A DNA stretch of 64,000 nt. Source: an uncultured Myxococcales bacterium (GTDB lineage Bacteria > Myxococcota_A > UBA9042 > GCA-2863065). Numbering within the stretch: position 1 is the first letter of the stretch; each line of letters begins with the position of its first letter. Made by a program: the position numbers and the translations under genes. Shown one piece after another: positions 1 to 64,000 of this stretch. Under the pieces are notes generated by a model, which did no database searches, was not told the origin of the DNA, and saw only the letters and a program-made list of their open reading frames with translations. The DNA lies in the NCBI GenBank assembly GCA_964545715.1, contig CAZJHX010000039.1, positions 4,204-68,203 of the forward strand, read 5' to 3'.

Positions 1-854
1 ACTGGCGTGTCGGCGACGGGGCCCAGGTCCTTTTGCGCCAGCGCCAGGGCGCGGATGTGGATGGTCTGGCCGGGGCGATACAGCGGCTTGTCCGTGGAGA
101 CGAACAGCACGGGCGCCCCGGGCGCGACCACGGTCACCGGCCGTTTTACGACCACCGGCTGGCCGTCGATGGAGGTCCGCGCCTCGATCGCAAACTCGGA
201 GCCGTCGACCGGCGCGCTGAGATCAAACGCCGCGCGGCCACCGGGATCGGTGCCCATCGCTGCGCCGTTGACCGTGACCTCCCGGTCCGGGATCAGCTGG
301 TCCGTCTCTAGATCCCGCACCCACACCCGGGTGCGCGTCGCGGCGCCGGCGTCCACACGCTTCGGCGCCCAGACCCGCAGTCCAAGCTTGGGTTGGGTCA
401 CATACAAGCTGCGCATGCCGTAGACCTCGGCGTCCGCGCCCGCGACGGCGATGCCGTAGCGGATCAGCTGGCCCGCCTGCAGCCCCTGGCCTTCCGGCGG
501 TCCCGCGCCCTTCACCAGAACGGAGACGTCGTTGGTCCCCGGCTCCAGCTTGAACGTGGTCGTCCCCGACGGTCCCTCCAGGGAGTCCAGCGGCGTGATC
601 GACACCGCCAGCAGCGCGTTTTTACCCACGCCGTCCACGGTGTAGATCGGGATGGTCACGGTGGCGCCGTCGCCGGTGTAGGACGTACGAATTCCCGCCT
701 CTTTGACCTTCAGCGATGCGCTGGACGTCTGCTCGGGATCCGTCTGGGGGTTGGGGTCGGTCGGAATCGGGGCTACGGGCTCGACCGACTCTTCAGTCGT
801 GTCGGTGCACGCCACCGCGGCGATCGCGAATACCGCGATCCATCGCGCTCTCAT
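1..854 (-). CDS. Alpha-2-macroglobulin family lipoprotein, N-terminal part (MG1/MG2 domains). The gene continues beyond the window start.
   Basis: Minus-strand ATG at 854. Translation MRARWIAVFAIAAVACTD has a lipobox-like signal. Downstream the motif VSTDKPLYRPGQTIHIRALA matches the DKPLYRPGQT signature of bacterial A2M MG2 domains. The reading frame stays open to position 1. Confidence 0.65.
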   Translation of the reverse strand, partial: MRARWIAVFAIAAVACTDTTEESVEPVAPIPTDPNPQTDPEQTSSASLKVKEAGIRTSYTGDGATVTIPIYTVDGVGKNALLAVSITPLDSLEGPSGTTTFKLEPGTNDVSVLVKGAGPPEGQGLQAGQLIRYGIAVAGADAEVYGMRSLYVTQPKLGLRVWAPKRVDAGAATRTRVWVRDLETDQLIPDREVTVNGAAMGTDPGGRAAFDLSAPVDGSEFAIEARTSIDGQPVVVKRPVTVVAPGAPVLFVSTDKPLYRPGQTIHIRALALAQKDLGPVADTP

Positions 855-3800
855 GTCTGCCTCTCACCGCCGCCGCACGCATCATAGCCACAGACCCGCT
901 AAGCTGTCCAACGTGCGTTCACTTTGCTTGCGCTGCCAAACCGAGTTTCCTCATCCCGCACCCGCTGTGTGCCCCGATGACGGAAATGAGCTGCGCGAGG
1001 TTTTGACGAGCTACAGCACGGACGAATCCCAGCTTTCGGGTCGCGTGGTCGCCGGGCGATACGTCGTAGAGGCCCTGCTCGGCGTCGGCGGTGCTGGACT
1101 GGTCGTACGCGCGCAGCACGCGTTTTTGAACCGCACGGTGGCACTGAAGCTGCTGCTGCCCGAGCTGCACTCGCACGGCGAGCACCGGGACCGCTTCCTG
1201 CGCGAGGCTCAGGTCGCAAGCCAGGTGCAGCACGAAAACGTCGTACAGATCACCGACTTCGGCATCACCACCGACAAGCTGCACTATCTGGTCATGGAGT
1301 ACCTGGAGGGCTCCGACCTGCGCCAGCTGCTGAAGCGTCGTGGGCCGCTGGACGCCACGGTCGCCGCGCGGTTTGCGCAGCAGCTTTGCAGCGCGCTGGA
1401 GGCGATTCACACGGCCGGCTTCGTGCACCGCGATCTCAAGCCGGCCAACTGCTGGATCGCCGATCCCGACGGCGTGCAGCACCTCAAGCTGCTGGACTTC
1501 GGCATCGCCAGTCTAACCGAGCGCTCGGCCGACGCGGCCTCCATTACCGGCGCCGGAACCACGCTGGGCACGCCACACTACATGGCGCCCGAGCAGATCC
1601 TGGGCGAGGACGTCACGCCGGCAACGGACATCTATGCGCTGGGCTGCACATTGTTCGAGTGTGTGACGGGCCGCCCGGTGTTTGGCGATCTGCCCGTGGA
1701 CGCCGCTTTCGAGGCGCACCTGGAGACCGAGCCACCCAAGCCGTCCAGCGTGGCTGCCGACGTGCCGACCTGGTTCGACAGCGCGATCATGTTGTGCCTG
1801 CGCAAGGAGCCGCGCCGCCGACCGCGCACGGCCGCCGCCGCCAGCCGGATGTTCGGGGCCCGACCGGAGCCGAGGCCCGACCCGCTGCCCCCGGCCCGTC
1901 CGAGTGACGATCCCGATATCAGTGGGCCCGCGTTGGAGACCGGCCGCTGGAGCGAAGAGACCGCGGCGTTTTGGACGCAGCCCAAGCGCGGAGAGGCGCT
2001 GACGCGGCTGGATCAGCCGACCCCAAAGCCGGCTCGCCGGGCGGGGTGGATCATCGCCCTGGCGGTCGTGCTGACAGCCGCCGCAGGCGTCGCGTGGTGG
2101 TCCCAGACGCGGCCCGACCCCGCAAAACCCAGCACTACGCCTGCGCCGGCGCCGACCACGACGACGATGCCCGCCGTCACCTGGCACACGGGCACGGTGT
2201 GGCAGCGCGGGCGTCTGATCGGCGTCGGCACGGTCACGGCAGCGGACGCCAGGCGACGGGCCGCCAGCTATCGCGTAGAAGGGACCACGATCACACGAGT
2301 CAACGGAGCGGGCCGACTGGTCGAGAACGAGGGCGGCATAGCCGTATGGGAGCAGGCCGAGCCCGGTCGGGTCATCGAGCGGGATGCCATGCGACGCACG
2401 AAGCGAGTACATGTGCTGACGGAGGACGGAACGCGCCTCGCCCTGGTCGACCGCAATGGACGGCCGATCGGGGCGCCTGTTCAAGAGCTGTTGACCTACG
2501 ATGCCAACGGCTTCATCGCCAGCCGGCGCACCGTCAGCGCCGGCACGGACAGCCCGCGGATGGGCGTTTTGGGTAGCTGGGGGCAGCGGTTCGTGCGTAA
2601 CTCGGCAGGCCTGACGACCGAAGTAGCGGAGCTTGGACCTGACGGCGAGGACGGCACCGATGAGACCGGCCTGGCGCGGGCGACCTTCACGCACAACGAC
2701 CGGCTGGAGCTGGTCCGCCTGCAGCGCTTCGATCGAGACGGGGCGCCGATTCCGGACAGCGATGGTTGTGAGGCCCGGACCTGGGCGTACGACGCCGCCG
2801 GCAACACCATCAGCGCGGCGTGCCTGCACACCGAGACCACCGAAACGCGAACCACCTACGATTCGGCAGGCCGCGTGACCTCTGCCGCCACATTGGATGG
2901 CGCCGGAAAGCCGGTCGCGGGCGCACTGTGGTATGCCCGCAGCGAGGTCGCGCACTCAGGCGGGGCTACCGACAAACGGTTCTTCGACGCCGAGGGAGCG
3001 CCCACCCTCGCGCAAAGCGGCGCGCATCGCGTGGTCACGCGCTTCAACGAGATCGGATATCCGGTGGAGGTGACCTGGTTCGGTGTGGACGACCGCCCGA
3101 CGCTGAATCGGCAGTGGGTCGCTCGCCGCACAATTCGCTACGACGACCGGGGCAATGAGACGGAGTGGGCGTTGTTTGGGGTCGATGACCAGCCGTGCCT
3201 GGGACGCGACGGATATGCCCGGGTCAGTCGCCGGTTCGACGACCGGGATCAGCTGCTGGAGGAGCGCTATCACGGCAAGCGGGGCGAGCCGGTCTCGGCC
3301 GCGGAGGGGTTTGCCCGGGCGACCTACGCGTACGACGCGGCCGGCAACCGCACCGACGTGCGCTGGTTCGGCGTCGACGGGCGACCCGTGCGCGGTTTTC
3401 GGCGGCAGGTTGCGCACGTCCAGCGCCGCTTCGATGACGCCGGCAATGTCATGCAGGAGCGCACGTTTGGCCCAGACGGCAAGCCGGCCACGGACCGCGA
3501 CGGCGTCGCGGGCTACAACGCGGTGTGGAATCGGGACGGTACGATGGCCAGCCAATCCTGGATCGGTGCCGACGGCGCTCCGACCGTAAGCCGCGCGCGA
3601 TACGCGACGCGCAAGCAGGCCTACAACGCGCGCGGGGCGCTGATCGAGATCCGGCTCTTCGACGTGGCGGGCCGCCCCACCGAGGGCGCCCAGCGCGCTG
3701 CCCGGGAGACGCGCAAGGTGGATGCCCGGGGCCGAATCGTGGAGCGCCGCTATTTCGACACACGCGACCGCCCCGCCCCCAACGCCGTGCGCGTCGCGCG

Positions 3801-4782
3801 CGTTACGGAGACTTATAACCGTCGCGGGGACGTGGTCGAACGCGCCACGTTCGACAAAGACGGCGCCCCGGTGATCGAAGCCGGGCGGCGCGCGGCGCGC
3901 ACGATTACGACGTCCGATCGACGCGGCCAAACGCTGAGCGTGGAGCTGTTCGGCGTGGACGGCAAGCCGACCGCCTCGGGCTTTTTGTGGGCGCGATCGA
4001 CCAGCACCTACGACGCGCGCGGCAACGAGCTGACACGCAGCCACTTTGGACTGGACGGCAAGCCGGTCCTGCTGCGGTCCGGCCACTCCGGCTGGCACGC
4101 CACCTACGACGACCGGGGCCTTCAGCTGTCCCGCACGCTGTTGGGCACCGACGGCAGCCCGGTTGAAGACCGCGACGGCGCCTCCCGATGGGTCACCGAG
4201 TACGACGCGCGCGGCTTCATGACCTCCAAGACGTGGTACCGCCTCAGCGGTGAGATCGGCGGCGGCCCGGTGGGCATGGGACGCCAGACCCAGGCCTATG
4301 ACGCGCGCGGGCGCATCACCGAGCTCGCGACCTTCGGCGCGGACGGACAGCCGCTGGAGGTCGGCCGTGGCCTGGCGTTCGGCCAATTCGCGGGCAAGCC
4401 GGCGCCGGGCGTCGCTCGCCGCGAGTACGAGTACGAGACCGGCTCCACGCGCCGCACGGTGCGGAAATACGCGAACGACGGGTCGCTGATCGAGGAAATG
4501 CTCACCGATCCGACATACGTCAACGTCATCAAGGGCATCCACCGCTTTCGCGGCCTGCTGATCAGCGAGGTGCGCGTCGATTCCATCGCGCACAAAGCCG
4601 GTCTGCAGCCCGGCGACGTGTTGCTCAAATACGCGGGCACGGCGGTGAACCAGCAGTTTGCGCTGAACCGCGCCGTCGAGACCCACGAGGCCACCACGGC
4701 GCGCATCCTCTTCGCCCGCAGAGACGCGGAAACGGAGGTCGAGGCGCCGTCCGGCGACCTCGGGGTCCGCCTGGCCCGCTGA
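853..4782 (+). CDS. Transmembrane Ser/Thr protein kinase with an N-terminal zinc-ribbon-like CxxC..C motif, a kinase domain, one TM helix, about 13 extracellular YD/RHS-like 38-aa repeats and a C-terminal PDZ domain.
   Basis: Kinase subdomains are present: VALKLL, HRDLKPAN, DFGIA, GTPHYMAPE. The TM segment is WIIALAVVLTAAAGVAWW. Repeats have a core of YDxxGN...FGxDGKP. The PDZ-like C-terminus reads GLLISEVRVDSIAHKAGLQPGDVLL. The start is uncertain: ATG 853 overlaps the divergent gene's ATG, and an alternative GTG sits near 913. Confidence 0.8.
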   Translation: MSASHRRRTHHSHRPAKLSNVRSLCLRCQTEFPHPAPAVCPDDGNELREVLTSYSTDESQLSGRVVAGRYVVEALLGVGGAGLVVRAQHAFLNRTVALKLLLPELHSHGEHRDRFLREAQVASQVQHENVVQITDFGITTDKLHYLVMEYLEGSDLRQLLKRRGPLDATVAARFAQQLCSALEAIHTAGFVHRDLKPANCWIADPDGVQHLKLLDFGIASLTERSADAASITGAGTTLGTPHYMAPEQILGEDVTPATDIYALGCTLFECVTGRPVFGDLPVDAAFEAHLETEPPKPSSVAADVPTWFDSAIMLCLRKEPRRRPRTAAAASRMFGARPEPRPDPLPPARPSDDPDISGPALETGRWSEETAAFWTQPKRGEALTRLDQPTPKPARRAGWIIALAVVLTAAAGVAWWSQTRPDPAKPSTTPAPAPTTTTMPAVTWHTGTVWQRGRLIGVGTVTAADARRRAASYRVEGTTITRVNGAGRLVENEGGIAVWEQAEPGRVIERDAMRRTKRVHVLTEDGTRLALVDRNGRPIGAPVQELLTYDANGFIASRRTVSAGTDSPRMGVLGSWGQRFVRNSAGLTTEVAELGPDGEDGTDETGLARATFTHNDRLELVRLQRFDRDGAPIPDSDGCEARTWAYDAAGNTISAACLHTETTETRTTYDSAGRVTSAATLDGAGKPVAGALWYARSEVAHSGGATDKRFFDAEGAPTLAQSGAHRVVTRFNEIGYPVEVTWFGVDDRPTLNRQWVARRTIRYDDRGNETEWALFGVDDQPCLGRDGYARVSRRFDDRDQLLEERYHGKRGEPVSAAEGFARATYAYDAAGNRTDVRWFGVDGRPVRGFRRQVAHVQRRFDDAGNVMQERTFGPDGKPATDRDGVAGYNAVWNRDGTMASQSWIGADGAPTVSRARYATRKQAYNARGALIEIRLFDVAGRPTEGAQRAARETRKVDARGRIVERRYFDTRDRPAPNAVRVARVTETYNRRGDVVERATFDKDGAPVIEAGRRAARTITTSDRRGQTLSVELFGVDGKPTASGFLWARSTSTYDARGNELTRSHFGLDGKPVLLRSGHSGWHATYDDRGLQLSRTLLGTDGSPVEDRDGASRWVTEYDARGFMTSKTWYRLSGEIGGGPVGMGRQTQAYDARGRITELATFGADGQPLEVGRGLAFGQFAGKPAPGVARREYEYETGSTRRTVRKYANDGSLIEEMLTDPTYVNVIKGIHRFRGLLISEVRVDSIAHKAGLQPGDVLLKYAGTAVNQQFALNRAVETHEATTARILFARRDAETEVEAPSGDLGVRLAR

Positions 4783-4805
4783 CAAAAGCTGGTACGCTCA
4801 GCGGT

Positions 4806-6323
4806 ATGAGAGACATCCGCTGTGTGGTCATCGCGACCTGTTTGTGCGTGGCATCCCCGTCCGCCCTGGCCGAGTCACGCGCGCCCGCCGCCGACGTCGG
4901 CGAGCCCACGCCCGTCATCTCGCCGGGTGAGGACTGGTGCGCCGCAGCCAACGCCGGCGCGCCCATCAAGCTGACCGCCGGCACATTTGCGGGCCCGTGC
5001 GTCATCGACACGGCGACGGCCCACGTCAGCGCCCTGAACAACGCCGATCCGCCCCTCATCGCCTACGACGGCAACAGCTCCAACGTCATCGACGTAATGG
5101 CCGACAACGTGACCCTGCGCGGCCTCGCCTTCGGCCCGACTCAAGACGGCGTGGACGCCATCAAGATCAAATCCGGCAACAACACCCGAGTCGAGTCTTG
5201 TACCTTCACCGGCGTCGCCGGCATCTCGATTTCGGCCAACAGCGCCAACAGCAGCGGCGTCACCATCATCGGCAACCACTTCAAGGACCTGAAGGCCACC
5301 GCAATCTACCTGGGCTGCCACGAAGGCCAGGCCGAGTGTCGCGCCACCGCCGTCCAGGTGCGCGACAACCTCATCGACGGCGTCGTCTCCAGCGGCGTCG
5401 GCTACGGCGTGCAGCTCAAGCTCGACTCCAACGGTTTCATCACGGACAACGTCGTCCACAACACCCAGGGCCCCGGCATCATGGTCTACGGCGACACCGG
5501 CCCCGCGGCCACCATCGAGGTCGTCGGCAACTACGTCGTCGGCTCCACCCAGGCCGCCGGCATCGAGGTGGGCGGCGGTCCGGCCTTTGTCGCCAACAAC
5601 ATCGTCATCGGCGGCCCCGAGGGCGGCATCTACTCCTACGACTATCAAGACCGCGGCCTCATCCGTCAGATACGGGTCCTGGGCAACACGGTCATCGGCG
5701 ACGGCGGCATGGCCATGCGCCTGGACGACTGGAAATCCGGCAACGAACTCGAGGTCGCCGGCAACGCCGTGTGGCAGATGGTCGGCGACACGGACCCGTT
5801 CCCGCACATGGGCAGCGACGGCGTCTCCACCAAAAACAACCAGGGCTGCGGCAACCCGGACCTGTGCTGGGCCAACGCCATCAAGCGCGACTTCTGGCCG
5901 GTCGAAGACTCCAAGCTGACCGAAGACTCGGGCGTCACCCTCACCACGGATTGGTGTGGCGCCCCACGCGAGACCCCCATCACGTTCGGCGCGCTTCAGC
6001 TCACCGAAGCCGAGAGCCCGGGCCCGCTGCCCATCGACTTCAAGGCCGCGTGCCCACAACCCGCCCCGCCGGATCCGCCGGACAACTCCGGTCGCCTCGA
6101 CCCCGAGACCGGCGCCGTAATCACCTCAGACGTCGGTGTCTCGCCCCTGGCCGACGACGAACAGCCGCCGCCTTCCAGAGCCGAGCGCCCCGACAGCGGC
6201 GGCTGCACGCACACCGGCGCCCCATCGCCCGGGTCAGCGGCGATGCTTCTGTTGCTGCTTCTCAGTCTTGCGTTACGTTGGACTTCAGCCAGGCCGCAGC
6301 CCAGATCAGCAGCAACAGAATAA
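4806..6323 (+). CDS. Secreted right-handed parallel beta-helix repeat protein with a MYXO-CTERM-like tail
   Basis: The signal peptide is MRDIRCVVIATCLCVASPSALA. Beta-helix-type repeats are repeated through the body (NNTRVESCTFTGVAGISISAN, GNHF, GNYVVG, GNTVIG, GNAVW). The C-terminus reads SGGCTHTGAPSPGSAAMLLLLLLSLALRW. Confidence 0.6.
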   Translation: MRDIRCVVIATCLCVASPSALAESRAPAADVGEPTPVISPGEDWCAAANAGAPIKLTAGTFAGPCVIDTATAHVSALNNADPPLIAYDGNSSNVIDVMADNVTLRGLAFGPTQDGVDAIKIKSGNNTRVESCTFTGVAGISISANSANSSGVTIIGNHFKDLKATAIYLGCHEGQAECRATAVQVRDNLIDGVVSSGVGYGVQLKLDSNGFITDNVVHNTQGPGIMVYGDTGPAATIEVVGNYVVGSTQAAGIEVGGGPAFVANNIVIGGPEGGIYSYDYQDRGLIRQIRVLGNTVIGDGGMAMRLDDWKSGNELEVAGNAVWQMVGDTDPFPHMGSDGVSTKNNQGCGNPDLCWANAIKRDFWPVEDSKLTEDSGVTLTTDWCGAPRETPITFGALQLTEAESPGPLPIDFKAACPQPAPPDPPDNSGRLDPETGAVITSDVGVSPLADDEQPPPSRAERPDSGGCTHTGAPSPGSAAMLLLLLLSLALRWTSARPQPRSAATE

Positions 6324-8310
6324 CGATGTGCCCACCGGCCTCCAGCGGCGTCCGAGTGGCTTGACACCCAGACCCGCCCGAGCTTGACGGCGGCGCCTGC
6401 ACCACCGGTTCTGCGCCCAGGCCAATCCCCGCTGAATCGCAGTCGTTCAGCCGCACGTGCGTGCACTGGCCCGTCGCCGCCGTGCACCCATCCAGCGTGC
6501 ACTTGTCCCCGTCGTCGCACGCGTCATACACCTCGTCGGTGCCGCCGCACGCATCCACCCAGGCGATGTGATCCCCCAGACACACGCGCGACTGGCGCGG
6601 CGCACACACGTTCTCGCACCCGTTCATCACCACGGCGACGTGCCCGCACACGCCGCTGTTGCAGGAATCTGTCGTGCAGGAGTCCCCGTCGTTGCAGTCC
6701 TTGGCCTGCCCGCCGGCGCGCCCGCAGCTGTCCACCCACACGGCGATGTCCCCGGTGCAGGCGGTGGACGCCATCGGAGCGCACCCGGCGCAGTCCTCGC
6801 TGTCGATCGCCGAGTGCGTGCACATGAGCGCGCCGGCATCACATGCATCGGCGGTACACGCGTTGGCATCGTCACAGTCGATCGCCACCGCACCCGCGTT
6901 GCCACAGCTGTCCAGCCACACCAGGCGCCCCCCGGCACACGCTTTAGAGGTCTGCGAGGTGCACGCCTGGCACTGCGCGTCGCTCAGCTGATCGTGCGTG
7001 CATGCGCCACTCAACGCAGAGCATCCGTCAACGGTGCACGCGTTGCCGTCGTCGCAGGCGTCCACGAGCGCGCCCACGTTGCCGCACGTGTCGGTCGCGT
7101 ACAGCGCGGCGCCATGACACAGCCGCGCCGAAACGGGCTCACAGCTGGGCGGCTTCACCTCGGGCTCGGGCTCGGGCTCCGGCTCCGGCTCGGGGTCCGG
7201 CGACTCCGGCTCGGGCTCCGGCTCCGGCACCACGGAATGATAGGTCACCGACAACCGAAACGCGTCCACCCAGATGTCGCTGTCCTTGTATCCGCCTGGA
7301 TGCTCGTGCAGCGAAACACGCCCGGTCAGCTCCGCCAGCTGGGCCCAGGTCCACGCGTCCTGAGAGCCGGTCAAGTCGACCTCCACCCACTCCAGCGTCG
7401 TATGCGAGAAGTTCGTCGTCACACCACCGGCCCCCAGCTTGGCGATCAGCTGATACTTGCCCGAGTCGTATTGCATGCGGGCACGCACGCCCACCACCAC
7501 GCTGGTGATCACCTCGTCACCCTCGGGATCGCAGACCGCAAATCCGCCGCCGGTGAGGGCCTCGCCTTTGTCCAGGTTCTCGTTGTGCGCCACCTGGTCG
7601 TCGGCCGCGCCCAGCGCGTGCTCATTCTGCGACCAGCCCGCCGCCGACGGTACCGACGTCGCATAAACCACCTGCGACGCACCATCGGCGCCGCCGACCA
7701 GGCACGGGTCCGCAGGCGGCGGCTCCGGCGGAGGCGGCGCGTCGCCGCAGGTGACCAGCTTGAAGATCACGGCGTCCGCTTCGTCCGACTTGTCATCATC
7801 GGTGCCATCCAGCACAACCTTGCCGTTGCCGGGCTCCAGGTAATGCGCCCCCAGGCTGGCGGCAACGGGTCCGTGTGCGTCGTCCTCGGTCGTAGCGCCG
7901 TCGGTCTGATCGACCACGGTCTCGACCACGCTGCCGTCAGCGGCGTACACAAAGTAGTTGGCGTCATTAGACCGGTTCTTAGTCGCGCGGAAGATGGCGC
8001 GGACCGCCCAGATGCCGGCGATCGGTAGCTCGGGCTGCCACGTGGCCTCGCCCTTGCGATCGGGCCCCCCCACCGTGCTGCTCAGATAACGATAATCGCT
8101 GCCCTGAGACTGGCCCAGGTTGCCCCAGGAGGCCCAGTCGTCGCCGGTCTCGGAGTACCCCGGATCACCGTTGTCCACGACGATCTCCATCCCCAGCTGG
8201 TCGCAGGGCGACGTTGCCCGGGCCGGCCCGGCCGCCAATACCAATAATGAGGACATCAGACCCAGGCACATTTGTGCCCGCTTTGATGACCATAGACCAC
8301 GTCCGCTCAT
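6262..8310 (-). CDS. Exported protein with two N-terminal golvesin/Xly-like carbohydrate-binding-like domains, a PE-rich linker, four Myxococcus-type cysteine-rich repeats and a MYXO-CTERM-like tail
   Basis: The signal peptide is MSGRGLWSSKRAQMCLGLMSSLLVLAAGPARA (I start at 8310, not the ORF-track 8502). The N-terminal domain reads DNGDPGYSETGDDWASW...ATW...GIWAVRAIFRATKNRSNDANYFVY. The linker is PEPEPEPE. The four repeats share the core W[LV]D[SA]CGxxG...CDDGNACTxDxC. The C-terminus reads GGSGCQATRTPLEAGGHIVILLLLIWAAAW. Confidence 0.6.
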   Translation of the reverse strand: MSGRGLWSSKRAQMCLGLMSSLLVLAAGPARATSPCDQLGMEIVVDNGDPGYSETGDDWASWGNLGQSQGSDYRYLSSTVGGPDRKGEATWQPELPIAGIWAVRAIFRATKNRSNDANYFVYAADGSVVETVVDQTDGATTEDDAHGPVAASLGAHYLEPGNGKVVLDGTDDDKSDEADAVIFKLVTCGDAPPPPEPPPADPCLVGGADGASQVVYATSVPSAAGWSQNEHALGAADDQVAHNENLDKGEALTGGGFAVCDPEGDEVITSVVVGVRARMQYDSGKYQLIAKLGAGGVTTNFSHTTLEWVEVDLTGSQDAWTWAQLAELTGRVSLHEHPGGYKDSDIWVDAFRLSVTYHSVVPEPEPEPESPDPEPEPEPEPEPEVKPPSCEPVSARLCHGAALYATDTCGNVGALVDACDDGNACTVDGCSALSGACTHDQLSDAQCQACTSQTSKACAGGRLVWLDSCGNAGAVAIDCDDANACTADACDAGALMCTHSAIDSEDCAGCAPMASTACTGDIAVWVDSCGRAGGQAKDCNDGDSCTTDSCNSGVCGHVAVVMNGCENVCAPRQSRVCLGDHIAWVDACGGTDEVYDACDDGDKCTLDGCTAATGQCTHVRLNDCDSAGIGLGAEPVVQAPPSSSGGSGCQATRTPLEAGGHIVILLLLIWAAAWLKSNVTQD

Positions 8311-8513
8311 CGCTTCGACTCCCTGCACGCGTTCTCGGCCCAAGCCGCCGAGCGCACCGGGTCCTATCGCAAGCGCCGTGCCAGCCCCAAAAGTGAGCAA
8401 ATCCTCCACAGACCGGGGTGTCTCGCCGCATGGCCGTATCGGCCATTCGACGTACTGCGCCCACCACCCTCCTGGCACACCGCTTGCGGACGAAAGTCTC
8501 ATCGTGTCTCAAA

Positions 8514-9581
8514 ATGGGAGGATTCATGGGACTGAGACTGGGAATGGGACTGGCGTCGCTCTGCGCGCTTTCTTGGCTCGGCTGCGGCGAGGGTGACCCA
8601 TCGTCCAACGGGGGGCTTGACCCCGTCTACGCGCTGGAAGAGGCGCCGCCGTTCGCACCGACGACGCCGCTGCCCGAAGGCGTCGTTCTACAAGTGACCG
8701 CCGAGGACGAGTCCGAGCTCCCGCTCTTTCTGGCCGCGGACGACCGGCACCTCTACTGGGTGTCGGAGTCCGGCGCCGCGTCCCGGGCCGCCATCGGTAG
8801 CCTGGCCGATGAGAAGCCCGAGCGGTTAGGCACCGATCAGCGCCTGCCCCGATCGCTGGTGCTGAGCAACGCGCACGTCTTCTGGTCGGTGCTGGAGAGC
8901 GACGATGAGGGCGCCCTGCTGCGCGTCGCAAAGGTGGGCGGGCCCGTCACGGAGATCGCCACGGGTCTCATCACCGGGCTCACGATCGACGACGGCCGAA
9001 TCTACTGGACCCAACGTCTGAGCTTGAACCAGGACGTCGCGCGTAGCGCCCGGTTCAACGGGACGGACGTTCGCACGCTCGGGACGGCCCCGGTCATCAG
9101 CGCTGTGGCGGCGGGCGCCGGCAACGTGTACTGGGCGGCCGAGGGCATCTACAGCTCGCCGGCCACCGGGGGTGACGCCGCGCTTGTCACCCACCCGCAC
9201 GGCTTCTTACGCGGCCTCAGCACCACGAACGACGCCGTTGTATGGCTCGATGAGGACAACAGAGTCCGCTCTTTTCACGCCATCAGCGGCGACAAACGCA
9301 ACCTCGCGGACGACGTCGTGGACTTCAGGCTGGGACCTGCCCACATCTACGCCCTGAGCGCGGGGGATGTGCGCGGCATCGTCCGCGTGCCGCTCATCGG
9401 CGGCTCGGTTGAACCGCTCGTGGACGTGTCGGCGTGGAACGTCTTCGGCCTCACTGCGGACAACGGCGCTGTCTACTGGATGGAGACGAGCTCGGAGTGC
9501 CTCGAGATGGTGTGGGACCACAAGTTCGAAAACTGCGTCGAATATGCGCACACCAGAACGATCAACCGGGTCGCCAAGTGA
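8514..9581 (+). CDS. Lipoprotein with YWTD-like beta-propeller blades
   Basis: The internal ATG at 8514 gives MGGFMGLRLGMGLASLCALSWLGC, a lipoprotein signal. The body has recurring blade motifs HLYWV, HVFWS, RIYWT, NVYWA, AVVWL and AVYWM spaced about 40-45 aa apart. Confidence 0.5.
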   Translation: MGGFMGLRLGMGLASLCALSWLGCGEGDPSSNGGLDPVYALEEAPPFAPTTPLPEGVVLQVTAEDESELPLFLAADDRHLYWVSESGAASRAAIGSLADEKPERLGTDQRLPRSLVLSNAHVFWSVLESDDEGALLRVAKVGGPVTEIATGLITGLTIDDGRIYWTQRLSLNQDVARSARFNGTDVRTLGTAPVISAVAAGAGNVYWAAEGIYSSPATGGDAALVTHPHGFLRGLSTTNDAVVWLDEDNRVRSFHAISGDKRNLADDVVDFRLGPAHIYALSAGDVRGIVRVPLIGGSVEPLVDVSAWNVFGLTADNGAVYWMETSSECLEMVWDHKFENCVEYAHTRTINRVAK

Positions 9582-10771
9582 GAGCCGCGTGTGCAGCTGC
9601 GATCGCCGCGATAGCGTGCAGCGACCCCGTCACCGTCGTCTCGGACAACGGCCTGCTGGCCCCTCCACCTGTCGAGCGAGGATCCCAGATCTCGATGACG
9701 GCAGCGCTGGAGGCGGGCCAGGAGGTCTCCTGGTGCCGATACGTCCTGCCGGGCGCCGGAACTCCGGACGGCATCGACGTTGCGCGCATGGAGCACGCGA
9801 CCGGCGGAGCCCTGTCACATCACGTGATCTGGTACCAGATGGCCCAAACGCCCGAGTCGGTCGCGGACAACATGGCGCCCTTTCGGTGCGACGGCGGCAT
9901 TCACCTGCTGAAGGCCGGGGTCCTGTATGCCCCACCCTCCGGCGCCGGTGAGCTGACCTGGCCTGAAAACGTCGCCGCCCATCTGGCGCCGGACGCGGTC
10001 ACGTTGCTGGAGTGGCACGTCATCAACCCCACGCCGAACCCGGTCCGGGCTGAGCTGCGCGTCAATCTGTGGCGCTCAGCCCACCCCCGTCCGATCCCGG
10101 CGGGGACGTTGCTGTTCTACGACTACTTTGTGCATCTGCCGGCGGCGTCAAAGAGCACGGCGCGCATGCGCTGCCGGGTGACGGACGACGTGACGCTGAT
10201 GTGGGCATCCTCGCATATGCACGAGCGCGGCACGGCGTTTACCTCACGACTGCTCACGCGCTTTGGCGCCCCGATCAGGGACCTGTTTTCGGCCGACCGC
10301 TGGGACCCGGACCCGCTGTGGTTTCCGCGTGGCGTGACGTTGGAGCGGGGCCAGTGGGTCGAGTTCGAGTGCGCCTACAACAACCCCGACGACTTCGACG
10401 TCATCGAAGGGGCGGGCGCCGACGACGAGATGTGCATGTTCGTGGGCGGCTACTACCCCAAGATCACCACGCCGTTTGGCGAGAACTGCATCTACGCAGA
10501 CGGCTCGGGCCCGATCTTCGACGGCGCCAACACCTGCGAGCAGTCCCTGGATTGCCTGCGTCAGGCCGACTCCGCCGTCGCCGCCAAAGCCTGCTGGAAC
10601 GCGACCGTGGAGGAGGCCTCCAGCGCCCTGGTCGACGTGGCTTTCGTCTGCGCGGCAGCTCAGTGCCATCCGGTGTGCGACGCCGACTCGGACTCCGCGA
10701 TCACCCCCCAGTGTTTCGATTGCCTGATGCAACAGTGTACGGACGAGCTTGGGGTGTGCTACGACCCTTAA
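9578..10771 (+). CDS. Lipoprotein with a copper type-II ascorbate-dependent monooxygenase-like (PHM/DBH-like) domain and a Cys-rich C-terminal tail
   Basis: The GTG start overlaps the upstream TGA (GTGA). The signal is VRAACAAAIAAIACSD. The motif order and spacing match the CuH/CuM sites of PHM: HH, then about 65 aa to H (EWHVI), about 75 aa to HMH (SSHMHERG), about 75 aa to M (EMCMFVGGYYP). The tail carries 9 Cys. Confidence 0.5.
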   Translation: MRAACAAAIAAIACSDPVTVVSDNGLLAPPPVERGSQISMTAALEAGQEVSWCRYVLPGAGTPDGIDVARMEHATGGALSHHVIWYQMAQTPESVADNMAPFRCDGGIHLLKAGVLYAPPSGAGELTWPENVAAHLAPDAVTLLEWHVINPTPNPVRAELRVNLWRSAHPRPIPAGTLLFYDYFVHLPAASKSTARMRCRVTDDVTLMWASSHMHERGTAFTSRLLTRFGAPIRDLFSADRWDPDPLWFPRGVTLERGQWVEFECAYNNPDDFDVIEGAGADDEMCMFVGGYYPKITTPFGENCIYADGSGPIFDGANTCEQSLDCLRQADSAVAAKACWNATVEEASSALVDVAFVCAAAQCHPVCDADSDSAITPQCFDCLMQQCTDELGVCYDP

Positions 10772-10776
10772 GTAAG

Positions 10777-11253
10777 ATGCAACGGTATCTCCTGATCGCC
10801 GTCGGTCTCATCGTGGTCGCCTGGTTCTTCTGGCCCAAGAAGAAGCAGCTGCCGCCCGAGGCCGCCGTCAGCGCTGCCATCGACGAGATGATCGCGGCCG
10901 CCGAAGGCAAGAGAGCCAAGCCGATCATCGCGCGGCTGTCCAAGTCCTTCAAAGGCGACGGCATGAGCCGCGACCAAGCGAAAGCCGCCATCGTCATGCA
11001 CCTGCAGCGCGGCTCCTGGAGCAAGGTCTTCATCGTCGCGCAAGACGTCGCCGCCGTCGGCCAAACGCAGGTGAACGTGCGGCTCAAGGCGGTGCTGGCG
11101 CGCGGCGGCAACGTCAAGACACTTGCGGATATCGCGCCCGAGTCGGCGGGCGCCTTCCAGTTCACTCTCACCTGGGAGCTGGAAGACGACGACATATGGC
11201 GGATCGTGGCCGGCGCGTACTCCCGCGTCGATGTACGGGGGTTATTGCCCTGA
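10777..11253 (+). CDS. Small membrane-anchored hypothetical protein (158 aa)
   Basis: The ATG lies 6 nt after the upstream stop. An N-terminal TM helix reads MQRYLLIAVGLIVVAWFFWPKKK. No recognisable domain. Confidence 0.45.
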   Translation: MQRYLLIAVGLIVVAWFFWPKKKQLPPEAAVSAAIDEMIAAAEGKRAKPIIARLSKSFKGDGMSRDQAKAAIVMHLQRGSWSKVFIVAQDVAAVGQTQVNVRLKAVLARGGNVKTLADIAPESAGAFQFTLTWELEDDDIWRIVAGAYSRVDVRGLLP

Positions 11254-11254
11254 C

Positions 11255-12121
11255 GTGAAGGCAGCGCTCATTGGTGTCGACTGGGGCATGACGTCTTTTC
11301 AAGCGATGCGGTTGGACCGCGACGGGATCATACTGGACCACATGGAAACCGGCGACGGCGTGCTGTGTGTGACGCCCGGGGAGTTTCCAGCGCGCCTTGA
11401 TGCGCTGATCGGCCCGTGGCTGAAAGATGCGCCGTTCACGCCGGTCGTCATCAGCGGCATGGCTGGCGGCAGGGACGGGTGGCTCGACACCGGCTACCTC
11501 GACTGCCCGCTGCCGCTGAGGACGGTGCGCGGCCACATGATGACGGCGCCGCAGCGCGGGGTCTACATCGTCCCCGGGCTGCGCGTGTCCGGCGATCGAC
11601 TGCGCGCACCGGACGTCATGCGCGGCGAAGTGACCCGCCTACTCGGCCTCGACGCACCGGACTCCGCCTGCGTCTGTTTGCCGGGCCTTCACAGCAAGTG
11701 GGTGTGGCTCAAAGGGGAGCAGGTGCACCGCTTCTCGACCGCCGTCACAGGCGAGGTCTTCAACGCCCTGCGGCCGAGGGGGGAAGACGGCCCAATCGAC
11801 CGCCAAACCCTGGACACGAACGCGTTCGACAGCGGCGTCGCGGCCTCAGGCAAACGCGGCGGATTGTTGCACCAACTGTTTGCCGGTCAGACGCTCCCTG
11901 AGGCCGGCAAGCTGTCCAACGACAACGTCGGCGCGTACCTCTACGGCCTGCTCGTCGGGCACGAAATACGCGGACTGGCGCCACGTGGCGCGATCATCCT
12001 GGTCGGCGAGCCGGCCACCACGCAGCTATATGCGCGCGCCCTGACGAGCCTGGGACGAAAACCAACCGAGGTCGACGGGGTGGAGGCAGCCGCCCGAGGT
12101 CTTGCGAGAATGCTGCGCTAG
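11255..12121 (+). CDS. dgoK: 2-dehydro-3-deoxygalactonokinase family protein (DgoK-like)
   Basis: Motifs align with DgoK along the whole length: IGVDWGMTSFQA (IAIDWGSTNLRAW in E. coli), VVISGMAGGRDGW, VPGL...VMRGEVTRLLG, PGLHSKWV, TAVTGEV. The GTG start is 2 nt after the upstream stop; an alternative ATG at 11231 would overlap it. Confidence 0.75.
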   Translation: MKAALIGVDWGMTSFQAMRLDRDGIILDHMETGDGVLCVTPGEFPARLDALIGPWLKDAPFTPVVISGMAGGRDGWLDTGYLDCPLPLRTVRGHMMTAPQRGVYIVPGLRVSGDRLRAPDVMRGEVTRLLGLDAPDSACVCLPGLHSKWVWLKGEQVHRFSTAVTGEVFNALRPRGEDGPIDRQTLDTNAFDSGVAASGKRGGLLHQLFAGQTLPEAGKLSNDNVGAYLYGLLVGHEIRGLAPRGAIILVGEPATTQLYARALTSLGRKPTEVDGVEAAARGLARMLR

Positions 12122-12128
12122 CCAGCAG

Positions 12129-13841
12129 CTACGGGTTGTAGCGGAACAGGAACGGCCACTGGATGACGCACAGGCCGTTCTCCGGCCTGGGGAATCGCAG
12201 ACGCCGGATCGCGCGCATCACGCAGCCCTCCAGCGCGCCGTGGCGGAGTGTGCCGCCGATCACGTTGGCGGCGGACACCCGGCCGTCCAGACCGATCGTC
12301 CAGCGCGCAGTCATGCGTCCACCCTTGGTAAAGCCAACCATCAGCTGGCGCTCGTAGCAGGCGCGGATGGACGCCGATGCGCGCCGAACGGTGCGACGGA
12401 TATCGCCCTTCTTGCACCCGGTGGTCGTGGTCCCGGTGCCGATCTTGATGCGACGCACGCGCCGCATGTCCTTGCGACCCGGACGCACCTTCACGCCGGT
12501 GCCGTCGCCCGGTCCGGCGATCGGACCGCCGATCTCTTGAAACACGCCGTACGTGTCGCCGCCGGTACCCAGCCCGCGCGTGCTGAAGCCGCGCACGCCG
12601 CCCCCAAATGCGACCTCATCGCCGCGCACGCCGGCCATGGCCGTGGTGATCTTGTTACCGATAGTGCGGTTCTGATCCAGCACCGCCAGCGACTTCGTCA
12701 CCCCTTGGAACCGCAGCGTGTTGATCACCCCGACCAGGCCCACATCCTCGACTTTCTTGGGTCGCGGCCGCGGCGTCGGGTCCGGCTCCGGCGTCGTCTG
12801 CAGCTTGGTCATGTCATCGTCGGGCTCGCCGACGCGCCCGGGGTCGACGACCGGCGCCACGCTGACGTCCTCGGCCGCCCCCTCATCGCTGTCGGTCTGG
12901 GGCTCCTCGATCTCCTCGGGCACCTCCTCGATGATGTAGCTGATGTCGATGTCGAGGTCGCGAAACATCATCGAGTTGCGCTTCACGGAGTCGACCTCCT
13001 CCCAGAGGAACAGCGCCGCCAAGATCACGGACAAGTGGACCAGGCCGCTGACGGCTCCTGCCGCGAACGCGTTGCTGTCGACACCCATCAGCGGGTGCGC
13101 GCCGGGGACGCGCTCGGGCGCCACAAACTGGAAGAACAGCGCCGTCGCGCCCGCGTGCACCAGCCCCCAGTCGGTGTTCTGCAGCGGCACGCGGGTGATG
13201 CCGTCCGCGTCCACGCCCAGGACGTCCCGCCACTCGGCGATAGAGCGCTCCTGACCGTCGATGCGCGCCCGACCGCCCATGTCGCCGTCGACATGAAGCG
13301 TGTACCGCCCGCTACGATGCGCCTTCAGAATCGGCGTCGGATCGTCCGACGTCAGCCCCACATCGCGTGGCTCGGCGTAGATCGTCTCCCGAAGAATGCT
13401 GCCGTTCCAGACCGTGGCCACGCGCAGCGGCCGTGCGCCGCCGAAGAGCACCGCGTCCTGCGCAAAGACGTGCAGCGCCCCGACCAGAATGAGTGAAGCC
13501 CCCGCCTCCAGCAGCAAGAAGCCCGTCGAGGGCGACAGTGACCACGCATCGGGCAGACCGATCTCCGCCGCCGCTCCAAACCAGGCCCACGCCGCCGCTC
13601 CACCCAGGAGCAGCGCGCTGACCGACTGACTGATCACCAGCGCCCGTCGCTTGAAGACGACCGCCGCCACCGTGCCGAGCATCGCCATCAGCGCGATGAC
13701 CGCGGCCGCACGCCCCGGGTCCAGATCGCGCCCGTTCACATGCTCGCCGACCGGCGAAATCAAAAACCAGGGCTCAAAAAAGACCCCAAAGAGCACCAAC
13801 ACAGCGCCCGCCAGCGCCAGGGCATATCCCGCGTACCGCAT
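12129..13841 (-). CDS. AgmX/PglI C-terminal domain-containing membrane protein
   Basis: Several N-terminal TM helices. An acidic, Pro-rich linker follows. The C-terminal roughly 100 aa (CKKGDIRRTVRRASASIRACYERQL...GCVMRAIRRLRFPRPENGLCVIQWPFLF) matches the AgmX/PglI C-terminal fold seen in myxobacterial gliding-motility proteins. Confidence 0.65.
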   Translation of the reverse strand: MRYAGYALALAGAVLVLFGVFFEPWFLISPVGEHVNGRDLDPGRAAAVIALMAMLGTVAAVVFKRRALVISQSVSALLLGGAAAWAWFGAAAEIGLPDAWSLSPSTGFLLLEAGASLILVGALHVFAQDAVLFGGARPLRVATVWNGSILRETIYAEPRDVGLTSDDPTPILKAHRSGRYTLHVDGDMGGRARIDGQERSIAEWRDVLGVDADGITRVPLQNTDWGLVHAGATALFFQFVAPERVPGAHPLMGVDSNAFAAGAVSGLVHLSVILAALFLWEEVDSVKRNSMMFRDLDIDISYIIEEVPEEIEEPQTDSDEGAAEDVSVAPVVDPGRVGEPDDDMTKLQTTPEPDPTPRPRPKKVEDVGLVGVINTLRFQGVTKSLAVLDQNRTIGNKITTAMAGVRGDEVAFGGGVRGFSTRGLGTGGDTYGVFQEIGGPIAGPGDGTGVKVRPGRKDMRRVRRIKIGTGTTTTGCKKGDIRRTVRRASASIRACYERQLMVGFTKGGRMTARWTIGLDGRVSAANVIGGTLRHGALEGCVMRAIRRLRFPRPENGLCVIQWPFLFRYNP

Positions 13842-13944
13842 GAACTTCCTCCTCCACTTGTACTGTCAGCTTCCGCTAAAGAGAACAGACACTCGGTTTC
13901 TGGGAAGGTTCCGAACCCGTCAGAAAAAGTTATGCTCGACCGCG

Positions 13945-15237
13945 TTGGAGGATCTGCTCGCCGCCCGGTCTCAGATGGCCATGTCCCTCGCATTCCACAT
14001 CGTCTTCGCGGTGGTGGGCATCGGTATGCCGTTGCTCATGGTCATCGCCGAGGGCATGTGGCTGCGCACCCGAGAGGCGGTCTGGCTGGATCTGGCCAAG
14101 CGATGGTCCAAGGGCACCGCCATCATGTTTGCCGTCGGCGCTGTCTCCGGCACGGTCCTCTCCTTTGAGCTGGGCCTGCTATGGCCGGAGTTCATGGCCT
14201 TTGCCGGCCCCATCATCGGCATGCCGTTCTCCCTGGAAGGCTTTGCCTTCTTCCTGGAGGCGATCTTCCTGGGCATCTATCTGTACGGATGGGACCGCGT
14301 ACCTGAGCGCATGCATTGGTTCGCCGGCGTCATGGTCATGATCAGCGGCACCCTCAGCGGCATCTTTGTGGTGTGCGCCAACGCCTGGATGAACACGCCG
14401 ACCGGCTTCACATTGGAGGACGGCAAGCTGGTCCACGTGGACGTGTGGGCCGCCATGTTCAACCCCGCCTCATTCTCGACGGCCCTGCACATGACGCTGG
14501 CGTCGTTTGTCGCCATCGGGTTCGCCGTCGCCGGTATTCACGCGTGGCGGCTGCGCACCGACCCCGAAAGCGAGTTTCACCGGCGCGCGTTCGGCGTTGC
14601 CCTTGCCGTGGGCGCGGTCTTCTCCCTTCTACAGCCGCTCAGCGGCCACATCAGCGCGCAGCACGTCGCCGAGCACCAGCCGGTCAAGCTGGCCGCCATG
14701 AAAGCCCACTGGGAGACCGAGCGCGGCGCGGCCTATCGCATCGGCGGCTGGCCGGACGTCAACGCAGAGAAGACCACCCACGCCATCGAGATCCCCAAGC
14801 TGCTGAGCCTGCTCTCATTCAACGATCCCAACGCCGAAGTCCGAGGGCTCAAGGCCTTCCCAAAAGACGAGCGCCCCAACGTACCGGTCGTGCATTTCGC
14901 GTTTCAGCTCATGGTCGCCTGCGGCGTCGCCATGGCCGGCGCCGGTCTCCTCGGGCTTCTTCTGTGGTGGCGTCGTAAGCGTGTCCCGGTATCGCGACCA
15001 TTTCTCAACCTGATCGTGGCGTGCGCTCCCATGGGCATCATCGCCATCCAGGCCGGTTGGGTCGTGACCGAGGTGGGCCGCCAGCCGTGGATCATCCACA
15101 ACATCATGCGCACCGCCGACGCGGTCACCCCCATGCCCGGCCTCATCATCCCGTTTCTGGCGATGAGCGCGCTATATCTCATCCTGGGCGTGGTCGCCGT
15201 CGTCCTCGTGCGCCGCCACGTGTTCGCCGCGCCATGA
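13945..15237 (+). CDS. cydA: Cytochrome bd ubiquinol oxidase subunit I
   Basis: A TTG start gives MEDLLAARSQMAMSLAFHIVFAVVGIGMPLLM, which aligns to E. coli CydA [29 protein letters not shown]. Multiple TM helices and the GWxxxExGRQPW-like motif (GWVVTEVGRQPWIIHN) are present. An alternative ATG lies at 13975. Confidence 0.85.
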   Translation: MEDLLAARSQMAMSLAFHIVFAVVGIGMPLLMVIAEGMWLRTREAVWLDLAKRWSKGTAIMFAVGAVSGTVLSFELGLLWPEFMAFAGPIIGMPFSLEGFAFFLEAIFLGIYLYGWDRVPERMHWFAGVMVMISGTLSGIFVVCANAWMNTPTGFTLEDGKLVHVDVWAAMFNPASFSTALHMTLASFVAIGFAVAGIHAWRLRTDPESEFHRRAFGVALAVGAVFSLLQPLSGHISAQHVAEHQPVKLAAMKAHWETERGAAYRIGGWPDVNAEKTTHAIEIPKLLSLLSFNDPNAEVRGLKAFPKDERPNVPVVHFAFQLMVACGVAMAGAGLLGLLLWWRRKRVPVSRPFLNLIVACAPMGIIAIQAGWVVTEVGRQPWIIHNIMRTADAVTPMPGLIIPFLAMSALYLILGVVAVVLVRRHVFAAP

Positions 15238-16201
15238 CGCCCGCCGTCTGGATCGCCGTCGCCATGCTGGCATCGCTGGGGGCCTACACCATCACGGGCG
15301 GCGCCGACTTCGGCGGCGGGGTCTGGGATCTGCTCGCACGCGGCCCCCGCGCCGACGCCCAGCGCGCCACCATCGCCAAGGCCATCGCGCCCATCTGGGA
15401 GGCCAACCACGTCTGGCTCATCATCGTGGTCGTGCTGCTGTTCGTCTGCTTCCCGGTCCCGTTCGCCGCCATCTCGACATCCCTGCACATCCCGATGCTG
15501 CTCATGCTCATCGGCATCGTGCTGCGTGGCGCCGCCTTCACTTTTCGCGCCTACGGCCGGCCCAGCCCCGATGAGGTCATCCTCTTCTCACGCCTGTTCG
15601 CCGTCACCAGCCTGCTGACCCCTCTGATGCTCGGCATCGTGCTGGGCGCGGTCGCCCGCGGCGTTCCAGTCGACCCGGTAACAGGACGCGCCACCACCAA
15701 CTTTGTCGACGCCTGGTGGGCGCCCTTCCCCGTCGCCGTCGGCGTGTTCGTGCTGATCCTCTTCGCCTTTCTGGCCGCCGTCTACCTGATCTTGGAGACC
15801 GACGATACAGCCCTTCAAGACGACTTCAGAGCGCGCGCGCTCGGGTCAGGAGTCGCGCTGGCGGCCGCGGCGCTGGTGGCCTTCTTGTTGGCAGGCGGCG
15901 CCGCGCCCGCTCATCCGGCGTTCCACATTCTGACCGGCGCGGCCGCAGTCGGCGCTTTGGCTGCGCTGTGGACACGCCGGTACGCCGTCGCACGCATCCT
16001 CGCGATCGGCCAGGCTACGCTCATCGTCGTCGGCTTCGGCGCCACCCAATACCCCTACATTCTGCCGCCGCACCTGGAGATCGCCGCATGGGCGGCCCCG
16101 GACTCTGTTCTGAGCCCGGTCCTGACCGCTCTGGCGGCGGGAATCGTTGTACTGGTGCCCAGCTTCTGGTACCTGTACGCCGTATTCAAGGGAGCCCGGA
16201 C

Positions 16202-16205
<4 letters not shown>
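15234..16205 (+). CDS. cydB: Cytochrome bd ubiquinol oxidase subunit II
   Basis: ATGA start/stop overlap with cydA. The translation MTPAVWIAVAMLASLGAYTITGGADFGGGVWDLL...IWEANHVWLI is typical of CydB. Confidence 0.85.
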
Positions 16206-17680
<1,475 letters not shown>

Positions 17681-17694
17681 GATCCGACCTGTTG

Positions 17695-17710
17695 AAAGTG
17701 TCTCACTTTT
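17695..17710 (+). terminator. Weak hairpin plus short T-run after the VWA gene
   Basis: AAAGTG tct CACTTT followed by TTAAAC. The stem is 6 bp and AT-rich, and there are only 4 T residues. Confidence 0.2.
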
Positions 17711-17817
17711 AAACACAAGTTCGGCGTTCACGCACCGCCCGATCTAGTGTTTTCACCGGCTTACCCGAGGGCACGGTTTTTGCTCACCTCCTCCACAGCT
17801 GACAGTCGGAGGTGGAG

Positions 17818-18300
17818 ATGAGTGCAGTACCCACGCCCATGGGCGGATCGAAGAAGGCGGAGGCCGCGCGCCTCAATCAACTCGGCGAAGACGCCATGGC
17901 GCTGCAGCGATACCGACTAGCCGAACGCTACTTCGTGGACGCGTACAACGTTGACCGCGAGGAGCCCCTCTACGAGCTGAACCTGGGACGAGCGATTCAA
18001 CACAGCCCCAAACGCCCGCTGGCGATGCGCCTGCGGATGGCGCGCGTTCATCTGGAGCTGGCGGTGAAGCGTGGGCCTGACGATGCAGACGCGAGGCTGC
18101 ACCTGGCCGGCTGCCTGGAGGAGAGCGGCGACCTCAAGGCCGCCCGAAAGCACCTGGAGAAGGCGATAGAGCTCAAGCCCTACTTCCCTGAAGCACAGAC
18201 GATGCTGAACGAGCTGGGGAAAGCGAAGCGTGCGCGGAAAGCGCGGACCACAAACGACACGGCGCCCTTCGGATGGCTCTTCGGGTGGTTGAAGAGCTGA
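17818..18300 (+). CDS. TPR-repeat protein
   Basis: GGAGGTGGAG lies directly upstream of ATG 17818. TPR-like helices are present (ALQRYRLAERYFVDAY; ARLHLAGCLEESGDLKAARKHLEKAIELKP). Confidence 0.5.
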   Translation: MSAVPTPMGGSKKAEAARLNQLGEDAMALQRYRLAERYFVDAYNVDREEPLYELNLGRAIQHSPKRPLAMRLRMARVHLELAVKRGPDDADARLHLAGCLEESGDLKAARKHLEKAIELKPYFPEAQTMLNELGKAKRARKARTTNDTAPFGWLFGWLKS

Positions 18301-18322
18301 GCGCCGGTCGCGGCTCGGTGCG

Positions 18323-22225
<3,903 letters not shown>

Positions 22226-22357
22226 GTTGTCAGATTAGTAAATTCCCCAATGTTTCCAGTGACTTATTGCGCCGCAGAATGGGGGACAGTGACCCCAAAA
22301 ATCGCACCCCAGCCTCTCAGTGCAGCGTTTTTGCCGCTCGAACGGGTCGATCTTTCT

Positions 22358-22399
22358 GAAAACACGAAAAACGGGGTGGGGTTCGAAGACCCCCCACCC
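22358..22399 (-). terminator. GC-rich hairpin followed by a U-tract on the minus strand, inside a divergent intergenic region
   Basis: Plus strand reads gaaaacacgaaaaac GGGGTGGGG ttcgaagac CCCCCACCC. On the minus strand this is a 9-bp GC stem followed by TTTTTCGTGTTTTC. Confidence 0.25.
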
Positions 22400-22435
22400 A
22401 AAATACTGCGTCAAAGCCTGCTACTATTCGTGACC

Positions 22436-23272
22436 ATGCGAGCCCGCAAGACACGTTTCAAGGATCGGATCGCGCTGGTCACCGGCGCAGCCTCCGGCAT
22501 TGGATTGGCCCTCTCCGAGCAGCTGTCCGCAGAAGGCGCGACGGTTGTGATGACCGACATCAACGCCGAGCTCTGCGCCTCCGCCGCGCATCGGATCACC
22601 GGCGCGGAGTCCGTGGGGCTGGACGTCACCGACGCCGGCGCCGTACAAGCGGCGGTAGACGATGTGGTCGCTCGGCATGGGCGGCTGGACCTCATCTTCA
22701 ACAACGCCGGCATCGCCACGGCGGGCGAGGTCCGGCACATGACGTTGGATCAGTGGCGCACGATCTTCGACGTCAACGTGAACGGCGTGATCCACGGCAT
22801 CCAGGCGGCCTATCCGCATATGCTGCGGCAGGGCAGCGGGCACATCGTGAACACGGCGTCGATGGCCGGCCTGGTTCCAGCCCCCGGTCTGACGGCCTAT
22901 GCCGGCACAAAACACGCGGTGGCGGGCATCTCAACGTCGCTGCGGTTGGAAGCGGCGCAACTTGGGGTTCGGGTCAGCGCCGTCTGCCCCGGCTTGATCC
23001 GGACCAACCTGCTGCGCACCGCCACGCTCATCAATGAAGAGGGGCTGGATGTTGAGCGCGACGAGCTGTGGGACCTGCTGCCCACGGGCCCGGCGACGCC
23101 TGACTTCTGCGCGACGGAGATCCTGAACGGTGTGGTGAAGAATCGGGCGCTGATCGTGATTACGCCGTTTGCGAAGACGATGTGGAGAATGTACCGGACG
23201 TCGCCTGAAGTGATGCTGACCCTGACCAAAGGACTGTTTGGAAGAATCTGGAGTCGGGTCGTAGCGCACTGA
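22436..23272 (+). CDS. Short-chain dehydrogenase/reductase (SDR) family oxidoreductase
   Basis: Contains TGAASGIGLA (Rossmann motif), NNAG, and the catalytic Y-x3-K (YAGTKHAV). I start at the internal ATG at 22436 (MRARKTRFKDRIALVTGAASGIG). Confidence 0.8.
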   Translation: MRARKTRFKDRIALVTGAASGIGLALSEQLSAEGATVVMTDINAELCASAAHRITGAESVGLDVTDAGAVQAAVDDVVARHGRLDLIFNNAGIATAGEVRHMTLDQWRTIFDVNVNGVIHGIQAAYPHMLRQGSGHIVNTASMAGLVPAPGLTAYAGTKHAVAGISTSLRLEAAQLGVRVSAVCPGLIRTNLLRTATLINEEGLDVERDELWDLLPTGPATPDFCATEILNGVVKNRALIVITPFAKTMWRMYRTSPEVMLTLTKGLFGRIWSRVVAH

Positions 23273-23302
23273 GGCGCGACTGTGGCGGGGGCGTGTGGGG
23301 GC

Positions 23303-23881
23303 TTAGGCTGCCCAGCGCTCGTCTTCGGCCAGGGCGGCGTCGAGCTCGGCGTCGGTGACCACGAACGGGGTCTGCGCGACGACGGGCATCGGGCGGCTGG
23401 TGACGGGCGTTGCCACAGGCTGACGACCCGCGATGACGGGCTCATCGACGGTCGGGAAGCCGCGCATGGTCCAGGCAGCGCGATCGACGGCCTCGGCCAC
23501 CTGACGGGCGGGGGCGGCGGCGCCGATGACGGCGAACGCGGACTCCTCGAGGCCGTTCAGCGGCGCGTCGTCGGTGTAGTAACCGGGGATGTAGACGAGC
23601 GGGTAGGCGCCCACAAGGTGGCTGACGCGCTCGTAGATGGTGCGCTCGTCGGCGTCCGGCTGGTCGCCGTTCAGGACAACGATGCCCTTCCAGCCCAGGT
23701 CCAGCACGTCGATGGCCTCGCCGGCGGTGCGGCAGATGAAGAGCTCGTACCCGAGCTGGTTCAGGCGGTCCTCGATGCGCTCGGACAGGGTCGGGTCATT
23801 CTCGATGACCATGACGCGGTTTGCAAAGCGGCTCATCCGGTAGTCGCGGGACTCAGTGTTGAAGTTTTTGATGCCGTTCAT
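23303..23881 (-). CDS. Atypical response-regulator receiver-like domain protein
   Basis: Strong SD: AGGAGG 7 nt before ATG 23881. The translation MNGIKNF...RVMVIENDPTLSERIEDRLNQLGYELFICRTAGEAIDVLD...IVVLNGDQPDAD has a CheY-like alpha/beta layout but no clear DD pair. The C-terminal half is Ala/Pro-rich. Confidence 0.5.
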   Translation of the reverse strand: MNGIKNFNTESRDYRMSRFANRVMVIENDPTLSERIEDRLNQLGYELFICRTAGEAIDVLDLGWKGIVVLNGDQPDADERTIYERVSHLVGAYPLVYIPGYYTDDAPLNGLEESAFAVIGAAAPARQVAEAVDRAAWTMRGFPTVDEPVIAGRQPVATPVTSRPMPVVAQTPFVVTDAELDAALAEDERWAA

Positions 23882-23975
23882 TTCGATTCCTCCTGGCCTG
23901 GAGTAGGAGCAAGTTGCGGGCCAACTTTTGCCATGGGTCAAAAAAGACCCACATTGCCGCGCAGTACCCTTGTTT

Positions 23976-24020
23976 TCATGACGGCTGTACACTTTACGGC
24001 GGCGTCATGAAAACTGTACA
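23976..24020. promoter_or_regulatory. Tandem operator-like direct repeat [TCATGA-N4-TGTACA] x2, 29-bp period, upstream of the receiver-like gene
   Basis: ttTCATGAcggcTGTACActttacggcggcgTCATGAaaacTGTACAgcg. Each half-site is itself palindromic. The region lies in a 200-bp lower-GC intergenic stretch, 95-140 bp upstream of ATG 23881. Confidence 0.35.
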
Positions 24021-24085
24021 GCGACGTTACGTATGTACTATTTTGAACTGTCCAAGAAGGTGTGGGCGGATGCCCGGGGGGGCGC

Positions 24086-24772
24086 TTAGCCCTGGGGGGT
24101 GGCCTGGCGGTTGCTGGCCATCTCGACGCCGACCCGGATGGGATAGGTGGCGTCAGAGTCCTCGAGCTGCAGCTGCAGCGTGCTGCCCATGAGGCGTACT
24201 TCTACATATATAGGCTGCTCGTTGGCGTCGACCGCAACGGCGTCCCCATACACGAAGCCGGCCTCGTAGCCGGCCGAGAACGCCACGCCCGCGTCTGCCT
24301 CGAGCACGTCCGCAGACATCGTGGTGGACACGTCTCCCTGAATGACCAGGCGCCCGGCGCCCGGCGGGCGCGTCTTGACCTCAAAGGCTTGAAGGATCAC
24401 TGACGGGGAGTCCACGTACCACTCGACAACGTTGTCGCGATCGTATTCGAGGCGGGTGCCCTCGGCGCGCAACGACAGTACGGGCGTGGCGGCGACTGCT
24501 TGAACCATCGTCGTCGGGCGACCTACGGCCGTCAGCTGCCATCCCCATGCCCACGCGCCTTTGGGCGCGGTCATGGTCAGGCCTTGCTCGGTGAAATGCA
24601 TGGACACCTGCTCGGGCCCATCGATGCGAAAGCCGGCCTGTGTCGGGTTGATGATGTGCTCAGGCGGTGGTTCGCCCAGCGTCGGTTCGGTGGCACAGCC
24701 TGCGGCCAGTAGCAGCAGCACTGCTGCGACCCGGGTCAGGGTGCGCTCCCTCTGGTTAAGATACGAGTCCAT
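24086..24772 (-). CDS. Hypothetical lipoprotein
   Basis: The signal is LTRVAAVLLLLAAGCATE (lipobox). No recognisable domain. The ORF is clean and lies between two intergenic regions. Confidence 0.45.
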   Translation of the reverse strand: MDSYLNQRERTLTRVAAVLLLLAAGCATEPTLGEPPPEHIINPTQAGFRIDGPEQVSMHFTEQGLTMTAPKGAWAWGWQLTAVGRPTTMVQAVAATPVLSLRAEGTRLEYDRDNVVEWYVDSPSVILQAFEVKTRPPGAGRLVIQGDVSTTMSADVLEADAGVAFSAGYEAGFVYGDAVAVDANEQPIYVEVRLMGSTLQLQLEDSDATYPIRVGVEMASNRQATPQG

Positions 24773-24938
24773 GACATTCCTTGCCCCCTCGGCAATCTAA
24801 TCCTCTGCAGGTTCCATCCTGCTTGGCCAGCTTACGCGATATAGAGGGGATCGGATCGCAGTCAACGTGTTGCGCCTGTCAACGCGAGGCGCTGTAAACT
24901 TGTGAAGTTTGCAGACGGGTCTGCTACCTTACCGCGCC

Positions 24939-26039
<1,101 letters not shown>

Positions 26040-26057
26040 GGCCCGCCCCCGCTCGTT

Positions 26058-26627
26058 TCACAACGGGCGCTGCTCACAGCGTCCCGCCTCGCCATAACAC
26101 GCCCCATTTACGCAGCATCCGTCGCATTCGTCCCCCAGCGGACAACTCCGGCGTGTGCAGTGGCCGCTGCTCGTGCAGTCGTGATCGGCCTCGCAAGGCG
26201 CCGTCTCACTGCAGGGCCCGACACGGCAGCGGTGATCGGAGCCACAAAACTGCCCCTCGCCGCAGCCGGCATCGTCAGCGCAGCCCTCCGCACAGCTTGC
26301 CGGAATCGGGAACGGACACAGGCCCGGCGGCTGATTGCAATAGCCGACACCGGAGCTCGTCTGGCAGTCGGCGTCCGAGCTGCACCCGCTGTCGCGCCAA
26401 TCAAAGGGGCACGGCCCGCTCCCGGGCGCGTACATGATCGTCCCGGGCGCCATACACACCGTACCGGACGAGCTCTTGCAGTCGGAGTCGCTATGACACC
26501 GGCCGCTGTCCACCGAGCATATGTCCGCCTCGGCGGCGTCCGAGGTCCCGCTACCGGAGCTTTCGTCTGAGCTGGAACAGCCGGCCAGCAGAGCGGCTGC
26601 GGCGAAGAGGATGTTGAGTCTACACAT
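26058..26627 (-). CDS. Small cysteine-rich lipoprotein (189 aa, about 26 Cys)
   Basis: The ATG at 26627 gives MCRLNILFAAAALLAGCSSSDE. The mature part is rich in Cys, Ser, Gly and Asp (DCKSSSGTVC..., CSSDADCQTSSG..., DECDGCCVNGAC). No known domain recognised. Confidence 0.45.
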   Translation of the reverse strand: MCRLNILFAAAALLAGCSSSDESSGSGTSDAAEADICSVDSGRCHSDSDCKSSSGTVCMAPGTIMYAPGSGPCPFDWRDSGCSSDADCQTSSGVGYCNQPPGLCPFPIPASCAEGCADDAGCGEGQFCGSDHRCRVGPCSETAPCEADHDCTSSGHCTRRSCPLGDECDGCCVNGACYGEAGRCEQRPL

Positions 26628-26631
26628 GACG

Positions 26632-26958
26632 CTAGCTCGAGCCGCGGTGAGTGGTATCGCAAACATCGGTTGTGCAGCCGCCGGTACAGTCGATCCCGCA
26701 CGTCTGGTAGGTCTCGCCTTCTTCGCAGGACCCGTTGCCGCAGCACGGGGACGCAAACTCGATATCGCCGCACGTCCCGTCGATGCACCTGACATGGCAG
26801 CACACGCAGCCGGGCTGCGCACAGTCGAGTTCAGTCGAGCACGACCCGCCCGGCATGCAGTTGCCCGGCTCACAGTTCGAGCACCCCGCCGGTGCTATCA
26901 GGAGGACCGCCACCAACAGAGTCGTTATGGTCCCGGACCACGGCAGAGAGCGTTGCAT
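26632..26958 (-). CDS. Small cysteine-rich lipoprotein (108 aa, about 22 Cys)
   Basis: The internal ATG gives MQRSLPWSGTITTLLVAVLLIAPAGCSNC. The remainder is a Cys-rich mature peptide. It is separated from the next Cys-rich gene by 4 nt. Confidence 0.4.
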   Translation of the reverse strand: MQRSLPWSGTITTLLVAVLLIAPAGCSNCEPGNCMPGGSCSTELDCAQPGCVCCHVRCIDGTCGDIEFASPCCGNGSCEEGETYQTCGIDCTGGCTTDVCDTTHRGSS

Positions 26959-27048
26959 CGCAATCCAGATGGTAGTCCAACACCGGCGCTTCCCCACGGA
27001 CGGGATCGCACGACAGCCCTCAGGTGTGATGCACGTCAGAGGGGCCGT

Positions 27049-28764
27049 TCAGGGTCGCCGCCTGCCCCGAATCGTGCGCATCAGAGCCAGGCCCAGCAAA
27101 GCGCCCCCAACCATGAAATACAGCGGCCAGGTCTGCGACTCCGGCTCGGGGTGACCCACGTCCAGGGTAATGTCGCCGCCGCCCTCAGGATCGTCTCCAG
27201 CTCGGGCCGGATCGTGCGGGAGCTCCACTTCTGGGGGTGGGTTGCCGTTCTCGTGAGGTTGCGGCGGTGGTGCGCCGCCATCGCCGGATGACGCCTGTTC
27301 GCCGGGGTCCGGCGCGAGTGGATCGTCCGTATTGTCCGGTGACTGCCTGTCCGTCGAATCGCCTGCGGCAGGACCACCCATGCCTGGCGCGGACGGGCGG
27401 TTCAGCGCGCCGTCGGACCCGGCCGTCGGCGCGGGTGGGCGCTGGGAGGGATCGATGCGGCTGTGGGTGCCGGCCGCAGCAGACGGCGCCGCTACAGACG
27501 CGCCCGGCGACGGACGGCTGCTCGGGTCCACACGGCTGTTTTCGCCCGGCCCGACTCCCGGCTCGCCGGTCTCGCCCTCCGTCTCTTCTTCCGGCTCTTT
27601 CTTCTCACCGCCGTCGCGGAAATCCGGGATGCCGTCGCCGTCCGAGTCCACCGGAGGCGTGCGCCAGTCCAGGTCGCCGGCCTCCATGCGGTCGAGCTTG
27701 CCGTCGCCGTCGGAGTCGGAGTCGAGCGCGTCTGGAAAGCCGTCCTGATCGGTGTCGACCGGCACACCGCCGGCAGCCTCATCGCCGTCCGAGATCGTGT
27801 CGCGATCGGTGTCCGCCTCCATGGGGTCGGTGCCGGCCGCGGCCTCCTCGGCATTGGACAGCCCGTCCTCGTCGGGGTCCGCGTCCGCGCCGTCGCCGGG
27901 GGTCTCGTCGCACAGATCGCCGATGCCGTCCTCATCCTGGTCCTGTTGGTCCGCGTTAGCGATATCGCGGCAGTTGTCCTCTTCGTCCGGAACGTCATCG
28001 CCATCATCGTCGTCGTCGCAGCCGTTCAGCAGGCCGTCGTTGTCGGGGTCCTTCTGGCCGGCCACGGCAACCTGCCACTGCGTGATCACGTGCCGGTTCT
28101 TGCGCGCGCCCGTCGCCGCGACCAGGCCCATATAGCCCGTGCCGCCAATGAGCTCGTGCAGGACCAGCGAGACGCCCATCACCGGCTCAGCAGGCCGGTT
28201 GGCGCCCGCCGACATATAGACGGTCAGGATGCTCTCCGGCGCGGAGTACTCGATCCACGCGTACACGGTCTGACCGCCGTTGAGGTCGACCGGCGACAGG
28301 CTGTGAGCGATGTGCTTGCCCGGCGCGCCCGAGCTGACCAGCCCGACGTGGTTGTTGTCGTGCTCGTGCGCGTTCTGCCAGGTGTCGAACTCCACGCCAA
28401 AGCCCGGCGCCACGCCGCCAAACGCCAGCTCGCCGCCCAGGCTGCCCAGCGCCGCGGGTCCCATTGCAGAGGCCTGGATCACAAACGCGATGCCGTCCGC
28501 GCCATCGGTGCCCTGCGACCCATCGATGGCAAACTGCAGCGTCACCTGAAACGACGACTGAAAGTCCAAGGTCAGCGGGCACGTCCAAAACGCGCTGCCG
28601 CCTTTGTAGGTCATATCCGGCGTCAGGGTCAGGCCCGAGGTGCTCGAGACGGCCGTGCCCGCCAGCGAGACAAACTGCGACTCCGCCAGGCCGTCGATGC
28701 GATACGGCGGCTCGCCCTCACCGATGAGCAGGGCGGACAGCAGGGTGACCAGCGCGATATTCAC
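27049..28764 (-). CDS. Secreted L-type (legume-like) lectin domain protein with thrombospondin type-3 Ca-binding repeats and a C-terminal PEP-CTERM-like anchor
   Basis: The signal is MNIALVTLLSALLIG. Lectin_legB-like motifs: GADGIAFVIQ, GVEFDTWQN, NHVGLVSSG. TSP3 repeats: DPDNDGLLNGCDDDDDGDDVPDEEDNC, DEDGIGDLCD, DTDQDGFPDALDSDSDGDGKLD, DSDGDGIPDFRD. The C-terminus reads HPEPESQTWPLYFMVGGALLGLALMRTIRGRRRP. Confidence 0.7.
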   Translation of the reverse strand: MNIALVTLLSALLIGEGEPPYRIDGLAESQFVSLAGTAVSSTSGLTLTPDMTYKGGSAFWTCPLTLDFQSSFQVTLQFAIDGSQGTDGADGIAFVIQASAMGPAALGSLGGELAFGGVAPGFGVEFDTWQNAHEHDNNHVGLVSSGAPGKHIAHSLSPVDLNGGQTVYAWIEYSAPESILTVYMSAGANRPAEPVMGVSLVLHELIGGTGYMGLVAATGARKNRHVITQWQVAVAGQKDPDNDGLLNGCDDDDDGDDVPDEEDNCRDIANADQQDQDEDGIGDLCDETPGDGADADPDEDGLSNAEEAAAGTDPMEADTDRDTISDGDEAAGGVPVDTDQDGFPDALDSDSDGDGKLDRMEAGDLDWRTPPVDSDGDGIPDFRDGGEKKEPEEETEGETGEPGVGPGENSRVDPSSRPSPGASVAAPSAAAGTHSRIDPSQRPPAPTAGSDGALNRPSAPGMGGPAAGDSTDRQSPDNTDDPLAPDPGEQASSGDGGAPPPQPHENGNPPPEVELPHDPARAGDDPEGGGDITLDVGHPEPESQTWPLYFMVGGALLGLALMRTIRGRRRP

Positions 28765-28774
28765 CTCGGGGAGC

Positions 28775-29587
28775 CTACAGCTTTTTTGCCCCGGTCAAAT
28801 TCCAGACCAGCGCCGGGCCGGTTGGGCTCCCCTCGCTGGACACCGTGTCCTTCTCCACGCCGAAGAACTGCTCGCCGGTGGCGAACTCCGCTGTCAGCTC
28901 CGACACGTGGGACAACACCGGCGGGCCCTCCTCTGTGTACTTGGCCGTCAGCACAAAGGCGTTCTCCGTGAGGGCGCCCGTGTAACTGCGGTCGGGAAAG
29001 GTCAGCGTCACCTGGCCGTCGGCGATCTCCAGCTGCGCGTCGCCGCCCGCGTACATGACCTGACCCAACAGGCCGCCGTGCTGCTTGTCCGGGTCCGCGG
29101 TCACCGTCCAGGTGCCGCTGTAGTCCGCATCCACGCACGCCGCATCCACGCACCACTGCCCCTCCTGGCACATCTCGGCCACGCCCTCGGAGTTGCCGCA
29201 GGAGTCGAACCAGAAGACGTTGTTGTTGTGGCACTCCTTCTTGTCGTTCGTGTAGCAGATCTCGTTGCACTGGCCGAACTGGCAGACCTTCTCCTTGCCG
29301 CACAGCTCGTAGATCACGCCCTCGTTGCCGCACGAGTCCAGCCACACGACGGTGCCCGCGTCCTGGCAGGTCTTGGAGAACTTGGGCGCGCACTCGATGT
29401 CCCCCTGGACCACATCCGGCGGTTGATCACCGTCCGCAACCACCACATCGGCGCCGTCTTCAGGCGTCGGCACGTCAGCCGCGACATCCCCTGAATCGGT
29501 CGGCGCAGGGTCGTCGCCGTCGTCGCCGCATCCCACGATGGACGTGAGCAGGATCAAGCTGCAGACCCCGGCTTGTCTGACCTTCAA
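28775..29587 (-). CDS. Hypothetical lipoprotein carrying two copies of the WxDSCGN cysteine motif
   Basis: The signal is MKVRQAGVCSLILLTSIVGCGDD. Two motif copies: CQDAGTVVWLDSCGNEGVIYELC and CHNNNVFWFDSCGNSEGVAEMC. Confidence 0.5.
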   Translation of the reverse strand: MKVRQAGVCSLILLTSIVGCGDDGDDPAPTDSGDVAADVPTPEDGADVVVADGDQPPDVVQGDIECAPKFSKTCQDAGTVVWLDSCGNEGVIYELCGKEKVCQFGQCNEICYTNDKKECHNNNVFWFDSCGNSEGVAEMCQEGQWCVDAACVDADYSGTWTVTADPDKQHGGLLGQVMYAGGDAQLEIADGQVTLTFPDRSYTGALTENAFVLTAKYTEEGPPVLSHVSELTAEFATGEQFFGVEKDTVSSEGSPTGPALVWNLTGAKKL

Positions 29588-29638
29588 CGCGAAACACCCT
29601 CCCGTTCAGCGGCTGAGTCTACTACGCTGGGTAACTCG

Positions 29639-30628
29639 ATGCCCGAGATCACGCCACGCACATCGCCGCCCACCCGCCGTATTCGCGGCTTCCGCGGCAT
29701 CCTGGACCTTGGAGACCAGGTGCAGCTTCGGCGCCGCAGCTTCTGGGCCGGCTGGGGTGGCGCGATCACCACTATCTTCATGGGCGTACTGGTCGTCGCG
29801 CTGCTGGTCGGCTGGGTGCTGCTCTGGGTCAACCGGCCCGGCGGCGCCAACATGGCCCTGCTGACGATGGGCTGCATCGCGTTTACGCTGGTCCTGGCGC
29901 TGCTGGCGACCCTGCAAAACCGACTGACTGCGCACTGGCGTCTGCGACAAGCAGAGGCCCTCTTCTTGACCGGCGTCAGCCACAATCTGCGCACACCGAT
30001 CGGCGCGATCCGGGCGGCGGCGCAGGCGCTCGAGAGGCCCGCCCTGGATCCCGACAAGCGGCAGCGACTGGTGCAGGCCATCATTCACGAGACCCGGCGA
30101 CTGGCGCTGCGGGTCGACAATGTCATCGAGTCGGGACGCATGGAGGTGGAGCGCCTGTCTTTCGGCGGCGAGCCACTGGATGTCGGTGGCCTGATCGGCA
30201 AGATCGTTGAGGAGCATCGCGCGATCATCGAGACGCGGGGCGGTACCATCACCTTGGATGCGCCGGCGGCGGTCGGGGTGCAGGGTGACGAGCGCGCATT
30301 GCGCCTGATGCTGGAGAACATGCTGGACAACGCCGTGAAATACTCGGATCCGACCCCCGACATTCGCGTGACGGCGCGGCAACACGGCGCATTTGCCCTG
30401 CTGCAGATCCAAGACGGCGGCATCGGCTTTGCCCAGCCGGAAGGCGCGGAGCTGTTCCGCCAGTTCTTTCGCGGCGACACTGGACGGTCCGGCAGTGGGC
30501 TGGGATTGCCGCTCGCTCGGGCGGTCGCACGCGGGCACGGCGGCGAGATCCACCTGACCAGCGACGGGCCGGGCAAGGGCGCGGTCGCCGAGATATGGCT
30601 GCCTTTGGCGGGAGCGGAATATGGCTGA
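29639..30628 (+). CDS. Sensor histidine kinase
   Basis: Two TM segments. H-box is GVSHNLRTPIGAI. HATPase motifs are NMLDNAVKYS, DGGIGF and GSGLGL. The start is uncertain; the ORF opens at 29573. Confidence 0.75.
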   Translation: MPEITPRTSPPTRRIRGFRGILDLGDQVQLRRRSFWAGWGGAITTIFMGVLVVALLVGWVLLWVNRPGGANMALLTMGCIAFTLVLALLATLQNRLTAHWRLRQAEALFLTGVSHNLRTPIGAIRAAAQALERPALDPDKRQRLVQAIIHETRRLALRVDNVIESGRMEVERLSFGGEPLDVGGLIGKIVEEHRAIIETRGGTITLDAPAAVGVQGDERALRLMLENMLDNAVKYSDPTPDIRVTARQHGAFALLQIQDGGIGFAQPEGAELFRQFFRGDTGRSGSGLGLPLARAVARGHGGEIHLTSDGPGKGAVAEIWLPLAGAEYG

Positions 30629-31307
30629 GATCCTCCTGATCGAAGACGACCACACCCTGGGCATGACCCTAGAGATGAGCCTGGCCGACAACGGCCACCA
30701 GGTGCGCTGGTGTACGACGCTGGCGGGCGCACGCAAAGCGACCGATGAGGTGCCGCCTGACCTGGTCGTGCTGGACCTGGGCCTGCCGGACGGTGACGGC
30801 ATGGACCTGTGCCGTGAGCTGCGCACGGGCGGCAGCATCGCGCCGATTCTGATCCTGACGGCGCGCACGACCCTGGAGGCGCGCCTGGAGGGGCTGAGCG
30901 AGGGCGCCGACGACTACGTGACCAAGCCGTTTGAGCTGCCGGAGTTGGTGGCGCGCGTGGACGCCCTGCTGCGCCGACAGGACTGGCACCGGCCGGGAGA
31001 CAGCGTCACCATCGGGGAGCTGCAGGTGGACTTCCGCCGCCGTGAGGCCAGACGCGGCGGCGAGCCCGTCGCCCTGACCGAGCTCGAGCTGAAGCTGCTG
31101 CGCTTTCTGGTGGATCGCGCCGGCGAGGTCGTGTCGCGTGAGGAGATCCTGTCGCGTGTGTGGGGGCTGTCGCCGTCGACGCGAACCCGCACGGTGGACG
31201 TGTTCATCAGCCGGCTGAGGCGCAACCTGGAGCCGGACTCCGCCAAGCCGCGCTACCTCGTCAATGTGCGCGGAGTGGGCTACCGGCTGCGGCTGGCGGG
31301 CGAGTGA
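30621..31307 (+). CDS. OmpR-family DNA-binding response regulator
   Basis: Overlaps the kinase stop by 8 nt; an SD (GGAGCGG) is upstream. Receiver motifs are ILLIEDD, DLVVLDLGLPDGDG and a winged-helix C-terminus (RGVGYRL). Confidence 0.85.
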   Translation: MAEILLIEDDHTLGMTLEMSLADNGHQVRWCTTLAGARKATDEVPPDLVVLDLGLPDGDGMDLCRELRTGGSIAPILILTARTTLEARLEGLSEGADDYVTKPFELPELVARVDALLRRQDWHRPGDSVTIGELQVDFRRREARRGGEPVALTELELKLLRFLVDRAGEVVSREEILSRVWGLSPSTRTRTVDVFISRLRRNLEPDSAKPRYLVNVRGVGYRLRLAGE

Positions 31308-31321
31308 GCACCGCGCCACGG

Positions 31322-32071
31322 ATGAATAGACGGTCGCGCGCCACCGTTTCAATGGGTATGAGCAGCTCCCTCCTCCTTCTTCTCGCCCCCCTTGTCACTC
31401 TCGACGCAGGCGCCTCCAGCCTGGAACTTCAATACTCCGTTCGCGTCCGCGGCCACCGCGTCGGGCAGGCCAAAATCACCGTTGGATCACCCAAGATGCG
31501 GGCCGGCGCCAGGCTGCGGCGCGTGGTCTTCGAGGCGGACGTGAGACCGGTGGGCATCAGCGTGCTGCGCTTCGCCGGCAAGGCCACCAGCTGGACCCGC
31601 AAGGGCTGGACTCCGGTGGATGCGAACTGGGACTGGCAGGAGATGGCCACCCGAACGCGGGTAGAGGCGTCGTGGAAGAACGGCCGGATCGACGCCAAAT
31701 ACCTGCGCGATGGCCGGCTGAGAAAGCGGATCCGCAGCAAGACCGAGGGGCCGTGGTCGGACGTGATCTCGATCTTCCCCTGGCTGATGGACCAGAAGAT
31801 GAAGCCCGGCAATGTGCTCAAGACGACCACGTTTACCGGCAACCAGATCTACAAAGTCAGCGCCGTGGTTCAAAAGCCGGAGTCGATCGCCCTGCCGTCG
31901 GGCCGCACAAAGGCCTATCCGCTGGCCTTCACGGCGATTCGGCCGGGCAAGACCCGCAAATTCACGCTGTGGATCGAGGCCAGGAGCAAGACGCCGTGCA
32001 AGATCCAATTCGACTACGAGCTGCTCGGCGCGGTGGACGCGGTCTTGACGCGGAAACGCCGACGTAAGTAG
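31322..32071 (+). CDS. Hypothetical exported protein (possibly DUF3108-like)
   Basis: The ATG at 31322 gives MNRRSRATVSMGMSSSLLLLLAPLVTLDAGA, a signal peptide. A beta-rich body follows. No confident domain. Confidence 0.4.
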   Translation: MNRRSRATVSMGMSSSLLLLLAPLVTLDAGASSLELQYSVRVRGHRVGQAKITVGSPKMRAGARLRRVVFEADVRPVGISVLRFAGKATSWTRKGWTPVDANWDWQEMATRTRVEASWKNGRIDAKYLRDGRLRKRIRSKTEGPWSDVISIFPWLMDQKMKPGNVLKTTTFTGNQIYKVSAVVQKPESIALPSGRTKAYPLAFTAIRPGKTRKFTLWIEARSKTPCKIQFDYELLGAVDAVLTRKRRRK

Positions 32072-32083
32072 CGTACCCAGGTC

Positions 32084-33226
32084 GTGTCCTCAGCCCGCTC
32101 TCCCATCGTGCTCCTGATCCTGGCCCTGGCCGCCTGCACCGGCTCGTCCGGCAGCCGGTGTGTGGAGACGCTGACGCCGGAGCGGCCCGGATGGCTGGCG
32201 GCTGCGCCAAAGGACACGGATGCCGCGCTGCTGCGGGTGGGCCGATCGGAGGATCCGGCCATGGGTGCGGCGATCAAAGCCGCCGAAAAGGACGCGGCGC
32301 GGCAGCTTGTAGAGCAGCACTACGGCACCGTGCTGGAGCGCGACTACCAGCAGATCCGCACCGAGCTGCAGACGCGTGTGGTGGAGCAGCTGAGCTCCAG
32401 CGCTGAGGGGGCGGTGGCCGGAACGCGCCAGCGCGAGGTCTACTGGGAGCGCTGCCGCACGGACGGCGCCGGCTTCACATTTCGGGCGTCGGTGCTGGTG
32501 GAGGCGGACCGCAAGACGTTTGCCGAGGCCGTGCGTCGCTACATCGAGGCGTCCCCGAAGGTCGTAGAGGCCCGAGCTATCGCCGCCGAGAGCCGCCGGC
32601 TGCTGGAGACGCACTCACGTGCGGCCGCGCAGGGCCTGGAAACCGACAAGCGTGCGGAGGTGGCGCGCGAATACGCCGAGATGATCCGCACCGGGCGAGC
32701 GCTGGACCAGCGCGAGGCCCGCTATCGCCGCTTGTTGGGGCGCGACCTGCCCCTGGCGCGCTGGCACACCGACAAAAACGCGACCGCGCTGCGGGAAAAG
32801 GCGGCAACGCTGCGTGCGGCGACCCGAGTGGCGATCTCGGCCGGCGATGATCGGCTGCGCACGGCGCTGGCAGCGGCGACCGAGGGCCTGGGGCTGTCGG
32901 TGGTGGCCGGCGGCTGCCGCAAAGGCGTCACGCTGGCCCTGCGCGCGGTGGCCAAAGAGCCGGCCTGCGAGGACACGGGCATGCACACCCAATGCGAGTT
33001 GGTGGTCGCCGTCGAAGTGCGCGACTGCGCGGCCCGCAAGCGCCTTGAGCAGGCGCAGTTCCGGGGCGCATCCACACGCGGAGCGGCCATGAGCGTCCGC
33101 GACGCCACAGCCAAGGCGTGGCGCAATCTGGGCGGTCAAAACCAGGCGCTGTTGCGTGCCGAGATCGCCTCAGTGCTGGGCCGGCATGTCCCGATGCATT
33201 ATGATCCTGGGCGCAGTGAAGATTGA
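32084..33226 (+). CDS. Hypothetical lipoprotein
   Basis: GTG start. The signal is SSARSPIVLLILALAACTGS (lipobox). The body is an Ala/Arg/Glu-rich helical region. Confidence 0.45.
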   Translation: MSSARSPIVLLILALAACTGSSGSRCVETLTPERPGWLAAAPKDTDAALLRVGRSEDPAMGAAIKAAEKDAARQLVEQHYGTVLERDYQQIRTELQTRVVEQLSSSAEGAVAGTRQREVYWERCRTDGAGFTFRASVLVEADRKTFAEAVRRYIEASPKVVEARAIAAESRRLLETHSRAAAQGLETDKRAEVAREYAEMIRTGRALDQREARYRRLLGRDLPLARWHTDKNATALREKAATLRAATRVAISAGDDRLRTALAAATEGLGLSVVAGGCRKGVTLALRAVAKEPACEDTGMHTQCELVVAVEVRDCAARKRLEQAQFRGASTRGAAMSVRDATAKAWRNLGGQNQALLRAEIASVLGRHVPMHYDPGRSED

Positions 33227-33899
33227 GAAGCCCGTATTTCCAGAAGACCTGAGACCGGACGAGAGCGGGCTGGTGGGCTGGGGCGCCGACCTGTCGGAAG
33301 CGACCCTGGTCGAGGCGTACTCAAAGGGCATCTTTCCCTGGTCGGGCGACCCTCCGATCCCGTGGTACTCGCCGGACCCGCGGCTGGTGCTCTTTCCCGA
33401 AGAGTTTCGAGCGTCCAGGAGCCTGAAGAAGCTCGCCCGCAAGGGCGTCTACCGCCTTACATTTGACCAGTCCTTTCGCGCTGTGATGACCGCGTGCGCG
33501 GAGGTGGAGCGCCCCGGGCAGGGCGGCACCTGGATCACGGGCGATCTGATCGACGCCTACTGCCGGCTGCACGCGCGCCGCATTGCGCACAGCATCGAGG
33601 TCTGGGAGGGCGACACGCTCGTAGGCGGCCTGTACGGGCTGACGCTTGGGCTGGGCTTTTTTGGCGAGTCGATGTTCGCGCACCGACCCAACGTCTCGAA
33701 GCTGGCGTTGATGGCGCTGTGCCGCGAGCTGACGACACGACAATTTCACTTTATCGACTGCCAGCAGAATACAGACCACCTGCGCAGCCTGGGCGCGTCC
33801 CCGATCTCGCGGTCGGAGTACGAGTACCGGCTGCGGCGGGCGCTGAGGCACGAACCCCATCACTATCAGTGGTCAAGCTGGGGCGTTCAGCCGCCGTAG
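33201..33899 (+). CDS. aat: Leucyl/phenylalanyl-tRNA--protein transferase
   Basis: Contains LVEAYSKGIFPWS, CAEVERPGQGGTWITGDLIDAY, EVWEGDTLVGGLYGLTLG and FFGESMF. The start is ambiguous among 33186, 33201 and 33216. It overlaps the upstream lipoprotein 3' end. Confidence 0.75.
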   Translation: MILGAVKIEKPVFPEDLRPDESGLVGWGADLSEATLVEAYSKGIFPWSGDPPIPWYSPDPRLVLFPEEFRASRSLKKLARKGVYRLTFDQSFRAVMTACAEVERPGQGGTWITGDLIDAYCRLHARRIAHSIEVWEGDTLVGGLYGLTLGLGFFGESMFAHRPNVSKLALMALCRELTTRQFHFIDCQQNTDHLRSLGASPISRSEYEYRLRRALRHEPHHYQWSSWGVQPP

Positions 33900-34354
33900 C
33901 GGTTGTGCGTCTCCAAAGAGGGGTCGGGCGGCAGGTTCAAGAACTCCTGCGGGAAGTTGTCGGCCACGTGGCTGAGGATGTCGCGGATGCTGATCGAGGC
34001 CACCGGGCGTCCCGCCTCACCGATGACCGGCAGGCTGCGACAGCCGCTGGAGACCATGATGGCAAGGGCGCTGGCCAACGACCGCTGCGCCTCCACGCAC
34101 TTCGGCTGCGGCGTCATGACGGCGGCCAGCGGGCCCTCGCGCCAGGCCGCATCCTCCAGATTCACGCGGGTGCGCACGTCTTGCTGAGTGAAGATCCCGG
34201 TCACGCGACCGTCAGCGCCCTGAACGATGCAGCCGCCGCGGTTCTTCTCGCGCATCTGGGTGATGGCGTCCCCGACGGTGGCGTCTTCGGTGATGACAAC
34301 CGGGTTCCGTGTGGGGATCTGCTCGACGGTCGTAGCGGCAAGTGCTTCCAGCAT
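33887..34354 (-). CDS. CBS domain pair protein
   Basis: Two CBS motifs: VVITEDATVGDAITQMREKNRGGCIV...GIFTQQDV and MTPQPKCVEAQRSLASALAIMVSSGCRSLPVIGE. Confidence 0.7.
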   Translation of the reverse strand: MLEALAATTVEQIPTRNPVVITEDATVGDAITQMREKNRGGCIVQGADGRVTGIFTQQDVRTRVNLEDAAWREGPLAAVMTPQPKCVEAQRSLASALAIMVSSGCRSLPVIGEAGRPVASISIRDILSHVADNFPQEFLNLPPDPSLETHNRYGG

Positions 34355-34356
34355 GT

Positions 34357-34827
34357 TCAGCCTCCTCCGATATCGACCCAGCCGTCGATCTCAAACTCCG
34401 ACGTCTCGGAGCCCTTGTCCTCGAGCACAGCGAACAGTGCGCTCAGGTGGGCCATCACCTCGCGAACGCCCAGCAGGGCGACGGGGCGGCCGATGTTGTC
34501 GACGATCGGGATGTTGGTGAAGCCGAACACGGCCATCTGATTCACGGCGTACGTTACACAGTCTTCGCGGCGCAGGGTGCGCGGGTCGCTGGTCATCACG
34601 TCAGCCATCGCGGTCTCGCTCGGCTTGCGGCCAACGGCAGCCACGCGATTGAGCAGGTCGCGCTCGGTGAAGATGCCCACCAGGCGATCGCCCTCACATA
34701 CGAGTACGGCGGCGCTCTTGCAGCGCTGGATCGTCGCGGTTGCGACATCCACGGTGTCCTGCGCGGATACGATCGGCAGATCACCTGGCGTGATCAACTC
34801 ACCGATCGTCTTCTGAATGACGTGCAC
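34357..34827 (-). CDS. CBS domain pair protein
   Basis: CBS motifs: IVSAQDTVDVATATIQRCKSAAVLVCEGDRLVGIFTERDLL and MTSDPRTLRREDCVTYAVNQMAVFGFTNIPIVDN. It sits in tandem with the previous CBS gene, 2 nt apart. Confidence 0.7.
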   Translation of the reverse strand: MHVIQKTIGELITPGDLPIVSAQDTVDVATATIQRCKSAAVLVCEGDRLVGIFTERDLLNRVAAVGRKPSETAMADVMTSDPRTLRREDCVTYAVNQMAVFGFTNIPIVDNIGRPVALLGVREVMAHLSALFAVLEDKGSETSEFEIDGWVDIGGG

Positions 34828-34900
34828 GCTGCATTACCTCCTGCTATTGGGGTCGGCCCAACGATAGCACGAAAGGGGCGAACAGGCGTATGCTCCAGGC

Positions 34901-35998
34901 ATGGGGATAACCGCCATGAGCGGATACGGCGTATCCAGAGATTGGCGGGAAGCCGTAGACCAGGCGCTGGCTGCATTGGAGCCCATGCACGGCCGAGCCA
35001 GCGTCGGTTTTTTGTATGCCACCGACTACTTCGCTTCCGCCGCGGACAGCATCCGCCGGTTGGTGGTCGAGCGCACCGGTGTAACGGTGCTGTCCGGCAC
35101 CGTCGGCATGGGCGTGTGCTGCACCTCAATGGAGTTCATGAACACGCCGGCCGTCGTGCTGATGCTGCTCCGCGTGCCGGACGGCGTGGCCTCCGAGGTG
35201 ATCGGCTGCGACGACCTCGTGTCGGGCGAGCACGGCGCGGTGACGATCGCCCACATCGACCCCCGGGAGGGGCGCGGAGTCGGCGGCGGACCCCAGTTCG
35301 GCGGAGCGTTTCTCATCGGAGCCCTGACGTCATCGCGGGGTCCCAGCGTCCAGTTTCACCGGGACGGCATCGAGGAGGAGGGCGCCACGGGCGTGGCGTT
35401 TGGCGAGGGGATCGAGGTCCAAAGCGGCTTGACCCAGGGGTGCACCCCGCTGGCGGGCTGGCGCCGGGTGACGCGGGCGATGGGGCCCGTACTGATCGAG
35501 CTGGACAACCGGCCGGCGCTGGACGTGCTGATGGAGGACGCCGCCGGCATCGTAGCGGGCGACGTCGAGCGGCTGCGCGGGCGGGTCTTTGCCGCGGTCG
35601 CGCTGCCGAACCGGGACCGGGCGGACTACGTCGTGCGCAACCTCATCGGCGTAGACATCCGGGAGCGGGCGGTCGCGATCGCGCAGCCGTGTCAGGTGGG
35701 TCAGACCGTTCAGTTCATGCGGCGCGACCCAGACGCGGCCGCGGAGGATATGACCCGCATGCTGCGCGAGCTGAAGGGGCGGACGTCCCGGACGCCGGCG
35801 GCGGCGCTCTATTTCTCGTGCGTGGGGCGCGGACAGAACCTCTTTGACACCCCCGGGCGTGAGCTGGAGCTGATCACGGATGTGCTCGGGGATCTGCCGC
35901 TGGTGGGCTTTTTCGGCAACGGCGAGATTTGCCATCGCTACATCTACGGATATACCGGAGTTCTGGCGCTGCTCTACGCGCCGAAGGACGTGCATTGA
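34901..35998 (+). CDS. FIST domain signal-transduction protein (FIST N and FIST C)
   Basis: The overall pattern matches the FIST family: GFLYATDYF...VLSGTVGMGVC...AVTIAHIDP in the N-terminal half and LYFSCVGRGQNLF...LPLVGFFGNGEI in the C-terminal half. Confidence 0.55.
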   Translation: MGITAMSGYGVSRDWREAVDQALAALEPMHGRASVGFLYATDYFASAADSIRRLVVERTGVTVLSGTVGMGVCCTSMEFMNTPAVVLMLLRVPDGVASEVIGCDDLVSGEHGAVTIAHIDPREGRGVGGGPQFGGAFLIGALTSSRGPSVQFHRDGIEEEGATGVAFGEGIEVQSGLTQGCTPLAGWRRVTRAMGPVLIELDNRPALDVLMEDAAGIVAGDVERLRGRVFAAVALPNRDRADYVVRNLIGVDIRERAVAIAQPCQVGQTVQFMRRDPDAAAEDMTRMLRELKGRTSRTPAAALYFSCVGRGQNLFDTPGRELELITDVLGDLPLVGFFGNGEICHRYIYGYTGVLALLYAPKDVH

Positions 35999-36633
35999 GC
36001 TTTCTGGATCGTGTGACGCGCCGGCTCGAGACCGCCAAGAAGCAAGCCGAGGTGGTGGCCAGGCGCCTGGTGGACGAGGCCCGAAAGCGTGCGGACGAGG
36101 CCGGTTTGACGGATCGGCCGGCCGGCTCTGGACCGCCGACTCCGCCACCGCCGGCGCCGCTGGCCACCGAACAGGTCGCCACGTCGGACGCGTGTGTGCT
36201 GATGGGGCTGACCGGGCTGAAAATGGGGCTGGAGCCGCAGGGCCGTCCGCTGCTGATCAACCACTGGGCGACGTGGTGCGAGGGCTGCGTCGCCGAGCTG
36301 CCGCTGCTGGTGGAGCTGAGGCGCCGCTGGCGAGGCAAGGTCGACTTTGTCGGCGTCGGCTGGGAGGGGTTCAGCGGACTGGCGACGCCTCAGCAGCAGG
36401 TGACCGCTGTCGAGAGGGTGGCGGCGGAGCACGGCGTGGACTGGGCCACCATGATCTTTGAGGGCACAGCCGGCCAGCTGTTCACGGGGCTGAGCCTGAC
36501 GTCACACGAGATCCCGCAGACGCTGCTGCTGAACCCAGCCGGCGCCGTGCTGACGCGACACGATTCAGTGCTGGACGGCGACGCGATCAACCGCATCGAG
36601 GCCGCTCTCCGCGAGAGCATCGGCTCCGTCTAA
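35995..36633 (+). CDS. TlpA/ResA-like thioredoxin-fold thiol-disulfide oxidoreductase
   Basis: The WCxxC active site reads LLINHWATWCEGCVAELPLLVEL. The TTG start overlaps the FIST stop (TTGA); alternative starts are GTG 36013 or ATG 35929. Confidence 0.6.
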   Translation: MSFLDRVTRRLETAKKQAEVVARRLVDEARKRADEAGLTDRPAGSGPPTPPPPAPLATEQVATSDACVLMGLTGLKMGLEPQGRPLLINHWATWCEGCVAELPLLVELRRRWRGKVDFVGVGWEGFSGLATPQQQVTAVERVAAEHGVDWATMIFEGTAGQLFTGLSLTSHEIPQTLLLNPAGAVLTRHDSVLDGDAINRIEAALRESIGSV

Positions 36634-37547
36634 TGCCAAAGTCGCGGATGGCCTTGCTGGGGCTGGGACTGCTGCCGTTGGCGATAGCGGCGGCGGTGAT
36701 CGTCGGCGTGATCAAGCTGTCCGACTACGAGCACGCCAACAACCTGCCCGACGGGTACGAGCGCATGGAGCGCGGCCGGTTCGAAGTTCACTATCCGCGC
36801 GGCCTTCGCGGCGAGGCGAGCCGGGTCGTCGATGCCGCCGAGGTTTTTATCGAGCTGGCGGTCGAGTCGATGTCACCGCTGCTGGGCGACCTGACGCCGC
36901 CGACGGGGCCCTTTCGTCTGACGCTGTTTGCCGACCGGGCGGACTTTGAGCGCTTTGCGTCGGCGACGCTGGACGATGACATGTCCCACAACGGCGGATA
37001 CTTCGACACGATGACGCTGGAGATCGTGCTGGTCATGTCCGAGGTCGAGTCGGAGACGGGCATGGGCATTCGGCACGAGGTCGCGCACATGCTGGTGGGG
37101 CGCGGCGGTGGGCGGTACGGCACCAAGATGCCCGCCTGGCTGCATGAGGGCCTGGCGACGTACCTGGAGACGGCGGACCCGAAGCGGCCGGGCGATCCAG
37201 CGCGAGTGGCCCAGTGGGTGCGCATGGTCTCAGCCGTAAACGCGCCACCGACCGTCGCGGAGATCGTCGGCGCGAATCGCCGCGCGTTCAGCGGTGAGGG
37301 CAACGACGTCTATTACGCGTACTCCAACCTGCTGGTGCACTTTCTGATGCGGCGATCGGCGGACCGCTTCTGGCGCTTTGCCCGGGCCGCCCGGGAGGGC
37401 CGCGACCTGGACCTGGACGGCTTGCTGAAACACTTCGGGCCGCACGACCTGCTGGAGGCGGCGTGGACCGGCGCGATGGAGGCGGCCCGCACGCAGTATG
37501 CAACCGAGCTGGGAGAGCGGATCGACCGCCTGCGAAAAGTACAGTAG
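36633..37547 (+). CDS. Membrane-anchored putative zinc metallopeptidase-like protein (HExxH)
   Basis: The ATG overlaps the upstream TAA (TAATG). The N-terminal TM helix is MALLGLGLLPLAIAAAVIVGVI. The HEVAHML motif is present, with the downstream EGLATYLE as a possible third ligand. Confidence 0.5.
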   Translation: MPKSRMALLGLGLLPLAIAAAVIVGVIKLSDYEHANNLPDGYERMERGRFEVHYPRGLRGEASRVVDAAEVFIELAVESMSPLLGDLTPPTGPFRLTLFADRADFERFASATLDDDMSHNGGYFDTMTLEIVLVMSEVESETGMGIRHEVAHMLVGRGGGRYGTKMPAWLHEGLATYLETADPKRPGDPARVAQWVRMVSAVNAPPTVAEIVGANRRAFSGEGNDVYYAYSNLLVHFLMRRSADRFWRFARAAREGRDLDLDGLLKHFGPHDLLEAAWTGAMEAARTQYATELGERIDRLRKVQ

Positions 37548-37557
37548 TCAGCCGGGC

Positions 37558-38787
<1,230 letters not shown>

Positions 38788-38803
38788 CTAGAAGGGCAAT
38801 CCT

Positions 38804-39568
38804 TCAAAGCACGTAGGGGATAACGGCGCGGCGCTCGGCAGGGTAGTCGTCGAACTTGTCGCGGTACCACTTGTGGTTGGTCAACGCGCGGGGGACCAGG
38901 TTGGCGAAGGTCCAAAACGCAAACGCCAGGCCGCCGATGGACCAGGTCGCGATCGCCCAGCCGGTCCACTCCACCACCTCACCGAAGTAGTTGGGGCACG
39001 AGACCCAGCGATAGAAGCCGCCCTTGGGGATCTTGTAGCCGGTCTCACCGGGCTTGCGCAGGTTGCGCAGGATGTCGTCGGCCTGCAGGTTGATGTACCA
39101 GCCGGTCAGGAAGACGGCAGCGCCGACCAGGAAGCGGGGATCGGCCAGCCACTCGGTGGGGTAGCCGCCGCTGAGCGTGAAGATCCAGCGGGCCTGCACG
39201 TAGCCGTTGCCGCAGTTGAAGATGACGCCCATCAGCATCACGAGCGCGGGCATGCGCTTGTCTTTGTCGCCTCGGATCCTGAACGGGAAGATCAGGGTGC
39301 GATTAACATAGTGCAGGTGCCACATGGCGGCGAAGACGAGCGACGCGGCGCTGGTCGGGTAGTCGCCGATCAGCCACAGCACGTCGAACACGATCAGCGT
39401 GGGGGCCTCCATGATGATCCAGCCCAGGCGGTTGGACACGGTGGGCCCCCAGCCGCCGCGCGCGTGCCGACCGTAAGGTGCCGAGATAAAGAGCAGGATC
39501 AGAAATACGCTGCCCGCGAGCGCGAACCAGCCGATGAGCAGCTGATCGTAGAAGGCTTGCTCAGCCAT
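38804..39568 (-). CDS. Steroid 5-alpha-reductase / DUF1295-family membrane protein
   Basis: Multi-TM protein. The C-terminal signature is GGFYRWVSCPNYFGEVVEWTGW. Confidence 0.65.
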   Translation of the reverse strand: MAEQAFYDQLLIGWFALAGSVFLILLFISAPYGRHARGGWGPTVSNRLGWIIMEAPTLIVFDVLWLIGDYPTSAASLVFAAMWHLHYVNRTLIFPFRIRGDKDKRMPALVMLMGVIFNCGNGYVQARWIFTLSGGYPTEWLADPRFLVGAAVFLTGWYINLQADDILRNLRKPGETGYKIPKGGFYRWVSCPNYFGEVVEWTGWAIATWSIGGLAFAFWTFANLVPRALTNHKWYRDKFDDYPAERRAVIPYVL

Positions 39569-40541
39569 TCAGCCTACCGGCCTCCTTGAACCAGGCGTAG
39601 GTGTCAGCGACGGTCTGCTGGACGGGGCGCGGGTCGAAGCCCAGCTCGTCTTTGGCTTTCTGGTTGCTGATCCGCGGGTTGCTGCGCAGCGCGTGCAGGG
39701 CGGCGCCGGTGAACTTGGCCTCGGTCCCGGTCATGCGGGCCCAGCCGACGGCGAACGGGGCGCTGGCACGCGCGAGCCACATCGGGGTGACGAATCGTGG
39801 CGCCTTCACGCCGGTGGCGGCCTCTGCGTATTGTCCGATCTCAACGGTCGAGCGCCACTCGCTGGCCAGGATATAGCGCTCGCCTTTGCGGCCGCGCGCC
39901 TCGGCGGCGAGGGCGCCGTCCACGACGTCCCGGACGTCGACCCAGGTGTATCCGCCGTCGACGAGGCCGGGCAGGCGCTTATTGTAGAGGTCGTGGAGGA
40001 CCTGCCCCATCCGCGACGGGGCGTAGTCGTGTGGGCCGATGACGCCGCACGGGTTGACGATTACGGCGTCCAGCCCGCGCTCCACGGCAGCCAGGATCTC
40101 GCGCTCGCCGGCGGCCTTGCTGCGGTCGTACGGCAGGTCGTCCTCGCCGGCGGGCTCGTTGGTCTCGTCGATCGGCTTCTCGCGCGGAAACTCATTGAGG
40201 GCGTGGGTCGAGCTGAAGTGCACCAGGCGCCGTACGCCGTTCTCCAAGCACGCCTGGGCGATATTTTTGGGCCCGCCGACGTTGACGGTCTGCAGCACAG
40301 GCTCGTTGCGACCGGAGATCGAGATGACCGCCGCCAGGTGAAAAACCACGTCCACGTCGCGGGTGGCGGCACGAACGGACTCCAAATCGGAGACATCACC
40401 GTCCACACGCTGAATGTCCAGGCCCTCCAGCGCGTCATTGTTGCCATGAATAAGGGCCCGGACGGGGCGACCACGGTCGACGAGGGTGCGCACGAGATTG
40501 CACCCGATATGTCCGTTTGCGCCGGTGACGAGGACGGTCAT
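39561..40541 (-). CDS. NAD-dependent epimerase/dehydratase family protein
   Basis: The ATG at 40541 gives MTVLVTGANGHIGCNLVRTL (GxxGxxG). The catalytic YDRSK motif (Y-x3-K) is present. The gene overlaps the downstream gene by 8 nt. Confidence 0.8.
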   Translation of the reverse strand: MTVLVTGANGHIGCNLVRTLVDRGRPVRALIHGNNDALEGLDIQRVDGDVSDLESVRAATRDVDVVFHLAAVISISGRNEPVLQTVNVGGPKNIAQACLENGVRRLVHFSSTHALNEFPREKPIDETNEPAGEDDLPYDRSKAAGEREILAAVERGLDAVIVNPCGVIGPHDYAPSRMGQVLHDLYNKRLPGLVDGGYTWVDVRDVVDGALAAEARGRKGERYILASEWRSTVEIGQYAEAATGVKAPRFVTPMWLARASAPFAVGWARMTGTEAKFTGAALHALRSNPRISNQKAKDELGFDPRPVQQTVADTYAWFKEAGRLNG

Positions 40542-40667
40542 CAGGCCGACCGTAGCCGCGCATGCGGGCGTTTGCAACCAGCGCGGTTTGACACGGCCTC
40601 CGGCGCGGGAGGTATGCTCCCGGCCCTGAGGCGTGTGGTGTTTAGAAGAGACAGGGGCGGTGATCTA

Positions 40668-43600
40668 ATGCGGTTTACTTTCTTTGCGTTGGCGACAGGT
40701 GTGGTGCTTGCGGGTTGTCCCAGTGACCCCGTTGACGGCGGGTCCCAGGGTTCGGGCGATCTGGCGGACGTCTTGTTTGACACGGCAGGCGACGCGCAGG
40801 GCGACGACGCGGGCGACACGACCGGCGACGACGACGCCGACACCACCGGCGCGGACGACACGACTGAGCCGACCGGCGACGACGACGCGGATACGGGCGA
40901 CGTGGAGCCGACCGAGCCGAGCTGCGGCGCGTACTGCAAGGTGCTGGCGCAGGCATGCACCGACGACAACGAGCAGTTCGCAGGCGAGGCGGAGTGCAAC
41001 ACCTACTGCCAGGACACCGCGCAGCTGCCGCTGGGTGCGGCCGCCGACACCGACGTGAACTCGGTGGGCTGCCGGATGTACCACGCCGGCGTGGCGTCGC
41101 AGCAGGAGCCCGAGGTGCACTGCCCGCACGCGGGACCGACCGGCGCCGATACCTGCGGCACCTGGTGCGAGAACTACTGCCACCTGGCCATGACCAACTG
41201 CACAGGCGCCAACGCGGTGTACGACACGCCGGCCGATTGCGAGGCGGCCTGTGCGGACCTGGTCGACGACGGGGAGGCCGGGGACACGGACGGCGACACC
41301 GTGCAGTGCCGCATCTATCACGCCGGCGTGGCCGGGACCAACGGCGACACCAGCGCTGAGATCCACTGCCCGCACGCCGGTCCGGACGGCGGCGGTGTGT
41401 GCGTGGACGCGATCGAGCCGGTGGACCCGACCTGTGAGGCCTACTGCGCGGCGATCACGGATGCCTGCACGGGCGACAACCTCCAGTACGCCGATGAAAC
41501 GGCCTGCCTGACCTACTGCGGCGCGTCGGCCCAGCTGCCGCTGGGTACGTCGGAGGACGTGGACGGCAACACGGTAGGCTGCCGCATCTATCACGCCGGT
41601 GTGGCGTCCACGAGCGACGAGAACGCCGCCATTCACTGCGTCCACGCGGGCCCGACCGGCGGCGACGTCTGCGGCGCGTGGTGCGACAACTACTGCCACC
41701 TGGCACAGACCAACTGCTCGGACGACAACGCGCTGTACAGCGACAGCGCGGCCTGTGACGCGGCGTGCGCGGACTTCCCGGCGACGGGCGCGGCCGGTGA
41801 CGTCGACGGTGACACCGTGCAGTGCAAGATCTACCACCTGGGTGTGGCCGGCAGCGACGGGGACGACAGCGCCGCGGTGCACTGCCCGCATGGCGGCATC
41901 GACGGCGGGGACGTCTGCGTGGCGCCCGTACTGCCGCCGACGTGCGCGGAGTACTGCGCGGCGGTCCAGGCAGCGTGCACCGACGACAACGCCCAGTATG
42001 CGTCGGAGGACGCATGCAACGCGTATTGCCAGGATTGGGCTCAGATACCGGCCGGCGCGCTGTCGGACACCGGCGGCAACACGATCGGCTGCCGCCTCTA
42101 TCACGCAGGTGTGGCCAGCGCGAGCGAGGACAACGCGGTCGTGCACTGCCCGCACGCGGGTGCGTCCGGTGGGGACGTGTGCGGCACCTGGTGTGAGAAC
42201 TACTGTCACCTGGCCGAGACCAACTGCACCGGTGACGATGCGCTGGACTTTGGTGACGGGGACTGCCCGGTCGCATGCACCGGCTACGGTGTGGACGCCG
42301 CTCCCGGTTCGGTCGACGGAGACTCGGTGCAGTGCCGCATCTATCACCTGGGTGTCGCCGGCAGCGACCCGCCCGACTCCGCCGGGGTCCACTGCCCGCA
42401 CGGCGGTCTGGACGGCGGCGGTGTCTGCGTGCCGCCACCCGAGCCGACGACATGCACGCCGATCGCCGCGCTGAGCTGCGGTGACAACCTGTCCGGGGTC
42501 TCCAACAACATGGACGGCAGCACCAACGTCATGGGCGACTACTTCTGCTCGCCGTTTGGCGACGACTACGGCACGGGCCCCGAGGCGACCTGGTCGTTTG
42601 AGGTGAGCGAGACCACGATCGTGGATATCAGCGACGGCGGCGCCGGCGAGGTCGACATCTTTTTGCTGGAGGACCACGGCAACGGGTGCGAGGCGAGCGA
42701 GGCCAGCTGTGTGTTGGGCGAGTTTGACGACCTGTCGTTTACGGCCGCTCCGGGCGCGACCTACTACGTGGTGGTGGACACCTGGGGCGGGGACGACGCG
42801 ACGTTTGATCTCTCGGTGACCTGCTGTACGCCGAGCTGCACGGACAAGGCGTGCGGCGACGACGGCTGCGGCAGCTCGTGCGGCGACTGCGGTGACGGTG
42901 AGGTGTGCAACGACGCGGGCGCGTGCGAGGAGGCGGTGCCGACGTGCGAGGACTACTGCGCGGCCGTGGCGGCGGCGTGCACGGACGACAACGCCCAATA
43001 CGCCAGCGTGGACGCGTGCTTGAACTACTGCGCAACGTGGGCGCAGCTTCCGGTCGGCTCGCTGGCGGACACGGACACAAACACGGTGGGGTGCCGCACG
43101 TACCACGCGGGCGTCGCGGCCCTCAGCGAAGACGACGCGGCGATCCACTGTCCGCACGCGGGCCCGTCGGGCGGCAACGTCTGCGGCTCCTGGTGCGACA
43201 ACTACTGCCACCTTTCGTCGGCCAACTGTACCGACGCCAACGCGCTGTATGCCGACGGCGATGCCTGCTCGGCCGCGTGCGAGGCCTTCCCGGCCGTCGG
43301 TGAGGTGGCGGACACCAGCGGCAACACGGTGCAGTGCCGCATCTATCACCTGGGCGTGGCGGGCTCGGCGCTGCCCGACTCGGCTGGCGTGCACTGTCCT
43401 CACGGGGCCGTGGACGGCGGCGGGGTCTGCGTAAAGGGCGGCTCGACGTGCGAGGACGCCATCACGGTGGGGGCCCTGCCCTACAGCGATGCGGGTGAGA
43501 CCGATACCGCCAGTGGCGACTACAGCTACAACGCAGGCGACTGCCCGGGCGAGAGCAGCGGGTGGGGCGCGGGCAGCAACGACGTGGTGTACGCGTTTAC

Positions 43601-46600
43601 GCCCGAGACCGGCGGCAATCACGACATCGAGCTGACGGGTGCGCCCGGCTTCGACAGCAACCTGTATGTGGTCACGGACTGTGGGGACATCGGGTCGACC
43701 TGTCTGGCGGCGGACGATGACATCGGCAGCAACATCACCGAGTCGATTACGCTGAACCTGACCGCGGGCGCGACCTACTACATCATCGTGGACGGCTGGA
43801 ACAACAGCGGCAACGTCTCGGGCGCGTACACGCTGACCGTGGACCGCTCGGCGCCGACCTGCGCCGAGTATTGCGCGCTGATCCAGTCCGCGTGCACGGG
43901 CGACAACGCGCAGTATGCGGACGAGGCCGTGTGCCTGACCTACTGCACCACGCAAGCGCAGCTTGTGGCGGGGGCGGCGGCGGACGTCGACGGCAACACG
44001 ATCGGGTGCCGCACCTATCACGCGGGGGTCGCCTCGCTGAGTGATGAGAACGCGGCAGTCCACTGCGCTCATGCCGGTCCGTCCGGCGGCGACGTCTGCG
44101 GGACCTGGTGCGACAACTACTGCTACCTGGCGGGCCTGAACTGCACCGGCGGCGATGCGCTGTTCGTCGACGACGGCGCGTGTGGCGCGGCGTGCGCGGA
44201 CTTTACGGACGACGCAGAGCCGGGCGCGGTCTCGGGCGACAGCGTGCAGTGCCGCATCTATCACCTGGGCGTGGCCGGCTTTGACGCCGACTCACCGGCC
44301 ATCCACTGCCCGCACGGCGGCACGGACGGCGGCGGTGTGTGCGTGGAGGCCCCGTCTGAAGGCGACACATGTGAGTCGGCTTTTGTGGTGGACGCGGCGC
44401 CCTTCTCGGCGACGGGCGATACGACCGGGGCCAACGCGGACTACGCATACGGCGACGGGGAGTGCCCCGGCGAGACCAGCGGCTGGGGCGCGGCTTCGGC
44501 CGATCAGGTCTACACGTTTACGCCCACGGCGTCGGCGCTGTACACGATCACCCTGGAGGCGGACGCCGACTTCGACAGCAACCTGTACGTCGTGAGCGAC
44601 TGCGGCGACATCGGCAGCAGCTGCCTGGCGGCGGACGACGCGATTGGGGGCGGCCAGACCGAGTCCGTCGCTGTGAACCTGACCGCCGGCACAACGTACT
44701 TCATCGTGGTAGACGGCTGGTCCAACGCCAGCGACATCGCGGGCGCGTACACGCTGTCGATCGACGGCGGAGCTCCGACCTGCGAGAGCTACTGTGCCGA
44801 TATCACCGCCGCGTGCACCGGCGACAACGCCCAATACGCGGACGCGGATGCGTGCCTGGCGTACTGCACCAACTCCCAGCTGCCGATCGGCGCCACGGGC
44901 GACGTGGACGGCAACTCGCTGGGCTGCAGGACCTACCACGCGGGCGTGGCGGCGCAGACCGACCCGGCCGTGCACTGTATCCACGCGGGTCCGTCGGGCG
45001 GCGACATCTGCGGAAGCTGGTGCGACAACTACTGCCACCTGGCGGCGAATAACTGCAGCGACGGTGACGCCCTGTTTGGGGACGACGCCGCCTGCGCGGA
45101 CGCGTGCGCGCTGTACCCGCTGAACGGTGACGCCGGCGACACGGTCGGCAACAGCGTGCAGTGCCGCATCTACCATCTGGGTGTGGCCGGGGACGACACC
45201 GGCGCGGGTCCGACCGTGCACTGCCCGCACGGCTCGATCGACGGCGGCGGCGTATGCAGCGGCCCCGGCGGGCAGACCTGCGAAGACGCGTTTGCTGCGA
45301 CCGGCGGGCTGCCGTACACGTCGGCCGGCACGACGGTGGGCAAATCCAATGACTATTCGATTCAGCCACAGTGGTGTGACCCGGATCTGCCGAGCACCTC
45401 GGGCGCGGGCTCGTCGGACGAGGCGTACGTGTTCACGGCCCCCGCGGACGGCACCTATCACGTGGATGTAGACGTCAGCTTTGACGCGCTGCTGTACGCG
45501 CTGGGCGACTGTGCGGACGCGGAGAACACCTGTCTGGGCGGGTCGGACGCGATCGGCGGCAGCGCAAACGAGCACCTGGAGCTGGACATGACGGCGGGCG
45601 AGTCGGTGTACCTGGTCGTGGACGGCTGGTCGTCCACGTCGAACATCAGCGGCGACTACAGCCTGACGATCAATGGGCTTGGCCACAACTGCGCGCTGCC
45701 GCATCCGATCTCGGAGCTGCCCTTCAGCCACACGTCGTCGACCAACGGCGTGGGCAACGACGCCAGCTACTCTGCGGGCGGCTGTCCGGGCGAGAGCTTT
45801 GGGTGGGGCGCGGGCTCCAGCGACGTGGTCTACGCGTTTACGCCGGGCGCCACGGGCGACTACAACGTGACGCTGACCGGCAACAACTTCGACAGCAACC
45901 TGTACGTGGTGACGGACTGCGGCGACATCGACGGCACCTGCGTGGGCGCCGACGACGAGGTGTGCGCCAACTGCACGGAGGAGCTGACGCTGACGTTGAA
46001 GGGCGGCACGACGTACTTCATCGTTGCGGACGGCTTCGGCAACAGCAACAACGTCAACGGGGCATACACGTTGACCGTGGACCTGGTCGGGCTGCAGGCG
46101 CCGACGTGCGAGACCTACTGCGCGGACGTGACGGCGGCCTGCACAGGCGACAACAGCCAGTTTGCCGACGAGGCCGCCTGCCTGGCCTACTGCGGCACCT
46201 GGGCGCAGCTGGACGCGGGTGAGCCGGGCGACACGGACGGCAACTCGATCGCCTGCCGCATCTACCACGCGGGGGTGGCGTCGGCCGATGAGGCGTCCGC
46301 TGCGATTCACTGCGATCACGCGGGTCCGTCCGGCGGAAACGTGTGCGGCAGCTGGTGCGAAAACTACTGCGATCTGGCGGCGACGAACTGCGCCGGAGAC
46401 AACGCGCTCTTCGCGGACGGCGACGCGTGTACGGCGGCGTGCGAGGCGTACGACGACCTGGGCGGGTCGGGCGACACCGACGGCGACACCGTGCAGTGTC
46501 GCATCTATCACCTGGGCGTGGCCGGCAGCGACGGCGACACATCGGCGGCGGTTCACTGTCCGCACGGCGGCATCGACGGCGGCGGCGTCTGCGTCTACCC

Positions 46601-49397
46601 CGGCGACAACTGCGACAACCCGTTCAGCGTCGGCGCGCTGCCGTACACAGCGACGGGCGACACCGGCCAGGCCTCACCGGCGGTGACCAACGAGTGCGTG
46701 GGCGCGACCGGCGACAACGGCGCCGGCTCAAACGACCACGTCTATGCGTTTACGCCGACGGCGGACGCGACGTACCTCATCACGCTGCAGGGGGCCTACG
46801 ACTCCCTGCTGTACGTGGCGAGCACCTGTGAGTTCTCGGGGGGCGCGTGCCTGGGCAGCGACGACAAGATCGGATCCAACCTGATCGAGGCGGTCACACT
46901 GCAGGCGACTGCGGGCACGACGTATTACATCGTGGTGGACGGCTGGAGCTCGTCGGGCAACGTCAGCGGCACGTACACGCTGACGGTGGAGGAGAAGTCG
47001 GATGTCGAGCTGACCTGCGAGTATTACTGCGGCCTGATGACGGCCAGTTGCACCGCAGACGACGCCCAGTATACGGACGAGGCAGCGTGCCTGGCCTATT
47101 GCGGAACCTGGGCCGCCTTCCCGGCGGGCACGGTGGGGGATACCGCTGTCAACACGCTGGCGTGTCGCATCACGGCGGCGACGGACAACGGCTCGGGCGC
47201 GGACTGTGCGGCGGCGGGTCCGTCGGGCGGCGACTCCTGCGGCACCTGGTGCGACAACTACTGCTATTTATCGGCGACAAACTGCTCGGGCGGCAACGCG
47301 CTGTACGCGTCCGATGCGGAGTGCCAGACGGCCTGCGACAACTTCTCAAACGGCGGGCTGCCGGGCGCGACCGACGGCGACTCCGTACAGTGTCGCATCT
47401 ACCACCTGGGTGTGGCCGGCAGCGACGGTGACACGTCGGCGGCTGTCCACTGCCCGCATGGCGCAACGGACGGCGGCGGCGTGTGTGTGGCGGCCCTTGG
47501 CGAGACCTGCGCCAACCCGTTCTTGATGGAGGGGGTGTCCTTCAGCGCGTCGGCCTCGACGGTCGGCGCCTCGGGCAACTACGGTTATGCGGCCGGCGAG
47601 TGCCCCGGCGAGAGCTCCGGCTGGGGCGCGGGATCCAGCGATCACGTGTACGCGGCGACGCCGTCGTTCGACGGGACGTGGCTGGTGACGCTGACCGGCG
47701 CAAGCTTCGACAGCAACCTGTACGTGGTCACCGACTGCGACGATATCGGGAACTCCTGCGTGGCGGCCAACGACGAGGTCTGCAGCAGCTGCACTGAGAG
47801 CGTCACGGTCGACGCGACAGCGGGCACCACGTATTACGTCATCGTCGACGGCTGGAACAACAGCAGCAACACGGCAGGCGACTACACGCTGACGGTCGAC
47901 CTCGTGGGCAACACCTGCGAGACCCCGAACGTGGTCTCCGCCCTGCCGTTCAACGCGACGGGCGACACGAACAACGCGACGGGCGACGTCAACGCGGACG
48001 GGTCTTGCGCCTCGGTGGGCGCGGGCAGCAACGACAACGTGTACTCGCTGACGGCTACGGCGGACGGGCCGGTGACGGTCACACTGGACGCGGCATACGA
48101 CTCGGCGCTGTATGTGTTGACGGACTGCGCGGATGCGGCGTCGTGTACGGCGTCGGACGACGTCATCGGAGTGGGCGTGGAGACGCTGACGTTCGATGCG
48201 ACGGCCGGCAGCACCTACTTTGTGGTCGTGGACGGCTGGAGCAACGCGAACAACGTCGCCGGCTCCTACAGCATCGAGATCACGCAAGACACGTTCAAGG
48301 GCACCGAGTACACCGTGGACATCAAGGACTTCGCGTTTGCCCCGGCGGATCTCACAATCGTGGTGGGCGACAAGGTCACCTGGGTGAACCTGGATGCGAC
48401 CGCGCACACGGCCACATCCAGCGATGACCCGCCGGTGTTCGACAGCGGCACGTTGGCCGAGAACGACACCTACTCGTTTGTGTTCGAGGAGGCCGGATCG
48501 TTTGCGTACTTCTGCGAATTCCACGCGGGTATGACCGGGACGATCACGGTGGAGGCGCCGGTGGTGCCGGGCCAGACGTGCGACGCGCCGCTGGTGGTCG
48601 ACGCCGTACCGTACAGCGCAACCGGCGACACGACCGACGCCAGCGCCGACTACAGCTACCCGGCGGGCGCGTGCCCGGGCGAGGGCGGCAGCTGGGGTGC
48701 GGCGTCCAGCGACAACGCCTATGCGTTTACGCCAACCGTGACCGGCTCGTACACCATCTCGCTGACCAACGCCGACGGCTTCGACAGCAACCTGTATGTG
48801 GTCACGGACTGCTCGGACATCGGGGCCAGCTGTCTGGGCGCCGACGACCAAATCTGCAGCGACTGCACCGAGACCGTGGTGCTGGACCTGACGGCGGGCG
48901 AGACTTACTTCATCATCGTGGACGGCTACAGCAATAACAGCAACGTGGCGGGCGCCTACACGCTGACGGTCGACCTGACCGGCGACACCTGCGCGCTGCC
49001 GTTTGCGGTGGATGCGCTGCCCTTTGACGCGACGGGCGACACGACCGGCTTCAGCAACGCGCTGGCCAGTCCAGGATCGTGCCCGGGCGACGGCGGCTGG
49101 GGCCAGGCGGCGCCGGACCATGTGTACGCGTACACGCCGGATGCGGACGGCACGATCGACGTCAGCGTCACCGGGACGGACTTCGACACGACGCTGTATG
49201 TCTTCTCGGACTGTGACGACGTGGAGAACACGTGTCTGGGCGCCGACGACGTCATCGGCAGCAACACAACCGAGAGCGTGTCGGTGGCCGTGACCGCAGG
49301 AACCACCTACTTCATCGTGGTGGACGGCTACAACAACGACGCCACGTTCGGTGTGGAAGAGGGCGCCTACGCGCTGTCGGTCACCGCAGCGCCGTAA
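40668..49397 (+). CDS. Giant (2909 aa) lipoprotein built from about 8 Cys/His-rich tandem modules, about 10 PPC-like beta-sandwich domains and one cupredoxin domain
   Basis: The signal is MRFTFFALATGVVLAGC, followed by an Asp/Thr acidic linker. The module consensus is CxxYC-x6-CTGDNAQY-x7-C-x2-YC...DTDGNTVGCRIYHAGVA...HCPHAGPSGGDVCGxWCDNYCHL...NC...C..AC...GDTVQCRIYHLGVAG...HCPHGGxDGGGVCV. PPC-like units read LPY..GDT....DY.....CPGE..GWG...D.VYAFTP...FDSNLYVVTDC.DI..C..ADD.....TE...L.LTAG.TYYI.VDGW.....G.YTLTVD. The cupredoxin domain lies at about 48290-48565. Confidence 0.75.
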   Translation: MRFTFFALATGVVLAGCPSDPVDGGSQGSGDLADVLFDTAGDAQGDDAGDTTGDDDADTTGADDTTEPTGDDDADTGDVEPTEPSCGAYCKVLAQACTDDNEQFAGEAECNTYCQDTAQLPLGAAADTDVNSVGCRMYHAGVASQQEPEVHCPHAGPTGADTCGTWCENYCHLAMTNCTGANAVYDTPADCEAACADLVDDGEAGDTDGDTVQCRIYHAGVAGTNGDTSAEIHCPHAGPDGGGVCVDAIEPVDPTCEAYCAAITDACTGDNLQYADETACLTYCGASAQLPLGTSEDVDGNTVGCRIYHAGVASTSDENAAIHCVHAGPTGGDVCGAWCDNYCHLAQTNCSDDNALYSDSAACDAACADFPATGAAGDVDGDTVQCKIYHLGVAGSDGDDSAAVHCPHGGIDGGDVCVAPVLPPTCAEYCAAVQAACTDDNAQYASEDACNAYCQDWAQIPAGALSDTGGNTIGCRLYHAGVASASEDNAVVHCPHAGASGGDVCGTWCENYCHLAETNCTGDDALDFGDGDCPVACTGYGVDAAPGSVDGDSVQCRIYHLGVAGSDPPDSAGVHCPHGGLDGGGVCVPPPEPTTCTPIAALSCGDNLSGVSNNMDGSTNVMGDYFCSPFGDDYGTGPEATWSFEVSETTIVDISDGGAGEVDIFLLEDHGNGCEASEASCVLGEFDDLSFTAAPGATYYVVVDTWGGDDATFDLSVTCCTPSCTDKACGDDGCGSSCGDCGDGEVCNDAGACEEAVPTCEDYCAAVAAACTDDNAQYASVDACLNYCATWAQLPVGSLADTDTNTVGCRTYHAGVAALSEDDAAIHCPHAGPSGGNVCGSWCDNYCHLSSANCTDANALYADGDACSAACEAFPAVGEVADTSGNTVQCRIYHLGVAGSALPDSAGVHCPHGAVDGGGVCVKGGSTCEDAITVGALPYSDAGETDTASGDYSYNAGDCPGESSGWGAGSNDVVYAFTPETGGNHDIELTGAPGFDSNLYVVTDCGDIGSTCLAADDDIGSNITESITLNLTAGATYYIIVDGWNNSGNVSGAYTLTVDRSAPTCAEYCALIQSACTGDNAQYADEAVCLTYCTTQAQLVAGAAADVDGNTIGCRTYHAGVASLSDENAAVHCAHAGPSGGDVCGTWCDNYCYLAGLNCTGGDALFVDDGACGAACADFTDDAEPGAVSGDSVQCRIYHLGVAGFDADSPAIHCPHGGTDGGGVCVEAPSEGDTCESAFVVDAAPFSATGDTTGANADYAYGDGECPGETSGWGAASADQVYTFTPTASALYTITLEADADFDSNLYVVSDCGDIGSSCLAADDAIGGGQTESVAVNLTAGTTYFIVVDGWSNASDIAGAYTLSIDGGAPTCESYCADITAACTGDNAQYADADACLAYCTNSQLPIGATGDVDGNSLGCRTYHAGVAAQTDPAVHCIHAGPSGGDICGSWCDNYCHLAANNCSDGDALFGDDAACADACALYPLNGDAGDTVGNSVQCRIYHLGVAGDDTGAGPTVHCPHGSIDGGGVCSGPGGQTCEDAFAATGGLPYTSAGTTVGKSNDYSIQPQWCDPDLPSTSGAGSSDEAYVFTAPADGTYHVDVDVSFDALLYALGDCADAENTCLGGSDAIGGSANEHLELDMTAGESVYLVVDGWSSTSNISGDYSLTINGLGHNCALPHPISELPFSHTSSTNGVGNDASYSAGGCPGESFGWGAGSSDVVYAFTPGATGDYNVTLTGNNFDSNLYVVTDCGDIDGTCVGADDEVCANCTEELTLTLKGGTTYFIVADGFGNSNNVNGAYTLTVDLVGLQAPTCETYCADVTAACTGDNSQFADEAACLAYCGTWAQLDAGEPGDTDGNSIACRIYHAGVASADEASAAIHCDHAGPSGGNVCGSWCENYCDLAATNCAGDNALFADGDACTAACEAYDDLGGSGDTDGDTVQCRIYHLGVAGSDGDTSAAVHCPHGGIDGGGVCVYPGDNCDNPFSVGALPYTATGDTGQASPAVTNECVGATGDNGAGSNDHVYAFTPTADATYLITLQGAYDSLLYVASTCEFSGGACLGSDDKIGSNLIEAVTLQATAGTTYYIVVDGWSSSGNVSGTYTLTVEEKSDVELTCEYYCGLMTASCTADDAQYTDEAACLAYCGTWAAFPAGTVGDTAVNTLACRITAATDNGSGADCAAAGPSGGDSCGTWCDNYCYLSATNCSGGNALYASDAECQTACDNFSNGGLPGATDGDSVQCRIYHLGVAGSDGDTSAAVHCPHGATDGGGVCVAALGETCANPFLMEGVSFSASASTVGASGNYGYAAGECPGESSGWGAGSSDHVYAATPSFDGTWLVTLTGASFDSNLYVVTDCDDIGNSCVAANDEVCSSCTESVTVDATAGTTYYVIVDGWNNSSNTAGDYTLTVDLVGNTCETPNVVSALPFNATGDTNNATGDVNADGSCASVGAGSNDNVYSLTATADGPVTVTLDAAYDSALYVLTDCADAASCTASDDVIGVGVETLTFDATAGSTYFVVVDGWSNANNVAGSYSIEITQDTFKGTEYTVDIKDFAFAPADLTIVVGDKVTWVNLDATAHTATSSDDPPVFDSGTLAENDTYSFVFEEAGSFAYFCEFHAGMTGTITVEAPVVPGQTCDAPLVVDAVPYSATGDTTDASADYSYPAGACPGEGGSWGAASSDNAYAFTPTVTGSYTISLTNADGFDSNLYVVTDCSDIGASCLGADDQICSDCTETVVLDLTAGETYFIIVDGYSNNSNVAGAYTLTVDLTGDTCALPFAVDALPFDATGDTTGFSNALASPGSCPGDGGWGQAAPDHVYAYTPDADGTIDVSVTGTDFDTTLYVFSDCDDVENTCLGADDVIGSNTTESVSVAVTAGTTYFIVVDGYNNDATFGVEEGAYALSVTAAP

Positions 49398-52300
49398 CGT
49401 AAAGGGCCGCCGGTCGATCCGATCGCGGCGCTGCTCCGTACCATCGGGGTGGTCGAGTTGACTTTGGGACGCGTTCCAAGGTGTAGTTCACCACCTTAAA
49501 CGGCACTACAGCGAACGCGTGGGGGCATATGCGGCGCATCTTTCTTTGCCTACCTCTGGCAGCGGCCCTGATTCTGGGCTGCCCCGGTGAGACAACGACC
49601 ACCGGCGACTCTACAACCGACACAACCGATACGGACACGACGGACACCGGAGGCGAAGACGCCGGACCGACCGGCACCGATGACGACGCCACGACGAGCA
49701 CGACGGGCGACGACGACGCGACCACGACGACGGACGACACGACGGACACGGGCGATGTGCCCGATCCGGTGGAGCCGACCTGCGCGGAGTACTGCCAGGT
49801 CATCATGGAGAGCTGCACCGGCGACAACGCGCAGTACGCCAGCGAGGCCGAGTGCACGACGGTGTGCAAGGACATCGCGCAGTGGGACGTGGGCGAGCTG
49901 GAGGACACGGACGTCAACACGGTTGGCTGCCGTCTGTACCACGCGGGTGTCGCCGCGACCGAGGAGCCGGAGGTGCACTGCTGGCACGCCGGCCCGACCG
50001 GCGGCGACTTCTGCGGAACCTGGTGCGACAACTACTGCCACCTGTCCGAGCTGATCTGCACCGGGCCTGAGGCGGAGACGCACCCGACGGCTGAGCAGTG
50101 CCAGGAGGCCTGTCTGGACTTCCGCAGCGACGGCGAGATCAACGACACCGGCGGCAACAGCGTTCAGTGCCGCCTGTACCACCTGAGCGTGGCCGGGACG
50201 AACCCGCCGAGCAGCGCGGAGCTGCATTGCCCGCACGCCGGCATCGACGGCGACGGCACCTGCGTGGACGAGCCCAAGCCGGACCCCAACTGTGAAGACT
50301 ATTGCCAGCTGATTCAGGTCGCGTGCACCGGCGACAACGCGCAGTACGCGGACGAGGCGGCGTGCATCGCGTACTGCAAGGTCGCGGGGCAGCTACCGAT
50401 CGGGACGGCGGACGACATCAAGGGCAACACGCTGGGATGTCGCCAGTACCACGCGGGCGTGGCTGTTCAGCAGCAGCCGGAGATCCACTGCGACCACGCC
50501 GGCCCGTCCGGCGGCGACGTGTGCGGCTCCTGGTGTGACAACTACTGCCATCTGTCCGGTGTGAACTGCTCGGGCGACGACGCGATCTTTGCGGATGACG
50601 CGGAGTGCGCCGCGGCGTGCGGGGACTATGCCGCCGACGGCCTGACCGGCAACGTGGACGGCGACACGGTTCAGTGCCGCATCTACCACCTGGGCGTGGC
50701 CGGCTCCGACAAGGACAACGGCACCCCGGCGATCCACTGCCCGCACGGCGGCGTGGACGGCGGCGAGGTGTGTGTGGACGAGGAGCCGCCGCCGGACCCG
50801 ACCTGCGAGGCGTATTGCGCGGCGGTCACGGCGAATTGCACGGACGGAAACGCCCAGTACGGCAGCGAGACCCAGTGCAACAACTACTGCGAGACCTGGG
50901 GCAAGCTCCCCCTGGGCGAGGGCACCGACACCAGCGGCAACACGGTTGGCTGTCGCATCTACCACGCCGGTGTGGCCGGTGGCGGCGAGGCGGAAGCGGC
51001 GATTCACTGCGCGCATGCCGGTCCCTCCGGCGGCGACGTGTGCGGTACGTACTGCGAGAACTACTGCCACCTGTCGGCGACCAACTGCACCGAGGACAAC
51101 GCGCTGTATGAGGACGACGACGGCTGCGCGACCGCGTGCGCGGACTTTGCCGCGGGCCCCGACCCGCTGGCGACCGACGGCGACTCTGTCCAGTGCCGCA
51201 TCTATCACCTGGGTGTGGCGGGCAGCGATCCGCCGGACTCCGCCGGAACACACTGCCCGCACGGCGCCATCGACGGCGGCGACGTGTGCGTCGGACCGGT
51301 CGCCGAGACCTGTGAGCCGGTGGGCGCGCTGAGCTGTGGTGATACGATCAACGGCGCCAGCAACGAGACGGGCACGCAGCTGATGAGCAGCTACCAATGC
51401 CAGGTCTTCGAGAGCGACGACTACGGCCCGGGGCTGGAGGTGGCGTACACGTTCACCACCGAGACCGACCAGCTGGTCACCGTGTCCGACACGTCCAGCG
51501 CCATGGATGTCATCGTGCTCAAGGACGAGGGCTTCGGCTGCGTCTCCACGGGTACAAGCTGCCTGGACAGCGGCACGACCAGCGCGTCGTTCGCGGCCAA
51601 GGCCGGCGTCGAGTACTTCATCGTGCTGGACGCGTATGACGGTGACACGGACACGTTCGACATCACGGTCGACTGCTGCGCGCCCACGTGCGAGGGCAAG
51701 ACCTGTGGCGACGACGGCTGTGGCGGCACCTGCGGCACGTGCGCCGAGACCGAGCTGTGCACCGACGCTGGCGTGTGCGAGGCGATCCCCGAGCCGGAGG
51801 CCGACACGTGCGACGCGGCCAACGCCGTGGGTGCGCTGCCGTTCAGCGCGGAGGCGACGACCGAGTACAACTCTGACAACTATGGCTACTCGACGGGCGC
51901 GTGCCCGGGCGAGGAGGGTGGCTGGGGCGACTCGGCGCCGGACCAGGCGTGGTCGTTTACCCCGGACGAGGGCGGCCTGTACTCGGTGGCCCTGGAGTCC
52001 AACTTTGACTCCAACCTGTACGTCGTGACCGACTGCGCCGATGTCGACGGCTCGTGCGTCGCCGGTTTCGAGGAGGTCGGCCCCAACGAGTCGCTGACCA
52101 CCTACCTGAGCGCCGGGACCACCTACTACATCATCGTGGACGGCTGGGGCTTTGACGAGGGCGGCGCGTACACGCTGAACGTGGACCTGGTTACGCCGGG
52201 CGCCACGCCGCAGTGCCAGTACTACTGCGACCTGATCCAGGCCGCGTGCACCGGCGCCAACGCCCAGTACGACAGCGTTGACAGCTGCGTCAGCTATTGC

Positions 52301-55000
52301 ACGACCTACGGTGCGCTGCCGTTGGGCGCCAACGAAGACGTGGACGGCAACACCGTGGGCTGCCGCACCTATCACGCGGGCGTCGCTGCGACGGTGGCTC
52401 CCGACGTGCACTGCGCCCATGCCGGGCCGTCCGGCGGCGACCTGTGCGGCACCTGGTGCGAGAACTACTGCCACCTGTCTGCGCAAAACTGCACGGGCGA
52501 CAACGAGCTGTTCGCGGACGACGGCGCGTGCGCGGCTGCGTGTGACGAGTACGCGACCACGGGCCTGCCCGGTGACACCGGCGGCGCCACGGTCCAGTGC
52601 AAGATCTACCACCTGGGCGTGGCGGGCAACGCGGATGCCGGCGGCGGCGACGTGCACTGCTCGCACGGCGGCGTGGACGGCGATGAGGTGTGCGTGGCGG
52701 CGACGGGCGGCAACGGCGACAGCTGCGACTCGCCCTTCATTATCGGCGCCCTGCCCTACTCCAAGACTGCGGACACGACCAGCGCCAGCAGCGAGGTGCA
52801 GAGCGAGTGCAAGAAGCTCTTCAACGGGTCGGCCTCCAACGAGCATGTGTACAAGCTGACGGCCGCTGAGGACGGCGACTACGTCTTTACGCTGGTCGCG
52901 GAGCACGACTCTCTGCTGTACGTGGTGACCGACTGCTCCGGCGCGGGCACCACGTGCCTGGCCGCGGACGACGAGTTCGGCAAGAACCTGACCGAGACCG
53001 TGACGGTGACGTTGAAGGCCGACGAGGAGGTCTTCGTGGTGGTGGACGGCTACTCGGCCGCGGAGAACCAGGCCGGCGAGTACACGCTGACGGTGGAGGT
53101 GCTGCCGCCGTTCGGCGTTACGTGCGAGTACTACTGCGCGTCGATCACGTCGACGTGTACCGGGGACAACGCCCAATACGCGGACGAGCAGGCGTGTCTG
53201 GACTACTGCAAGGTCGCCGGCGCCTTCCCCGAGGGCACCATCGACGACGTGGACGGCAACAGCCTGGGCTGCCGCGTCTATCACGCGGGTGTGGCCGGCC
53301 AGGTCTCGCCCGAGGTTCACTGCCCGCACGCCGGTCCGTCCGGCGCCGACACCTGCGGCTCTTGGTGCGACAACTACTGCCACCTGGCGCAGCAGAACTG
53401 CACGGGCGGCAACGAGCTTTACGCCAACGAGGCCGAGTGCCTGTCCGCGTGCGACACATTCGACACGGGCGGTGAGCCCGGCGACACCAGTGGCGGCACC
53501 GCGCAGTGCAAGATCTATCACCTGGGCGTGGCCGGCTCGGACGGCGACACCAGCGCCGCGATCCACTGTCCGCACGGCGGCGCTGACGGCGGCGGCATCT
53601 GTGTGGCGGCGCCGGGCGACAGCTGCTCCAACGCCATCGCCATCGAGAGCGTGCCGTTCAACACGGTCGGCGATACCGGCAGCGGCACCCCGCAAGTGTC
53701 CGTCGGCTGCGCCGAGGCCAGCGCCAAGGGTGCGGGCTCCAGCGACCTGGTCTACTCCTTCGCCCCGCCGGCCGAGGGCGAGTACGTGATCACGCTGAAC
53801 GCGGACCACGACTCTCTGCTGTACGTGACCACCGACTGCTCAGGCGACGAGGAGAGCTGCGTGGCCACCGACGACGTGCTGGGCGGCGGCAAAACCGAGA
53901 CGCTGACGCTGACGCTGAGCGCCGACACCACGTACTACATCGTGGTGGACGGCTGGGCGGACTTCATGGACGTCTCCGGCGCCTTCACGCTGTCCGTGAC
54001 CGCGGTGGGCGGCGCCGAGCTGACGTGCGAGTACTACTGCGCGTCGATCATGGCCGCTTGCACCGGGGATGACGCGCAGTACGCCGATGCGGACGCGTGC
54101 AACAGCTACTGCAACAAGTACGGCGCCTTCCCCGAGGGGACGCTGGACGACGTGGACGGCAACACGCTGGGCTGCCGGATCTACCACGCCGGCGTGGCCG
54201 GGACTGTGGCCCCGGACGTGCACTGCGCACACGCCGGTCCGTCCGGCGGCGACATCTGCGGAACGTGGTGTGAGAACTACTGCGACCTGGCGGAGAAGAA
54301 CTGCACCGGCGGCGACGCGCTGTTTGCCGACAACGGCTCCTGCATGAGCACGTGCAACGGCTACTCCGACGACGGCGCCCCCGGCGACACGGGCGGTGAC
54401 ACCGTGCAGTGCCGCATCTATCACCTGGGTGTGGCCGGCAACGGCGACGCGGGCGGCGCAACGACTCACTGCCCGCACGGCGACGCGGACGGCGGCGGTG
54501 TGTGTGTCGACGACACCACGCCCACCCTGGACGTGAGCGGCTGGACGGTGATCCAGAACGGCGGCGAGAAGACCTTCGAGTTCCCGGCCGGCACCGTCGT
54601 GAAGGAGGGGGACTACATCGTGATCGGGCGAAACGCATCGCAGGAGGACTTCACCCTGTACTGGGGCGTGAACTTCTCCGGCGGCGTGCATTACTTCGAC
54701 GCCAACAACCAGTTCCCGATAGTCAACGGCGACGAGTCCTTCGATTTGCTGGACGCGACCGACACGCTGGTGGACGGTCCCTCGGCAAACCTGAAGTCGG
54801 GCTTCAAGCTGCAGCGCAAGCAGCCGGTCGGCGCCGCCAGCGACGCCGGCTCATGGGACCAGCAGAGCGCGGCCACCGGCGTGGGTCCGGCGCCAAACCC
54901 GGGTACCGGCCAGACGCCGGGCGTGGACAACGGCCTCTACCTCAGCGAGCTGAGCGACGCCAACGGGTCGGGCAACTTCATCTACGAGTTTGTCGAGATC
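40900..55000 (+). repeat. About 14 kb of imperfect tandem repetition with a period of roughly 450 bp, underlying the two giant genes
   Basis: Near-identical nucleotide blocks recur throughout, for example tgccgcatctatcacctgggtgtggccggcagcgacgg, cactgcccgcacggcgg and tggtgcgacaactactgccacctg. Confidence 0.85.
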
Positions 55001-55336
55001 TACGTCTCGGGCCTCAACGGCGACGTGCCGATCGTCGAGCCGGAGCCCGGCCCGGTCGAGGTCGAGGTAAAGAACTTTGCGTTCAGCCCGGCCGACATCA
55101 CGGTCTCGGTGGGCACGACGGTGACCTGGACGTTTTTGGACGGCTCCAGTCACACCGTGACCAGCACCGACAACAAGACGTCCAACCAGACGACCAACGA
55201 TCCGCTGGACAGCCCGTTCTTGAAGAGCAGCGACGCGCCCGACAACACGTACAGCTACACCTTCACCGAGGCAGGCCTGTTCACGTATCGGTGCATCCCG
55301 CACGCCAGCATGAAGGGCAGCGTCAACGTCGAGTAG
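49529..55336 (+). CDS. Giant (1935 aa) paralogous lipoprotein with about 7 Cys/His-rich modules, PPC-like domains, a lamin-tail domain (LTD) and a C-terminal cupredoxin domain
   Basis: The signal is MRRIFLCLPLAAALILGCPGETTTTG, followed by a Thr/Asp linker. The module consensus is the same as in the upstream giant. The LTD-like stretch is at about 54530-54850 (WTVIQNGGEKTFEFPAGTVVKEGDYIVIG). The cupredoxin domain is at about 55050-55333 with ligands H (SSHTVTS), C-x2-H (YRCIPHASM) and M. Confidence 0.75.
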   Translation: MRRIFLCLPLAAALILGCPGETTTTGDSTTDTTDTDTTDTGGEDAGPTGTDDDATTSTTGDDDATTTTDDTTDTGDVPDPVEPTCAEYCQVIMESCTGDNAQYASEAECTTVCKDIAQWDVGELEDTDVNTVGCRLYHAGVAATEEPEVHCWHAGPTGGDFCGTWCDNYCHLSELICTGPEAETHPTAEQCQEACLDFRSDGEINDTGGNSVQCRLYHLSVAGTNPPSSAELHCPHAGIDGDGTCVDEPKPDPNCEDYCQLIQVACTGDNAQYADEAACIAYCKVAGQLPIGTADDIKGNTLGCRQYHAGVAVQQQPEIHCDHAGPSGGDVCGSWCDNYCHLSGVNCSGDDAIFADDAECAAACGDYAADGLTGNVDGDTVQCRIYHLGVAGSDKDNGTPAIHCPHGGVDGGEVCVDEEPPPDPTCEAYCAAVTANCTDGNAQYGSETQCNNYCETWGKLPLGEGTDTSGNTVGCRIYHAGVAGGGEAEAAIHCAHAGPSGGDVCGTYCENYCHLSATNCTEDNALYEDDDGCATACADFAAGPDPLATDGDSVQCRIYHLGVAGSDPPDSAGTHCPHGAIDGGDVCVGPVAETCEPVGALSCGDTINGASNETGTQLMSSYQCQVFESDDYGPGLEVAYTFTTETDQLVTVSDTSSAMDVIVLKDEGFGCVSTGTSCLDSGTTSASFAAKAGVEYFIVLDAYDGDTDTFDITVDCCAPTCEGKTCGDDGCGGTCGTCAETELCTDAGVCEAIPEPEADTCDAANAVGALPFSAEATTEYNSDNYGYSTGACPGEEGGWGDSAPDQAWSFTPDEGGLYSVALESNFDSNLYVVTDCADVDGSCVAGFEEVGPNESLTTYLSAGTTYYIIVDGWGFDEGGAYTLNVDLVTPGATPQCQYYCDLIQAACTGANAQYDSVDSCVSYCTTYGALPLGANEDVDGNTVGCRTYHAGVAATVAPDVHCAHAGPSGGDLCGTWCENYCHLSAQNCTGDNELFADDGACAAACDEYATTGLPGDTGGATVQCKIYHLGVAGNADAGGGDVHCSHGGVDGDEVCVAATGGNGDSCDSPFIIGALPYSKTADTTSASSEVQSECKKLFNGSASNEHVYKLTAAEDGDYVFTLVAEHDSLLYVVTDCSGAGTTCLAADDEFGKNLTETVTVTLKADEEVFVVVDGYSAAENQAGEYTLTVEVLPPFGVTCEYYCASITSTCTGDNAQYADEQACLDYCKVAGAFPEGTIDDVDGNSLGCRVYHAGVAGQVSPEVHCPHAGPSGADTCGSWCDNYCHLAQQNCTGGNELYANEAECLSACDTFDTGGEPGDTSGGTAQCKIYHLGVAGSDGDTSAAIHCPHGGADGGGICVAAPGDSCSNAIAIESVPFNTVGDTGSGTPQVSVGCAEASAKGAGSSDLVYSFAPPAEGEYVITLNADHDSLLYVTTDCSGDEESCVATDDVLGGGKTETLTLTLSADTTYYIVVDGWADFMDVSGAFTLSVTAVGGAELTCEYYCASIMAACTGDDAQYADADACNSYCNKYGAFPEGTLDDVDGNTLGCRIYHAGVAGTVAPDVHCAHAGPSGGDICGTWCENYCDLAEKNCTGGDALFADNGSCMSTCNGYSDDGAPGDTGGDTVQCRIYHLGVAGNGDAGGATTHCPHGDADGGGVCVDDTTPTLDVSGWTVIQNGGEKTFEFPAGTVVKEGDYIVIGRNASQEDFTLYWGVNFSGGVHYFDANNQFPIVNGDESFDLLDATDTLVDGPSANLKSGFKLQRKQPVGAASDAGSWDQQSAATGVGPAPNPGTGQTPGVDNGLYLSELSDANGSGNFIYEFVEIYVSGLNGDVPIVEPEPGPVEVEVKNFAFSPADITVSVGTTVTWTFLDGSSHTVTSTDNKTSNQTTNDPLDSPFLKSSDAPDNTYSYTFTEAGLFTYRCIPHASMKGSVNVE

Positions 55337-55339
55337 GCG

Positions 55340-56436
55340 TTGGCTGTCTAGGACGCCATCGTCATCGGCACGGGCGGCGCAGGAAGCGCGGCCCTGACCA
55401 CCTCGCGCGACGCGGCCTGCGCACGCTGGGCCTGGATAGATTCCAGCCGGGCCACGCCCGCGGCAGCTCGCATGGCGACACCCGCGTCATTCGCCAGTGC
55501 TACTTCGAGCACCCGGACTACATCCCGCTACTGCTGCGCGCCTACGAGCTGTGGGCGGACCTGGAGCAGCGGACCGCCCGGCGGCTGTATCAACGCACCG
55601 GCGTCCTGGAGATCGGCCCAACCGACGGCATGGTGCTCCCGGGCGTGATGGCGGCGGCGGCCCGGCACAACCTGTCCATCGACTCGTTGGAGCCGGCGAA
55701 TATACGCCGCCGCTTCCCGGGGTTTGACGTACCGGAAGGCATGGCGGGCGTCTTCGAGCACGACGCCGGCATTCTGTATGTGGAGGACTGCGTGCTGGCT
55801 CACACGCGGGCGGCGCAGGCTGCCGGCGCTCAGTTGGAGATCGGGCCGGCCGTACTCGGCTTCGAGCGCACGTCGAGCGGCTTTCGGGTCGCGACCGAGT
55901 CGACGACGCACGAGTGCACGCAGCTGGTCGTGACCCCGGGCGCGTGGGCCGCTGATCTGCTGGGCATGCTGGGTCTGCGGCTGGAGGTCAGGCGCAAGGT
56001 GCTGCTGTGGTACGGCGCTGAGCGGTACGAGACGTCGCCGGTCTACCTGTACGAGCTGCCAAGCGGCATCTTCTACGGCTTTCCACAGGTTGACGGCGCC
56101 GTGAAAGTGGCGGAACACTCGGGCGGTGGACCGGCGGGCGATCCGCTGAATCTCGACCGCGAGCTGCATCGGGCCGATGTCGACCCTGTCGAGCGTTTTC
56201 TGTCCGACCACCTGCCGGGCGCGGACGCCACGGACCGTCAACGTCATGCGGTCTGCATGTACACGATGACCCCGGACGACCACTTCGTCATCGACCACGA
56301 CGACGGCCTGGCCTACGCCTGCGGTCTGAGCGGCCACGGCTTCAAGTTTGCGTCGGTCCTGGGAGAGATCCTGGCCGATCTGGCGACGACCGGCGCCACG
56401 TCGCTGCCGATCGGGATGTTCTCCAGCGCTCGCTGA
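55340..56436 (+). pseudogene. solA: N-methyl-L-tryptophan oxidase / sarcosine oxidase family (SolA-like) FAD oxidoreductase, disrupted by a premature TAG at codon 4 and a 1-nt frameshift
   Basis: TTG at 55340 gives M-A-V-TAG(55349)-DAIVIGTGGAGSAAL, which aligns to E. coli SolA MKYDLIIIGSGSVGAAAG. After about 55396 the homology continues in the -1 frame (ARRGLRTLGLDRFQPGHARGSSHGDTRVIRQCY...). The C-terminus GLSGHGFKFASVLGEI is near-identical to E. coli SolA. Confidence 0.55.
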
Positions 56437-56458
56437 CCGGCGGTGCTAGTCTCGCCCC

Positions 56459-57781
56459 ATGTTGGAGCGAAAGACGCTGACTTTCCTGTTCACACTGCCG
56501 ATCCTGGCCTGCTCGACAAGCTCGAGCGACCCCGCGCCCACAGGCCCGGAGCCCAGCGACGACGTCGTTCAGGCCGACATCGCCGAGCCCGAGGATGTCG
56601 CCGACATTGTGGGGCCGGGCCCGGCCGACACCCCTGAGCCGGACGCGGGACCACCCGACGCGGATCCGGTCGATGCGGGACCCCAGGACACCGGACCCGA
56701 AGATGCTGGCCCGGAAGACACCGGCCCGGAAGACACAGGACCCGAAGACACCGGGCCTGAAGACACCGGCCCCGAAGACACCGGACCTGTGGGACCGACG
56801 TGTGCCGCCTACGTCGAGATCACCGCCCCGGCAGCGGACACGTTCCACCTGACTTCGGCCGGGGTCACCCTTGAGGCCACGGTCACCAGCGATGCGGCGC
56901 TGGACACACTGAAGGTGCAGTGGTCAACAGCCGCTGGAGTGACACTGGGCGTGTCCGACGTTCAGGCCGACGGCACGACGTCTTTCGCCAGCGGCGCGTT
57001 GGGCCCTGACGACCAGAAGGTGGTGGCCGCTGTGCACAACGCGGACGGCGCCTGCGAGGGCGTGCCGGCCGAGCACACGCTGCTGTTGTGCAACGCGCAC
57101 GTGGTCGAAAACTTCGACGCGGCGCTGGATCCGGCCATCTGGCAGGTCAACGGCAGCGGGTCCTGGGACTCGGGCGGCTGGCTGGAGCTGACCGGCACGG
57201 TCAAGGGTCAGCTGGGGCAGATCGTCAACGTGGTGGAGTACGTGGCCAAGGGACACGCTCAGATGCGCGTCGATCTGGCGACGGGCGGCGGCTCGGACCC
57301 GGGCGCTGACGGGTTCGCCATGACCATCTTCGAGACCGACACGGTCGCTGAGCTGGAGTCGGTTATCGCGACCGCGATCAGCGGCGGGGGGCTGGGGTAC
57401 GGGGTCTCGGGTACGTACGGACCGTGGACTGGGAAGGCGCTGACCGTGGAGATCGACACCTGGTACAACAAGTTCAACGGCACCACCGAGAAGCACACCG
57501 ACCCGACCGAAGAGGACCATCTGGAGCTCACCCTGGACGGCGACCCCGGCAAGTCGCTGGCGTGGACGGCCGTGAGCGACGTCGAGGACCTGCAGTGGCG
57601 CACCGTCGAGATTCGGGTGCTGCCGGGCAAGGTCCAGGTGCGCATCGACGGCGTGCTCAGCATCGATCAGGTCATCGACCTGGACTTCCGCGGCGGCTAC
57701 ATCGTGTTCTCGGGCAGCACCGGGTACTACACAAACTTCCACCGGGTGGACAACCTCGACATCCTTCACGACTGCAAGTAG
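56459..57781 (+). CDS. Lipoprotein with a (GPEDT)x6 repeat linker and a C-terminal L-type lectin/concanavalin-like domain
   Basis: The signal is MLERKTLTFLFTLPILACSTSSS. The 15-bp repeats at about 56690-56795 encode DTGPEDAGPEDTGPEDTGPEDTGPEDTGPEDTGP. Lectin-like motifs: DGFAMTIFETD, LTVEIDTWYN, GYIVFSGSTG. Confidence 0.55.
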   Translation: MLERKTLTFLFTLPILACSTSSSDPAPTGPEPSDDVVQADIAEPEDVADIVGPGPADTPEPDAGPPDADPVDAGPQDTGPEDAGPEDTGPEDTGPEDTGPEDTGPEDTGPVGPTCAAYVEITAPAADTFHLTSAGVTLEATVTSDAALDTLKVQWSTAAGVTLGVSDVQADGTTSFASGALGPDDQKVVAAVHNADGACEGVPAEHTLLLCNAHVVENFDAALDPAIWQVNGSGSWDSGGWLELTGTVKGQLGQIVNVVEYVAKGHAQMRVDLATGGGSDPGADGFAMTIFETDTVAELESVIATAISGGGLGYGVSGTYGPWTGKALTVEIDTWYNKFNGTTEKHTDPTEEDHLELTLDGDPGKSLAWTAVSDVEDLQWRTVEIRVLPGKVQVRIDGVLSIDQVIDLDFRGGYIVFSGSTGYYTNFHRVDNLDILHDCK

Positions 57782-57790
57782 GACGGCGCC

Positions 57791-58792
57791 ATGAAGACCG
57801 TATTGACATTGTTGACGTTGATGTGGACCGCGCCCGCGTTAGGCGCCTCGCTGTTCGCTGCGCTGCCCGACAACGGCTGCGCGCTGGCCTCCAAGGACGG
57901 CAATGCGGTCGTCTGCACCGCGCTGATCGACCAGACCTGGGAGGTTACGGCGCGCAAGCGGGTCTGGCAGCGTGGGTGGCACCACACCACGGATCTGCTG
58001 CTCCGACACAAACGGCCGGGCAAGCCGACCGCGGCGGAGATCGCTCGGGTCGAGGGCGCGCTGGCCAAGCTCGGCGTGGGGACCAAACACGTTGAGATGC
58101 TGCGTGGCAAAAAGACGTGGCACGCGCCGTTCGGCCGCCGGCTGGAGCTCCGAGGGGAAGAGCTGACGTTTGTAACCGAGTCGAAGGACGGCACCATCGA
58201 GCGAGGCAGGTTGGTGCGAACGCAGGCGATGACGGTTGGAGCGGTCGCCTATGTTAAGGGCGGCCAGCGCTTCGTTGTGGCGCTGCGGCTCAAGGGCTTT
58301 GTGAAGTTCGTGGACGTCACTGCGCCGCCCCGGGTCGCGATGGCCGGCATGGGCAGCACCTTCGAGCAGGGCAAGGGCGGCATGGGGTTCAAGGGCGGCG
58401 GCTTTGGCAGAATCCACGGAGTGGGCACGATCAAAACAACCCGCTCCAAGCAGAAGCGGATTCCCGGCCGCATCAAGCTGGGCCAATACACGGTGGACGG
58501 CACGTGTGAGAAGTCCGACTTTCGCAAGGTGTTTCGGCGCCGCGCCAACTCGCTGCGTGCGTGCTACGAGCAGCGGCTCCAAAAAGACCCCAAGCTGGAG
58601 GGCACGGTCACGGTGGCGCTGACCATCGTCGAGAACGGCCGGACAACCGATGTCCGAGCGGAGAAAGCCACGCTGAAGAACAAAGGGGTCGTCGCCTGCT
58701 TCCTCCGCGTGACGCGGCGCATGGCGTTTCCCAAGCCCCAAAAGGGCACGTGTTCGGCCACCCAAACGGTCGCGCTGACCCCCGCGAAGTAG
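57791..58792 (+). CDS. Secreted AgmX/PglI C-terminal domain-containing protein
   Basis: The signal is MKTVLTLLTLMWTAPALGA. The C-terminus (CEKSDFRKVFRRRANSLRACYEQRLQKDPKLEGTVTVALTIVENGRTTDVRAEKATLKNKGVVACFLRVTRRMAFPKPQKGTCSATQTVALTP) parallels the C-terminus of the 12129..13841 gene. Confidence 0.55.
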   Translation: MKTVLTLLTLMWTAPALGASLFAALPDNGCALASKDGNAVVCTALIDQTWEVTARKRVWQRGWHHTTDLLLRHKRPGKPTAAEIARVEGALAKLGVGTKHVEMLRGKKTWHAPFGRRLELRGEELTFVTESKDGTIERGRLVRTQAMTVGAVAYVKGGQRFVVALRLKGFVKFVDVTAPPRVAMAGMGSTFEQGKGGMGFKGGGFGRIHGVGTIKTTRSKQKRIPGRIKLGQYTVDGTCEKSDFRKVFRRRANSLRACYEQRLQKDPKLEGTVTVALTIVENGRTTDVRAEKATLKNKGVVACFLRVTRRMAFPKPQKGTCSATQTVALTPAK

Positions 58793-58864
58793 CCAATGCC
58801 GGTTTAGGGGTGTTCAAAGACCGATTCCCGACTACACTCCGACCCGCTAAAGGGAGGGTAATCC

Positions 58865-60526
58865 ATGGCAGGCAAACAGATTCTGGACTTTGTGTACGAG
58901 CGTGAAGCGGCGCAGCCGAACAAGCGCTACATGATTCAGCCGTACGATGGCGGCAAGACCACCGAGTACACCTGGGGCGAGACACTTCAGCAGGCTCGCA
59001 AGTTCGCGACCTGGCTTCAGGGCCAGGGGCTGCAGCCCGGTGACAAGATCGCCATGGTCAGCAAGAACTGCGCGCATTTCATCATCAGCGAGCTGGCGAT
59101 CTGGATGGCCGGGTACGTCACCGTTGCGGTCTACCCCACCGTCAACGAGAAGACGCTGAGCTACATCCTGGGCGACAGCGACGCCAAGCTGCTCATCGTC
59201 GGCAAGCTGGACACCTGGGACGAGATGAAGGGTGGCGCGCCGGCCGATCTGCCCAAAGTGGCGCTGCCGCTGGCACCCAAGACCGACATTCAAAGCTTTG
59301 ACGATGTGATCGCCGATCAGGAGCCGCTGGCGGGCAACCCCGCGCGTGACCCGTCAGAGCTGGCCATCCTGCTCTACACGTCCGGCTCCACCGGCGATCC
59401 CAAGGGCGTCATGCACAGCTTCGGCGCCATGTCGGACGCGGCCCGCGGCATCGTCACCGGGCTGAAGATCACGCCGGACGACCGCGGCCTGTCGTATCTG
59501 CCGCTGGCGCACGTGTTCGAGCGCGCCTACGTCGAGTGCGCGTCGCTGGTCGCCGGGCACACGATCTTCTTCGCGGAGGCGCTGACCACGTTCGTCAAGG
59601 ACCTGCAGCGCGCCGAGCCCACGCTGTTCATCTCGGTGCCGCGGCTGTGGCTGAAGTTTCAGCAGGGCGTCTTTCAGAAGATGCCGCCCAAGAAGCTGGC
59701 CTTCCTGCTCAAGATCCCGATCCTGGGGGGCATCGTCTCGAAGAAAGTGCTCACCGGACTGGGCCTGCAGCACGTGCGCCTGGCCGGGTCGGGGTCGGCG
59801 CCGATCCCCGGCGAGCTGATCGCCTGGTACCGCAACCTGGGGCTGAACCTGCTCGAGGGCTACGCCATGAGCGAGGACTTCGCGTACAGCCACCTGTCCA
59901 CGCTGGAGGCCTCGGAGCCCGGCTACGTCGGCGTCCCGTACCCCGAGGTCAAGGTGCGCATCAGCGAGGAGGGCGAGATCCTGATCGACTCCCCCGGCAA
60001 GATGATGGGCTACTACAAAAAGGACGAGCTGACCAAGGAGTGCTTCACGGACGACGGCTTCTTCAAGACCGGCGACCGCGGCGCCCGCAAGTCCAACGGC
60101 CTGCTGAAGATCACCGGCCGCGTCAAGGAGCTCTTCAAGACCTCAAAGGGCAAGTACATCGCGCCCGCGCCCATCGAGAACATCCTCAACAACCACCCCA
60201 GCGTGGAGCTCAGCTGCGTCACCGGCTCCGGGCAGCCTCAGGCCTACGCGCTGATCCTGCCGGCCGAGGCGCTGCAGTCCAAGCTGGGCGACCCCGCCGT
60301 CAAGCAGCAGCTCACCGACGACTTGACGGCCCTGCTGGCCGAGGTCAACGGCAAAGTGGAGCACCACGAGCACCTGCAGTGCCTGGTGGCGGTGTCGGAT
60401 AAATGGGAGATCGGCAACGGCTTCCTGACGCCGACGATGAAGATCCGCCGCACCACCATCGAGGACACGTACAAAGACAACGTGACCGGGTGGTACGAGA
60501 AGGGCCAGAAGGTGGTCTGGGCGTAA
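58865..60526 (+). CDS. AMP-dependent synthetase/ligase (long-chain fatty acid--CoA ligase family)
   Basis: AMP-binding motifs: LLYTSGSTGDPKGVMHS, GYAMSE and TGDRGARKSNGLLKITGRVKE. A GGAGG-like stretch sits upstream. Confidence 0.85.
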   Translation: MAGKQILDFVYEREAAQPNKRYMIQPYDGGKTTEYTWGETLQQARKFATWLQGQGLQPGDKIAMVSKNCAHFIISELAIWMAGYVTVAVYPTVNEKTLSYILGDSDAKLLIVGKLDTWDEMKGGAPADLPKVALPLAPKTDIQSFDDVIADQEPLAGNPARDPSELAILLYTSGSTGDPKGVMHSFGAMSDAARGIVTGLKITPDDRGLSYLPLAHVFERAYVECASLVAGHTIFFAEALTTFVKDLQRAEPTLFISVPRLWLKFQQGVFQKMPPKKLAFLLKIPILGGIVSKKVLTGLGLQHVRLAGSGSAPIPGELIAWYRNLGLNLLEGYAMSEDFAYSHLSTLEASEPGYVGVPYPEVKVRISEEGEILIDSPGKMMGYYKKDELTKECFTDDGFFKTGDRGARKSNGLLKITGRVKELFKTSKGKYIAPAPIENILNNHPSVELSCVTGSGQPQAYALILPAEALQSKLGDPAVKQQLTDDLTALLAEVNGKVEHHEHLQCLVAVSDKWEIGNGFLTPTMKIRRTTIEDTYKDNVTGWYEKGQKVVWA

Positions 60527-60529
60527 CGC

Positions 60530-61039
60530 TCAGTCGGTGTGAATCAAACCGGCGACGGCCGCCAGCGTGCGGCGACGGCGCCAGGCCCACCACGGCAGCG
60601 AATCCGACCGCTGCAGCGCGTCCAGTCGGCGCTGTGTGACAGCCAGCCGCTCCTCGGCCTGCTCCTGACGCACACGCGCCAGCTCGGCGACGACGTGGGA
60701 GTGCTTGGCGCTCTCTTCGGCGCGCTCCAACGAGATTCTGGCTTTCTCCAGCTCGTGGGCGGTGTGCAGCTCCGAGATGTGCAACTGATCCAGCGCCTCG
60801 GCCGCATCGGCGCGCGCCCGCTCAGCCTGGCCCAGCGCCTCGGCCTGCGAGGCCAGCAGCGTGTCGATGCGCGCCTCGTACCGCTCCACCAGCGCCAGAG
60901 CGCGTCGTGACGGCACCATCGGCGTGACGAGGTCGGAGCCCGAGTCGTCCCAGTGCTCAACGAACTCGGTTGGGCTCTGCTCGGTGTTCGTGGCGAGGCG
61001 GTCGCCGGAAAAGTCGTCGTTATTGTGCAGGTCTTTCAT
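60530..61039 (-). CDS. Hypothetical coiled-coil protein
   Basis: An Ala/Glu/Arg-rich heptad-like region (LDQLHISELHTAHELEKARISLERAEE). A possible SD (AGGGGG) lies about 12 nt upstream of ATG 61039. Confidence 0.4.
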   Translation of the reverse strand: MKDLHNNDDFSGDRLATNTEQSPTEFVEHWDDSGSDLVTPMVPSRRALALVERYEARIDTLLASQAEALGQAERARADAAEALDQLHISELHTAHELEKARISLERAEESAKHSHVVAELARVRQEQAEERLAVTQRRLDALQRSDSLPWWAWRRRRTLAAVAGLIHTD

Positions 61040-61157
61040 CGATCGTGGTTCCCCCTGAGGAGCTCAGTTTCGACCCGGTATCGGCCCGGGTCCAGAAAAC
61101 CGTCCACAACCTGGATCCACACGCGCCAAACCACCGGCCTCGGCGTACACTGCGCGC

Positions 61158-62000
61158 ATGACATCCTGGTGGGACAAGACGGAGCTGGGGGCCACGGGCC
61201 TGAAGATCAGCCGAATCGGGCTCGGCTCGGCGTACGGACTGAGCCAAAGCGACGTGGAGTACGCCCACGAGCGCGGCCTCAACTTCTACATGTGGGGCTC
61301 GGTGCGCAGACCCGCCTTCGGCCGCGGCGTGCGCGCGATCTGCCAAAAGGACCGCGACTGTGCCGTCGTCGCGCTGCAGACCTACGACCGCTCCAAAATC
61401 TTGATGAAGCCGATGTTGTGCAAGGGCCTGCGCGAGCTGCGCATCGACTACGCCGACATCCTGATCCTGTCGTGGTGGAACAAGATGCCCAGCGAGCGCA
61501 TCAAAGACGCCGCGCGTCGCCTCAAGGATCAGGGGCTGGTCAAGCACATCGCCGTGTCCTGCCACGAGCGCACGACGTTTGAGCACTTCATCAACGATCC
61601 GTACTTTGAGGCGATCTGGGTGCGCTACAACGCGGCCCACCCCGGCGCCGAGACGGACACCTTCCCCCACCTGGGCGACTCCGGCACCGGCGTCGTCGGC
61701 TACACCGGCACGCGCTGGGCCTCGCTGCTGAAGCCCGAGCTGACGCCACCGGGCGATCAGACCCCACGCGGCTCAGACTGCTACCGCTTTCAGCTGAACA
61801 ACCCGCACGTCCACGCCGCCATCAGCGGCCCCGCCAACCGGCTGCAGCTGGACGAGGCGATGGCAGCCCTGGACCGCGGCCCGCTCAGCGCGGAAGAGGA
61901 CGAGTGGATACGCCGCGTCGGACGCCACGTAAAGCTCAAAACCGGCAAACGCGCGATGGAGGTCATCGACGACGCGGCCGGCGCGCGAACGCACACGTAA
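61158..62000 (+). CDS. Aldo/keto reductase family oxidoreductase
   Basis: AKR-like motifs: ISRIGLGSAYG, GLNFYMWGS and LRELRIDYADILILSWWN (the DYIDLYxxHWP region). Confidence 0.55.
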   Translation: MTSWWDKTELGATGLKISRIGLGSAYGLSQSDVEYAHERGLNFYMWGSVRRPAFGRGVRAICQKDRDCAVVALQTYDRSKILMKPMLCKGLRELRIDYADILILSWWNKMPSERIKDAARRLKDQGLVKHIAVSCHERTTFEHFINDPYFEAIWVRYNAAHPGAETDTFPHLGDSGTGVVGYTGTRWASLLKPELTPPGDQTPRGSDCYRFQLNNPHVHAAISGPANRLQLDEAMAALDRGPLSAEEDEWIRRVGRHVKLKTGKRAMEVIDDAAGARTHT

Positions 62001-62382
62001 GCGCCAGATCTCACCTGTTGTGCCGGGAGTGACCTGCTTGGCTCAGCGGCGGCGCAAGCCATCAGTGAAACCCGTTGGCTTGCAAGGGCGATTCACTTAG
62101 CCCTGAAAGCGCGAAACTGAACGGCCGTTGACGGGAAAACCCCCTCAGACCGTTGGAATCACAAGTTAATTCTTTACACGGCTCAGTGAAAAAAAAACAT
62201 TGATCCGCGAAGTTGCGTTGCTTCATAGTCATGATCGGGCGCTGGACGCACCCATTTTTCCAGACAAAGAGACGCCGCCTGCGCGTGGTTGGACCCGGAC
62301 GGTCCATCCAGCGCCGTCCTGCGTCTCATCGCTGCGAGGAGGATAGCCGGAAGGTGCTGCGCACGATGCGGAGGCCAGGGTT

Positions 62383-63183
62383 ATGCCGGAGTACACGAAA
62401 CATCCGCTGGGCCACGGATTGCTGGTCGCGTTCGAGCACATCGCGCTCAATGACGGCACGTTTCAGCATCGCGCTGAATTGCGCGTGGCCTCGCTCGTGA
62501 AGCAGATTCAGCAGAACGGGCAGCTGGTCCCCGTCCTGTTGCGTCCCCGACCAGATGGCAGGCTTCAGCTGGTATCGGGCGCTCGGCGCGTCGAGGCCTT
62601 GCGTACTCTGGGCCGGCGGTCCGTTCTTGCGGTGGTGAGGGAGCTGGACGACGAGGAGGCCTTCGCCGCGTCGGTCCGAGATAACGTCGAGCGACAGTCG
62701 CTATCCGACATCGATGTCGGCCGCGCGATACTGGCATATCAGGCGACCCATCCAGATGTGACGGTAGCCCGGCTGACGACCGTCTTTGGGATGCAAGAGC
62801 GCAAGCTGCAGCGGCTGAAACAGTTGACGGTGCTGCCCGACCCGCTCAAGGGCGCGCTGCGAGACGGCAAGGTATCGACAGCGCAAGCCATCCGGCTCAA
62901 ACAGCTGCTTGGGGCCGATCTCACCGACGAACAAGTGCGCTACTGGGTTGGTCGGATCGACCGAGAGGACCTTACCGTCTCGGGACTGGTCAAGGCGGTG
63001 AAGGTGCAACGGTTCCAGGCCCGCGATTGGCAGGGGCCGGCCAGGTTTGTCGATACCGCTCGCGAACACACGCTGAGGTTTCGCCCGGTCGTCTATGACC
63101 TCAACCGGCTGCCGCACAAGGGTCGCATCCGACTGGCGGACGAACTCCGGCGCATTGCGGGCGTGCTGGAGGGCACCGCGTGA
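62383..63183 (+). CDS. ParB/Sulfiredoxin (ParB N-terminal-like) domain protein
   Basis: PVLLRPRPDGRLQLVSGARRVEALRTLG contains the ParB GxRR motif. Helical C-terminal region. No ParA neighbour. Confidence 0.55.
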   Translation: MPEYTKHPLGHGLLVAFEHIALNDGTFQHRAELRVASLVKQIQQNGQLVPVLLRPRPDGRLQLVSGARRVEALRTLGRRSVLAVVRELDDEEAFAASVRDNVERQSLSDIDVGRAILAYQATHPDVTVARLTTVFGMQERKLQRLKQLTVLPDPLKGALRDGKVSTAQAIRLKQLLGADLTDEQVRYWVGRIDREDLTVSGLVKAVKVQRFQARDWQGPARFVDTAREHTLRFRPVVYDLNRLPHKGRIRLADELRRIAGVLEGTA

Positions 63184-63986
63184 CGGAGGATTGTGCAGCC
63201 AGGGCAGCCGACATCGATGTCGGCAGCGTCGCAGGCGCACGATCTGTGTCCGTAATGATCCCGGCCTACCGCGCCGGGCGGTGGATTGCAGGCGCCGTGA
63301 ACTCAGTCCTGGCGCAACAGCTTCCTGCGGGGTGGACGTTGGAGGTGCTGGTGGGCGTCGACGCGTGTCCAGAGACGTTCGAAGCCGCAAGAACCATCGA
63401 GGATCCACGAGTGCGACTCTTCGAGATGGCGTCCAATGTCGGGCCATACGTTGTGCTGAACACGCTGTGCGACCACGTGGCCGGCGACTACATGACCTTT
63501 CATGGCGCTGACGACGAGATGGTGGGTGGGCGTCTCACGGCCATGCTGGCGCTGTTGACCGAGTGGCCGGCCGGCGAAGCGATTGCGGGCACCTGGTTTG
63601 TCGACACGAACGAAGCTCTTCAACCGCTGCGATGGCATCGGAGCCCGGCCGATGGCGCGATCATGATCCACCGCCGGCTCATCGAGCGCATCGGCGGGTT
63701 TCGCGCGTGGCGCTGTGCCGCGGACACGGATTTTGTCATCCGGGCCCTGGCCCTGGGCGTCGAGCCGGTGACCGTCGATCAGTTCTTGTTGTTGCGCAGG
63801 TGCCACGCGCAGCAGCTGACGGCCGCGGGCACTACGGGTCACTTCAGCGCCCTACGCGCCGAGTATCGGGCCGAGATCCAAACGCAGATCGATCGCCTGA
63901 GAGCGGGGCATCCGCCGGACGTTGTCCAGCGCTGTACGGCGCCGGTTGCACGCATGATCCAACGGGCCGCTTCGTGTGCGGAATAG
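63180..63986 (+). CDS. Glycosyltransferase family 2 protein
   Basis: The GTG start overlaps the ParB-like stop (GTGA). GT-A features: VSVMIPAYRAGRWIAGAVNSVLAQQ and the DxD-like GADDE. Confidence 0.6.
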   Translation: MTEDCAARAADIDVGSVAGARSVSVMIPAYRAGRWIAGAVNSVLAQQLPAGWTLEVLVGVDACPETFEAARTIEDPRVRLFEMASNVGPYVVLNTLCDHVAGDYMTFHGADDEMVGGRLTAMLALLTEWPAGEAIAGTWFVDTNEALQPLRWHRSPADGAIMIHRRLIERIGGFRAWRCAADTDFVIRALALGVEPVTVDQFLLLRRCHAQQLTAAGTTGHFSALRAEYRAEIQTQIDRLRAGHPPDVVQRCTAPVARMIQRAASCAE

Positions 63987-64000
63987 GCGGCGTCGCGGGC

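Follow-up and report, generated by a model that had tools for sequence, protein, structure and literature searches.

Among copper monooxygenases, the PHM/DBH superfamily has an established mechanism and includes the animal enzymes responsible for noradrenaline and for amidated peptide hormones. PHM is the catalytic core of PAM (PDB 1PHM/1OPM/1SDW), and in animal PAM it is joined to a six-bladed beta-propeller lyase (PAL), while DBH, tyramine beta-monooxygenase and MOXD1 (PDB 4ZEL) are further members. In DBH, a helical and Cys-containing C-terminal domain serves dimerisation. The locus described here lies in a window of DNA, i.e., the whole stretch of 64,000 nucleotides analysed, where four consecutive genes (8514-12121) comprise a bacterial relative of these enzymes directly preceded by a propeller gene, and followed by genes for a small membrane protein and a sugar-acid kinase.

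All four open reading frames are on the + strand and are considered real genes, their GC3 (0.82-0.87) being what coding DNA should show at a genomic GC content of about 67%. Gene 1 (8514..9581, +) encodes a lipoprotein of 355 aa, or of 345 aa from the alternative start ATG at 8544 (JGI gene call), that comprises a YWTD-type beta-propeller, and gene 2 (9578..10771, +) a 397-aa lipoprotein of the PHM/DBH-type non-coupled binuclear copper monooxygenase superfamily. Gene 3 (10777..11253, +) encodes 158 aa, comprising a single transmembrane helix at the N-terminus and a domain some 130 aa long, and gene 4 (11255..12121, +) a 288-aa ASKHA kinase of the DgoK family (2-dehydro-3-deoxygalactonokinase). 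The stop of gene 1 and the start of gene 2 overlap in the tetranucleotide GTGA at 9578-9581; further on, the gene 2 stop TAA (10769-10771) is separated by 5 nt from the gene 3 ATG (10777), and the gene 3 stop TGA (11251-11253) by 1 nt from the gene 4 GTG (11255). With the alternative gene 4 start ATG at 11231 (JGI gene call), genes 3 and 4 overlap by 23 nt. As regards the initial annotation of this DNA, the GTGA overlap was correctly placed but the two gaps, given as 6 and 2 nt, were each one nucleotide too long; the single operon it proposed agrees with these junctions, which are consistent with co-transcription of genes 1-4, and neither a terminator nor a promoter-like site was found between the genes. 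From the 5-nt and 1-nt gaps, co-expression of the four genes in the source organism is likely, and genes 3 and 4 are probably carried on the transcript of genes 1 and 2, which leaves some room for a functional link restricted to this lineage.

Gene 2 is a member of the PHM/DBH copper monooxygenase superfamily (PF01082 and PF03712). A profile built from its homologues aligned with both domains of rat PHM (E=6e-22) and matched DBH (E=1e-20), and structure prediction led to the same families. In Foldseek, the AF2 model with its two beta-sandwiches (pLDDT 83.9, all-beta over residues 35-293) matched DBH best (8.7e-15) and over 25 entries for PHM near 1e-12, the alignments spanning 280-306 columns. 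At E=6e-22 for the profile and within the 1e-14 to 1e-12 range for the fold, the likeness to PHM and DBH is far beyond chance. Regarding the two Pfam profiles to which the initial annotation had pointed, Cu2_monoox_C scored 24.5 bits, barely past its 23-bit cut-off, and the N-terminal Cu2_monooxygen domain gave no match to gene 2 at E<=0.1. The CuH-site ligand codons (9818..10018, +) specify H81 (9818-9820), H82 (9821-9823) and H147 (10016-10018) in the N-terminal beta-sandwich (~aa 34-170), and the CuM-site ligand codons (10214..10435, +) specify H213 (10214-10216), H215 (10220-10222) and M285 (10430-10432) in the C-terminal beta-sandwich (~aa 171-298). The resulting pattern, H81 H82 / H147 / H213 x H215 / M285, has intervals of 65, 66 and 70 residues, near-identical to the 64, 70 and 70 residues of rat PHM. 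In the profile alignment, H81, H82 and H147 correspond to PHM H107, H108 and H172, while H213, H215, M285 and C286 correspond to PHM H242, H244, M314 and C315, with M285 lying within the DEMC motif that PHM and gene 2 have in common. All six ligands are invariant in the 118 full-length relatives of gene 2, bearing out ligand for ligand the HH...H...HxH...M arrangement and spacing that had been recognised earlier. The same invariance (118/118) applies to C265 and C286, the counterparts of the PHM C293-C315 disulfide; C286, which adjoins M285, is likely disulfide-bonded to C265, and C199 and C304 are probably the counterparts of PHM C227-C334. These shared features persist at a sequence identity to PHM of just 12-15%, and of 18-19% over about 300 columns to DBH, the best structural match.

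Such constancy bears on whether gene 2 is an enzyme at all. A copper-binding, sequestering or electron-transfer lipoprotein taking part in periplasmic copper homeostasis could be envisaged on account of MopE-type putative metal-binding motifs encoded nearby (15716-17680 and 18323-22225). Similar motifs are, however, also encoded by a gene adjoining a gene 3 homologue of a different organism, at the unrelated locus L047, and are thus not specific to the locus described here. Moreover, both copper sites, including the CuM Met, are retained in 118/118 relatives together with the two-domain cleft, which is more than copper storage needs and is what catalysis requires; a non-enzymatic role is therefore considered very unlikely.

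If gene 2 is read as an enzyme, it nonetheless differs from PHM in the residues that hold the substrate. PHM R240, N316 and Y318 align with S211, M287 and V289 in gene 2, and across the family the equivalent positions are occupied by Q/S/A/F/L (R240), M/V/I/L (N316) and I/F/V/L (Y318). As these peptidylglycine-binding residues are replaced, assignment of gene 2 as PHM proper (EC 1.14.17.3) is ruled out. Gene 2 also lacks the PAL domain of PAM and the DOMON domain of DBH, and differs from DBH in its cellular context, namely a prokaryotic periplasm. What it has in addition to PHM is a bacterial lipoprotein anchor and a helical tail some 100 aa long. The signal peptide ends in AAIAC14S, with the lipobox Cys C14 encoded at 9617-9619; the Cys is found in 116 and the full lipobox pattern in 103 of the 118 relatives, and gene 2 is thus predicted to be a membrane-anchored lipoprotein. 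The C-terminal tail (10472..10768, +; aa 299-397) is Cys-rich as previously described, bears 11 Cys, all within the last 94 residues, and comprises five predicted helices (DSSP 320-329, 333-341, 345-362, 377-386 and 388-395 in the model). It has no Pfam match, but C304, C326, C339, C358 and C387 are kept in 100-112 of the 118 relatives. Homology to the dimerisation domain of DBH finds no support in the alignments, which stop at about residue 313.

With E<=1e-3 as threshold, an exhaustive profile search for the gene 2 family retrieved 9686 cluster representatives, and with E<=1e-30 it retrieved 591, the latter mostly from Polyangiales. As such, PHM-type enzymes cannot be called rare in bacteria, as had been stated, whereas the accompanying description as poorly characterised holds, the literature search having returned no paper on any bacterial member. 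One subfamily from Polyangiaceae MAGs (P0006-P0010) has the catalytic core, the ligands and the phylum in common with gene 2 but, unlike gene 2, scores with both Pfam domains. In these proteins, an N-terminal CxxCH/cytochrome-c-like module replaces the simple lipobox leader, the Cys-rich tail is missing and the conserved neighbours are different; for one member (L011), a cytochrome-c/RoxA-like gene lies nearby.

Comparison of gene neighbourhoods delimits what is conserved around gene 2. Homologues of gene 1 lie directly on the upstream side of gene 2 homologues in four independent loci (L001, L004, L007 and L013), and in all five loci, window included, the pair is joined by an NTGA start/stop overlap. 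All other neighbours differ between the five loci; in the four outside the window, unrelated genes of opposite orientation lie downstream, and neither gene 3 nor gene 4 occurs near the pair. The conserved unit therefore consists of genes 1 and 2 only, and this self-contained module is carried by members of a narrow Polyangiales clade (Myxococcota). Across the pair loci, identity is 44-55% for gene 2 and 25-29% for gene 1, a contrast which would fit a conserved enzyme whose binding partner evolves faster. The Cys-rich tail is also present in gene 2 homologues of 36% identity or less, but these have no gene 1 partner, hence the enzyme is not generally dependent on the propeller.

The four-gene unit put forward in the initial annotation does not withstand this comparison. 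Under such a proposal, the genes would form one operon for one new pathway, e.g., one in which a sugar-acid-like compound is first oxidised and then phosphorylated, in line with the tight junctions (GTGA overlap, 5-nt gap and 1-nt gap), with the lack of terminator or promoter-like sites between the genes, and with an arrangement that several metagenome contigs from this organism preserve. Yet the contigs in which the gene 2-gene 3-gene 4 order was observed all share 96-100% identity with the window, i.e., are from the same organism, and the pair recurs in four lineages without genes 3 and 4. Gene 3 matches nothing in Pfam, NCBIfam or the PDB; only four homologues were retrieved among 5.8 billion proteins, all with neighbours unrelated to genes 1, 2 and 4. 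Gene 4 is DgoK-like as first annotated, matching Pfam DGOK over positions 1-280 of 281 (E=1.4e-69) and sharing the DWGxT/S, DVMRGE and HSKW motifs with reference homologues, while its identity to the nearest metagenomic relatives is at most 40%. Reference DgoK loci associate with a DgoA-like aldolase (adjoining in 38 of 42), an SDR and a large IlvD/Edd-type dehydratase (the last recognised by eye), and never with a PHM-like gene. In contrast to the dgo operon, gene 4 has no adjoining DgoA, and tblastn found no DgoA aldolase homologue in the 64-kb window. Besides, genes 1 and 2 encode exported lipoproteins whereas DgoK is ATP-dependent and has no signal peptide, which would place them in different compartments. 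A common pathway thus appears quite unlikely. Gene 3, though probably co-transcribed, is outside the conserved module, as is gene 4, and both are probably functionally unrelated neighbours of genes 1 and 2 in the source organism.

As for the partner of gene 2 in the conserved pair, gene 1 is a YWTD-type beta-propeller lipoprotein, as originally suggested, on the basis of both profile matches and fold. Its signal peptide ends in SWLGC24G, and the lipobox Cys C24 (8583-8585) is invariant among five gene 1 homologues. The family profile matches LRP2 (4e-15), LRP6 (1e-8) and LRP4 (2.5e-7), as well as P0166, a protein bearing four Ldl_recept_b repeats, and the top Foldseek matches are the LRP6/LRP2/LDLR propellers (5.5e-11). 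Pfam is less telling, with no Ldl_recept_b (PF00058) at threshold in the five family members and weak matches to PQQ_2 and DUF5050 only. Like YWTD propellers (LRP4/LRP6/LRP2/LDLR/nidogen), gene 1 has blades bearing x-V/I-Y/F-W motifs; unlike them, it is a lipoprotein without EGF modules and has an additional long disulfide-bridged C-terminal hairpin. The AF2 model (pLDDT 76.7) has 27 strands, arranged as six four-stranded blades and this C-terminal hairpin, which suggests something other than a clean six-blade unit. The hairpin is the most conserved part of the protein (C329/C341, K337 and R352; 9498-9569), and the invariant residues of the family are R8, C24, G25, G87, G143, G151, W165, W322, C329, K337, C341 and R352.

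A PHM-like gene translationally coupled to a propeller gene recalls the architecture of animal PAM, and the pair could be seen as a split bacterial PAM in which the gene 2 hydroxylase and a PAL-like lyase encoded by gene 1 amidate peptide C-termini. This is most unlikely: the gene 1 family alignment contains no invariant His, Tyr or Asp with which to build the Zn(His)3/Tyr site of PAL, its profile retrieves YWTD propellers but no PAL from a PDB set that includes full-length PAM, and PAL does not appear among the top 50 fold matches; in gene 2, the R240, N316 and Y318 of PHM are not conserved. Alternatively, gene 1 could itself be the substrate, the copper enzyme modifying a propeller residue, e.g., in the C-terminal hairpin loop near K337. 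In peptide-modification systems, the gene of an enzyme is commonly paired with that of its substrate, the overlapping genes would ensure production in fixed ratio, and the stretch W322...C329...K337...C341...R352 is the most conserved of an otherwise fast-evolving protein. Such conservation would, however, be accounted for just as well if the hairpin formed a binding interface or closed the propeller, the active site is the same in PHM-like homologues that have no gene 1 partner, and no PHM/DBH enzyme is known to modify a folded propeller of 30 kDa, which makes this possibility improbable.

The preferred reading is a hydroxylase with a non-catalytic partner, and its working can be sketched by analogy with the PHM/DBH mechanism. 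The CuH site (H81, H82 and H147) would take up single electrons from an external donor, while O2 would bind at the CuM site (H213, H215 and M285), where a hydrogen atom would be abstracted from a substrate C-H bond, the substrate sitting in the interdomain cleft and leaving it as hydroxylated product. The substrate would not be a C-terminal glycine, since the residues gripping the carboxylate and backbone in PHM are replaced by small or hydrophobic ones. Ascorbate is an unlikely reductant; as the sister subfamily bears an N-terminal CxxCH module, periplasmic c-type cytochromes are suggested as donors instead. The disulfide-rich helical tail probably serves to stabilise the enzyme, or else in docking or oligomerisation. 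Produced in constant proportion to gene 2, the propeller lipoprotein would most likely bind the enzyme and, in the manner of eukaryotic YWTD propellers, recruit or present a ligand that is a peptide or protein-like.

On the whole, and with moderate confidence, genes 1 and 2 can be considered a translationally coupled module, namely a lipid-anchored periplasmic copper monooxygenase and its propeller partner, with genes 3 and 4 as unrelated neighbours. For the Polyangiales carrying it, the most likely function of this module is that of a periplasmic two-protein copper hydroxylase.

The four open reading frames occupying 8514-12121 of the forward strand, namely gene 1 (8514-9581, a beta-propeller lipoprotein), gene 2 (9578-10771, a PHM/DBH-like lipoprotein), gene 3 (10777-11253, a small membrane protein), and gene 4 (11255-12121, a DgoK-like kinase), exhibit a GC3 of 0.82-0.87, as is typical for real genes in a genome of about 67% GC. 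The stop codon of gene 1 overlaps the start codon of gene 2 in the motif GTGA (9578-9581), gene 2 closes with TAA (10769-10771) at 5 nt from the ATG of gene 3 (10777), and gene 3 closes with TGA (11251-11253) at 1 nt from a possible GTG start of gene 4 (11255), for which the JGI gene call uses an alternative ATG at 11231. The overlap is as described in the initial annotation and the two gaps are each one base shorter than stated there, which is immaterial. Scans of the region 7.8-12.6 kb returned no meaningful terminator or promoter-like site between the four genes, and no Rfam element. Contigs 96-100% identical to the window are present in JGI and ENA metagenomes. Genes 1 to 4 are probably carried on one transcript.

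The PHM/DBH-type non-coupled binuclear copper monooxygenases have been studied nearly always in animals, and the assignment of gene 2 to this class was approached at the level of sequence profiles and of the fold. Considered as a single sequence, gene 2 finds no match in the PDB by phmmer, and NCBIfam holds no model for any of the four genes. Of the two Pfam profiles that had been proposed as a check, i.e., Cu2_monooxygen and Cu2_monoox_C, only the latter is matched, and marginally (24.5 bits for a cut-off of 23); the profile of the family (alignment A1, in which nine homologues are aligned with gene 2) nevertheless matches rat PHM with E=6e-22 and human DBH with E=1e-20, in each case over both catalytic domains. 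In this profile alignment, the ligands of the CuH site correspond to PHM H107 and H108 (H81 and H82, the HH pair of gene 2) and to PHM H172 (H147), while those of the CuM site correspond to PHM H242 and H244 (H213-x-H215) and, within the motif DEMC, to PHM M314 followed by C315 (M285 and the adjoining Cys). The AlphaFold2 model consists of two beta-sandwiches (mean pLDDT 83.9, pTM 0.81); its fold is matched best in the PDB by DBH (8.7e-15) and by over 25 PHM entries (around 1e-12), with 280-306 aligned columns, and the first unrelated fold follows only at 1e-4. The closest relatives of gene 2 originate from Polyangiaceae and Polyangiales MAGs.

Gene 2 has the fold and the ligands of the PHM/DBH superfamily, but not the substrate site of PHM itself. 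In PHM, R240, N316, and Y318 grip the glycine carboxylate and the peptide backbone of the substrate, whereas gene 2 carries S211, M287, and V289 at these places, which are variable or hydrophobic across its family; since the equivalents of the three residues are not conserved, gene 2 is not PHM proper. Further additions in gene 2 are a lipid anchor and a helical tail rich in disulfides, and its clade also has a dedicated propeller partner. The Cys-rich tail already recognised in the initial annotation has 11 Cys within about 100 residues, is predicted to form five helices, and matches no Pfam family. C199 and C304 plausibly form the counterpart of the C227-C334 disulfide of PHM, and the ten remaining Cys of the tail would suffice for five disulfides. 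The string C-AAAQ-CH, of the pattern C-x4-CH, brought a haem-binding tail into consideration; this candidate was rejected, the His not being conserved in the homologues P0001-P0004, and haem attachment to the tail is unlikely.

A word-indexed search with gene 2 gave 10 matches only, from which the family seemed rare, whereas HMMER, run with a profile exhaustively against 1.84 billion cluster representatives, gave 9686 matches with E≤1e-3, of which 591 reached E≤1e-30, such that the claim of rarity in bacteria is overstated. Among 118 aligned full-length relatives, the six copper ligands are invariant, together with C53, C104, C265, E284, and C286; the lipobox Cys is kept in 116 of them, and five Cys of the tail in 100-112. 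Owing to these hit counts and to this invariance, the family can be regarded as real, sizeable, and strongly constrained at both copper sites. A copper protein devoid of catalytic activity is an improbable rival reading, considering the invariance of all six ligands within a DBH/PHM fold. Our preferred reading is that of an enzyme, and the gene 2 family adds to a mechanistically important class a bacterial branch awaiting characterisation. Searches of the literature library found no paper on any bacterial PHM/DBH-like member, in line with the earlier description of these proteins as poorly characterised, and we know of none with an established substrate, reductant or role. Of note, one protein from the exhaustive search (P0026, 703 aa) presents a PHM-like core fused to a C-terminal alpha/beta-hydrolase (Abhydrolase_1, E=2e-29), and this fusion may hint at substrates of an ester or lipid-like kind.

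Regarding the gene neighbourhood, every homologue of gene 2 with at least 44% identity is directly preceded by a homologue of gene 1 (L001, L004, L007, and L013, where L004 stands also for L005 and L012, copies that stem from a single MAG, and for L006, with an identical protein), while homologues with 36% identity or less have no partner or different partners. Across 41 PHM-like loci, an HMM of gene 1 retrieves its family in exactly five. In the window and the four other loci, the two genes overlap throughout by four bases, i.e., GTGA in three cases, TTGA in one, and ATGA in one. The rest of the neighbourhood differs from locus to locus, the genes 3' of gene 2 in those loci being unrelated and on the opposite strand. 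Between these pairs, gene 2 is 44-55% identical, gene 1 only 25-29%. Ser/Thr kinases also recur, in 7 of the 41 loci, and are ubiquitous in the phylum.

The initial annotation had read the junctions as consistent with a single operon, and the pairing of the copper enzyme with a propeller and a sugar-acid kinase as not a known pathway. A novel pathway of all four genes is not supported: the contiguity of the genes and their probable cotranscription are compatible with it, but neither gene 3 nor gene 4 is found in any other PHM-like locus, the recurrent unit being the pair of genes 1 and 2. Among 5.8 billion proteins, gene 3 has just four homologues. One belongs to the same organism; of the other three, two were considered in their context, one lying beside a rubrerythrin and the other in an FGE-sulfatase cluster. 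HMM and BLAST comparisons of the neighbours of gene 3 homologues with genes 1, 2, and 4 found no relationship, and a hidden conserved link between genes 2 and 3 was rejected, as HMMs detected no remote PHM-like or propeller protein beside those homologues. The FGE-sulfatase cluster (L050, 376-5439 of ENA ERZ24794645) is tight as well, and comprises in order an FGE-sulfatase-domain protein, an unknown protein of 390 aa whose gene overlaps by 4 nt with that of the gene 3 homologue, and two more unknown proteins (295 aa, and a Cys-rich one of 459 aa), all unrelated to genes 1, 2, and 4. Gene 4 was rightly called DgoK-like, with a full-length match to the DGOK family (E=1.4e-69) and the family motifs kept. 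A DgoA-like aldolase is adjacent in 38 of 42 reference DgoK loci, and neither a DgoA aldolase nor a dehydratase is present throughout the 64-kb window; the substrate may be a different 2-keto-3-deoxy acid, or the partner genes may be distant. Because genes 3 and 4 have no link to the pairs of genes 1 and 2 in the other loci, the four-gene cluster is a lineage-specific juxtaposition and not a conserved pathway. The proposed unit is thereby corrected from four genes to two, which restricts the experiments required.

The description of gene 1 as a YWTD-like propeller lipoprotein is supported. Its model, built on a shallow alignment (pLDDT 76.7 overall, above 85 over most of residues 70-330), comprises 27 strands that make up six blades of four strands each and a long hairpin at the C-terminus, and best matches by Foldseek the YWTD propellers of LRP6, LRP2, and LDLR (5.5e-11), then WD40 proteins and BamB. 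From sequence only, the profile built on all five members of the family matches LRP2 (4e-15), LRP6 (1e-8), and the single LRP4 propeller (2.5e-7), and retrieves from a large protein database a bacterial protein bearing four Ldl_recept_b repeats; the Pfam matches, namely PQQ_2/BamB and DUF5050, are sub-threshold. The conserved patch of the family lies in the C-terminal hairpin (W322, C329, K337, C341, and R352), and the propeller displays no conserved catalytic constellation. In animal PAM, PHM is fused to a propeller lyase, PAL, and the pairing of a PHM-like protein with a propeller could thus be viewed as a split PAM. As a counterpart of PAL, though, gene 1 was rejected, since its family lacks an invariant His/Tyr and PAL is absent from the sequence matches and from the top 50 folds. 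It is rather improbable that gene 1 is itself the substrate of gene 2, as the close coupling of the two genes and the conserved hairpin of gene 1 could suggest. The role favoured here is that of a stoichiometric partner, which would recruit or present a ligand like eukaryotic YWTD propellers.

The PHM/DBH fold, both copper sites, the lipoprotein signals on both proteins, and the conserved, translationally coupled pair constitute the observed basis on which a mechanism can be proposed. By analogy with PHM/DBH, electrons would enter at CuH, CuM would activate O2 and abstract hydrogen (one atom) from a C-H bond of the substrate lying in the interdomain cleft, and the product would be the hydroxylated substrate. 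The site of action of gene 2 would be the cell envelope, and its substrate would differ from peptidylglycine and might be hydrophobic. As the donor, a periplasmic cytochrome seems more likely than ascorbate because of a sister subfamily with an N-terminal CxxCH module and of a cytochrome-c/RoxA-like gene (521 aa) located two genes downstream of the PHM-like gene in locus L011. This more distant subfamily from Polyangiaceae MAGs (P0006-P0010; L011 2815-6956, L025, L031, and L034) matches both Pfam Cu2 monooxygenase domains, its CxxCH module being weakly cytochrome-c-like, which hints at haem c as the electron source of PHM-like enzymes in bacteria. Several of these loci also share, as recurrent neighbours of the PHM-like gene, a 195-aa and a 224-aa protein.

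Besides the cluster, the window encodes several other proteins of note. Divergent from gene 1, a secreted Cys-rich protein (6262-8502, reverse strand; 669 aa in the shorter JGI call) combines a Golvesin_C domain, four Dictyostelium-type CTDC repeats, and a Pro/Glu-rich linker; further upstream are a NosD-like right-handed beta-helix protein with a hydrophobic, sorting-signal-like C-terminal tail (4806-6323, forward strand) and a Ser/Thr protein kinase of 1359 aa that combines an RHS repeat with a PDZ domain (703-4782, forward strand). Convergent with the cluster, a 570-aa protein (12129-13841, reverse strand) resembles gliding-motility GltG/GltJ and bears at its C-terminus the "myxo_SS_tail" domain of AgmX/PglI (E=3e-21), by which Myxococcota can be recognised; together with the provenance of the closest gene 2 relatives, this domain assigns the window to a member of that phylum. 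Past the 570-aa protein lie the genes for cytochrome bd oxidase subunits I and II (13951-16205, forward strand; Pfam E=6e-151 and 8e-67). In a 1300-aa protein (18323-22225, reverse strand), a putative metal-binding motif, "Cu-binding_MopE", occurs five times (E=5.6e-33), and a vWA-domain protein (15716-17680, forward strand) has this motif as well, with a Gly/Cys-rich C-terminal hydrophobic tail. Both genes are less than 10 kb from the copper monooxygenase gene, but their link to it is doubtful, since in a different organism (L047) a motif of the same DNDCDG kind occurs beside an unrelated gene. Farther away, a protein with a bacterial TSP3 repeat (27049-28764, reverse strand) carries a legume-lectin (L-type lectin) domain, eukaryote-like and unusual for a bacterium.

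It is improbable, albeit worth stating, that the pair forms in myxobacteria a periplasmic machine hydroxylating peptides or proteins, in which the propeller captures a peptide or protein ligand or is itself modified and a copper enzyme, reduced by cytochromes instead of ascorbate, performs the hydroxylation. If true, it would be the first functional bacterial member of the class making amidated neuropeptides and catecholamines in animals, and social bacteria could then have a new class of copper-dependent chemistry, for post-translational modification or for signalling molecules. With the gene 2 family, two questions can be approached in tractable prokaryotic models, namely how electrons pass from one copper site to the other, which has long been debated, and in what way a donor other than ascorbate could serve, and new extracytoplasmic C-H hydroxylation chemistry in Myxococcota may emerge from this family.

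Follow-up and report, generated by a model that had tools for sequence, protein, structure and literature searches.

Paralogous giant lipoproteins of a myxobacterium carry strings of BfoA_C modules with putative metal-binding sites and a type-1 copper domain

Analysis of a 64,000-nucleotide stretch of DNA from an uncultured Myxococcales bacterium (the window) revealed two genes, p1 and p2, whose products are well supported as paralogous, membrane-anchored lipoproteins of a high-GC myxobacterium. The plan that they share is likewise well supported: an acidic tether is followed by a string of BfoA_C modules, PPC-like beta-sandwich spacers and one amicyanin-like type-1 copper domain. We regard them, with a probability of roughly 0.4, as surface-tethered strings of putative metal-binding sites, likely for copper, combined with a redox domain. 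That p1 and p2 bind metal, which metal this would be and any transfer of electrons are inferences, as are the disulfide map and the cellular location.

Both open reading frames lie where a preliminary description of this DNA had placed them (Table 1), and the paralogy it proposed was borne out by sequence comparison, with 46-57% identity across long collinear stretches. The exact p1 protein is present in a public sequence collection. The N-termini read as lipoprotein signal peptides, MRFTFFALATGVVLAG-C17 in p1 and MRRIFLCLPLAAALILG-C18 in p2; judged by eye for a lipobox of the form [LVI][ASTG][GA]C after a hydrophobic N-terminus, p1 offers ...VVLAG-C17 and p2 ...LILG-C18. The proteins are probably located in the outer membrane or at the cell surface. 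They are strongly acidic, with 424 Asp and Glu versus 28 Lys and Arg residues in p1 and 304 versus 47 in p2.

Table 1. Features of genes p1 and p2 (positions in the window)
Feature	Position	Strand	Basis
Gene p1: 2909-aa acidic lipoprotein, 8 BfoA_C modules, 10 PPC-like domains, 1 cupredoxin domain	40668..49397	+	ORF and translation
p1 signal peptide with lipobox VLAG-C17	40668..40718	+	read from sequence
p1 acidic Asp/Thr/Gly-rich tether	40719..40913	+	read from sequence
p1 module 1 (two half-repeats)	40914..41408	+	half-repeat HMM
p1 module 2 (AlphaFold2-modelled, pLDDT 97.4)	41424..41924	+	half-repeat HMM
p1 module 3	41934..42434	+	half-repeat HMM
p1 PPC domain (Pfam PPC match)	42447..42821	+	Pfam, in-window HMM
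p1 Cys-rich CGxDGCGxxCGxC knot, after first PPC	to about 42938	+	sequence
p1 module 4	42936..43436	+	half-repeat HMM
p1 PPC-like domain 2	43440..43844	+	in-window HMM
p1 module 5	43851..44348	+	half-repeat HMM
p1 PPC-like domain 3	44361..44765	+	in-window HMM
p1 module 6	44772..45263	+	half-repeat HMM
p1 PPC-like domains 4, 5	45270-45674, 45681-46082	+	in-window HMM
p1 module 7	46098..46598	+	half-repeat HMM
p1 PPC-like domain 6	46602..46991	+	in-window HMM
p1 module 8 (first half, aa 2117-2194, without Tyr/His3)	47007..47492	+	half-repeat HMM
p1 PPC-like domains 7, 8	47499-47900, 47907-48284	+	in-window HMM
p1 cupredoxin, ligand set H...C-x2-H-x2-M	48297..48554	+	Pfam Copper-bind 40.2 bits; ligands read from sequence
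p1 PPC-like domains 9, 10	48570-48974, 48981-49385	+	in-window HMM
Gene p2: 1935-aa acidic lipoprotein, 6 BfoA_C modules, 4 PPC-like domains, weak LTD, C-terminal cupredoxin	49529..55336	+	ORF; precomputed Pfam
p2 signal peptide with lipobox LILG-C18	49529..49582	+	read from sequence
p2 module 1	49772..50269	+	half-repeat HMM
p2 module 2	50282..50779	+	half-repeat HMM
p2 module 3	50795..51295	+	half-repeat HMM
p2 PPC-like domain 1, then Cys-rich knot	51278..51673	+	in-window HMM, sequence
p2 PPC-like domain 2	51800..52186	+	in-window HMM
p2 module 4	52205..52699	+	half-repeat HMM
p2 PPC-like domain 3	52715..53098	+	in-window HMM
p2 module 5	53114..53608	+	half-repeat HMM
p2 PPC-like domain 4	53615..54001	+	in-window HMM
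p2 module 6	54017..54511	+	half-repeat HMM
p2 lamin-tail-like domain, weak, below cut-off	54524..54775	+	Pfam
p2 C-terminal amicyanin-like cupredoxin, H...C-x2-H-x2-M	55058..55333	+	Pfam Copper-bind 49.2 bits; PDB matches; ligands from sequence

With regard to the modules, a half-repeat HMM identified 28 halves, 16 of them in p1 and 12 of them in p2, each with a domain E-value between 1e-20 and 1e-34; the rest of the window, translated in all six frames, contained no further copy. The tandem module of two halves is thus as previously proposed, but there are 14 modules (8 and 6) rather than about 15, and they measure about 160 aa with halves of about 80 aa rather than 150 and 70. Identity among the p1 modules, and between these and the p2 modules, is 53-69%. 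Each half contains eight invariant cysteines, not six, spaced C-x3-C-x6-C-x12-C-x3-C-x~18-20-C-x~16-19-C-x10-C, and, where two histidines had been counted, three conserved histidines with a tyrosine and an arginine (C-R-x-Y-H ... H-C-x-H). All but one of the 28 halves retain the tyrosine and the three histidines; the exception, in p1, keeps all eight cysteines and has lost all four of these residues. A motif search found no CxxCH in p1 or p2, which agrees with the view that the pattern is not that of a c-type cytochrome, and neither the Myxococcales Cys-rich repeat nor the MopE-type metal motif was matched inside the two proteins with Pfam or NCBIfam. A MopE-type metal motif does occur within the window, in another gene (18323..22225).

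The module had been considered to match no domain that could be named, and searches against a local Pfam-A copy, NCBIfam and PDB sequences indeed gave no match. This view is now outdated, as precomputed annotation from a newer Pfam labels p2 and every relative found as PF28386, "BfoA_C". For p2 (P0042) the match carries no "weak" mark, i.e. E <= 1e-5, and stands beside LTD (weak) and Copper-bind; among the matches listed, PF28386 is present on all 37, 120 and 120 relatives of three sets, and every relative retrieved with a p1 module has it. The membership of p1 is well supported through the identity of its modules to those of p2. We found no relevant paper on BfoA or PF28386, and the relatives are annotated only as "hypothetical protein". 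Grouped at 50% identity, the family forms at least 3430 clusters, nearly all from Myxococcota, together with some poly(A) eukaryotic transcripts whose products resemble GPI-anchored, secreted surface glycoproteins. Its typical member is a single-module lipoprotein of about 205 aa, in contrast to p1 and p2. Other giants exist, with up to 16 matched stretches: the metagenomic proteins P0038 (3796 aa, 16 stretches), P0039 (2432 aa, 9 stretches), P0044 and P0047 likewise combine repeated modules with spacers of the PPC and LTD types and a small redox domain at the C-terminus, but most of them end in a CxxCH cytochrome-like domain instead of a cupredoxin, and their neighbouring genes are not conserved. 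Given the PF28386 label and a large family with other giants, p1 and p2 are not of a kind missing from the databases.

The structural model of one module (p1 module 2) is all-helical, with eight helices and high confidence (pLDDT 97.4, pTM 0.89), and no relative of this fold, haem proteins included, was found in the PDB. Across 890 to 1155 unique halves of the family, the eight cysteines are each conserved at 97-100%; cysteines 1 and 29 were lost together 30 times, and cysteines 5 and 25 once. Because of this conservation and pairwise loss, the cysteines indicate a structural role, in predicted disulfides of the twin-Cx3C type. By analogy, the outer pair 1-29 and inner pair 5-25 recall the small Tim proteins and the Cox17 family (twin-Cx3C/CHCH hairpins), in which two antiparallel helices each carry a Cx3C, as in a BfoA_C half; unlike these, the half has four more cysteines, is probably extracellular and shows no sequence or fold match to them.

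The tyrosine and histidines behave differently from the cysteines. Of 1155 halves, 794 have the complete set of four residues and 146 have none of them; all three histidines are missing in 138 halves, compared with about 11 expected under independent variation. The tyrosine is 93% conserved where the three histidines are present, and its position shows no residue preference where they are absent. As they are kept or lost together, Tyr56, His57, His71 and His74 appear to constitute one candidate ligand site. In a simple helical-wheel estimate, H57 does not clearly fall on the face of H71 and H74. Arg49 is equally conserved in halves with and without the histidines and therefore looks structural. 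The invariant Cys and His had been thought to serve either metal coordination or disulfide-knotted units. The cysteine statistics fit disulfide partners and Tyr/His3 forms a separable unit, so the two roles would be split between the two sets of residues rather than being alternatives.

PPC-like beta domains are interspersed among the modules, as previously described: an in-window HMM links all 14 copies, ten in p1 and four in p2. Pfam PPC itself covers only two stretches of p1 (69.8 bits, cut-off 25.9) and remains below the cut-off in p2 (17.3 bits), and a typical copy had no match among PDB sequences. With 27.0 bits, the LTD of p2 falls short of its cut-off (34.3), and the precomputed match is also marked weak; clear LTDs occupy the equivalent position in relatives. 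Cupredoxins had been assigned to both C-termini, which is correct for p2, while that of p1 (aa 2544-2629) is followed by two more PPC-like domains. Copper-bind is matched with 40.2 bits in p1 and 49.2 bits in p2 (cut-off 21.2), and both domains match amicyanin at an E-value of about 5e-10; in the PDB, the p2 domain is closest to amicyanin and to the cupredoxin domain fused to a copper nitrite reductase. The type-1 copper ligands are complete in both, AHT...FCEFHAGM in p1 and SHT...RCIPHASM in p2 (His ... Cys-x2-His-x2-Met). The Copper-bind match, the His/Cys/His/Met set and the C-x2-H-x2-M spacing are those of amicyanin and plastocyanin, type-1 blue copper electron carriers; those are free periplasmic proteins, whereas the domain of p1 and p2 is fused to a lipoprotein of 200-290 kDa. 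Among 383 fetched relatives, a C-terminal CxxCH cytochrome-like domain of about 90 aa is found in 12 distinct proteins and a cupredoxin-type C-x2-H-x2-4-M motif in nine, including p1 and p2; a DOMON domain and a bacterial globin each occur in single relatives. Judged from these sequences, the small electron carrier after the modules is interchangeable, either cupredoxin or cytochrome-like.

Our preferred reading is as follows. Each half-module would be a four-helix unit with four disulfides, in which helices 1 and 2 form a twin-Cx3C hairpin, and this rigid scaffold would present one Tyr/His3 site (C-R-x-Y-H ... H-C-x-H). In lysyl oxidase-like enzymes, the copper site is made of a tyrosine and three histidines, and three histidines and a tyrosine are also present at CuB of cytochrome oxidase. 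By analogy with such sites, Tyr/His3 may bind a transition-metal ion, most likely copper. With 15 sites on p1 and 12 on p2, flexible stalks of the beads-on-a-string kind would display 27 putative sites outside the cell. Their task could be the buffering or capture of metal at the surface, or redox chemistry in which electrons pass through the attached blue-copper domain. A metal or redox use is suggested indirectly by the recurrent C-terminal cupredoxin or cytochrome-c-like domains and by the intact type-1 copper ligands of p1 and p2, and their extreme acidity would favour cation binding. A fibre, as first envisaged, is not what the model of three tandem modules resembles: its pTM is 0.45 with good local pLDDT, which looks bead-like. 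Since there is a single cupredoxin for every 12 to 16 putative sites, and AlphaFold2 gives no fixed geometry between modules, an ordered electron wire is argued against.

The strongest competing explanation, which we consider doubtful, is that BfoA_C modules are rigid spacers stapled by disulfides, comparable to EGF or CTDC repeats, in a structural stalk or adhesin that holds the PPC-like and terminal domains off the membrane so that the cell can adhere, build a matrix or touch its prey. Tyr/His3 would then serve the structure, sense pH or mediate contact between proteins, instead of being a metal site. Modules without Tyr/His3 retain all cysteines, the arginine and the fold signature and still form long arrays. 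Several relatives with a cytochrome-like domain at the end have modules of this kind, throughout in P0065 and P0073 and in part in P0041, P0051 and P0061; the redox domain therefore does not depend on Tyr/His3, and the module can be a bare scaffold. The commonest partner domains are of adhesion or spacer types, namely LTD (10 of 40 relatives), PPC and Dicty_CTDC, and no metal-homeostasis or redox gene was found to be conserved beside family members when neighbourhoods were compared. The GPI-type eukaryotic members and the bead-like model would suit such a stalk too. On the other hand, four residues that are conserved or lost as a block, and that 27 of the 28 halves here retain, fit a ligand site better than packing, and the recurrent fusions to cupredoxin, cytochrome-c-like, DOMON and globin domains and the complete copper ligand sets of both cupredoxins also speak against a mere stalk.

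Those same haem or copper partner domains, together with a helical eight-cysteine scaffold that bears Tyr and His on neighbouring helices, would also suit a b-type haem or another anionic redox cofactor in each half, ligated by His/His or His/Tyr. The arrays and their terminal cytochrome c or cupredoxin would then form an extracellular redox relay, loosely like the fungal CFEM haem relay. CFEM, a fungal haem domain of GPI-anchored surface proteins, resembles BfoA_C in its eight cysteines, its helices and its surface anchoring, some eukaryotic BfoA_C members being of the GPI type; its cysteine spacing differs, and its ligand is Asp where BfoA_C has candidate Tyr/His3. We consider such a cofactor distinctly unlikely, as neither CFEM nor any other haem family of Pfam was matched (CFEM not even at E <= 10 for an isolated module), the fold matched no haem protein, the arginine persists where the histidines are lost and is thus no site residue such as a propionate anchor, and haem ligation needs fewer residues than three His and a Tyr. 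Storage of Cu(I) in multinuclear clusters by the module's 16 cysteines as free thiolates, as in the four-helix bundles Csp1 and Csp3, has almost no probability: Cys-rich helical bundles with Cx3C motifs, a link to copper biology through the attached cupredoxins and the MopE-type protein elsewhere in the window are set against the paired loss of cysteines 1 and 29, near-complete conservation of all eight positions as befits disulfides, the oxidising compartments implied by lipid-anchored export and by secreted GPI-type relatives, and the lack of a Pfam match to the Csp family (DUF326).

Returning to the metal-site reading, its most far-reaching form, which we regard as unlikely, is that Tyr/His3 on the disulfide-stapled helical fold of BfoA_C represents a so far uncharacterised class of metal centre outside the cell, probably a mononuclear copper site. 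Up to dozens of copies would be strung on surface-tethered proteins of Myxococcota and some soil protists, with a blue-copper or c-type cytochrome domain at the end. If this were true, these proteins would constitute a cell-surface device for redox chemistry or metal handling, which may serve, for example, metal oxidation or capture, or predation.

This analysis revealed that the repeated module of p1 and p2 belongs to a catalogued family, BfoA_C (PF28386), which is newer than the local copy of Pfam. Neither the module nor its profile matched local Pfam-A, NCBIfam (June 2026) or PDB sequences, even at permissive thresholds, and to this extent the preliminary description of a module without a nameable domain was correct. 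It does not hold more widely: the module retrieved 37 relatives, 36 of which have the precomputed Pfam accession PF28386, named BfoA_C in the contig annotation, and p2 itself bears this tag. All source names of family members, those of NCBI included, read "hypothetical protein". In the literature, nothing relevant was found on BfoA or PF28386, and no function was traced; nor was anything relevant found on our guess that bfoA is a gene of the Aspergillus brasiliensis bifonsecin cluster, or on DUF4331 or Dictyostelium.

A profile search against 1.84 billion representative proteins matched at least 3430 clusters (50% identity) at E <= 1e-3, of which 986 reached E <= 1e-30. The typical member is a single-module lipoprotein of about 205 residues, and giants recur, such as P0038 (3796 residues, 16 matched stretches) and P0039 (2432 residues, nine stretches). 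Since the domain is catalogued and similar giants exist, p1 and p2 are therefore not of a kind missing from databases. A scan of species-representative genomes gave 310 loci, nearly all in Myxococcota (Polyangia, Bradymonadia, Sandaracinaceae and Nannocystaceae), with Sorangium and Minicystis rosea among the cultured carriers. Myxococcota-like BfoA_C genes, which share 40-56% identity with the query module, also lie on five contigs (L009, L012, L059, L015 and L017) from MAGs labelled Klebsiella pneumoniae, Enterobacteriaceae, Woesearchaeota and Methanosarcinales, where mis-binning is the probable explanation. We also identified a eukaryotic branch on mRNA-like soil metatranscriptome contigs of about 1.2 kb, whose proteins have a signal peptide, four half-repeats and N-glycosylation motifs, together with a Ser-rich stalk and a hydrophobic, GPI-like C-terminal tail. 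The one contig of this branch that was read, L086 (1-1256), ends in poly(A). No cultured eukaryote reference occurs among the family matches.

With regard to the gene pair itself, p1 and p2 are long open reading frames in a window of about 67% GC. Both products begin with a hydrophobic signal sequence and a lipobox (VLAG-C17 in p1, LILG-C18 in p2). Next comes a tether rich in Asp, Thr and Gly, about 60 residues long. Judged by their identity of 46-57% across long collinear stretches, they are paralogues, and both are extremely acidic (424 D+E versus 28 K+R in p1, 304 versus 47 in p2). The two-gene arrangement recurs in three other metagenome assemblies and is therefore no assembly artefact. 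Promoter and terminator scans told little about the pair; no terminator-like site was seen between the two genes on the plus strand.

When a half-repeat HMM derived from the window was run on its six-frame translation, it detected 16 half-repeats in p1 and 12 in p2 (domain E-values 1e-20 to 1e-34), and none elsewhere. They join head-to-tail into 8 + 6 = 14 modules of 157-162 residues each, slightly fewer than the roughly 15 first counted. The Cys6/His2 pattern first proposed is likewise slightly off, as each half has eight invariant cysteines (C-x3-C-x6-C-x12-C-x3-C-x~18-20-C-x~16-19-C-x10-C), an arginine behind the sixth of them, a Tyr-His pair and an H-C-x-H motif. The block of one tyrosine and three histidines (Tyr/His3) is retained in 27 of the 28 halves. 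The exception lies in module 8 of p1, where it has lost the block, has kept all eight cysteines and adjoins an intact half, providing a natural site-less control. PPC-like domains of about 134 residues stand between the modules (10 copies in p1, four in p2), as had been described, and a small CGxDGCGxxCGxC knot follows the first copy in each protein. The cupredoxin domain, one per protein, had been placed at the end of both; it is terminal in p2, whereas in p1 two further PPC-like domains come after it. A lamin-tail domain in p2 is a weak match. Haem-type CxxCH is absent from the whole of p1 and p2, in agreement with the earlier reading.

The residues that vary together across the family distinguish a scaffold from a candidate ligand site. 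The half-repeat HMM served to align 890 unique half-repeats, taken from 300 fetched relatives, and later 1155, taken from 383. The eight cysteines are 97-100% conserved and their losses are paired (positions 1 and 29 together 30 times, positions 5 and 25 together once), a pattern from which we infer a twin-Cx3C helical hairpin with an outer and an inner disulfide. Arg49 looks structural, since it is conserved at 94-96% with or without the histidines. Tyr51, His52, His66 and His69, on the other hand, vary as a block: 794 halves have all four and 146 have none, and all three histidines are missing from 138 halves, compared with about 11 expected under independent variation. The tyrosine is 93% conserved alongside the three histidines, and without them its position has no residue preference. 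Within one protein the block is nearly all-or-none. Its retention or loss as a unit suggests that a separable ligand site sits on a putative disulfide-stapled scaffold. A binuclear (type-3-like) site shared by the two halves of a module is disfavoured, because modules with one intact and one site-less half are common in the family; one site per half is more likely. AlphaFold2 predicted a single module with high confidence (42 sequences, pLDDT 97.4, pTM 0.89) as all-helical, with four helices per half, and no solved structure or PDB fold relative of BfoA_C was found. The model of three tandem modules is good locally (pLDDT 85.5) with a pTM of 0.45, and resembles beads on a string more than a rigid rod.

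The cupredoxin domains of p1 and p2 score above the Pfam cut-off, keep the His...Cys-x2-His-x2-Met ligands and, among PDB entries, are closest to amicyanin (E ~5e-10) and to the fused cupredoxin domain of a copper nitrite reductase. Among the 383 fetched relatives, nine, p1 and p2 included, have a cupredoxin-type C-x2-H-x2-4-M motif. In 12 distinct proteins the C-terminus is a conserved domain, about 90 residues long, with a single CxxCH (consensus TYxxDVQPIxxxxCxxCH...GSMP); a lamin-tail domain often stands before it. Pfam sees this CxxCH domain only weakly, as Cytochrome_CBB3 (E ~0.004 to 4e-5), and it may represent a cytochrome-like family of its own. DOMON or bacterial-globin domains occur in single relatives. 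The small electron carriers behind the modules are of two interchangeable kinds, which suggests a redox role.

With regard to gene context, a survey of 78 genome loci and of several contigs from metagenomes revealed no conserved neighbours, either for giants or for single-module genes. The sole recurrent context is a three-gene operon kept in about 12 Myxococcota loci and absent from the window, in which the two parts of DUF4331 lie on separate genes; the domain is thus split, with a module inserted. Downstream of p2, the gene of an FAD-dependent oxidoreductase overlaps the p2 3' end by 46 nt in another frame, which suggests co-transcription or translational coupling. Two of the divergent genes upstream of p1 encode sterol-type enzymes, which are unusual for bacteria yet known from some myxobacteria. 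Elsewhere in the window are two other large Cys-rich secreted-type proteins, one of 1300 residues with repeated MopE-type "putative metal-binding motif" matches (18323-22225, minus strand, E 5.6e-33) and one of 748 residues with Dicty_CTDC repeats and a Golvesin_C domain (6262-8508, minus strand). Cytochrome bd oxidase subunit I (13630-15237, plus strand, Pfam E 1.3e-150) has no evident link to p1 or p2.

Features of the p1/p2 region and of related loci
Feature	Position or locus	Strand	Description
p1	40668..49397	+	2909 aa, long ORF
p2	49529..55336	+	1935 aa, long ORF
Site-less half	47007-47240 (p1 aa 2117-2194)		Tyr and all three His lost, eight Cys kept; CRITAATDNGSGADCAAAG
FAD-dependent oxidoreductase	55291-56436	+	Pfam DAO, E 3.5e-40
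Lectin-like protein	56459-57781		Downstream of oxidoreductase gene
333-aa protein	57791-58792		No family match; downstream of lectin-like gene
3-beta-hydroxysteroid dehydrogenase/epimerase-type gene	39561-40577	-	Divergent, upstream of p1
Steroid 5-alpha-reductase-type gene	38804-39568	-	Divergent, upstream of p1
TraB/GumN-family gene	37558-38787	-	Divergent, upstream of p1
Split-DUF4331 unit, example	L024 7010-10267
Split-DUF4331 unit, gene 1			N-terminal half of DUF4331 (profile positions 1-234)
Split-DUF4331 unit, gene 2			Lipoprotein, one BfoA_C module fused to C-terminal DUF4331 half (profile 248-421)
Split-DUF4331 unit, gene 3			TPR lipoprotein
Split-DUF4331 unit, other loci	L007, L020, L028, L033, L045-L047, L049, L050, L054, L056
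~90-aa CxxCH C-terminal domain	P0044, P0047, P0054, P0065, P0073, P0083, P0145, others
Similar eukaryotic-type members	P0024, P0122, P0196, P0197, P0201		Short contigs

We tentatively favour, at a probability of roughly 0.4, a reading in which p1 and p2 would be strings of disulfide-stapled helical modules tethered to the cell surface, with a transition metal bound at the Tyr/His3 site of each half and with loose coupling of the strings to the blue-copper domain. At the surface they could capture or buffer metal, or carry out redox chemistry. Copper would be the most likely metal, a choice based partly on the Tyr/His3 copper sites of lysyl oxidase-like enzymes and of CuB in cytochrome oxidase. 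Tight coupling between site and redox domain is argued against by three observations: several cytochrome-ending relatives have modules wholly without Tyr/His3, the domains that most often accompany the modules are of spacer or adhesion type (LTD, PPC and Dicty_CTDC), and no conserved partner genes were seen. Site-intact modules are not enriched in relatives with redox domains. The main rival, a purely structural stalk or adhesin, is only somewhat less probable. Binding of a cofactor or of haem, in analogy to CFEM, is possible yet rather improbable. Csp-like Cu(I)-thiolate storage is very unlikely, because the cysteines are lost pairwise and the proteins are exported.

The family is large and, apart from an offshoot among eukaryotic soil transcripts, almost restricted to Myxococcota. 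If the modules are scaffolding only, p1 and p2 would be routine repeat proteins of a catalogued family. The co-variation, with its inferred disulfide hairpin and four-residue block, names concrete residues for mutation, and the four-residue site, like the recurring fusions to electron carriers, offers a concrete lead that can be tested. If Tyr/His3 is a metal centre, the module would represent a new extracellular metal-binding fold and would point to surface redox chemistry or metal handling in predatory soil and marine bacteria.

Follow-up and report, generated by a model that had tools for sequence, protein, structure and literature searches.

Single type-1 copper cupredoxin domains in two giant BfoA_C lipoproteins of a marine member of Myxococcota

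Introduction

Two paralogous genes, G1 and G2, in a 64,000-nucleotide stretch of DNA (the window) from an uncultured marine member of Myxococcota encode giant proteins in which an earlier note, made from the sequence alone, had recognized complete cupredoxin domains. The questions raised by this locus are whether these domains are genuine type-1 copper domains and what a small blue copper domain does within proteins of this size. The note had hinted at an extracytoplasmic role in electron transfer or copper handling, and had pointed to nearby genes in support.

Two complete cupredoxin domains with amicyanin-type ligand loops

The presence of one complete type-1 copper cupredoxin domain in each giant is confirmed, with copper binding itself predicted from the ligands. 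The Pfam profile PF00127 (gathering score 21.2 bits) matches the G1 domain with 46.2 bits (E 6e-12) and the G2 domain with 53.1 bits (E 4.5e-14), and also matches within the whole proteins; public databases already annotate the identical entries P0044 (G1) and P0042 (G2) with it. Comparison with PDB sequences by phmmer returned amicyanin, plastocyanin and the tethered cupredoxins of copper enzymes (E 1e-10 to 1e-14). The peptides quoted in the note stand in frame within two long plus-strand ORFs. The set of His, Cys, His and Met ligands that had been reported was found at the canonical positions in both domains, aligning residue for residue with 'PHN' and 'C-T-P-H-P-F-M' of amicyanin, motifs that hold its copper ligands H53/C92/H95/M98. 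These positions were also confirmed by alignment to 9cck and 5fc9, and a 43-sequence alignment shows no variation in H, C and H and has M in at least 90% of its members. Structure prediction by AF2, run on the G1 segment, gave a seven-stranded Greek-key beta-sandwich (pLDDT 95.9), which Foldseek aligned with amicyanin and plastocyanin (TMq 0.81-0.83, E 1e-8). Since sequence, ligands and fold (the last from the G1 model) all agree, the cupredoxins are considered genuine. The interval first given for the G1 domain, 48286-48570, does contain it, with a start one base out of frame, a trivial difference.

The ligand spacing had been described as plastocyanin/pseudoazurin-like, but the Cys-to-Met loop of both domains is C-x2-H-x2-M, the short, amicyanin type; plastocyanin and pseudoazurin have a longer C-x2-H-x4-M loop. 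The two domains also resemble amicyanin and other short-loop blue copper proteins in fold, in sequence (about 30% identity), in their four ligands and in their extracytoplasmic setting. However, amicyanin is a free 11-kDa carrier, while the cupredoxins of G1 and G2 are single domains inside much larger lipoproteins, and no methylamine dehydrogenase context was found among the window genes scanned. Assignment as amicyanin orthologues was rejected, with NCBIfam TIGR02657 scores of 36.0 and 42.5 bits falling below the equivalog cut-off of 110.2. Judged by their sequences, the domains would function like amicyanin yet lie outside its orthologues.

Architecture of the giant lipoproteins

Both giants open with predicted lipoprotein signal peptides, ending in ...VLAGC in G1 and ...LILGC in G2, and because of these N-terminal signals both proteins are probably extracytoplasmic. 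The true start of G1 lies at 40668 (MRFTFFALATGVVLAGC), and the extension of its ORF 5' of this start is overlapped by a minus-strand epimerase gene. G1 consists of a lipobox (LAGC), an acidic linker, eight BfoA_C modules, about ten PPC-like domains and one internal cupredoxin; G2 comprises a lipobox (ILGC), six BfoA_C modules, four PPC-like domains, a lamin-tail domain (LTD) and the C-terminal cupredoxin (Table 1). Extreme acidity is common to both, and a search for the haem-attachment motif CxxCH found no C..CH in either.

Table 1. Coordinates of G1, G2 and their domains in the window
Feature	Position	Strand	Basis or remark
G1 gene	40668..49397	+	ORF and start position, codon-position GC, domain map; product 2909-aa giant lipoprotein
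Reference BfoA_C module, G1	41424..41924	+	internal repeat mapping, Pfam annotation, AF2
Other G1 BfoA_C modules	40914-41408, 41934-42434, 42936-43436, 43851-44348, 44772-45260, 46098-46598, 47010-47492	+	repeat mapping
Degenerate half-module, G1 aa 2116-2192	47013..47243	+	Tyr and all three His gone, all 8 Cys kept
G1 cupredoxin, aa 2546-2630	48303..48557	+	PF00127, PDB alignments, AF2, Foldseek
G1 ligand codons	H2580 48405-48407, C2616 48513-48515, H2619 48522-48524, M2622 48531-48533	+	
Two PPC-like beta-sandwich domains after G1 cupredoxin	48576..49382	+	PF04151, repeat mapping
Other G1 PPC-like domains	42456-42827, 43443-43844, 44367-44765, 45276-45671, 45708-46082, 46608-46991, 47505-47900, 47913-48281	+	
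G2 gene	49529..55336	+	ORF, domain map; product 1935-aa giant lipoprotein
Span of six G2 BfoA_C modules	49772..54511	+	repeat mapping
G2 BfoA_C modules	49772-50269, 50282-50779, 50795-51295, 52205-52699, 53117-53608, 54020-54511	+	
G2 PPC-like domains	51317-51646, 51806-52186, 52721-53098, 53621-53998	+	between BfoA_C modules
G2 lamin-tail domain (LTD), aa 1666-1830	54524..55018	+	PF00932 34.6 bits; BLASTP vs P0045
G2 cupredoxin, aa 1843-1935 (protein C-terminus)	55055..55333	+	PF00127, amicyanin alignment, orthologous cassettes
G2 ligand codons	H1875 55151-55153, C1922 55292-55294, H1925 55301-55303, M1928 55310-55312	+	

The giants had been taken to be otherwise made of Cys/His repeats, a description that has to be revised, as PPC-type beta-sandwich domains account for about half of each and G2 also has the LTD. 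Repeats of about 130 aa corresponding to PPC were mapped ten times in G1 and four times in G2, alternating with the BfoA_C modules. The profile PF04151 scores 68.1 bits on G1 against a threshold of 25.9, with a variant domain at 27.4 bits; because its score on whole G2 (17.3 bits) is under threshold, the G2 copies were assigned by similarity to those of G1.

The Cys/His repeats themselves represent a single module of 165 residues, present in 14 copies and assigned to Pfam PF28386 (BfoA_C) through the precomputed annotation of P0042 and P0044. The module is made of two 82-aa halves, each with eight Cys and a Y-H...H-C-x-H cluster, and its AF2 model consists of eight helices (pLDDT 96.9), each half forming a unit of four; no PDB relative was found by sequence or by fold. 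There are 27 conserved Tyr/His3 clusters across G1 and G2, the sole half without one being the degenerate half-module of G1. All three His positions were scored in 785 half-domains: the full set is present in 701, one His is missing in 19, two are missing in 36 and none is left in 29. The His cluster appears to behave as one unit, a putative metal or haem site together with the Tyr. The cysteines are retained, C1 and C5 being lost only jointly (20/20), which argues for structural disulfides and not free thiolates; the eight Cys of each half-module are read as four probable disulfides, with direct support for the C1-C5 pair only. The BfoA_C profile matches at least 869 sequence clusters. Standalone BfoA_C proteins are myxobacterial lipoproteins of about 200 aa with one module, to which, where aligned, the modules of the giants are 33-64% identical; the giants multiply this module 6-8 times and add PPC domains, the cupredoxin and, in G2, the LTD. 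A conserved neighbourhood was sought around the standalone genes and none was found, nor was any literature on BfoA.

Haem c or blue copper in large BfoA_C proteins

In a set of 46 related large BfoA_C proteins, a class-I cytochrome c domain forms the C-terminus of 20 and a cupredoxin is present in five, with no protein having both; the other 21 have neither, some of them being truncated or carrying divergent CxxCH domains. The probability of zero overlap by chance, calculated from these counts, is about 0.05, which is modest. The cytochrome c domains of the 20 relatives share invariant CxxCH, MP and W, and a profile search of the PDB related them to cytochrome c555, the cytochrome domain of hydrazine synthase alpha, CcoP and cytochrome c6. 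Pfam Cytochrome_CBB3 matches 18 of the 19 members at E<=1 (best score 28.6 bits, cut-off 27), and PSCyt1 matches three. BfoA_C also occurs with redox domains in other combinations: P0001 joins a single module to cytochrome c, and in P0070 a match to truncated globin accompanies BfoA_C, with cytochrome c at the C-terminus.

The closest view of the alternation comes from G2 and P0045, which align by BLASTP over the LTD (G2 aa 1667-1828 with P0045 aa 2402-2555, 43% identity); beyond this domain P0045 continues into cytochrome c and G2 into cupredoxin. By this alignment, the G2 cupredoxin stands where many of its relatives have a mono-haem cytochrome c domain at the C-terminus. The argument directly applies to G2 only, because the G1 cupredoxin is internal. 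Iron limitation as the driver of such a swap would be speculation, and it is weakened by the marine origin of relatives with cytochrome c (P0064).

The same LTD-cupredoxin cassette was found in P0060, P0062 and P0339, the only orthologous cassettes detected. Their cupredoxins score 67-75 bits against that of G2 (self-score 202) and keep all four ligands, so that the claim of conserved copper ligands extends to orthologues. About a quarter of 717 related cupredoxin domains have lost ligands, which indicates that ligand decay happens where the site is not needed; retention in the three cassettes seems meaningful. Moreover, 214 unrelated cupredoxin domains are nearer to the G1 cupredoxin than that of G2 is, and the cupredoxin at the end of P0067 is a distant relative whose Cys-to-Met ligand loop is longer. 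Cupredoxins thus seem to have been recruited repeatedly into large BfoA_C proteins. Members of the short-loop subfamily as a whole number tens of thousands, and many are parts of giant secreted proteins. These include poly-cupredoxin giants such as P0188 (3670 aa, with 10-12 cupredoxin copies and PKD) and P0218 (with a T9SS tail), which have tandem cupredoxin arrays and no BfoA_C, whereas G1 and G2 have one cupredoxin each.

Interpretation and alternatives

From the alternation of cytochrome c and cupredoxin among the relatives, and from the positional swap between G2 and P0045, the cupredoxin is most likely a tethered one-electron carrier, by analogy with three-domain NirK. The C-terminal cupredoxin of Thermus scotoductus NirK (6hbe) and of the related multicopper oxidase (MCO) of Nitrosopumilus (9cck, the best PDB sequence match of the G1 domain, E 1.6e-14) is likewise attached to a larger redox protein. 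Other NirKs have a tethered cytochrome c domain instead, and the large BfoA_C proteins are similar in that one family can have haem c or type-1 copper in its tethered domain; however, arrayed BfoA_C and PPC domains, and no multicopper oxidase, make up the body of the giants. Plastocyanin and cytochrome c6, which are among the PDB matches of the cupredoxin and cytochrome c domains respectively, show the same choice of a class-I cytochrome c or a cupredoxin in one functional slot. Those two are alternatively expressed free proteins, while here the domains are fused and found in different paralogues or orthologues.

Altogether, we lean, with some reserve, towards reading G1 and G2 as lipid-anchored BfoA_C/PPC giants with a tethered type-1 copper one-electron carrier, which in G2 would have replaced a cytochrome c. 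The BfoA_C modules, alternating with PPC-type spacer or binding domains, would form a scaffold anchored by lipid at its N-terminus. Through the cupredoxin, electrons would move between the remainder of the protein and a putative partner, external or periplasmic, and a BfoA_C cofactor may sit at the Tyr/His3 cluster. In G2, the exchange would be a copper-for-iron substitution akin to plastocyanin/cytochrome c6 and the tethered domains of NirK. Of the two roles proposed earlier, electron transfer outside the cytoplasm is thus the best reading, favoured by the signal peptides and by cytochrome c in 20 of the 46 relatives, and copper handling finds no support.

Under copper handling, the cupredoxins and Cys/His modules would serve to buffer copper, or to traffic it, on the cell surface, which we consider improbable. 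The 27 His3/Tyr clusters could be read in its favour, and other parts of the window hold a PHM-like gene and encode a protein of 1300 aa that has MopE-type metal-binding motifs. However, a buried His-Cys-His-Met site serves electron transfer in amicyanin and plastocyanin, not copper trafficking, and here it is interchangeable in position with haem c, which handles no copper; the BfoA_C cysteines, for their part, behave as disulfides. The nearby genes that had been cited as copper-related (PHM-like, cydAB and an FAD oxidase) do not help, being functionally unrelated and 18-30 kb from the giants. Many unrelated genes separate the giants from cydA and the PHM-like gene, which are 24-30 kb upstream; the PHM-like gene, 30 kb away, reaches only 24 bits, cytochrome bd oxidase is a haem-only enzyme without copper, and DAO is a flavoprotein. 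As had been noted, the FAD oxidase appears to be a pseudogene, with its GxGxxG in another frame than the rest and directly after a stop codon.

The cupredoxins might instead be structural or adhesive beta-sandwich modules like PPC and LTD, with no redox role, in giants that serve as adhesins or matrix proteins. Surface-protein domains (PPC, LTD, Cys knots) dominate these acidic proteins, huge secreted proteins with up to 12 cupredoxins, PKD and T9SS tails are common, ligand loss is frequent among related domains, and no redox partner gene adjoins the giants, here or in the relatives examined. Yet neither G1 and G2 nor the three orthologous cassettes have lost any of the four ligands, and a purely structural role leaves unexplained why haem c, with invariant CxxCH and Met-Pro, stands at the same position in 20 relatives, making this alternative unlikely. 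It is very improbable that the fusion of cupredoxin and giant is an artefact of metagenome mis-assembly or of read-through of separate genes. The source is a metagenome and long similar repeats can mislead assemblers, but the identical 1935-aa G2 occurs on four contigs in JGI and ENA assemblies from different samples, the same LTD-cupredoxin end recurs in P0060, P0062 and P0339 from other assemblies, and reading frame and codon bias run unbroken through the domains in both ORFs.

Significance

Taken alone, the cupredoxin domains are ordinary, and the interest lies in the pattern across large myxobacterial surface lipoproteins: at the end of many large BfoA_C lipoproteins stands a small electron carrier with either haem c or blue copper, and the two do not occur together. 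This pattern is the first functional handle on BfoA_C, a confidently modelled fold without a solved relative, and suggests that the family handles electrons outside the cytoplasm. A bolder proposal, which we hold to be doubtful, is that the multi-BfoA_C giants form a new extracytoplasmic redox class of Myxococcota, with 27 Tyr/His3 metal or haem sites wired to a terminal carrier in which haem c would have been swapped for iron-sparing type-1 copper in a marine lineage. The finding makes a hypothesis testable, namely that these lipoproteins may transfer electrons outside the cytoplasm and that copper may have taken the place of iron in a marine lineage.

Two giant acidic lipoproteins built on BfoA_C modules

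In this window of 67% G+C, two long plus-strand genes, G1 and G2, stand out by codon-position G+C. A mechanical ORF call starts G1 at 39693, where its first 325 codons overlap a minus-strand gene of the NAD-epimerase/3-beta-hydroxysteroid dehydrogenase (3-beta-HSD) family; the true start is the ATG at 40668 (MRFTFFALATGVVLAGC…), giving a product of 2909 aa. G2 encodes 1935 aa (N-terminus MRRIFLCLPLAAALILGC…). Both products begin with a lipoprotein signal peptide and lipobox cysteine, contain about 6.5% Cys and are extremely acidic (in G1, D+E 14.6% and K+R 1.0%). Public collections already hold both exact proteins, unnamed (P0044 for G1, P0042 for G2), and four contigs in JGI and ENA assemblies carry G2, so these genes are not a one-off assembly artefact. 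Source samples include JGI 3300008954 and the ENA assemblies SUTE22-1 and TARA. Relatives are labeled as Myxococcota or Myxococcales MAGs, several of them from marine assemblies, TARA included.

The domain architecture was worked out by self-comparison. From its N-terminus, G1 consists of the lipobox, an acidic linker, three Cys/His modules and a variant of the PPC beta-sandwich domain with a CGDDGCGG-type knot, followed by five more Cys/His modules alternating with PPC-like domains of ~130 aa; a cupredoxin flanked by PPC copies lies near the C-terminus. G2 has the same N-terminal plan, with six Cys/His modules and four PPC-like domains, then a lamin-tail domain (LTD, aa 1666-1830) and a terminal cupredoxin. 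The Cys/His module of ~165 aa is made of two homologous 82-aa halves. It had no match, even at E=10, in a local Pfam copy without the PF28386 model, nor in an NCBIfam scan of whole G1 and G2; precomputed annotation of homologues identifies it as PF28386, BfoA_C. Its AlphaFold2 model is all-helical, with four helices per half (pLDDT 96.9). A profile search matched 869 clusters; every one of the best 120 is a standalone protein of ~170-330 aa, unnamed or 'hypothetical', and from a Myxococcota lineage where a source is named. Standalone proteins in the alignment are mostly lipoproteins with one module each. Neither the five standalone BfoA_C genes nor the two giants with a cupredoxin whose neighborhoods were compared have a conserved partner gene. 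A literature search for a BfoA protein returned no paper on it; the hits concerned the "bacterial foraging optimization algorithm" or strain names in Bacillus.

Features in the window (blank cells, not given)
Feature	Positions	Strand	Remarks
Ser/Thr kinase	703-4779	+	1359 aa
Golvesin_C protein	6265-8502	-	746 aa
PHM-like gene	9434-10771
cydA	13651-15237		haem-only oxidase
MopE-motif protein	18326-22225	-	1300 aa
3-oxo-5-alpha-steroid 4-dehydrogenase	38807-39568	-	182 bits; upstream of G1
3-beta-HSD/NAD-epimerase family gene	39564-40664	-	immediately upstream of G1
G1	40668-49397	+	lipoprotein
Degenerate BfoA_C half-module of G1	47013-47243	+	aa 2116-2192; Tyr and three His lost, all eight Cys kept
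G1 cupredoxin	48303-48557	+	aa 2546-2630; PF00127 match
G2	49529-55336	+	lipoprotein
G2 cupredoxin	55055-55333	+	aa 1843-1935; PF00127 match; last domain of the protein
DAO-family FAD oxidoreductase	55291-56436	+	overlaps G2 stop

Type-1 copper domains with a short ligand loop

The peptides from which an earlier note had recognized cupredoxins in both giants are in frame in G1 and G2, and their domains score 46.2 and 53.1 bits, respectively, against PF00127 (cut-off 21.2). The best PDB sequence match is a Nitrosopumilus multicopper oxidase, at its C-terminal cupredoxin (9cck, E 1.6e-14); further top matches are amicyanins (to E 3e-10), plastocyanins and 5fc9, another Nitrosopumilus cupredoxin. 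In the PDB alignments, the His of '…AHTAT' and '…SHTVT' falls on the His of 'PHN' in amicyanin, and 'C-E-F-H-A-G-M' and 'C-I-P-H-A-S-M' fall on 'C-T-P-H-P-F-M', so that each domain has its four copper ligands at the canonical sites. The full ligand set that the note described thus stands, but not the plastocyanin/pseudoazurin-like spacing, since C-x2-H-x2-M is the short amicyanin loop and theirs is longer. Orthology to amicyanin itself was rejected, with scores of 36 and 42 bits against the NCBIfam equivalog cut-off of 110. Modeled with AlphaFold2 from a 43-sequence alignment, the G1 domain has seven strands (pLDDT 95.9), and its fold matches those of amicyanin and plastocyanin at TM 0.81-0.83. 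Altogether, the G1 and G2 domains are very likely genuine type-1 copper domains.

Such domains are not rare as such within giant secreted proteins. A representative search with the cupredoxin domain gave 33,126 clusters at E<=1e-3, and the top matches are proteins as long as 3670 aa that bear as many as 12 cupredoxin copies; PKD domains are present in some of them and a T9SS tail in one. Among the related domains, the His/Cys/His/Met ligands are kept in 548/717 and the Cys-to-Met loop has seven residues in 575/717. Three giant secreted proteins of 2500-3700 aa (P0188, P0190 and P0218) carry 8-12 stretches matching the same short-loop cupredoxin along with PKD domains, and in one case a T9SS sorting tail; they belong to a large class of poly-cupredoxin surface proteins.

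Copper and haem domains among the relatives

A search with whole G2 retrieved 46 large proteins with multiple BfoA_C modules, and only five of these carry a cupredoxin (G1, G2 and the homologues P0060, P0062 and P0067). The LTD-cupredoxin end of G2 is shared by P0060, P0062 and P0339, in which the H…C-x2-H-x2-M ligands are kept. P0067 has at its C-terminus a cupredoxin that is distantly related and has a longer loop (YYCTFHSSTSGSGM); phmmer with the G1 domain as query missed it. When the G2 C-terminus was searched against GTDB representative genomes, no cupredoxin orthologues appeared, only LTD-like matches in Acidobacteriota and Myxococcales MAGs. The cupredoxins of G1 and G2 are 45% identical, and 214 domain instances from unrelated proteins outscore the G2 domain against that of G1. 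Judging from this comparison, the two are not recent duplicates, and the cupredoxin therefore seems to have been recruited to the BfoA_C scaffold more than once. P0062 is followed by a second giant gene (positions 9563-19237 of its locus, L058; 3224 aa, with Dicty_CTDC and cohesin matches), like the tandem G1-G2, and giants seem to come in pairs. Another homologue, P0074 (2058 aa, 19 BfoA_C half-domains), is filed as eukaryotic from a eukprot transcriptome and is probably bacterial contamination.

In 20 of the 46 large proteins, a motif scan found at the extreme C-terminus a ~95-aa domain with an invariant C-x-x-C-H, a Met-Pro and a C-terminal Trp helix. Its profile matches cytochrome c555, the hydrazine synthase alpha cytochrome c domain (positions 7-94), CcoP and cytochrome c6 in the PDB; 18/19 members match Pfam Cytochrome_CBB3 at E<=1 (best 28.6 bits, cut-off 27), and three match PSCyt1. 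Cytochrome c and cupredoxin occur together in none of the 46, a lack of overlap expected by chance ~5% of the time as calculated from these counts, and the CxxCH motif is absent from G1 and G2. P0045 shows 55% identity to G2 across 86% of its length, and the alignment of G2 aa 1667-1828 with P0045 aa 2402-2555 runs through the LTD (ends '…NFIYEFVEIYVSG' and '…NFKYEFVELYVSG'), beyond which P0045 has a cytochrome c and G2 a cupredoxin. A single BfoA_C module is joined to a cytochrome c in P0001. The richest redox-domain combination seen with BfoA_C is P0070, a 1480-aa lipoprotein from an ENA metagenome with DUF7282 domains, three BfoA_C modules, a Bac_globin match (37 bits; by eye, two truncated-globin-like stretches) and a C-terminal cytochrome c.

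Cysteines and a Tyr/His cluster in BfoA_C

Conservation was assessed in 804 BfoA_C half-domains from 187 proteins. Eight cysteines are near-invariant, and Cys1 and Cys5 are lost only together (20/20 cases), a pattern that fits a disulfide-held twin-CX3C helical hairpin. The 'C-D-N-Y-C-H' stretch was considered as a CX3CH haem c attachment site and discarded, its His being unconserved, with Q, D or Y at that position in homologues. A Tyr-His … His-Cys-x-His cluster, made up of Y56, H57, H71 and H74 in the modeled module, is present in 667/804 halves and kept in 27/28 halves of the window. His loss is all-or-nothing in pattern: 701, 19, 36 and 29 of the halves scored at all three positions lack none, one, two and three His of the cluster, respectively. 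The degenerate half-module is a natural 'site-dead' control within G1 itself. From these patterns, the cysteines appear to be structural disulfides, distinct from a putative functional Tyr/His3 site that probably binds a metal or haem. It is rather unlikely that redox cofactors reside in the BfoA_C modules themselves.

Genomic context

The earlier note had also pointed to three copper-related genes nearby, but the neighborhood has no copper theme: cydA is haem-only, the DAO gene encodes a flavoprotein, and the PHM-like gene matches at 24 bits; it and cydA lie 24-30 kb from G1 with many unrelated genes in between. The DAO gene has a full-length Pfam match (139 bits) that would suggest an intact gene, but its dinucleotide-binding GxGxxG motif ('DAIVIGTGGAGSAAL', 55343-55390) lies in the G2 frame right after a TAG, lacking a start codon, with the remainder in another frame. 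In agreement with the note, it looks like a frameshifted pseudogene, or a sequencing error common to several assemblies. The steroid-type reductase and dehydrogenase genes upstream of G1 suggest sterol modification in this myxobacterium. Downstream neighbors encode a lectin-domain lipoprotein, a basic secreted protein and an acyl-CoA synthetase.

Large repeat proteins are generally abundant in the window. One of them, Cys-rich and secreted like the giants, is encoded 18 kb upstream of G1 and has the MopE-type 'putative metal-binding motif' five times (PF11617, 113 bits); a further protein combines Dictyostelium-type Cys repeats with a Golvesin_C domain, and a Ser/Thr kinase has weak RHS-repeat and PDZ matches.

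Proposed role

Of the two roles proposed for the giants, copper handling is not supported, and electron transfer is favored by the terminal cytochrome c of relatives, never found together with a cupredoxin. In the simplest reading, the terminal domain would be a tethered one-electron carrier, G2 and the relatives sharing its cassette using type-1 copper where most family members would use haem c. It is reasonably likely that the cupredoxins are the equivalent of the cytochrome c domain and serve as tethered electron carriers. The same tethered-carrier design is found in three-domain copper nitrite reductases and related oxidases, and of the PDB entries, 6hbe and 9cck, which have C-terminal cupredoxins, are among those that best match the G1 and G2 domains. 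The plastocyanin/cytochrome c6 pair is another copper/haem precedent. No redox partner gene is adjacent to G1 and G2, nor beside P0062 or P0067. An iron-sparing motive for copper use in a marine lineage is attractive but speculative, and marine relatives with cytochrome c also exist. The cupredoxin domain itself is of a known kind; what is new is that it would stand in, as a copper carrier, for a terminal cytochrome c on an uncharacterized BfoA_C array. This copper/haem alternation provides the first functional lead for the BfoA_C family.
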